Assembly (NCBI GenBank): GCA_028693335.1
Contig: JAQUVR010000001.1
Coordinates: 1-26,409 of the forward strand
DNA length: 26,409 bases
Reading direction: 5' to 3'
Source: Candidatus Iainarchaeum sp.
Lineage (GTDB): Archaea; Iainarchaeota; Iainarchaeia; Iainarchaeales; CSSED10-239
A program made the position numbers and the translations under genes. Shown here piece after piece: positions 1-26,409 of the stretch; positions within the stretch are counted from its first letter, which is position 1; the number at the start of each line of letters is the position of its first letter. The notes beneath the pieces are model-generated. The model did no database searches, was not told the DNA's origin, and saw only the letters and a list, made by a program, of their open reading frames with translations.

Positions 1-2275
1 GTTCATAATTAGTTCTATTACTTAAAATTGTGTTTATTTGAGCAATTGTTAAAGATGGATTTGTATTTGTATTATTTGGATCTGAATTATAAGGAATACT
101 ACTTGCTGTTCTTCTTTGAGTAAAATATGTTTTTGTTTTACCAATATCTTCTCCTCTTAAAATTGCTATTGATGCTGTATTTGATGTATAACAACCATTT
201 GCTGCTTTTTCTAAAGTTATATCACCTGCACCGCCACCTTCAGATATTGAATGATTTACAACAACAGTATATACTTTTTGATCACCTGTTTCTGGAGTTA
301 CTGTATAATTTACTGGATCTGTAAAATTTTGTGCAACACCAGATTCTGGATTAACTGTTGCACCCTCTGAAATAGTAATTGTTGGTATTAAATTAGTTAC
401 ATCTGTTCCTTCTGGCAAAGTTACTTTTATTGCATTTTGTGGATTATTTATCACACCATTTACTTCATTAATTATAAAACTTGTAATTAAATTCCCAGTT
501 TGTGCTGTTTCATCGACATCAGCAACAACTGGAACTTCTTCTTTTAATACTCTTAATGTTTTTTGTGGATAAGTAAATGTTTGTGTTTCTTCTGTTGGTG
601 TTTCTATACTTGGTAAATTACAACTTGGACAGAAAAATCTTGCTATTTTTTTATTTATTTCATATCTTAAATAACTTAAATATAATTCTCTATTCATAAA
701 TTTTATTTGTGCACTTGTTACTAAAATATTAGTATCATCAATTTTTTGTAATGCTAAGAAATATTTTTCTTCCATTCTTGCTGCTCTTAACATAACATTA
801 TTTTCTGTAATTTGGTTACAGTTAACATTTGAAAGTGCATTAGAATCTTCTATATAATTATTTTCTTGAGTAAATTTATCAAAGAAAGTATTTATGTCTA
901 CTTGTGTATTTTGCCCTATTGATGTTATTAAATAACAAGTATTTTTATCACTATTAAAATCTTGTGGCAACACAAAATTTAGATCTAAATTATTTAATAC
1001 AACTGCAGGTCTATTGTAATTTAGATAGAAGATTGTCTTTTCTGGATTATAACTTAATTCAATTGGATCTTCTTTTGCTTCTATAACTTTATCTAATTGT
1101 TTTATGTGATAATTAATATTTATGGTATCATATAATTCTGCTTCTCTTTGTTCTTCTTCTGCTCTTCTTATTTGTTCTATTTCTTGACACAATTGCTCAT
1201 GTAATTCTGATATTGCTACTTCTCCTCTTGGCTCTCCTGCTCCAAGTCCAAAGTCACCAGTATATGGATTACATCTTGTTACTCTAATAGTATTACCAAA
1301 AACAGAAGATTCTTCACATTTGTATAAATAATCTCCTGGTTCTGCTGTTTTTGTTCTGCCATCACCAACAGGAACGCCATCTGCTAAACCTACTGGATAA
1401 CTTGGGTGTTCAACATATCCCAAATCTTTACATGCTTGTAAATGTGATTTAGTATTTGTTCCATTTGCCGTGCTATCGCCACCATTACCACCAGTGCCAC
1501 CTGCACCTGTTGAACCAGCACCACCAGTATCACCAGCGCCACCTGCACCTGTTGAACCAGCACCACTATCTTGGCTATCTGGATTTGTTTCCGGTGTTGT
1601 AGGTGTCTGAGCAGGTGTATTTAATTCTATATTAAATAGAGCTGCTGCATTTAATTTTTTGTAATTAGATTGGGTTGTGTTCGTAGTAAAATATGTTACA
1701 GCTCCATTACCAAGTTCAACATTGTGAGCACCATCTGTTGAAGCAGGATTTGTTGATTTAGCATACCAAATATCATTATATGATGAAGAATCAACATGTA
1801 CAAATGGCATAAATACAAAAACATCTATCATTTCTGACTTACATATATTACCTGTTAAATTAAATCTAACACCAGATGTTGTTTGATTACAATATTTATA
1901 AAAATAAATCCAATTATCATTTTCATATGTAGATCTATTACCTTGCTCCCACTTATTATTATTAACAAAAGATTTAAGTTTTGGGAATAAAACACTAATA
2001 GTATAATTACTATGTGCGATCATATAATGAGGACACAAATAATAAGTTCTTGGTGCATGAAAAATCCTGCCAATTAATTCTTCTTTTGGAGTAATAAGGG
2101 GGGTATTTTTTAATCGAATAGTAACAGAACAAGTATTTTCTCCAGTTATTTGTGTTGTTACTGATTCTATTCCATCTATTCCTCTTACATCCCCAACTTT
2201 TGCTGCAAATACATTTGATCCTAAAACAAGCACCATCATAAACATTGATATTAATAAAATAATTTTTTTATTCAT
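1..2275 (-). CDS. Secreted modular surface protein, 3' end beyond window (signal peptide, unknown N-domain, Gly-rich linker, conserved 4-Cys module, conserved middle module, Ig-like YTVT module)
   Basis: Missing from the ORF track only because its stop lies left of position 1. I translated the minus strand by hand from ATG 2275-2273 to position 2 and met no stop; an in-frame TAA sits just upstream (2281-2279). N-terminus MNKKIILLISMFMMVLVLGSNVFA looks like a signal peptide. The core ...GYVEHPSYPVGLADGVPVGDGRTKTAEPGDYLYKCEESSVFGNTIRVTRCNPYTGDFGLGAGEP... and ...NLDLNFVL...YLRYEINKKIARFF are shared with the neighbouring gene. The tail has ...FTDPVNYTVTPETGDQKVYTVVV. Confidence 0.8.
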   Translation of the reverse strand, partial: MNKKIILLISMFMMVLVLGSNVFAAKVGDVRGIDGIESVTTQITGENTCSVTIRLKNTPLITPKEELIGRIFHAPRTYYLCPHYMIAHSNYTISVLFPKLKSFVNNNKWEQGNRSTYENDNWIYFYKYCNQTTSGVRFNLTGNICKSEMIDVFVFMPFVHVDSSSYNDIWYAKSTNPASTDGAHNVELGNGAVTYFTTNTTQSNYKKLNAAALFNIELNTPAQTPTTPETNPDSQDSGAGSTGAGGAGDTGGAGSTGAGGTGGNGGDSTANGTNTKSHLQACKDLGYVEHPSYPVGLADGVPVGDGRTKTAEPGDYLYKCEESSVFGNTIRVTRCNPYTGDFGLGAGEPRGEVAISELHEQLCQEIEQIRRAEEEQREAELYDTININYHIKQLDKVIEAKEDPIELSYNPEKTIFYLNYNRPAVVLNNLDLNFVLPQDFNSDKNTCYLITSIGQNTQVDINTFFDKFTQENNYIEDSNALSNVNCNQITENNVMLRAARMEEKYFLALQKIDDTNILVTSAQIKFMNRELYLSYLRYEINKKIARFFCPSCNLPSIETPTEETQTFTYPQKTLRVLKEEVPVVADVDETAQTGNLITSFIINEVNGVINNPQNAIKVTLPEGTDVTNLIPTITISEGATVNPESGVAQNFTDPVNYTVTPETGDQKVYTVVVNHSISEGGGAGDITLEKAANGCYTSNTASIAILRGEDIGKTKTYFTQRRTASSIPYNSDPNNTNTNPSLTIAQINTILSNRTNYE
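1489..1566 (-). repeat. Two copies of a 36-nt GC-rich unit at 42-nt period, encoding a Gly/Ala/Ser/Thr linker
   Basis: caccagTgccacctgcacctgttgaaccagcaccac (1489-1524) and caccagCgccacctgcacctgttgaaccagcaccac (1531-1566) differ at one base. On the sense strand they encode GAGSTGAGG twice, 14 aa apart. Confidence 0.85.
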
Positions 2276-2375
2276 CTTTTAATCTTTCCGTAAATTTTTT
2301 ATCTTTTGATTAATATAATTGATATATTAACTAATTATAGTTATTACTTTTACAATTATATATATTATATAATAC

Positions 2376-2400
2376 CTTAAACATTTATAAATCTATCCAA
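2376..2400 (-). promoter_or_regulatory. Conserved TATA-like upstream element of gene 1..2275
   Basis: cttaaacatttataaa + tctatccaa is nearly identical to 4260-4284 upstream of the paralog. It contains TTTATAAA about 109 nt upstream of the ATG. Confidence 0.3.
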
Positions 2401-2460
2401 GAGATTTTACTCTAATTAAATTGTTTTTTTTATTATAATAAAAATTTAGAAAAAAAGATC

Positions 2461-3819
2461 TTAACAATAGTTTGTTGTCTGACAACAATTTTGTCGTCTA
2501 TTGCTTGCAGTTATATAATTGCCATTACAATTAATTTCAGAAGTATCTACATTAGTTATTCTTACATACTGAAATGGAAATCTACGTGTTCCCCTATTAT
2601 TTATTTTTATTCCAGTTTCTATACAATCATATTTTACTCTTGTCCCTGGTCTTGGTGCATGTATATATTTATGACAACCTAGTTCTGTTTTAGAATATAT
2701 TCCAACATGACCAAAAACACCGTGACTAGTATTAAAGAATAATATATCTCCTGGTTGTAATTGATCTAAATCTGTTCTATTATTTATAATTCCTGATATT
2801 CCTGTTATGTGCCCTTTATTATTTTCTACAAAATCAAGAACTGCACAACCATTTTCAAACATTTCTTTACAGCCTGTTGATCCATCAATATATCCAAGAT
2901 CTCTTAATACAACATAAGGTAAACCAATACAATCAAGTCCACTTTTTAAACGATAATTTGTTGGACCAAAAGTATAACCATTTCTACCACCAAAAACATA
3001 TCTTGTGCCTAAATAATTTGTTGTTCTTTCTATTATTTGTATTGCAATATTATTATTTACAATTAAAGTGGTGTTATTTAATCTATTAATAACATCTCTT
3101 TGATCTTCAATATCTACATCATTATCTTGGGATACAGGTCTATTTTCTTGTAGATCTGAAACTGCAATTACTTCTGGATCTATTTCTGATTCTGGATTTT
3201 CTACTATGTGGTTTTCAAAGTCTGTTAAACTAATATCTTGAAAACTAAATCTATTAATTCCATTAATATTAATTATTTCTGGAAATACTGTGCTAGATGT
3301 AGAAAAAAAGTTTGCAATTTTTTTATTTATCTCATATCTTAAATAGTTTAGATCTCTTGGTATTAGTTTTATTTGAGCAGTTGTAATTAAAAGATTTCTG
3401 GAATCTATTTTTTGTGCAACTAAAATAAATTTATCTTCTGTTTTTGAGTTTCTTAGCATAATGGTGTTATCTATTATTTTATTACAATTAACATTTAAAA
3501 TTTGATTAGAATTTTCTAAGTAATTTTCTTCTTCTAAAAATTTAGTTAGAAAAAGATCTATTTCTTCTTGTGTATTTTCTCCAAGTTCAGTAATAAGATA
3601 ACATGTGTCTTTTTGAGAACTAAATTCGGCGTCTAAAACAAAATTTAGATCTAAATTATTTTCTGTGCTTGATGATGGATCATAAACTAAATAAAAAATA
3701 TTTTTATCATTATTACTATTTAATTCATTTATCGGATCTTTAAGATCTATTATTTTAAGGAATGGTTTTTTATAAAAACTGATATTTGTTAAATCAATAT
3801 CAACAATTCCTTTCTTGTT
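2461..3819 (-). CDS. C-terminal part of frameshift-split secreted protein: conserved middle module + NlpC/P60 peptidase + Cys-rich tail
   Basis: The frame is open from 3819 to the stop at 2461-2463. The only start codon is ATG 3459 (track ORF 2461..3459). The 120 codons upstream have no ATG/GTG/TTG yet align with gene 1..2275 (NLDLNFVL, TCYLIT, NVNCN). The alignment continues after the ATG (QKID, AQIK, YLRYEINKKIANFF). NlpC/P60 motifs: YLGTRYVFGG, GLDCIGL (Cys), GHVGIY (His), YIHAP. Confidence 0.7.
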   Translation of the reverse strand, partial: NKKGIVDIDLTNISFYKKPFLKIIDLKDPINELNSNNDKNIFYLVYDPSSSTENNLDLNFVLDAEFSSQKDTCYLITELGENTQEEIDLFLTKFLEEENYLENSNQILNVNCNKIIDNTIMLRNSKTEDKFILVAQKIDSRNLLITTAQIKLIPRDLNYLRYEINKKIANFFSTSSTVFPEIININGINRFSFQDISLTDFENHIVENPESEIDPEVIAVSDLQENRPVSQDNDVDIEDQRDVINRLNNTTLIVNNNIAIQIIERTTNYLGTRYVFGGRNGYTFGPTNYRLKSGLDCIGLPYVVLRDLGYIDGSTGCKEMFENGCAVLDFVENNKGHITGISGIINNRTDLDQLQPGDILFFNTSHGVFGHVGIYSKTELGCHKYIHAPRPGTRVKYDCIETGIKINNRGTRRFPFQYVRITNVDTSEINCNGNYITASNRRQNCCQTTNYC

Positions 3820-4180
3820 CTAAATCTTCACATAATTGTTGATGTAATCTAGAAATTGCAATATCTCCTAATGGTTGACCAGCACCAACCCCATATTCTC
3901 CAGTATATGGATTACATCTTGTTATTCTTATATAATTACCAAATACAGAACTGATATGACATTTATATAAATAATCTCCTGGTGCCGCAATTTTTGTTCT
4001 GCCTCCACCAATCGGGATGCCATCTTTTAAGCCGATGGGGTATGTCTCATGTTCTCTATATCCATTATTTTTACAAAAATTTATATATTCTTTGAAATAT
4101 TCTTCTGATTCACTAGCGTCTATTAAATAAGTGATATTTATTAAAAATATTAAAAATAATATTAATATAATTTTCTTCAT
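3800..4180 (-). CDS. N-terminal part of frameshift-split secreted protein: signal peptide + conserved 4-Cys module
   Basis: The track ORF 3800..4228 starts at a TTG. The internal ATG at 4180 gives MKKIILILFLIFLINITYLIDA, a signal peptide. The body ...GYREHETYPIGLKDGIPIGGGRTKIAAPGDYLYKCHISSVFGNYIRITRCNPYTGEYGVGAGQP...LHQQLC matches gene 1..2275. It stops (TGA 3802-3800) where the paralog reads on. Confidence 0.7.
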   Translation of the reverse strand: MKKIILILFLIFLINITYLIDASESEEYFKEYINFCKNNGYREHETYPIGLKDGIPIGGGRTKIAAPGDYLYKCHISSVFGNYIRITRCNPYTGEYGVGAGQPLGDIAISRLHQQLCEDLEQERNC

Positions 4181-4259
4181 AAAATTATCTACTTTTTTTA
4201 AATATCTTTTAAACACAAATATCATCAACTTAACAATAGTTATTATAATTATTTTTGGT

Positions 4260-4284
4260 CTTAAACATTTATAAACATATCCAA
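4260..4284 (-). promoter_or_regulatory. Conserved TATA-like upstream element of gene 3800..4180
   Basis: cttaaacatttataaa + catatccaa; the 16-nt block is identical to 2376-2391. It lies in the divergent intergenic region shared with the CorA gene. Confidence 0.3.
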
Positions 4285-4336
4285 CAAAATATATTTATAT
4301 TTTAGACTTTTTCTAAATCTTAAAAGTGATCTTACC

Positions 4337-5299
4337 ATGATAGAAATATTAAAACCAACAGAAAATGGATTACAGATCCTAGATAGACCAACAAAAAATG
4401 CATGGATTAATGTTGTTAATCCAGATAGTCGCGAGATCCAATATCTATCAGAAATTTTAAAGATTAAAGAAATTGATTATCAAGAGTTTAAAGAAGATAT
4501 TAATTCTCTTCAAGATATGGAAGAAATTCCTTTTATGGAAAAATATAAACAAGAATATTTTATAATTACAAGAACACCACATAAATTAACAGCAACAGAT
4601 CCAGAAAGTAAATATCTTTCTGCTGTTGAGTATTTGACTTTGCCTCTTGGTATTATGATTAATAAGGATTACATAGTTACTATTTGTTTTAGAAATAATG
4701 AAATTATTGATCAATTAAAAGTAAAAAAGTTTAAGTTTACAAAAAGTTTATTATTATTAAAATTATTGTTAATTTCTTCTAAAACTTATCTAAAATATTT
4801 AAAAGAAATTGATAGAAAAATAAAAGTTATTGAAGAAAGATTTGAAGTTGTTCAAAAAAGTAAAGATATTTATGATTTGTTAGATCTTAAAAAATCATTA
4901 ATTTATTTTAACACATCTCTAAAAACAGATCAAATATTAATTGAAAAAGTTGCAAGAAATAAAGATTTTGTTGTTACTGAAGATGATAAGGATCTTATTA
5001 ATGATGTTATTGATGAAAATAAACAAGCTATTGTTACTACTGCAATATACAAAAACATTATTACAGACACTACAGATTTATTTAATTCTCTGACCAGTAA
5101 CAACTTAAATAAAATCATGAAACTTTTAACATCTATTACAATAGTAATAGCAATTCCAACAATGGTTGCTGGAATTTATGGAATGAATGTTCCATTACCT
5201 TTTGATCATCACCCTCAAGCATTTATTGTAGTTATGGCAATTATAATGCTATTTTCTTTTTTAGGTGTATTTGTTCTTTGGAAAAATAAAATGTTTTAA
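4337..5299 (+). CDS. corA: CorA-family Mg2+/Co2+ transporter
   Basis: 320 aa with a soluble N-terminal domain and two C-terminal TM helices. The signature YGMNVPLPF (GMN motif) sits at the end of TM1. Confidence 0.9.
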   Translation: MIEILKPTENGLQILDRPTKNAWINVVNPDSREIQYLSEILKIKEIDYQEFKEDINSLQDMEEIPFMEKYKQEYFIITRTPHKLTATDPESKYLSAVEYLTLPLGIMINKDYIVTICFRNNEIIDQLKVKKFKFTKSLLLLKLLLISSKTYLKYLKEIDRKIKVIEERFEVVQKSKDIYDLLDLKKSLIYFNTSLKTDQILIEKVARNKDFVVTEDDKDLINDVIDENKQAIVTTAIYKNIITDTTDLFNSLTSNNLNKIMKLLTSITIVIAIPTMVAGIYGMNVPLPFDHHPQAFIVVMAIIMLFSFLGVFVLWKNKMF

Positions 5300-5311
5300 A
5301 AATAAAAAAAG

Positions 5312-5333
5312 ATTCCTGCTTTTTTGCAGGAAT
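5312..5333. terminator. Hairpin between convergent genes, flanked by A-run and T-run (possible bidirectional terminator)
   Basis: attcctgc (5312-5319) / tttttt loop / gcaggaat (5326-5333) forms a perfect 8-bp stem. It is preceded by aaaataaaaaaa and followed by attatttttt. Confidence 0.45.
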
Positions 5334-5346
5334 ATTATTTTTTAAT

Positions 5347-5799
5347 TTACTGGAATAGTTTTACCATTTCTTTTTGAAATTGGAATAAATAGATTAAGAA
5401 AAATATCATTATTCCATAAAAAACTCCAATAATAAACATTGCAAGTCCAATAAAAAATGATGTAAACATTGCAAATATTGAAATTAATATTAGTATTGAA
5501 ACAAAAAATCCAGCAATATACAATGGAATCAGTAACATTATTTTTCCGAATTTTTTATAATTTGCAACACCGTATGCAACAATAAAAGCATATATTGCAT
5601 ATATGAAAAACATAATTGCAAATGCAATGGAAACACCACTTAAATTAACAATTTCTGGCATTAATTCTGACATTGATGTTAACATTTTTGGTAACAGTAA
5701 TAAGAATATCCCATATAAAGTAAAAATTATTCCTGCTCCTAAATTAAATAATGCCACAAATTTTGCTATAAATTGATTTAATGATAGATCTTTAAACAT
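5347..5799 (-). CDS. Small polytopic membrane protein, unknown function
   Basis: 150-aa ORF that is almost entirely hydrophobic, with 4-5 predicted TM segments. No motif recognised. Confidence 0.6.
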   Translation of the reverse strand: MFKDLSLNQFIAKFVALFNLGAGIIFTLYGIFLLLLPKMLTSMSELMPEIVNLSGVSIAFAIMFFIYAIYAFIVAYGVANYKKFGKIMLLIPLYIAGFFVSILILISIFAMFTSFFIGLAMFIIGVFYGIMIFFLIYLFQFQKEMVKLFQ

Positions 5800-5844
5800 A
5801 ATTTTTCTAAACCTCCAAGTTTTATTTATATATATTACATATAA

Positions 5845-6618
5845 CTATATAAATCTTTTTCCACCAATAAAAAAAATTGTTTTTTTTTCTAGAACATTAA
5901 GAGATTCTATTTTTTTAAATTTTAATGAATTATTTATTGGTTTTATATTGTTCTTACTAAACCATTTTTTTATTTCTTTTAATGTGTGATATGATTCATA
6001 TGGAACAGCATATCTATCATAAAGAGTAGAAATTGGTGCTTTTTTGAATTTTTTTGTAAATTTTGAAGTTAATAAAAAATTAATAATTTTTTCTGGATCT
6101 TTACTTATTAATGTTCTTAAAAAAAATCTTTGAATTCTATATCTTAGTCTAGAGTATTTATGATAAAGACCAATTACTATAATTCCATCATTTTTTAATA
6201 AAGAGGATATTTTTTTAAATCCTAAATAAGGGTTTTCTGTGTGGTGTAATACACCTAGACAAAAGATCAGATCAAATTTTTTTAGATCTAACAAATTATC
6301 TTTAATAATATCTTTTTTTTCAATTGTTATATTTGACAATTTTTCTTTCTTAACTTTTTTTTCTAATTCAGATAATTGACCTAAAGAAAAATCAACACTT
6401 ACAACTTCTTTTGCACCATTTTTTGCAAAAAATATTGATTTTTCTCCAGTTCCACAACCAATATCAAGTATTCTTTTTCCCATTAAATCTTTTTCTGTTA
6501 TATTTGCAGATCTTAGAATTTTTGTAATTATTTTTTGATTTGTTCTTTTTTGATTTGAAGTGTATTGATTTGCTTTTGGATATTGATGTAAATCGTAAAA
6601 TTCTTTTATTTTTTGCAT
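5845..6618 (-). CDS. Class I SAM-dependent methyltransferase
   Basis: Motif I ILDIGCGTGEKS, acidic residue after beta2 (VVSVDFS), and post-II FDLIFCLGVLHHTENP. Confidence 0.85.
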   Translation of the reverse strand: MQKIKEFYDLHQYPKANQYTSNQKRTNQKIITKILRSANITEKDLMGKRILDIGCGTGEKSIFFAKNGAKEVVSVDFSLGQLSELEKKVKKEKLSNITIEKKDIIKDNLLDLKKFDLIFCLGVLHHTENPYLGFKKISSLLKNDGIIVIGLYHKYSRLRYRIQRFFLRTLISKDPEKIINFLLTSKFTKKFKKAPISTLYDRYAVPYESYHTLKEIKKWFSKNNIKPINNSLKFKKIESLNVLEKKTIFFIGGKRFI

Positions 6619-6681
6619 ATTATTTTCGTTTTTATTTCTTTTGTATCATATATATTTTATAATGTTATAAAAAGATCATAT

Positions 6682-7887
6682 ATGAAAAATATTAAAAAAC
6701 CAATATTATTGTCTCCTGTTGCAAATTATGAAATGTTAATTGCAGCAATTGATGGGGGAGCTGATGCAGTGTATTTGGGTGTTAAGGGCCAAAATATGCG
6801 AGAATCTGCAAAAAACTTTTCAATAAAAGATCTTAAAAAAATTTCAAATATCGCTCATAAATCAAATGTAAAGGTTTATCTTACATTAAACACTATCTGC
6901 TTTGATGAAGAAATAAATAAAATAAAAAAAACATTAATATCTGCAAAAAAAGCTAAAATAGATGCAATTATTTCTTGGGATCTAGGTGTTATTAAATTAG
7001 CAAAGGAACAAAAATTAGAGGTCCATCTAAGCACTCAAGCAAGTGCAAGTAATTCTATTGCCATTAGTGAATATAAAAAATTAGGGATTAAAAGATTTGT
7101 TCTTGCAAGAGAATGTTCTTTAAATCAGATTAAAAAGATCATTAAAAACACAAACACAGAAATAGAAATATTTATTCACGGCGCGATGTGTGTAGCTGTT
7201 AGTGGAAGATGTTTTTTATCTCATTTTCTTTATGGTCAATCTGCAAATAAAGGTAAATGTATTCAACCTTGTAGACGTGAGTATATAGCTACAGACATAG
7301 AAACAAATAAACAATTAGAGATACATAATAATTTCATATTAAGCCCTAAAGATCTGTGCGCCCTACCATTTTTAGAAAAAATTCTAGATCTCAACATCTG
7401 TGCTTTAAAGATTGAAGGAAGAGGAAAGTCTCCTGAGTATGTAAAAATAGTAACTTCTGTTTATAGGGAAGCAATAGATCTATATTTTGAAAAAAAACTA
7501 ACTTCTAAAAAAAAAGAAGAACTATTTGAAAAATTAAAAACTGTTTATAATAGAGATTTTAGTGATGGCTTTTATTTAGGCAGACCAATAAATGAATGGA
7601 CAGATATTAGAGGATCAAAAGCTACAAAAACAAAAACAAGAATTGGAAAAGTTACAAACTATTTTAGAAAAATTGATGTTGCAGAGATTAAGATTGAGGC
7701 AAGATCTTTAAAAATTAATGATAATATCCTAATTATCGGGCCAACTACAGGGGTTTTAGAAGAAAAAATTAAAGAGATACAATTATCTAAAAATAATTTT
7801 ACAAAAATTGCAAAAAAAGGAGATCTTGTTGCAATTAAGGTTAAAAAAAGAGTAAGAAGAAATGATGAAATTTATTTATATGGGTGA
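6682..7887 (+). CDS. Peptidase U32 family protein (collagenase-like / RNA or quinone hydroxylation family)
   Basis: U32 signature EIFIHGAMCVAVSGRCFLS followed by KGKCIQPCR. A C-terminal beta-barrel-like segment is present. The start is moved from the track TTG at 6613 to ATG 6682 (MKNIKKPILLSPV), which removes a hydrophobic extension overlapping the divergent gene. Confidence 0.9.
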   Translation: MKNIKKPILLSPVANYEMLIAAIDGGADAVYLGVKGQNMRESAKNFSIKDLKKISNIAHKSNVKVYLTLNTICFDEEINKIKKTLISAKKAKIDAIISWDLGVIKLAKEQKLEVHLSTQASASNSIAISEYKKLGIKRFVLARECSLNQIKKIIKNTNTEIEIFIHGAMCVAVSGRCFLSHFLYGQSANKGKCIQPCRREYIATDIETNKQLEIHNNFILSPKDLCALPFLEKILDLNICALKIEGRGKSPEYVKIVTSVYREAIDLYFEKKLTSKKKEELFEKLKTVYNRDFSDGFYLGRPINEWTDIRGSKATKTKTRIGKVTNYFRKIDVAEIKIEARSLKINDNILIIGPTTGVLEEKIKEIQLSKNNFTKIAKKGDLVAIKVKKRVRRNDEIYLYG

Positions 7888-8591
7888 TTAAATAATTTAT
7901 CTCTTGTTGCCACCCTTTTTTTTTTAATTTTTCCATTTTTATTTATTTTTATTTTGGCTAGATATGATGCCAAAATCAAACCAGTCATAATTCCTGTTCC
8001 ACCACCAACAACACTCCCCAACATATTTGATTCTCTTTGCACATATTGAAGCTCACCATTTGGTATCTGCTTTACAACTGCTTCAATTCTTTTTATTTGA
8101 TCTGGAGTTAATTCATTATATACTTCTACTAGTGGTTTATTAACAAAATGCTTTTCCCAAACTTGCCCCCCAGCTTCTTTGAGCACTCTTTCGATTTCTA
8201 TTATCTGGGATTTATATTCTAATATTCTAAAAATATTGCCCATTCTTATTGGATCTAATGTGATTCTATCAATTTTTTGTGATTTACTATCCCAAAAATA
8301 AATTTCTCCTGGTTTTGATTTATTATTAAGAGTTGCTAATTTTGATTTTATTACTTTTTCTCTATTCTCTGGATAGATTGGTTTAGACACATGATAAATA
8401 TTTGTTGTTTTTGCAGACATGTTTTTTGAAATATTTGTTACTTGTTTTTTTGCTAATGAGCCTGTTAATAATGATGCACCAATAACTCCAGCAGCTGCAG
8501 CAATTCTTAACTTTGTTTTTAATGGCATCTTAAATTTTGTTTTCTTTTTTTGTGGTGGTTTTGGTGTTACTGGTTTATTTATTGGTTTCAT
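7872..8591 (-). CDS. Hypothetical membrane protein (basic N-terminus, TM near each end)
   Basis: 239-aa ORF. KPPQKKKTKFK is followed by AAAAGVIGASLLTGSL, and there is a C-terminal GSVVGGGTGIMTGLILASYL. No family recognised. Confidence 0.55.
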   Translation of the reverse strand: MKPINKPVTPKPPQKKKTKFKMPLKTKLRIAAAAGVIGASLLTGSLAKKQVTNISKNMSAKTTNIYHVSKPIYPENREKVIKSKLATLNNKSKPGEIYFWDSKSQKIDRITLDPIRMGNIFRILEYKSQIIEIERVLKEAGGQVWEKHFVNKPLVEVYNELTPDQIKRIEAVVKQIPNGELQYVQRESNMLGSVVGGGTGIMTGLILASYLAKIKINKNGKIKKKRVATRDKLFNHPYK

Positions 8592-8679
8592 AATTTTTCC
8601 TATTATAATTTTTTTATTACTTTTATATTTATATCATATAACAAAACTGTTTATATTTATTTTCTTTTCTATCTTTTTT

Positions 8680-10167
8680 ATGACTATCACTATGAATCAA
8701 ACAAAAAAAGAGATATTATCTCTCCTTGAAAAATCAATATTAAAATTAACAGAAGATAAATCAAAAAAATATGGTTTATTGTTAAGTGGTGGAATTGATT
8801 CTTCAATACTTGCCATAATTCTTAAAAATAATAAAATTAAATTTAATTGCTTTTTTGCATATGTAAAAGATACAACTGACCCTAAAGATCTTTATTTTGC
8901 AAAAAAATTAGCAAAGGATTTAGATCTAAATTTAGAAATCATTTCTTGTGAGAAAAAAGAATTACCTATTATTATCAAAGATATTATAAAAATTACACAA
9001 TCCACTAACCCAATAAATGTTGGTGTTGCAATTCCTGGATACCTTTGTGCAAAAAAAGCAAGATCTAAAAAAATCAATATCCTTTTTTCTGGTCTTGGTA
9101 GTGATGAATTGTATGCAGGATATCACAAGTTTAGATTAACTAAAAACATTAAAGAAGAAACAAAAAAATGCTTAGATAATCTTCAAAAAGATAATCTAAA
9201 TAGAGATCAATCTATTGCCAATTATTTTAATATGTCTGTTGAGTGTCCATATCTTGATAAAGATTTAATAAATTATTCTTTAAATATTGATCCAAAATAT
9301 TTAATTTCAAAAACCCAAAATAAAATCATAATAAGAGAAATAGGTAAAGATCTTGGGCTTACAACAGAATTTTTTGAAAGAAAAAAAATTGCTTGTCAAT
9401 ATGGTAGTAATTCTGATAGGGTTATTGAAAAATTAGCTAAAGAAAATAGATTTAAAACAAAAACAGATTATCTAAACTCTCTGTCAAAAAAAAACATTGG
9501 TGCTCTTTTTTCTGGTGGTAAGGATAGTAATCTTTCTGTGTTTTTATTAAAAGACAAATATAATATTTCTTGTTTATTGTCTATAGTTCCAACATCTAAT
9601 GATTCCTACATGTATCAAAAACCTGATTTGAAAATATTAAAAGCTCAAGCAGATTGTTTGGATCTTCCATTATTAACACAAAAATCTAAATCTATTAAGG
9701 AAGCGGAGTTAAAAGATCTTGAAAAGTTAATAAAAACCGCAATTAAAAAATATAATATTACTGGTGTTGTTTGTGGTGCTCTTTTTAGTAATTATCAAAA
9801 AGAAAGGGTTTTAAAAATTTGTAATAAACTAAAAATAGAATTACATTCTCCTTTATGGCAAATGGATCAAGAAAAGGAAATAGAGTTATTATTAAATAAT
9901 AAATTTAAATTTATTGTGTGTAAGATTGCTGCCCTTGGATTAGATCAAAAATATCTTGGCAAAGTTATTTCTAAGGAAGATCTTATTGATTTTAAAAAAT
10001 TAAATAAAAAATATGGTTTTAATATTGCTGGAGAGGGAGGAGAGTATGAAACCATTGTTATTGACTCTCCTATGTTTAATAAAAAAATAGAGATCTTAGA
10101 TTATAAGATCATTATGGAAAATGATTTTACTGGTTTTATTGAAATAAAAAAAATAAAAAATCATTGA
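8680..10167 (+). CDS. Fusion of asparagine-synthetase-like PP-loop domain (no glutaminase domain) and Dph6/MJ0570-type PP-loop ATPase domain
   Basis: N-terminal half: LLLSGGIDSSILA and FSGLGSDELYAGY (AsnB synthetase-domain motifs). C-terminal half (from about 9490): GALFSGGKDS, GALFSNYQKERV, SPLWQ, GEGGEYETIVIDSPMF (diphthine-ammonia ligase / MJ0570 motifs). The start is moved from 8419 to ATG 8680 (8692 is also possible), because the track extension is hydrophobic and antisense to 7872..8591. Confidence 0.85.
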   Translation: MTITMNQTKKEILSLLEKSILKLTEDKSKKYGLLLSGGIDSSILAIILKNNKIKFNCFFAYVKDTTDPKDLYFAKKLAKDLDLNLEIISCEKKELPIIIKDIIKITQSTNPINVGVAIPGYLCAKKARSKKINILFSGLGSDELYAGYHKFRLTKNIKEETKKCLDNLQKDNLNRDQSIANYFNMSVECPYLDKDLINYSLNIDPKYLISKTQNKIIIREIGKDLGLTTEFFERKKIACQYGSNSDRVIEKLAKENRFKTKTDYLNSLSKKNIGALFSGGKDSNLSVFLLKDKYNISCLLSIVPTSNDSYMYQKPDLKILKAQADCLDLPLLTQKSKSIKEAELKDLEKLIKTAIKKYNITGVVCGALFSNYQKERVLKICNKLKIELHSPLWQMDQEKEIELLLNNKFKFIVCKIAALGLDQKYLGKVISKEDLIDFKKLNKKYGFNIAGEGGEYETIVIDSPMFNKKIEILDYKIIMENDFTGFIEIKKIKNH

Positions 10168-13028
10168 ATTAATATTCCGATTTTTTTAGGAAGTGCTTGT
10201 TTTGATTTAGGGTCCACACTTTCTTCTGCCAAGATAATTTCTAGATCTACTTCTAAATTCTTTTCTAAAAATTCTTTTATTTCTTTATAGAATAAATACT
10301 CTGTTTCTTGATCTTTAATATCTTCTAAAATCGCAGGTGTTTTTATTGCCCATGTAATAATTTTACTAACTTGTGGTTTATTTTGAGGATATTTTTCTAA
10401 GTATTTATTCATTAGTTCTTTAACATTTCTATTTTCTTTAATAATTATTTCTTCTTTAAGTTCATTAAATAAATTATAGATCCATTTCTCAGAAATAAAC
10501 AAAGTAATTTTTTTAGGATTTTCTAAATTTGCCATCTTTATTACATTTCTAATATCTGATGTTGTTTTCTCTATTGTTTGTTCATCTTTATCAAGATCTA
10601 GATTTATTTTACTTACATCTACTTTTGGAAATTCTGTTTCTGCAATGATATATTTATTGCCAACCATTTGATTTAGTTCTTCACTTAGATGTGGTGTAAA
10701 CAAACCCATTGTTTTTATCCATTCTATTATTAAATTCATTAAAACTTTTTTGTTTTTTCCATTTCTATTTCTATACCATAATAAATCATTATAGAAATTA
10801 AAATAGATTTCATCAGTTGCATTCTTAAATTCTATTCTATCCATAGAATTAATTATTTTTTCTAATCTTATATTAAACTGAGAGATCAACCAATCATCAA
10901 TTTTTTCTGATTCTTTTTCTATTAGTTGTTTATCATTAATTATTTCTTCAATAAATGAATATATCTTATCTATTCTTTGTTTATAATTTTTTAGATCATC
11001 TTCTTCAAAACTAATATCTACAAAAGGGTTTGCAATATTTGCATAAAATAGTCTAATAGCATCAACTGAATATCTCTTTGCTTCATCAGCAATACTTTTG
11101 ACTCCTCCTTTTGATTTAGATATTTTCCCTGATTTTGCAACAACCCACCAGTTTACAAAAATTCCTTGTGGGTGATATTTTTTTGGTAATATCCCAACAT
11201 GATTCATTAAAAATACTGGAAAATGAACTGTTTGATGTTCTTTTCCTCCAAGATTAATATCTAACGGGTACCAATATTCTACATCTTTTTTAATTTCTTC
11301 TAAAAGGTTAAAATCTATATCTGTTTTTTGAGAAACTTCTCTACTTTCTCCTTTATTCAAAAAAACATAGTCAAAAAATTCTTCTGTTAGCTGTTCTGCG
11401 TTTATTTTTCCATTATTTACATATAGACTAATTAAATAATAAATAGGGTAAAGAGTACTATCAGAAATTGGTTCAATAGTATAAGATTGATCAAAAGGCA
11501 ATTTTGTTCCAAGCCATGTTCCTTGTCTAGCACATGCTCTAGCATCAAACCAGTTTAGTATTTGTGGTAAATTTGTTTTAAATGTTTCTGGTAAGATATT
11601 CATTGTTTTTACATGATCTATAGTATCATTTGTTAATTTTTCATTAGAATAATCAATAAACCATTGATCATCTACTTTTTTAATTAAAACTTTCGATCCG
11701 CACCTGCAAATCACTTCTTCAGAGAGATCATAAAAAATATCTGCGTGATTTTCTTTGATTAGATCTTCTTTCATTAAATTTTTAGCATCTTCTACTTTCA
11801 TTCCTGCAAATTTGCCACAGTTTTCAAGCATAACTCCAGTATGAAATCCTTTTTTGTAAACTTCTTTTTTTGCATCTTCTAATTTTTCTATATCTTTTTG
11901 AGAATTAATATTTAATTTTTCACAGATCTCAATAGCAGGAAATTTTCCAAAATCTTTTGATTGTATTATTGAAATTGGTTTTATTTCTTTTATAACTTCA
12001 TAATCTAATCCAAAAGATTTACAATCTTCTGGAGATCTTTGTAAATCATATAAACCTATCCAATCAGCAGGAGCATCTGATGGTACAGATGTTACTATTC
12101 CAGTACCAATATTAGAATCACAAAAAGAAGATGGTAAAATAATTATTTCTCTATTGATAGCTGGGGCTAAACAGTATTTGCCAACAAGTTCTTTTCCATT
12201 TATCTGTCCAAGAATTTGTGTGTTTTCTTTTTGATATTTTATTTTTTCTGCAAATTCTTTACTTGCTATCCAAATTTCATCAACAACTTTTATTTTTACA
12301 TAGGTTTGATTATAATCTAACCAAACATTTGTTTGTCCAAACATTGTTTCTGGTCTTAATGTTGCTACAACTATGTATTGATTTGGTTCTTGATATTGCA
12401 ATTTTATTAAAGTATATTCATTTTTTTCAGCAGTTCCACCTTTAGAAAGATCCATTTCTGATGGATCTACTGCTACTGGCCCACATTCAACACATACTGT
12501 TGCATAATATGGTTTTTGTATTAATAGTTCTTTTTCTTTTAATTTCTTAAATTGCCATTCAATAAATTTATTATAATCAGGATTTGTAGTTACTGTAAAT
12601 CTTTGCCAATCACCAATAAACCCATAATCTCTATAATCAGTAATATATCTTTTTGAAAAAAAGTCAACAAATCCTTCTGGAGTTGATATTTTTTTAAGAT
12701 CCTCATCTGTTAAGCCCATTTCTTTATAATAATCAACGGTCTCTTTATGATTTTCACAAACTTTCTTTGCCTTAGCAACTGCTGCATTTCCTGATGCATG
12801 TCCTCCAGCTGGTAACAAAACATTATATCCTTGCATTCTTTTATATCTAGAAATAGCATCAGCATATGAAAATCCTCTCATATGGCCTACATGGTGAAAT
12901 CCTGATACTGTTAAATATGCCCAAATTATAAAATATTTTTTTTTATTTAGATCTCTTGATACTGAACCAATTTTTTTTGCATTCCAAATATTTTGCCATT
13001 TTTTTTCTGTGCTACTAAAGTCATACAT
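10161..13028 (-). CDS. leuS: Leucyl-tRNA synthetase, archaeal/eukaryal type
   Basis: HIGH-type motif FHHVGHMRG and KMSKS-type motif KISKSKG. N-terminus MYDFSSTEKKWQNIW. The track start at 13040 is a GTG lying inside AGGTGA, which sits 8 nt upstream of ATG 13028, so I prefer 13028. Confidence 0.95.
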   Translation of the reverse strand: MYDFSSTEKKWQNIWNAKKIGSVSRDLNKKKYFIIWAYLTVSGFHHVGHMRGFSYADAISRYKRMQGYNVLLPAGGHASGNAAVAKAKKVCENHKETVDYYKEMGLTDEDLKKISTPEGFVDFFSKRYITDYRDYGFIGDWQRFTVTTNPDYNKFIEWQFKKLKEKELLIQKPYYATVCVECGPVAVDPSEMDLSKGGTAEKNEYTLIKLQYQEPNQYIVVATLRPETMFGQTNVWLDYNQTYVKIKVVDEIWIASKEFAEKIKYQKENTQILGQINGKELVGKYCLAPAINREIIILPSSFCDSNIGTGIVTSVPSDAPADWIGLYDLQRSPEDCKSFGLDYEVIKEIKPISIIQSKDFGKFPAIEICEKLNINSQKDIEKLEDAKKEVYKKGFHTGVMLENCGKFAGMKVEDAKNLMKEDLIKENHADIFYDLSEEVICRCGSKVLIKKVDDQWFIDYSNEKLTNDTIDHVKTMNILPETFKTNLPQILNWFDARACARQGTWLGTKLPFDQSYTIEPISDSTLYPIYYLISLYVNNGKINAEQLTEEFFDYVFLNKGESREVSQKTDIDFNLLEEIKKDVEYWYPLDINLGGKEHQTVHFPVFLMNHVGILPKKYHPQGIFVNWWVVAKSGKISKSKGGVKSIADEAKRYSVDAIRLFYANIANPFVDISFEEDDLKNYKQRIDKIYSFIEEIINDKQLIEKESEKIDDWLISQFNIRLEKIINSMDRIEFKNATDEIYFNFYNDLLWYRNRNGKNKKVLMNLIIEWIKTMGLFTPHLSEELNQMVGNKYIIAETEFPKVDVSKINLDLDKDEQTIEKTTSDIRNVIKMANLENPKKITLFISEKWIYNLFNELKEEIIIKENRNVKELMNKYLEKYPQNKPQVSKIITWAIKTPAILEDIKDQETEYLFYKEIKEFLEKNLEVDLEIILAEESVDPKSKQALPKKIGILIQ

Positions 13029-13129
13029 GTTTTTTGTCACCTATATTATATCTAAATATTATATATAAATAATTAAAAATAAATTCTTTTTAAAAAAATA
13101 GAAACAATAAAAAAAAAGATTTAAAAAAA

Positions 13130-14823
13130 TCATTGTGGTAATGGATTTTGAGTATTTGTTATTAGATAAGGATAAGTTATATTTTCCTCAATATTCCAAA
13201 TATCTATTAAATTCCATTTATTAAAGGTATTTGCTGTCTTCATTAATTCTGTACTTAGTCCAATAATACCTTCTGCTTGATAATTATTTTGCCCAGATCT
13301 ATCAACATCCCAAAAACATTCCAGATAGGTGTTATTCATACCATCACTCCCAAAAAAACCACCCTGATTTTTATTTCCAGAAACAACAACAGCTGAATAG
13401 TTTTTTTCTAAAATATTATCTCTTGCACCACCAATAAATCCACCAACACCATCATCTCCAGTAACAGATCCAAAAGAATAATTATTTGTTCCAGTTACTA
13501 CCATTGCAAAACCAATAAATCCACCAATGTAATAGGCATCTCCAGAAACAGTAGTATTAGAATAACTATTAGAAATTGTGTCTTCAGCACTTAACCCAAT
13601 AAATCCACCAACTTCATAATTACCACACACTAATCCAGTTACTGATGTATTTTCAATTATGTTATACATGCTCTCTCCAATTAATCCACCAACATTAGCA
13701 CCACCTGTAACATTACAGTCTTCAATCCTTAGATTATTTATTTGAGCTAAATAACCACTAGAAAACAAACCGATTTTTCCATTAGAAGGTCTATTAATAT
13801 ATAAATTTTTAATTGTGTAATTTTGACCATAAAATCTGCCACCAAAAATTCCATCAGAGTGTGCAATTGGTAGCCAACCTTCTCCAGTTGTCCAAAGAGT
13901 TTTATTTAATGGATCATAATAACTTGAGTCATTTAGAAAATCAAGATTTCTCATAAGTGTATAAGATCTTAATAAGGTATCTGAATTTGTATCAATAAAA
14001 TCAAGATGTTCAAGATACCAAATTTCTCCATTTATTGGAACATCTGTTATTTCATCTGGAACATCAATTTCTACTATTACTAAATATTCTCTAATTGATT
14101 GATCTTGTGCAGTTACTGTATATGTAATAGGATTTGAAAAATCTTGACTAATTTCTGATTCTGGATTTATGGTTGCAAGGTTGTGTATTTCTATAATGGG
14201 TGTTAAATTCATTATATTTGCATCAGAGTCTATTAAAATATTAATTGTATTTAAATCAGAGTCTATTGTTGTTTGATTAATAATATTTAAAAAATCAAAA
14301 GAATAAATAATATTATTATTTGATTGTTGTGGATTTCTTAGTGTTTCTGGCAAATTATTTATATTAGGTAATGTAATATACTCTAAATTATCTGTTAAAA
14401 ACAACAAATTAAATTTATTTTCTGGTGGTAATTTTAATAAATCTATTGAGTTTGTAGATCCTGAATTAACAATTATTTGTTGATCTAAATATATTAATTG
14501 ATTAAAACTAGGATTATCTGATTGACTAATTATTTTATATGCAATAATATTTATTTGTTCTTTACTTGTATTAATATTTTTAAAAACAAGCTTATAATTA
14601 GGGAATAATTTTACAACAATAAATGGTTCACTAAATTTTACAGATTTTGGGTAATCTAGTTCCATTTCTTTTATGGTTTCGTCTGTTATTGTTTTGCCCC
14701 AACCTAAAATAATACTAACTAAAATTACTGAAATTATAATTAAAAAAATAACACCAATTATTGGAGATAGATTCTTAATTTTAAATTTTTTTTTGGTTTT
14801 TAGATTATTTTTTTTTTCTTCAT
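13130..14823 (-). CDS. GLUG-repeat extracellular protein with N-terminal signal-anchor; needs a -1 shift (or one extra A) in an A10 tract
   Basis: Track ORF 13130..14665 (MELDYPK...). The same frame stays open upstream to 14842 with no start codon, and encodes KKKFKIKNLSPIIGVIFLIIISVILVSIILGWG (a TM segment). ATG 14823-14821 is one frame off, with A10 in between. The body has six VGGFIG/VGGLIG/QGGFFG repeats about 27 aa apart (GLUG motif) plus an Ig-like ...FSNPITYTVTAQDQSIREYLVIV. Confidence 0.75.
14808..14817 (-). repeat. A10 homopolymer (sense strand) between ATG and signal-anchor of the GLUG protein
   Basis: The plus strand has 10 consecutive T at 14808-14817. The sense strand reads atg aag aaaaaaaaaa taatctaa. 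Confidence 0.9.
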
Positions 14824-14838
14824 AGTCTCTTGTCTTAT

Positions 14839-15822
14839 TTAATTAAAATTTGAAAGATTTTTTTCTTTTTTTTTCTTATAAATCAAATAAATACCAACCA
14901 ACAACAAAATAAGTCCAACACCAAATATCACAGATTTAGATGGGGTTAATGTAACTAATGCTGTTGCTTTACTCTTTAGATCTGTCTTATCTGATAGATC
15001 TTGCTTTACTTGCTGAGTATTTGGAGTATTTGTTTCTATTTCTGTGTTGTTATTATCTGAATAGTTATTGTTTATTTTTCTTCGTGCTTGATTATTATAA
15101 ATATCTCTTAAACTAGTAACTATTGATTGATTTGTGTCATTAGTAGAAATTGGCCCAAATTCTTCTAAATTTATATTTTGATTATTTGTATTTGTTAATT
15201 TTGGGTCTTGGGTTTTATCTATTTTTACTGTATCGACAAAAACTAATTTATTAATATTTGAATCAAAAGATATTGCAGGGGTAGTAACAATTAACAAATA
15301 AACATTTGTTTTTCCTGGATTTAGATCTAGGTGTGCAATTAATTGATTTTCTGAAAAATAATAATTATTGGTATTTTTAAAATAACAAAGATATTTTTCA
15401 TTTGTCCCATCTTTATTAGAAACAATTATTCTTTGATCATTATATTTTAGAATATTTCCATTTTTTGTAGAACAGATTTCAGAAGATAATTCTTCTGCAA
15501 AATAAATTGCGATTTGATCTTTTTGTTTTTCTGTAATATTTAGATTTAATTCATATTTTGCAACAACAGAATAATCTAATTTGTTTTCAAAATCGTATCT
15601 AGATATTATTGATTGACCTCCGATTATGTCTATATCATTTTTCTCTCTAATAATTATAGATTCTGGGCTAATTTTAAAATTTGTGTTTAATTCCAGGGCT
15701 ATTGGTGAAATTATATTCACACTATATGTATCTGTATTTAATGTATAATATTGCTCTTCTGCAGATACATTAAAAACACAAAAAATAAATATTAATATTC
15801 CAAATATTTTTATAAAATTCAT
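14839..15822 (-). CDS. Secreted, C-terminally membrane-anchored surface protein, unknown family
   Basis: Signal peptide MNFIKIFGILIFIFCVFNVSA, an Asn/Thr-rich linker, and a C-terminal TM VIFGVGLILLLVGIYLIY followed by KKKKEK. Confidence 0.65.
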   Translation of the reverse strand: MNFIKIFGILIFIFCVFNVSAEEQYYTLNTDTYSVNIISPIALELNTNFKISPESIIIREKNDIDIIGGQSIISRYDFENKLDYSVVAKYELNLNITEKQKDQIAIYFAEELSSEICSTKNGNILKYNDQRIIVSNKDGTNEKYLCYFKNTNNYYFSENQLIAHLDLNPGKTNVYLLIVTTPAISFDSNINKLVFVDTVKIDKTQDPKLTNTNNQNINLEEFGPISTNDTNQSIVTSLRDIYNNQARRKINNNYSDNNNTEIETNTPNTQQVKQDLSDKTDLKSKATALVTLTPSKSVIFGVGLILLLVGIYLIYKKKKEKNLSNFN

Positions 15823-15979
15823 AATTTCTCAAATTTATTGTTTTTTTATATCTAATGTTAAGAGATACATTTTTTAATGATATCTAGTTATTTTTAATTT
15901 ATAAATGTTTTTGTCCCTTACAAATAACTTCTGTTAGAAATAACTATTTTTACAACCAACTTTTTTAATTTAAAATTAA

Positions 15980-16606
15980 TTATTTATTAAGAATTAAAAA
16001 ATATTTCTGTTTTTTTAAATTACCCTTATTTTTAATAAATTCTTCAACCCTAAAACCAGATCTTACAAAAGAATTTTTTACAATTTCAAATTTATTTTCT
16101 GAAGTTGGATAAAATTGAATAATAACTATTCCATTTTCTGTTAGTTTCTCTAATAGATCTTTACCAAATTTTTTTATAATATTTTTAATTTCTATTTCTG
16201 GTTTATTAGAAATACACCATTGAAGAGCAGAAATAGATAATATCAAATCAAATTCCTTATTTTTTATTTCTTTAATTTTAGAAAGATCTTCAAATCCACC
16301 AAGATAACATAAAAATCCTTTTTTTTTGCATTGATTTAGCATTTCTATACTAGGGTCTATTCCTATTAATTTCTTAAAACCAGATTCTTTTAAATATTCT
16401 AAACTAAATCCAGTCCCACAACCGACATCTAATATTTCTATGTTTTGAGTGGTTACTTTTTTTTCAAAAAATAGATCCATACAATCTTTTGTTAAGATCA
16501 TCTGAGTTTTTTTCATTCCTGAATTATTATCATATCTTTTTACTTCTTCTAGGGTATAAAAATCATTAGGATCTTTGTAAACATCTTCAGGAACTTCTTG
16601 TTTCAT
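15980..16606 (-). CDS. Bud23/WBSCR22-like SAM-dependent (rRNA guanine-N7) methyltransferase
   Basis: N-terminal FYTLEEVKRYDNNS, motif I ILDVGCGTGFS, SISALQWC, QFYP, and the C-terminal KKQKYFLILNK. All of these follow the Bud23 layout as I recall it. Confidence 0.75.
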   Translation of the reverse strand: MKQEVPEDVYKDPNDFYTLEEVKRYDNNSGMKKTQMILTKDCMDLFFEKKVTTQNIEILDVGCGTGFSLEYLKESGFKKLIGIDPSIEMLNQCKKKGFLCYLGGFEDLSKIKEIKNKEFDLILSISALQWCISNKPEIEIKNIIKKFGKDLLEKLTENGIVIIQFYPTSENKFEIVKNSFVRSGFRVEEFIKNKGNLKKQKYFLILNK

Positions 16607-16609
16607 ATT

Positions 16610-17068
16610 CTATCTTATTTTAAAAGTTGTTTTTTTTGATTTTTTAGATCTAATTAATGGTCTTTTAAATGCAGATTTGTATTTTGTATTAATTAATTTC
16701 TCAAATGCATCTTGAACAGATCTGGGTGGTTCTTTACAATCAAGATAAGATAATCTCCAATTTATTTTATTGGAGATTCTTGGCATTTGGGTTCCAAAAT
16801 ATATGGTGTTCCACATTTCTGGATTGTTTATTTCTTTAAATGGTATATTAAGTACTTTTGCGCCAACAATTGCAAGATTTGAATGAAAAAAATTAGTGTT
16901 TTTGTTATAACTTGGCGCAATTCCAAAAAATTCTTTATCTTTATATTTGTAATAACAAAATATTTGTGTTTGATTTGCTGTTCCTCCAAGACCTAAAACA
17001 ATACAAATATTATCTTTTAAAATTATTTTATAGTTATCATAATTTTGGGAGTTATTTATTTTTTTCAT
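16610..17068 (-). CDS. Hypothetical protein with basic C-terminal tail
   Basis: 152-aa ORF, 3 nt upstream of the Bud23-like gene and 22 nt downstream of MscS on the same strand. No motif recognised. Confidence 0.55.
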   Translation of the reverse strand: MKKINNSQNYDNYKIILKDNICIVLGLGGTANQTQIFCYYKYKDKEFFGIAPSYNKNTNFFHSNLAIVGAKVLNIPFKEINNPEMWNTIYFGTQMPRISNKINWRLSYLDCKEPPRSVQDAFEKLINTKYKSAFKRPLIRSKKSKKTTFKIR

Positions 17069-17090
17069 TAATTATCAATTACTTAAAAAT

Positions 17091-18140
17091 TTAAGAAAAT
17101 TTAAATATAATAAATTTTATACCTTCTTTTTCAAATTGTTTTTTTATTTCACAATGTAATTCATCTTTTATTTCTAAAAACTTGGTCCAGTCTTTCTCTT
17201 TTACCCAATAATCAAAATACAGTTCAATTGTTTGAGTATTAAATTTATCAAAAATTACATATGAATCTTTGTCATTTATTTTTTTGTTATTATGTAATAA
17301 ATTTTTAATAATTTCTTTTGCTTTTTCTATTTTTTCAAAAGAATTTTCATGTGATAATGATACATTTTCAATTACTCTTCTTGCTTTTCTTTTTGAAATA
17401 TTTTCTACAATTCCTTGGGATAGTTTACTATTTGGAACAATGTAAACTGTTCCATCAAAGGATTCAATTTTTGAGGTTCTAATATTTATTTCTGTAATTC
17501 TTCCAATAATTTCTTCAGATTTAACAATATCTCCAACCTTAAACTGTTTTTCTGTAAAAATAATAATTCCTGAAAAAAAGTTTTCTAAAAGCTCTCTTGA
17601 TGCAAAAGCAATTGCCACACCACCTATTCCAAGACCAGCAACAAGTCCAGTTACATCGTATCCAAAGTTTGAGATTATCAATAACATACCAATTAAGATA
17701 ATAAAAACTTTTACTAATGTTCTAATAAGTGGCAATAAATGATCATATCTTTTTTGTTCTGTTGTGTCTTCAGTAAATCTAGACAAATATTTTTCTATTA
17801 TAATTATTGCTGCTTTTCCTAAAAACCAAGCACCAAATGAAACATATAAAACAAATATTAATTTGTCTATTATATTTAATAGTTTTACATTAACATAAAG
17901 AACATTTAATGCACCTCTAATAATAGACACAAAAATTATTAATAAAATTGGTTCTGGTCTTCTTAAAATTCCAAAAATAACTTCATATTTTTTTATTTTT
18001 TCTTCCAATGGTTTAAATAAGGTATTAAACAACCAAGATAAGACCTTGATTCCAATTATTCCAAGAACAATATAGGTGAAGAAAAATAGATATTGATAAA
18101 TTGTATTTCCAAAAATTACTTGTTGTAAAACCGACACCAT
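17091..18140 (-). CDS. MscS-family mechanosensitive channel
   Basis: N-terminal TM helices, then GVAIAFASRELLENFFSGIIIFTEKQFKVGDIV (MscS pore helix / beta-domain signature). Confidence 0.9.
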   Translation of the reverse strand: MVSVLQQVIFGNTIYQYLFFFTYIVLGIIGIKVLSWLFNTLFKPLEEKIKKYEVIFGILRRPEPILLIIFVSIIRGALNVLYVNVKLLNIIDKLIFVLYVSFGAWFLGKAAIIIIEKYLSRFTEDTTEQKRYDHLLPLIRTLVKVFIILIGMLLIISNFGYDVTGLVAGLGIGGVAIAFASRELLENFFSGIIIFTEKQFKVGDIVKSEEIIGRITEINIRTSKIESFDGTVYIVPNSKLSQGIVENISKRKARRVIENVSLSHENSFEKIEKAKEIIKNLLHNNKKINDKDSYVIFDKFNTQTIELYFDYWVKEKDWTKFLEIKDELHCEIKKQFEKEGIKFIIFKFS

Positions 18141-18254
18141 AATTGATCTTTGTTTTTTAAAAAGTTATATATTTATTAATTGTTTTATATATAATATATC
18201 TATATATATCTATTTTTAAAATGTATTTTTATAATTAAAGAAAAATGAAAAACT

Positions 18255-18965
18255 ATGGTAAAAACTCTTGATAAAAAAATAGTTGTTGAACTGAAAAATG
18301 CATATAAAATCTATTGTATGGGTTCTGTTTGTGTAAATGCTTTAAATGGAGTAGATCTAAAAATCACAAAAGGAGAGTTTGTGTCAATTATGGGACCAAG
18401 TGGTTCTGGAAAATCAACAATGATGCATATTATTGGTGCTTTAGATCTTGCTACTTCTGGAAAGGTGTATATAGATAACATTGATCTATCAACATTAAAT
18501 GAAGATCAATTATCTATTATTAGAGGAAAAAAAATAGGATTTGTTTTTCAAGATTTTAATCTAATACCAACATTAACAGCTCTTGAAAATGTTATGCTTC
18601 CTATGCTTTTTCAAGAAGATAAGTTAGATGATAAACATAGAGAAAATCATTGTAAAGGTTTATTATCTTTAGTCGGGTTAGGTGATAGAGTACATCACAA
18701 ACCATCAGAACTTTCTGGTGGTCAACAGCAAAGAGTGGCAATTGCAAGATCATTAGTAAATAGTCCAGAAATTGTTCTTGCTGATGAACCAACAGGAGCA
18801 TTAGATTCTAAATCTAGTGAAGAGATTATGGATCTATTAGTTGATTTAAATAAAGAAGGAAAAACAGTCATTATTATTACTCATGATAAAAATGTTGCAA
18901 AATATACAAAAAGAAATATTGCTCTTAAAGATGGAAAAATTGTAGAAGATAAAACAAAAGAATAA
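18255..18965 (+). CDS. ABC transporter ATP-binding protein, MacB/LolD-type
   Basis: Walker A GPSGSGKST, Q-loop FVFQDFNLIPTLTALENV, signature LSGGQQQRVAIARSL, Walker B VLADEPTGALD. Confidence 0.95.
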   Translation: MVKTLDKKIVVELKNAYKIYCMGSVCVNALNGVDLKITKGEFVSIMGPSGSGKSTMMHIIGALDLATSGKVYIDNIDLSTLNEDQLSIIRGKKIGFVFQDFNLIPTLTALENVMLPMLFQEDKLDDKHRENHCKGLLSLVGLGDRVHHKPSELSGGQQQRVAIARSLVNSPEIVLADEPTGALDSKSSEEIMDLLVDLNKEGKTVIIITHDKNVAKYTKRNIALKDGKIVEDKTKE

Positions 18966-18967
18966 TT

Positions 18968-20167
18968 ATGTTTAATATATTACCATTTGTCTTAAGAAAT
19001 TTAAGACGAAGAAAACTAAGAAATTGGCTAACTATTGCTGGTATAATTGTAGGAGTATTTGCTATTGTATCTTTGATTTCTCTTTCAGAAGGTCTAAAAG
19101 AATCTATTGATAGAGAATTTAGTAATCTTGGAGCAAATAGAATATCTATAACCTCTAAATATGTTTCTTTTGGCGGCACTAGATCTCTTGATGGACTTAA
19201 TGATGATGATATAAAAAATATCAAAAAAGTTGGAGATGTTTCTTTTGTTACTGGTTCTCTATCAGGATATCTTGAAACCAAATATTCTAATAAAGTAGTT
19301 ATGGTTACTTTTACTTCTTATGATGTTTTATATTTTGAAGATATGTTCCAACAAAGTAATTTATCATTATTACAAGGAAACTTTTTTAGTTCTGAAAAAT
19401 CTAAGGAAGTAATTGTTGGATATAATTACACAGATTCTAAAAAATCTAAAGATCAACTTTATGGAAAAACATTAGATCTTGGCAAGAAAATACAAATTAA
19501 TGGTTCTGATTATACAGTTATTGGTATTTTAAAAAAAACTGGTGATGATAGAAAAGATAACGCCATGTATCTATCTAATGATAATCTAAAAGAAATTACT
19601 GGTGGACAAACATATGATACTATCTATGCAATTGTAAAAGATGGAAAAGATGTTGAAGGTACTGCAGAAAAGATTGAAACGAGATTAGAGAGATCAAGAT
19701 CTAATAATGATATAACAATAACAACCCCAATTAGTGCAAATGAAAAAAGACAAGAAACATTAGGAGTAGTATCAATTGTTATTATTGGTATTGCGTGTAT
19801 TTCTTTGTTGGTTGGTGGTATAGGTATACTAAACTCTATGTATACATCAGTTTACGAGCGAAAAAAAGAAATTGGGGTGTTGATGGCAATTGGTGCAAAA
19901 AGAAAAGATGTTCTAACAATATTTTTATTAGAGTCTGGAATTATTGGATTAATTGGTGGAACAATTGGATTAATCTTTGGTTTTTCGGTTGCACTTTTAG
20001 TTAGGTTTGTTGCAAACTATTTTGGTGTAACAATGGCTGTATCAACAAATCCATTAATAGCAGTAATTGCTATGGGATTTTCTTTTGGAATTGGTGTTCT
20101 TTCAGGAATGCTTCCTGCAATTAATGCATCAAGACAAGAGCCAGTAGAATCTTTGAGAGAGGAATAA
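18968..20167 (+). CDS. MacB-like ABC permease (FtsX family), copy A
   Basis: N-terminal TM, an extracytoplasmic domain of about 230 aa, then three C-terminal TMs with ERKKEIGVLMAIGAKRKDV (FtsX-domain motif). The start is 2 nt after the ATPase stop. Confidence 0.9.
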   Translation: MFNILPFVLRNLRRRKLRNWLTIAGIIVGVFAIVSLISLSEGLKESIDREFSNLGANRISITSKYVSFGGTRSLDGLNDDDIKNIKKVGDVSFVTGSLSGYLETKYSNKVVMVTFTSYDVLYFEDMFQQSNLSLLQGNFFSSEKSKEVIVGYNYTDSKKSKDQLYGKTLDLGKKIQINGSDYTVIGILKKTGDDRKDNAMYLSNDNLKEITGGQTYDTIYAIVKDGKDVEGTAEKIETRLERSRSNNDITITTPISANEKRQETLGVVSIVIIGIACISLLVGGIGILNSMYTSVYERKKEIGVLMAIGAKRKDVLTIFLLESGIIGLIGGTIGLIFGFSVALLVRFVANYFGVTMAVSTNPLIAVIAMGFSFGIGVLSGMLPAINASRQEPVESLREE

Positions 20168-20232
20168 TTTTTATAAAAAAGAAAACATATAAAAAACAAA
20201 AAAACAAATAATATTTAATGGAGGAAATAATT

Positions 20233-21507
20233 ATGAAATTTCAAAAAATTTTTTTACTATTTTTATTAAGCACAATGATGGTACCATTTATTTCTGGTGC
20301 TACAACTGATTTTGATATAATAAATCTATCAGCAAAAACATATAACTATAGCCCAGCACCAGTATCTCCTGGTCAAGAGTTTAGTGTCTGGATTCAGTTG
20401 ACTAACAATAGTAATGTTGTTGCAAAAAATGTATCTTATATTCTAGAACCTAAATATCCTTTTACTTTATCTGATTTTAATAACAGTGAAGTGGTTGTTT
20501 CTAGTATAGCCCCATACCAAAGCACAATAATTAAATATACATTAAAAACTGATCTTCAAGCAATTGATGGAATATATGATTTAGAGTTTAAGTTTAAAAG
20601 AGAAGGAACAAACACCTATTCTATTGAAAAGTATAAAATAGATGTTGTTTCTGATAATGCTGTTTTAGAATTAATAAGAACAGAGGTTTCTGAAATATCT
20701 ATTGGGTCAGATGGAACAATTGATCTCACAATTAAAAATCTTGGAACAAAGGATATTAAAAATATTTTTATGACTTTAAATGATTCTGAAGATGTTGTAA
20801 AAGTAATTAACCTTAAAACAATGTTTTTTGAAAATCTAAAAAGCGGTGGAGAGATTAAGGTTAGCTACAAAATAGTTGTTTCAAAACTTGCAAATAAAAA
20901 AAGTTATACCTTACCATTAGAAATAAAATATTCTGATTCTTCAAATGATTATTTAATTTCTAGAAATGTTGGTGTACTTTTAAATGATAATCCAAATATG
21001 GTAATAAATATCACATCAATTGGACAGATAAATAATAAAATCTTTACAAACAATAAAGAAAAAATTGATGTAGAAATCTATAATGTTGGAAATATTGATG
21101 CTGAGTCTGTTTATGTTGAACTAAACACAACAATTACAGATATTAATCCTAAATATTTCATTGGCTCTATTGAAAAAGATAATTATGACAATGTAACTTT
21201 AGAGTTTTTAACAAAGTCTGATTTAAAGAGTGGATCTTACCCAATTGAGGTTATTGTTAATTACAAAGATAGTTCTTTAAAAAAACAAACAATAAAAAAA
21301 GTCATGACCGTTGAAGTTATTGCTAAAAAATCTTCAAATTTTTCTTTAATGACAATTTTTAGTGGAATTATGTCTGTTGTTTTATTTGTTATTGGTCTTG
21401 CAGTTTTAATTTTGGTATTAAGATGGGCAAATAAGGCTTTATTAAAACCAGCATTTGGTGGTTTTTTTACATATATAAAAACAAAGTTTAAGAAAAAGAA
21501 AAAATAG
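20233..21507 (+). CDS. Membrane-anchored extracellular protein with three CARDB/COG1361-like beta-sandwich repeats
   Basis: Signal peptide MKFQKIFLLFLLSTMMVPFISG. Three repeats carry the v.v.v.N.G...a..v pattern (IQLTNNSNVVAKNVSYIL; IDLTIKNLGTKDIKNIFMTL; IDVEIYNVGNIDAESVYVEL). A C-terminal TM is followed by a Lys tail. ATG 20233 is preferred over 20218 because GGAGG (20220-20224) lies 8 nt upstream. Confidence 0.75.
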   Translation: MKFQKIFLLFLLSTMMVPFISGATTDFDIINLSAKTYNYSPAPVSPGQEFSVWIQLTNNSNVVAKNVSYILEPKYPFTLSDFNNSEVVVSSIAPYQSTIIKYTLKTDLQAIDGIYDLEFKFKREGTNTYSIEKYKIDVVSDNAVLELIRTEVSEISIGSDGTIDLTIKNLGTKDIKNIFMTLNDSEDVVKVINLKTMFFENLKSGGEIKVSYKIVVSKLANKKSYTLPLEIKYSDSSNDYLISRNVGVLLNDNPNMVINITSIGQINNKIFTNNKEKIDVEIYNVGNIDAESVYVELNTTITDINPKYFIGSIEKDNYDNVTLEFLTKSDLKSGSYPIEVIVNYKDSSLKKQTIKKVMTVEVIAKKSSNFSLMTIFSGIMSVVLFVIGLAVLILVLRWANKALLKPAFGGFFTYIKTKFKKKKK

Positions 21508-21552
21508 TTTTTTTCTTCTTTTATTTTTTTAAAAAGAAAAAAGTGTAATTTA

Positions 21553-22773
21553 ATGCATCAATCAAAATATAATCAATTATTTAAGTTGACCTTAAAAAGT
21601 ATTTTAAGAAGAAAGTTAAGATCAATATTAACTGTTCTTTCTGTAATTATAGGTATAGCTTCAGTAATTGCATTAATATTATTAAGTGACGGACTATTAA
21701 ATACAGTAAACGATCAATTCAATAAAATGGGTGGTAGAGTTATTTTAGTTCTTGCAGGTAATTTTCAAGGTAATCCTTTTGAATCTGGAAGAATTTCTAA
21801 AGAGAATATGTTAACTATCAAAGATTCAGAAAATATTGAAAAAATTACAGGTGTAAAAAATGTATATGCTATGAATTTTCTTAATGGGTTAGTAACTTAC
21901 AAAAATGAAGATCAGTTTGCATATCTCGCGACATTACCAGTAGAAAAAATGGATGAGTCTTTTGAGTTTTTTGCAGTTTCTATTGCTGATGGTAAACCAT
22001 TTAACAATAAAGAAGGAAATAATGCTATTATTGGAGATTATGTTGCAAAAAAAATGTTTAATAGAGAAATAAAGATTGGAAACAAGATAAAGATTAATGG
22101 CACCGATTTCAAAGTTATTGGTATTTTAGAAGTTATTGGTAATGAAAGTGATGATAGTACCATCTATATTACCAGAAAAGCTGGTGATGCCATTTTTGAT
22201 TTTGGAAATTCTGTTAATTATGTGATGGTTGAAACAAAACCTGAAGCAAATAATAAAGATGTTGTTAAAAGAATTGATAGGGAATTAAAAAAAACAAGAA
22301 ATGAAAATACTTATATGCTTATTAGTGCTGATGATTTTTTAGAATTAATTACAAGATTATTAACCCTAATAAAAGTTATTCTTGCAACAATTGCTGGAAT
22401 ATCTATTGTTGTTGGATCTCTTGGAATAGTTAATTCTGTTTATACTTCTGTTCTTGAAAGAACTAGAGAAATTGGTGTTTTAAAATCCATTGGTGCAAAA
22501 ATAAATGACATAACTTTTATTTTTGTATTAGAATCTGTTTTGTTATCATTATTTGGTGGGATTATTGGTTTAGGGATTGGTATTGCCATAGCAAAGGCTG
22601 TTTCTGTTTATGCTGCTAGTGCTGGTTTTGCAATGTTTACTATAGTTGTTACAACAGAAATAGTTGTGTTTGCTCTTTTACTTTCAATAATTGTTGGTGT
22701 TATTGCTGGGTTATTTCCTGCAAGAGCTGCAGCAAAGTTAAATCCTGTTAATGCTCTTAGAGGATCTATGTGA
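21553..22773 (+). CDS. MacB-like ABC permease (FtsX family), copy B
   Basis: Same architecture as copy A, with ERTREIGVLKSIGAKINDI and a C-terminal PARAAAKLNPVNALR. Confidence 0.9.
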   Translation: MHQSKYNQLFKLTLKSILRRKLRSILTVLSVIIGIASVIALILLSDGLLNTVNDQFNKMGGRVILVLAGNFQGNPFESGRISKENMLTIKDSENIEKITGVKNVYAMNFLNGLVTYKNEDQFAYLATLPVEKMDESFEFFAVSIADGKPFNNKEGNNAIIGDYVAKKMFNREIKIGNKIKINGTDFKVIGILEVIGNESDDSTIYITRKAGDAIFDFGNSVNYVMVETKPEANNKDVVKRIDRELKKTRNENTYMLISADDFLELITRLLTLIKVILATIAGISIVVGSLGIVNSVYTSVLERTREIGVLKSIGAKINDITFIFVLESVLLSLFGGIIGLGIGIAIAKAVSVYAASAGFAMFTIVVTTEIVVFALLLSIIVGVIAGLFPARAAAKLNPVNALRGSM

Positions 22774-22774
22774 T

Positions 22775-23614
22775 TTATTTTCTATCTATTACAATATATG
22801 TAGAATTAAATCTTTCAATATGATCAAAAAAAACAGGGTAGGTTACTTCTCCAGAAATTTGTTTAATATTAAATTCTTTTTTTATTTCTTCTAATGGTTT
22901 TTTATAATATGAAGATAGCATTCTTAAAATCACAGCATCAATTTTTTTTAATCTAAGCAATAATTTTCTAGAATCATTCAACACATCATCAATTCTTTGT
23001 ATCCTTTGTGGATCTGTTTCTTCTTTTCTTTTTTCTAACAGAACTCTTGAATGAAATCTTATAGAATCTGAATTTAATATTTCAAGATATGCTCTACCAC
23101 CTGATTTTAGAGTAGTTGCAAGTAAAAAAGAGCTATATTCTGGATACTGTGTGTGAAAGCTTGTACTTTTTGTTGCCATTATTAATTTAAATTTTTTTTC
23201 AAATTTTTTAAAAAGTCTTAACTGTTGTGGATCTCTTAGATCTGTATGATCTAATGCAAATCCAAGAGAATAATCTTTTTTTATTTGTTTTTTTGCTTCT
23301 GGAGAAAGATTATTAGTTAGAGCAAATGTTTCTACATCTAGTTCTGGTCCACTTTTGGATTTAACATAATTTTTCAATAACTTAATTTCCTCTCCCATCC
23401 CTGGGCCAGCAATAAACACTTGTTCTTTAGGATTTTTTGAATTTATTAAAAAACTCATTGGTTCTAATTTTAGATCTAGCACATAAGTTTCAGCAAATCT
23501 TTCTGCATTACCTATGTAACCCCAAGTAGAATCCATTATTTTTCTATCTTCTACACCTATTCTTTCAACTGGTCTTTTTTTACCATATGTTTTTGGCTTA
23601 GGTTTATTTGTCAT
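22775..23614 (-). CDS. Hypothetical protein
   Basis: 279-aa ORF with a basic N-terminus (KPKPKTYGKKRP). No confident motif. Confidence 0.55.
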   Translation of the reverse strand: MTNKPKPKTYGKKRPVERIGVEDRKIMDSTWGYIGNAERFAETYVLDLKLEPMSFLINSKNPKEQVFIAGPGMGEEIKLLKNYVKSKSGPELDVETFALTNNLSPEAKKQIKKDYSLGFALDHTDLRDPQQLRLFKKFEKKFKLIMATKSTSFHTQYPEYSSFLLATTLKSGGRAYLEILNSDSIRFHSRVLLEKRKEETDPQRIQRIDDVLNDSRKLLLRLKKIDAVILRMLSSYYKKPLEEIKKEFNIKQISGEVTYPVFFDHIERFNSTYIVIDRK

Positions 23615-23758
23615 TTTTTTTATCGTTTTTTTTATTTTTGATCTAAATTAAATATAAGATAATAGATCAGAAACAATTTTTAAAAAGATTTATTTTTAAA
23701 GATTTCTTTATAGATATTATTTATATCTTTTTGTTTCTAAAGAGATCTAATTTATTTT

Positions 23759-23831
23759 GCCTCTATAGCTCAGTGGCTAGAGCAACAGTCTTGTAAACTG
23801 TAGGTCGTGGGTTCAAATCCCATTAGAGGCT
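23759..23831 (+). tRNA. tRNA-Thr (anticodon UGU)
   Basis: Hand-folded cloverleaf. Acceptor GCCTCTA/TAGAGGC; D-stem GCTC/GAGC; anticodon stem ACAGT/ACTGT with loop CTTGTAA; 5-nt variable loop; T-stem GTGGG/CCCAT with loop TTCAAAT. Discriminator T; no encoded CCA; followed by a T-run. Confidence 0.9.
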
Positions 23832-23903
23832 TTTTCTAAAAGGGATATAGCTAAGTCACTTTTTTTGTACGCTTTTTATTTATATCTATTCTATTAAATA
23901 TTT

Positions 23904-24527
23904 ATGAATAAAGGATTTATTGAAATTATAGGGGTTATATTTGGAATAATTATTTTATTAATAGTATTAGATGGAATTACAAGTATTAGTTGTATTAATG
24001 AAAAAAATCAAATTCGAAATTTAACCAGTAATTTAGAAGAATGTAATAATAATTTAAATAATCTTAATAATGATTTAGAAAAATGTCTTTTTGATAAAGA
24101 AGAATTAAATCAAAAATTAAATACCTGTCAAAAAGATTTAGATGATTGTATTAATGATTTAGAAAAATGTAATCTTTTGATTTCTAAATTAATAGATGAA
24201 AATGAAGAATTAAAAGAAAAAATCCAAAATTTAAAAGTTGCTAATCCTAATCAAATAATAGCTCCTGCAATAGTAAGTAGTATTATTCCTATTTTATTTT
24301 TAATAATAATATTATTTTCAATATCTCCTAAAATACACATTTTTAAATTAGATATAAAAAAAACGATTTCATATATTTTTGAACATTGTTTGTTTCCATA
24401 TTTTTATAAATCTAATTTAATTAATAAAATATTTACATTCATAAATATAGTTCTTATAATTATCATCATATTTTGTATCCAAATAATATCGTTATTAAAA
24501 AGTGCAGGACTATTAAGATTATTTTAA
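23904..24527 (+). CDS. Membrane protein with N-terminal TM, Cys-containing coiled coil and C-terminal TM segments
   Basis: 207-aa ORF. IEIIGVIFGIIILLIVL (TM), then a heptad-repeat region of about 80 aa (LEEC..LEKC..LNTC..LDDC..LEKC), then two or three hydrophobic segments. Confidence 0.55.
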   Translation: MNKGFIEIIGVIFGIIILLIVLDGITSISCINEKNQIRNLTSNLEECNNNLNNLNNDLEKCLFDKEELNQKLNTCQKDLDDCINDLEKCNLLISKLIDENEELKEKIQNLKVANPNQIIAPAIVSSIIPILFLIIILFSISPKIHIFKLDIKKTISYIFEHCLFPYFYKSNLINKIFTFINIVLIIIIIFCIQIISLLKSAGLLRLF

Positions 24528-24616
24528 TTTATTTTTCCAACTGATTATGTTATTCTAATTTACGAACAATATTAAACTAAAACATATCTTAACAATATAA
24601 ACTATTTAATATCAAA

Positions 24617-25861
24617 TTATTTTTTTTTATTAATTACTGTATTTAATAAATCAGTATTATAATTTTTTATTATGCTTCTATAATCTAAATTATACAATAC
24701 ATTATCTTTATATATTAAACAAACTTTATTATCAGAATAATCTTTTAAAACAATATTATTCTCGATAATATTTAATATAATATTTCTATTTCTATTTTGC
24801 GTTATTTTTGCATGACTATAACCATCTATGTATAACATATTTCGCCAGTGATCTAATAATTTAAAATGCTCTTTACTTTCTGCCCAAGATATGGGGATTA
24901 TGTGATGTAATTCGAATCCAATTGTTCTTTTTATTTTATGCTTAGTAAAATATAATACTTTAGATCTAACAGATCTAGATAATTTTACATTAAAATCCAA
25001 ATCTATTTTTTTGCCAGAAAGTATTAATTTTTCATCATTTAAAATATCAAAATAAATTGTTTGTTCTAACAAATAAAATATTTGCATAATTTTATTTTTC
25101 CAATTGTAGAAATCTCTTTGTTCTTTTTTATTACCAGAATAATTTGTTGGATTTAAATTGATTTTTAATTTATCAATTACTGCTTTTTGTATTGTTGGAG
25201 GCAACGATCTAAATTCAATAATTAAATTAATTGCTTCTTCTTTAGTTAAATTAAATTCATCTGGAACCCCAATTGCAGATATAAAAAACATATAATCATA
25301 ACAAGTAATATAACTTATTTTATTAAAATTATATAAATCTTTGAATAAACTTAAAATTATATCTATTTGACCATGTAATAATTGATCTATTCCTTTAGAA
25401 AATATAAAATATTTATCTATTATCGATTTTTTTGACAAAAATTTTAATCCTTGATCACTAAGAGAGACATATTTTATTAATTCTTTTTTATACGGGTTTG
25501 TTGGTTCTTTATTTTTGTTAAATCTAATTATAAACCCCATTCGGTGTAAATCTACAAATAAATTTTTTCTCATTGCATCTTGAGTTCCTATACCTGTTTC
25601 TTTTTTTACAGCATTACAAAATTCAGAATAAATAAATTCATCAGAATTATTTTCTTTGCGTTTAGAAATATCTGTTGTTCTTATAGTCATCAAATTTTGA
25701 TTTGGAGCAAAATCATTTAATAATTCTAATAATTTAATTATTTGAGCAAATGTAAATCTATTGTGTTCTGAAGATATTTGTCCTCTATAATTTTTACTTT
25801 TTATTCTAAGTTCTAAATATTCTAAAGATTTATTTCCAGGATACATATTTTTTAAATTCAT
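24617..25861 (-). CDS. Putative restriction endonuclease with C-terminal HNH nuclease motif
   Basis: 414-aa ORF 13 nt downstream of a DNA methyltransferase on the same strand. HNH-like GFELHHIIPISWAESKEHFKLLDHWRNMLYIDGYSHAKI near the C-terminus. Confidence 0.65.
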   Translation of the reverse strand: MNLKNMYPGNKSLEYLELRIKSKNYRGQISSEHNRFTFAQIIKLLELLNDFAPNQNLMTIRTTDISKRKENNSDEFIYSEFCNAVKKETGIGTQDAMRKNLFVDLHRMGFIIRFNKNKEPTNPYKKELIKYVSLSDQGLKFLSKKSIIDKYFIFSKGIDQLLHGQIDIILSLFKDLYNFNKISYITCYDYMFFISAIGVPDEFNLTKEEAINLIIEFRSLPPTIQKAVIDKLKINLNPTNYSGNKKEQRDFYNWKNKIMQIFYLLEQTIYFDILNDEKLILSGKKIDLDFNVKLSRSVRSKVLYFTKHKIKRTIGFELHHIIPISWAESKEHFKLLDHWRNMLYIDGYSHAKITQNRNRNIILNIIENNIVLKDYSDNKVCLIYKDNVLYNLDYRSIIKNYNTDLLNTVINKKK

Positions 25862-25874
25862 ATCTGTCGTTTTT

Positions 25875-26409
25875 TTATTTTAATTTATTATTTGCTAATA
25901 AAATATATTGTTTATTATTATCACAACCAATAAAATTGCGTTTAAGTTTTTTTGCAGCAATAGCTGTTGTTCCAGATCCTAAAAAACAATCTAAAACTAA
26001 GTCACCTTTATTACTGCTTGCTAAAACAATCCTTTCAATTAAGTCTAGTGGTTTTGGAGTTATGTGTTCCAATTTTTGAGTTTTACCATTTATTTTATTT
26101 TTGTGTCTTTCACTAGAATAATGCCAAATTTCCCCACACAATTTCCCATTAGGATTTGGATACCATCTTTTCCCATTTTTTATTATTCCTTTTTCCATTG
26201 CATGTTCAATACGATCAGTAGATTCATAAGGAACTCTTATATCATTATAATTAAAAACATATTTTTTTGATTTAGTAAAAAATAAAATTGTTTCTTGACC
26301 ATTTGTATATTTTTTTGTTGCACTAGTAAACCCATCTCGCTTATCCCAAACAATCCAATTTTGAAAACACATTCCCTTTTCAACTAAATATTGTAATATA
26401 TATGCTGAA
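25875..26409 (-). CDS. Beta-class N4/N6 DNA methyltransferase, 5' end beyond window
   Basis: C-terminal SAM motif I LVLDCFLGSGTTAIAAKKLKRNFIGCD preceded by HITPKPLDLIERIV. The frame stays open from the track ATG (26372) to the window end, so the DPPY-type catalytic motif is expected upstream of the window. Confidence 0.85.
   Translation of the reverse strand, partial: SAYILQYLVEKGMCFQNWIVWDKRDGFTSATKKYTNGQETILFFTKSKKYVFNYNDIRVPYESTDRIEHAMEKGIIKNGKRWYPNPNGKLCGEIWHYSSERHKNKINGKTQKLEHITPKPLDLIERIVLASSNKGDLVLDCFLGSGTTAIAAKKLKRNFIGCDNNKQYILLANNKLK

Follow-up and report, generated by a model that had tools for sequence, protein, structure and literature searches.

The left end of the window, by which we mean the whole 26,409-nucleotide stretch of DNA that was analysed, carries two adjacent minus-strand genes whose products share a core made of two modules, i and ii. 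The left gene encodes, in order, a putative signal peptide, an N-domain, a linker, module i, a helix, module ii, an Ig-like stretch and a C-terminal domain, and the right gene a putative signal peptide, module i, module ii, an NlpC/P60 domain and a Cys-rich tail. All features listed here are on the minus strand.

4260..4284, minus: promoter-like element TTGGATATGTTTATAAATGTTTAAG, second copy, upstream of the right gene
2461..4180, minus: right gene, from three-frame translation, interrupted by one extra base
3824..4093, minus: module i, right copy (tblastn, 64% identical to the left copy)
3801..3820, minus: frameshift site GAA CAA GAA A GGA ATT, extra base at ~3811
3286..3795, minus: module ii, right copy (tblastn, 53% identical to the left copy)
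2608..3003, minus: NlpC/P60 peptidase domain, aa 392-523 (Pfam PF00877)
2464..2607, minus: right gene, Cys-rich tail at the C-terminus (L013, L015 and L017 conserve it)
2376..2400, minus: promoter-like element of the TATA-box type, TTGGATAGATTTATAAATGTTTAAG, upstream of the left gene
1..2275, minus: left gene, open reading frame from ATG to the window edge, 758 aa in translation
2204..2275, minus: predicted signal peptide of the left gene, MNKKIILLISMFMMVLVLGSNVFA, read by eye from the sequence
1610..2203, minus: N-domain of the left gene, aa 25-222, hypervariable cassette
1451..1609, minus: linker of the left gene, Pro/Thr-rich and then Gly-rich
1187..1450, minus: module i, left copy, aa 276-363, with four invariant Cys
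617..1105, minus: module ii, left copy, aa about 391-553, with CPSC at its end
260..493, minus: DUF5018-type Ig-like stretch, aa 595-672 (Pfam PF16410)
2..223, minus: type B C-terminal domain, first 74 of 216 aa

The locus is bordered by corA on one side; where contigs extend further, the other side shows a small ORF for a membrane protein, a gene for an FAD oxidoreductase, and glmS. The window encodes an archaeal LeuRS and Dph6, and a CorA identical to the one found here carries the label ‘Candidatus ainarchaeum sp.’ in NCBI nr; the host is an uncultured DPANN-type archaeon with a small genome, the latter as the initial annotation had supposed, and its habitat is an anaerobic digester. Other surface proteins encoded in the window are of the DUF5018/GLUG and CARDB kinds. 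The promoter-like element occurs twice in the window, where 0 occurrences would be expected, and a similar element stands upstream of the L003 orthologue.

The left gene is truncated by the edge of the contig and window, with 758 of 878 codons present and the C-terminus missing; its full-length orthologue in assembly L013 (5304-7940) has 878 aa, and the left-gene product is identical to P0001. By eye, both products begin with an n-region rich in Lys, followed by a hydrophobic core and a cleavage-type site that contains Ala; in the left gene this putative signal peptide reads as a basic n-region, a hydrophobic core and a VFA-A site, and in the right gene it runs directly into the core. The match of the Ig-like stretch to DUF5018 is marginal (PF16410, 39.2 bits vs a cutoff of 38.2, E 5e-10; the orthologues of L013 and L014 score 38.3 and 25.8 bits, respectively), and the stretch shares 37% identity with a segment of the gene at 13130-14665. 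The part of the type B domain within the window is 100% identical to that of L013, and the full-length domain has no match in Pfam, PDB, PHROG or NCBIfam; a GH73-like reading of this C-terminus found no match in the same four collections and is kept as a lead only. A MAFFT hint that the left C-terminus is homologous to the type A C-terminus of other versions of the protein (see below) was rejected at an hhalign probability of 0.2%.

In the right gene, the NlpC/P60 match lies above the curated threshold (PF00877, 33.5 bits vs a cutoff of 23, E 4e-8), and the domain matches the NLP/P60 structure PDB 6b8c at E 7e-6 with the His motifs aligned. The predicted catalytic set, composed of a Cys (in DCIG, which was read by eye and stands after an insertion) and two His (in GHVGIY and YIHAP), is present, and these motifs are kept in all alleles covering them. 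The best PHROG match of this part is PHROG 329, a minor tail protein family (E 1.8e-14), which would be in keeping with a lysin cassette derived from a virus or another mobile element. We consider such an origin very remote, in view of the housekeeping genes in conserved order on both flanks, the lack of any relative in IMG/VR, and the lack of an integrase or structural virus gene among the large window ORFs scanned with Pfam or NCBIfam.

The right gene reads through only when one base near 3811 is skipped, and the products predicted from the window are a 126-aa protein and a start-less remainder. DNA alignment with five other assemblies places the +1 nt shift within a locally divergent patch, and the extra base is absent at this site in L013, L015, L016, L017 and L018. 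The initial annotation had described a split gene, and this stands for the window, where the frameshifted NlpC/P60 gene may be inactive; it does not stand for three other assemblies of the same species (L013, L015 and L017), in which the gene is complete (573/587 aa, 587 as called). The frameshift and its curtailed products could be taken to mean that the right gene is a pseudogene, a duplicate in decay, and the shared core a functionless relic. This strikes us as improbable, considering that 451 codons stay open past the shift in a genome of 25% G+C, that the gene is intact in the three assemblies, that the predicted catalytic residues are in place, and that dN/dS between alleles of the left-gene core is well below 1. 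The latter values are 0.19-0.38 for modules i and ii, and place the core under purifying selection.

The sharing of a core of about 270 aa by the two genes, which the initial annotation had reported, persists under proper alignment: BLASTP aligns left aa 276-551 with right aa 30-296 at 152/277 identities (55%, E 3e-99). A third copy is absent from the window by tblastn. Module i keeps its four Cys invariant in 7/7 sequences, as had been noted for the two copies, and module ii keeps two Cys in 10/10; at the CPxC motif of module ii, the right copy has STSS instead, in all right-gene alleles. A long helix lies C-terminal to module i in this species group. Both exact DNA blocks previously noticed between the copies were verified (972-995 = 3638-3661, 24 nt; 1257-1281 = 3900-3924, 25 nt), and they had been taken to suggest recent duplication or gene conversion. 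We could not maintain this proposal. The codon alignment has 67% overall nucleotide identity, and identical residues use identical codons in 69% of cases vs 63% expected from codon usage alone; in codon-usage simulations, one exact run of at least 24 nt arose in 18% and two in 1.25%. Recent gene conversion is rejected because of these codon statistics, and the duplication is apparently old, not recent, with synonymous sites near saturation.

Modules i and ii have no match in Pfam, NCBIfam, PHROGs or PDB, and no recognised wall-binding domain (LysM, SH3b, PG_binding, SLH or CWB) was found in either module or in the N-domain with these four collections. Scanning 1.84 billion representative proteins by HMMER with the core gave six hits: two from this contig, two with module ii alone, and two apparently unrelated. 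The unrelated ones are P0005, a 1,963-aa repeat protein matching core positions 55-80 only, in eight repeats, and P0006, a 154-aa protein from a 121-kb root-metagenome contig; that contig carries many small unannotated genes and is probably virus-like. In the core alignment, the left copy of module ii shares 35-40% identity with its counterparts in P0003, in P0004 and in the gene of L003. The AlphaFold2 model of module i (pLDDT 73, pTM 0.63) has no Foldseek match in PDB or BFVD (best E 0.5-0.8, TM <=0.43), which leaves an RlpA/expansin-like double-psi barrel unsupported, and a model of the whole core from two sequences was poor (pLDDT 44), with meaningless Foldseek matches. An ACT-domain-like reading of module ii was set aside, the match to 8pin (E 0.014) being too weak, as was the equation of ‘YFYNxDYAYGVP’ with the start of module i, an alignment artefact, since L014 has both segments adjacent. 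On the evidence of these searches the core is an orphan, assignable to no known family, as the initial annotation had stated for module i.

That annotation had also proposed a constant core with swapped flanking domains, and this pattern extends beyond the two paralogs to related genomes. Within the window the difference is as described, with an N-domain (about 200 aa), linker and Ig-like stretch in the left gene and the signal peptide-core-NlpC/P60-Cys-rich tail arrangement in the right. Between the window and L013, DNA similarity is absent over a 720-nt block (1483-2203) covering the left-gene N-domain, with flanks 97% identical in nucleotides. The break at 1482/1483 falls within the linker, which holds a 42-nt tandem repeat (1479-1566, 2.1 copies, 93% matches, from TRF and direct-repeat output), and identity of 97% resumes at 2204; the repeat is located at the exchange junction, and the promoter element is shared. 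The window N-domain is 30% identical in amino acids to the L013 allele, and the five aligned alleles are 14-33% identical to it and divergent along the whole length, sharing the motif C..(I/L)D(V/F)(Y/F)(V/I)F. Such a spread is unlike the adenine-templated positions of diversity-generating retroelements, and the window ORFs that were scanned include no reverse transcriptase. The left-gene N-domain has no match in Pfam, PDB or PHROG.

L014, of a sister lineage, has a third, P0003-type N-domain (88.5% identical in nucleotides to L001) joined to a core and C-terminus of the window type (90.8% to L013), and it is without the right (NlpC/P60) gene. Among related genomes, the N-domain cassette and the core-plus-C-terminal cassette assort independently of each other. 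In more distant relatives module ii is kept and the C-terminal domain is different; module ii is common to all versions, and module i has been added in this species group. The genes flanking the L003 locus have 52-91% protein identity (79-91% for five of six), and its secreted gene is ~30% identical, across module ii only. The C-terminal variants are NlpC/P60 with the Cys-rich tail, the Ig-like stretch with type B, and type A. Neither the type A domain nor the N-domains have a significant match anywhere searched, which for type A means Pfam, PDB, PHROG and NCBIfam; P0003 and P0004 have no SLT match at E up to 1, and no SLT domain (PF01464) occurs in window proteins. By eye, a type A motif (ES..G[VL]AQI..D.ETSLEIS) can be put in register with E. 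coli Slt, EmtA, MltC and MltD; hhalign against the four SLT domains gave E 0.14 and a probability of 0.4%, with a reversed control at 0.43, and this too is a lead only. Because NlpC/P60 alone is identified among the end domains, the swapping of enzymatic ends is shown for one enzyme only.

A constant middle, variable ends, putative signal peptides and strain-level cassette exchange are also the marks of polymorphic toxins of bacteria and archaea, with which the locus shares a conserved region, exchangeable domains and inter-strain recombination. In the strict form of this explanation, a constant trafficking region would deliver variable C-terminal toxins, each with an adjacent cognate immunity protein. 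The only small adjacent ORF, which lies downstream of the locus and encodes 63 aa with two membrane helices, is 92-100% identical behind both type A and type B C-termini and does not co-vary with them, which lends no support to the immunity-like neighbour that the initial annotation had suggested looking for; 185 nt separate the two genes, with no ORF of at least 50 aa listed between them, and no orphan cassettes occur within 10 kb. Furthermore, the strongest variation is N-terminal rather than C-terminal, and the only end domain that could be identified is that of a peptidase of cell walls, which hydrolyses extracellular polymers, and no toxin. Since archaea have no peptidoglycan, an archaeon needs no immunity to a murein peptidase. 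We therefore retain from the suggested effector family the constant core and exchangeable ends, and regard its toxin-immunity sense as highly improbable.

The locus could well be a strain-variable and fast-evolving set of modular, secreted, envelope-directed enzymes acting on the envelopes of other cells, and we infer that its proteins do their work extracellularly there. The target would be the peptidoglycan of bacteria or, possibly, pseudomurein from co-habiting methanogens. The NlpC/P60 domain would cut peptide stems and the variable N-domain would recognise the target; the core might serve as a common scaffold, either tethering the enzyme to the producer surface or binding a wall polymer. 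Cassettes would be exchanged through homologous recombination at two places, the conserved stretch of promoter and signal peptide and the Gly-rich linker with its repeats. NlpC/P60 enzymes can act on non-wall substrates too. Let us consider, on the other hand, that the same proteins digest wall debris for amino acids or sugars, or remodel the surface of the producer, with the core anchoring to the S-layer and the N-domain varying through exposure to viruses or grazers. Putative secretion with no membrane anchor at the C-terminus, a conserved core with a variable exposed N-domain, the surface proteins sharing the window, and a digester habitat rich in dead biomass are all compatible with this scenario, which we hold to be possible, on the unlikely side; replacement of the N-domain together with presence or absence of the lytic paralog would perhaps be more usual in loci for cell interaction. 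The two scenarios have the same anatomy and differ in purpose alone.

For action on other cells there are known parallels. Archaeal secreted modular peptidoglycan hydrolases kill bacteria, and time and again a different catalytic domain has been joined to a binding domain that stays constant (PMC12352652). Like lysostaphin, zoocin A and the haloarchaeal Woldo/Danwoldo (PMC12352652), the locus proteins have a signal peptide, putative here; like the Woldo/Danwoldo type in particular, they are two putatively secreted paralogs per genome with a constant non-catalytic module and different ends, recalling the evolutionary replacement of catalytic domains, and a murein-type hydrolase is encoded by a murein-less archaeon. 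The constant module of the locus differs from that of the lysostaphin/zoocin/Woldo type in having no PG_binding_1, SH3b, LysM or recognised binding domain, and the locus differs further in its one identified catalytic domain, its extra hypervariable N-terminal domain and an activity that is predicted only. Small-genome DPANN have been observed to encode extracellular proteins that degrade murein, and it was proposed that secreted wall-degrading proteins serve them to attach to other cells or to attack them (PMC8204110). The extracellular lytic transglycosylase (SLT) proteins among them are likewise secreted DPANN proteins with a bacterial-type wall-degrading domain, but they reach up to 3,000 aa, whereas the locus proteins have 570-880 aa, no SLT match and another phylum label. 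Phage receptor-binding proteins exchange their recognition domain wholesale with sharp junctions, as the N-domain (presumed to serve recognition) does here, and the resemblance to phage tail-associated lysins lies in the NlpC/P60 domain being most similar to the family annotated as minor tail protein; the locus is set apart from phage systems by its chromosomal housekeeping context, its putative Sec signal peptides and its want of virus genes or of relatives in virus contigs.

In a bolder version, which we think rather unlikely, the N-terminal cassette would be the determinant of partner specificity, and recombination would switch the cells that are attached to or lysed, with a lineage-specific scaffold of two new folds positioning interchangeable wall-cutting enzymes. 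If this were true, the cassette switch would be a cellular counterpart of receptor-binding-protein swapping in phages.

Surveys of archaeal peptidoglycan hydrolases that demand a known binding domain would miss enzymes of the type considered here, and should the core be a new module for binding walls or S-layers, engineered lysins would gain an extra targeting domain. Almost no molecular determinants have been identified so far for how DPANN archaea recognise and breach their partners. The locus provides a testable candidate, a putatively secreted murein-type peptidase combined with two domain families seen nowhere else, and the natural allele swaps delimit the part that likely carries the specificity.

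The two adjacent minus-strand genes at the left end of the window are paralogs, with the positions originally proposed for them: their products share 55% identity over 277 residues (BLASTP, E 3e-99), and tblastn detected no third copy of the common core in the window. The left gene is a single open frame of 758 codons (minus strand, 1..2275) that begins with an ATG at 2275 and is still open at the window edge. The right gene is split; within 2461..4228 of the minus strand, the first frame stays open until a stop at ~3800, followed by the +1 frame, 451 codons long, which stops at 2461, and joining both frames gives 573 aa counted from the ATG at 4180. The initial annotation is confirmed in this observation, while the interpretation it placed upon it is supported in part only, as considered below.

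The split is due to one extra base near 3811 (context GAA CAA GAA A GGA) within a short patch unlike all other alleles. Searching for exact matches to the neighbouring CorA protein yielded seven contigs from this population or sister populations; one is L013, which is 117 kb long and belongs to JASEYN, the metagenome assembly of a high-solids anaerobic digester. Because the right gene is uninterrupted in these relatives, as a single 587-aa call in L013, L015 and L017 and open up to the contig limit in L016, L018 and L019, the interruption is specific to the assembly of the window, and the frameshift reflects either a lesion in this strain or an assembly artefact where strain variants join.

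Both proteins carry signal peptides, as judged by eye. Residues 392-523 of the right gene product match NlpC/P60 above the Pfam threshold, and this part also matches PHROG 329 (E 1.8e-14), which is annotated as a minor tail protein family. The NLP/P60 structure 6b8c in PDB aligns with it at the HV.I and YIHAP motifs, and the DCIG cysteine motif is kept in every right-gene allele covering that site. Judged by these motifs, the peptidase domain of the right gene is a genuine one of the wall type, and its catalytic residues are intact. In the left gene product, residues 595-672 give a marginal DUF5018 Ig-like match (Pfam), and the full-length orthologue of 878 aa adds a 216-aa C-terminal domain (type B) for which Pfam, PDB, PHROGs and NCBIfam gave no match. 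The gene at 13130-14665 (minus strand) encodes another protein of secreted type, which contains DUF5018 and GLUG motifs and has an Ig-like part 37% identical to that of the left gene; the product of the adjoining gene at 14839-15822 (minus strand), 327 aa long, has a weak match of the LPXTG-like kind at its C-terminus.

The inability of the initial annotation to place the core in any known family was borne out: module i, module ii and the N-domain gave no Pfam match even at E 10, and none in NCBIfam, PHROGs or PDB profiles. For module ii, the sole hint is an ACT-domain-like match, weak at E 0.014. As modelled by AlphaFold2 (pLDDT 73, pTM 0.63), module i has a helix at either end, the C-terminal one long, and five short strands; Foldseek found no similar fold in PDB or BFVD. 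A profile of the two core copies, run with HMMER against the full set of 1.84 billion representative proteins, gave six matches, two of them the contig's own products; no relative of module i turned up outside this species group. Proteins P0003 and P0004, encoded on contigs L001 and L002, match through module ii alone (E about 1e-20). The remaining two were judged unrelated: one is a repeat protein matching a 26-residue core stretch eight times, the other has 154 aa and is encoded on a large contig whose genes are small and lack annotation. Scans with a module ii alignment added one locus among GTDB species representatives (L003, an 'uncultured archaeon' MAG) and one more in JGI metagenomes (L004). 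The architecture in L001-L004 is uniform, with a signal peptide, N-domain, module ii ending in CPxC and a 270-aa C-terminal domain of another kind (type A); module i is absent from all four.

Alignment of the cores resolves three clades, left-type, right-type and type A, with identities of 83-95%, 93-96% and 71-84% within them, respectively, and of 55% between left and right and 31-40% between either and type A. Four cysteines in module i and two in module ii are invariant. Where module ii ends in CPxC in left-type and type A proteins, all right-gene alleles have STSS, two cysteines having been lost as a pair:

3286-3300, minus strand, end of module ii in the right gene (STSS)
617-631, minus strand, end of module ii in the left gene (CPxC)

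This cysteine pattern would fit extracellular disulfides. Between alleles, the core has dN/dS of 0.19-0.38; it is a two-module, lineage-restricted unit maintained by selection.

Gene order in L003 is that of the window (LeuRS, Dph6/AsnS, U32 peptidase, methyltransferase, small membrane protein, CorA). Neighbouring proteins are 52-91% identical (79-91% excluding the small membrane protein), and the secreted genes beside corA are ~30% identical, in module ii only. The CorA protein itself is 100% identical between the window (4337-5299, plus strand) and L014 (4112-5074) despite surrounding DNA of only ~90.6% identity, so that every corA difference must be synonymous, which indicates very strong purifying selection on corA.

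The duplication was initially considered recent, or the cores subject to gene conversion, and this was not borne out. Aligned by codon, the two cores agree at 67% of nucleotides, codons at same-amino-acid residues are identical in 69% of cases against 63% expected from the genome's codon usage alone, and synonymous sites are near saturation. The two exact DNA blocks are correct as originally reported, but when the codons of each copy were drawn independently from the genome's codon usage, 18% of simulated trials had one exact run of at least 24 nt and 1.25% had two. The blocks, which coincide with the two best-conserved peptide motifs, exceed expectation mildly and are not evidence of a recent event. 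A 25-nt TATA-type element, TTGGATAnnTTTATAAATGTTTAAG, lies upstream of both paralogs (two matches against none expected):

2376-2400, minus strand, TATA-type element before the left gene
4260-4284, minus strand, TATA-type element before the right gene

A similar element precedes the L003 orthologue (about 8922-8946). The position of the element ~60-110 nt ahead of the start codons implies long leaders, and its sharing suggests that the duplication carried the promoter along; the element would also offer a conserved upstream anchor for recombination.

Exchange of the ends is seen among strains. The window and L013 are 97% identical in nucleotides over 1-1482 and 2204-15288, and have no detectable nucleotide similarity over 1483-2203, the N-domain and linker, where the N-domains share 30% protein identity. 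The upstream junction is at the signal peptide end; the downstream one falls, exactly where identity collapses, within a 42-nt tandem repeat (1479-1566, 2.1 copies, 93% matches) encoding the Gly-rich linker, whose length varies among alleles. This repeat is likely a recombination junction. L014, with ~90% identical flanking DNA, has one secreted gene (872 aa) and no NlpC/P60 gene; its N-domain is of the P0003 kind (88.5% nucleotide identity to L001), and from the core through the Ig-like part to the C-terminus it follows the window (90.8% to L013). At least three forms of the N-domain and two of the core plus C-terminus occur in independent combinations, with the second gene present or absent. 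The N-domain pair has dN of 0.76 and dS of 0.84, marking allelic lineages long separated. As read from these alleles, recombination at the strain level exchanges the N-domain; the C-terminal part is also exchanged, but between more distant relatives.

The initial proposal of a constant core with exchangeable ends, akin to polymorphic effectors, stands as regards the swapped N- and C-terminal parts and is not supported as regards toxin-immunity pairing. The intergenic gap is 185 nt, with no listed ORF of at least 50 aa. Directly downstream of the left-gene orthologue in longer contigs is a small ORF with two hydrophobic helices:

L013 5091-5282, minus strand, 63-aa ORF, beyond the window edge; also in L001, L003, L004, L014 and L015

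Since it is 92-100% identical after type A or type B C-terminal domains alike, across all locus types, it does not behave as a cognate immunity gene. No spare cassettes were found within 10 kb. By these tests the locus does not qualify as a polymorphic toxin-immunity system. A toxin-antitoxin-like DUF3368/UPF0175 gene pair lies downstream of glmS outside the window (L013 748-1635, minus strand).

The host is archaeal by its LeuRS (equivalog TIGR00395, 792 bits) and Dph6 (archaeal model), with G+C of 18-34%, mostly 22-29%, in 1-kb windows. CorA is identical to NCBI nr MDD3244522.1, labelled 'Candidatus ainarchaeum sp.', a name absent from the taxonomy dump, which we take as Candidatus Iainarchaeum or a relative; Candidatus Iainarchaeum is listed there and belongs to Iainarchaeota in the kingdom Nanobdellati (DPANN). 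Elsewhere in the window, an ABC ATPase and two MacB/FtsX-type permeases with a CARDB-domain protein between them (18255-22773, plus strand) may form an export or surface module. An AsnS/Dph6 fusion, a mechanical ORF of 582 aa (8419-10167, plus strand), overlaps a 239-aa ORF on the opposite strand (7872-8591, minus strand); L013 calls the gene at 495 aa, so its true start is probably downstream. A 165-aa ORF (25875-26372, minus strand) corresponds to adenine-specific DNA methyltransferases (CcrM/PRK11524 type) in their C-terminal part only and may be a truncated gene.

By analogy, the closest systems in the literature are secreted peptidoglycan hydrolases of modular build, such as the haloarchaeal pair Woldo and Danwoldo, which are secreted, kill bacteria and have common PG_binding_1 domains with different catalytic domains (PMC12352652); DPANN with small genomes, too, have been noted to encode extracellular proteins that degrade murein (PMC8204110). 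The present proteins fall outside the formal definition of the modular hydrolases, as none of their non-catalytic parts is a recognised binding domain. The proteins would act outside the cell, on the envelopes of other cells, with the N-domain providing recognition and the core serving as a common scaffold, anchor or binding unit. Their role may be attack or attachment, or else scavenging or a function on the cell's own surface. The locus, a candidate for partner interaction in a DPANN archaeon, contributes two orphan domains and amounts to a 'domain-swap experiment' done by nature.
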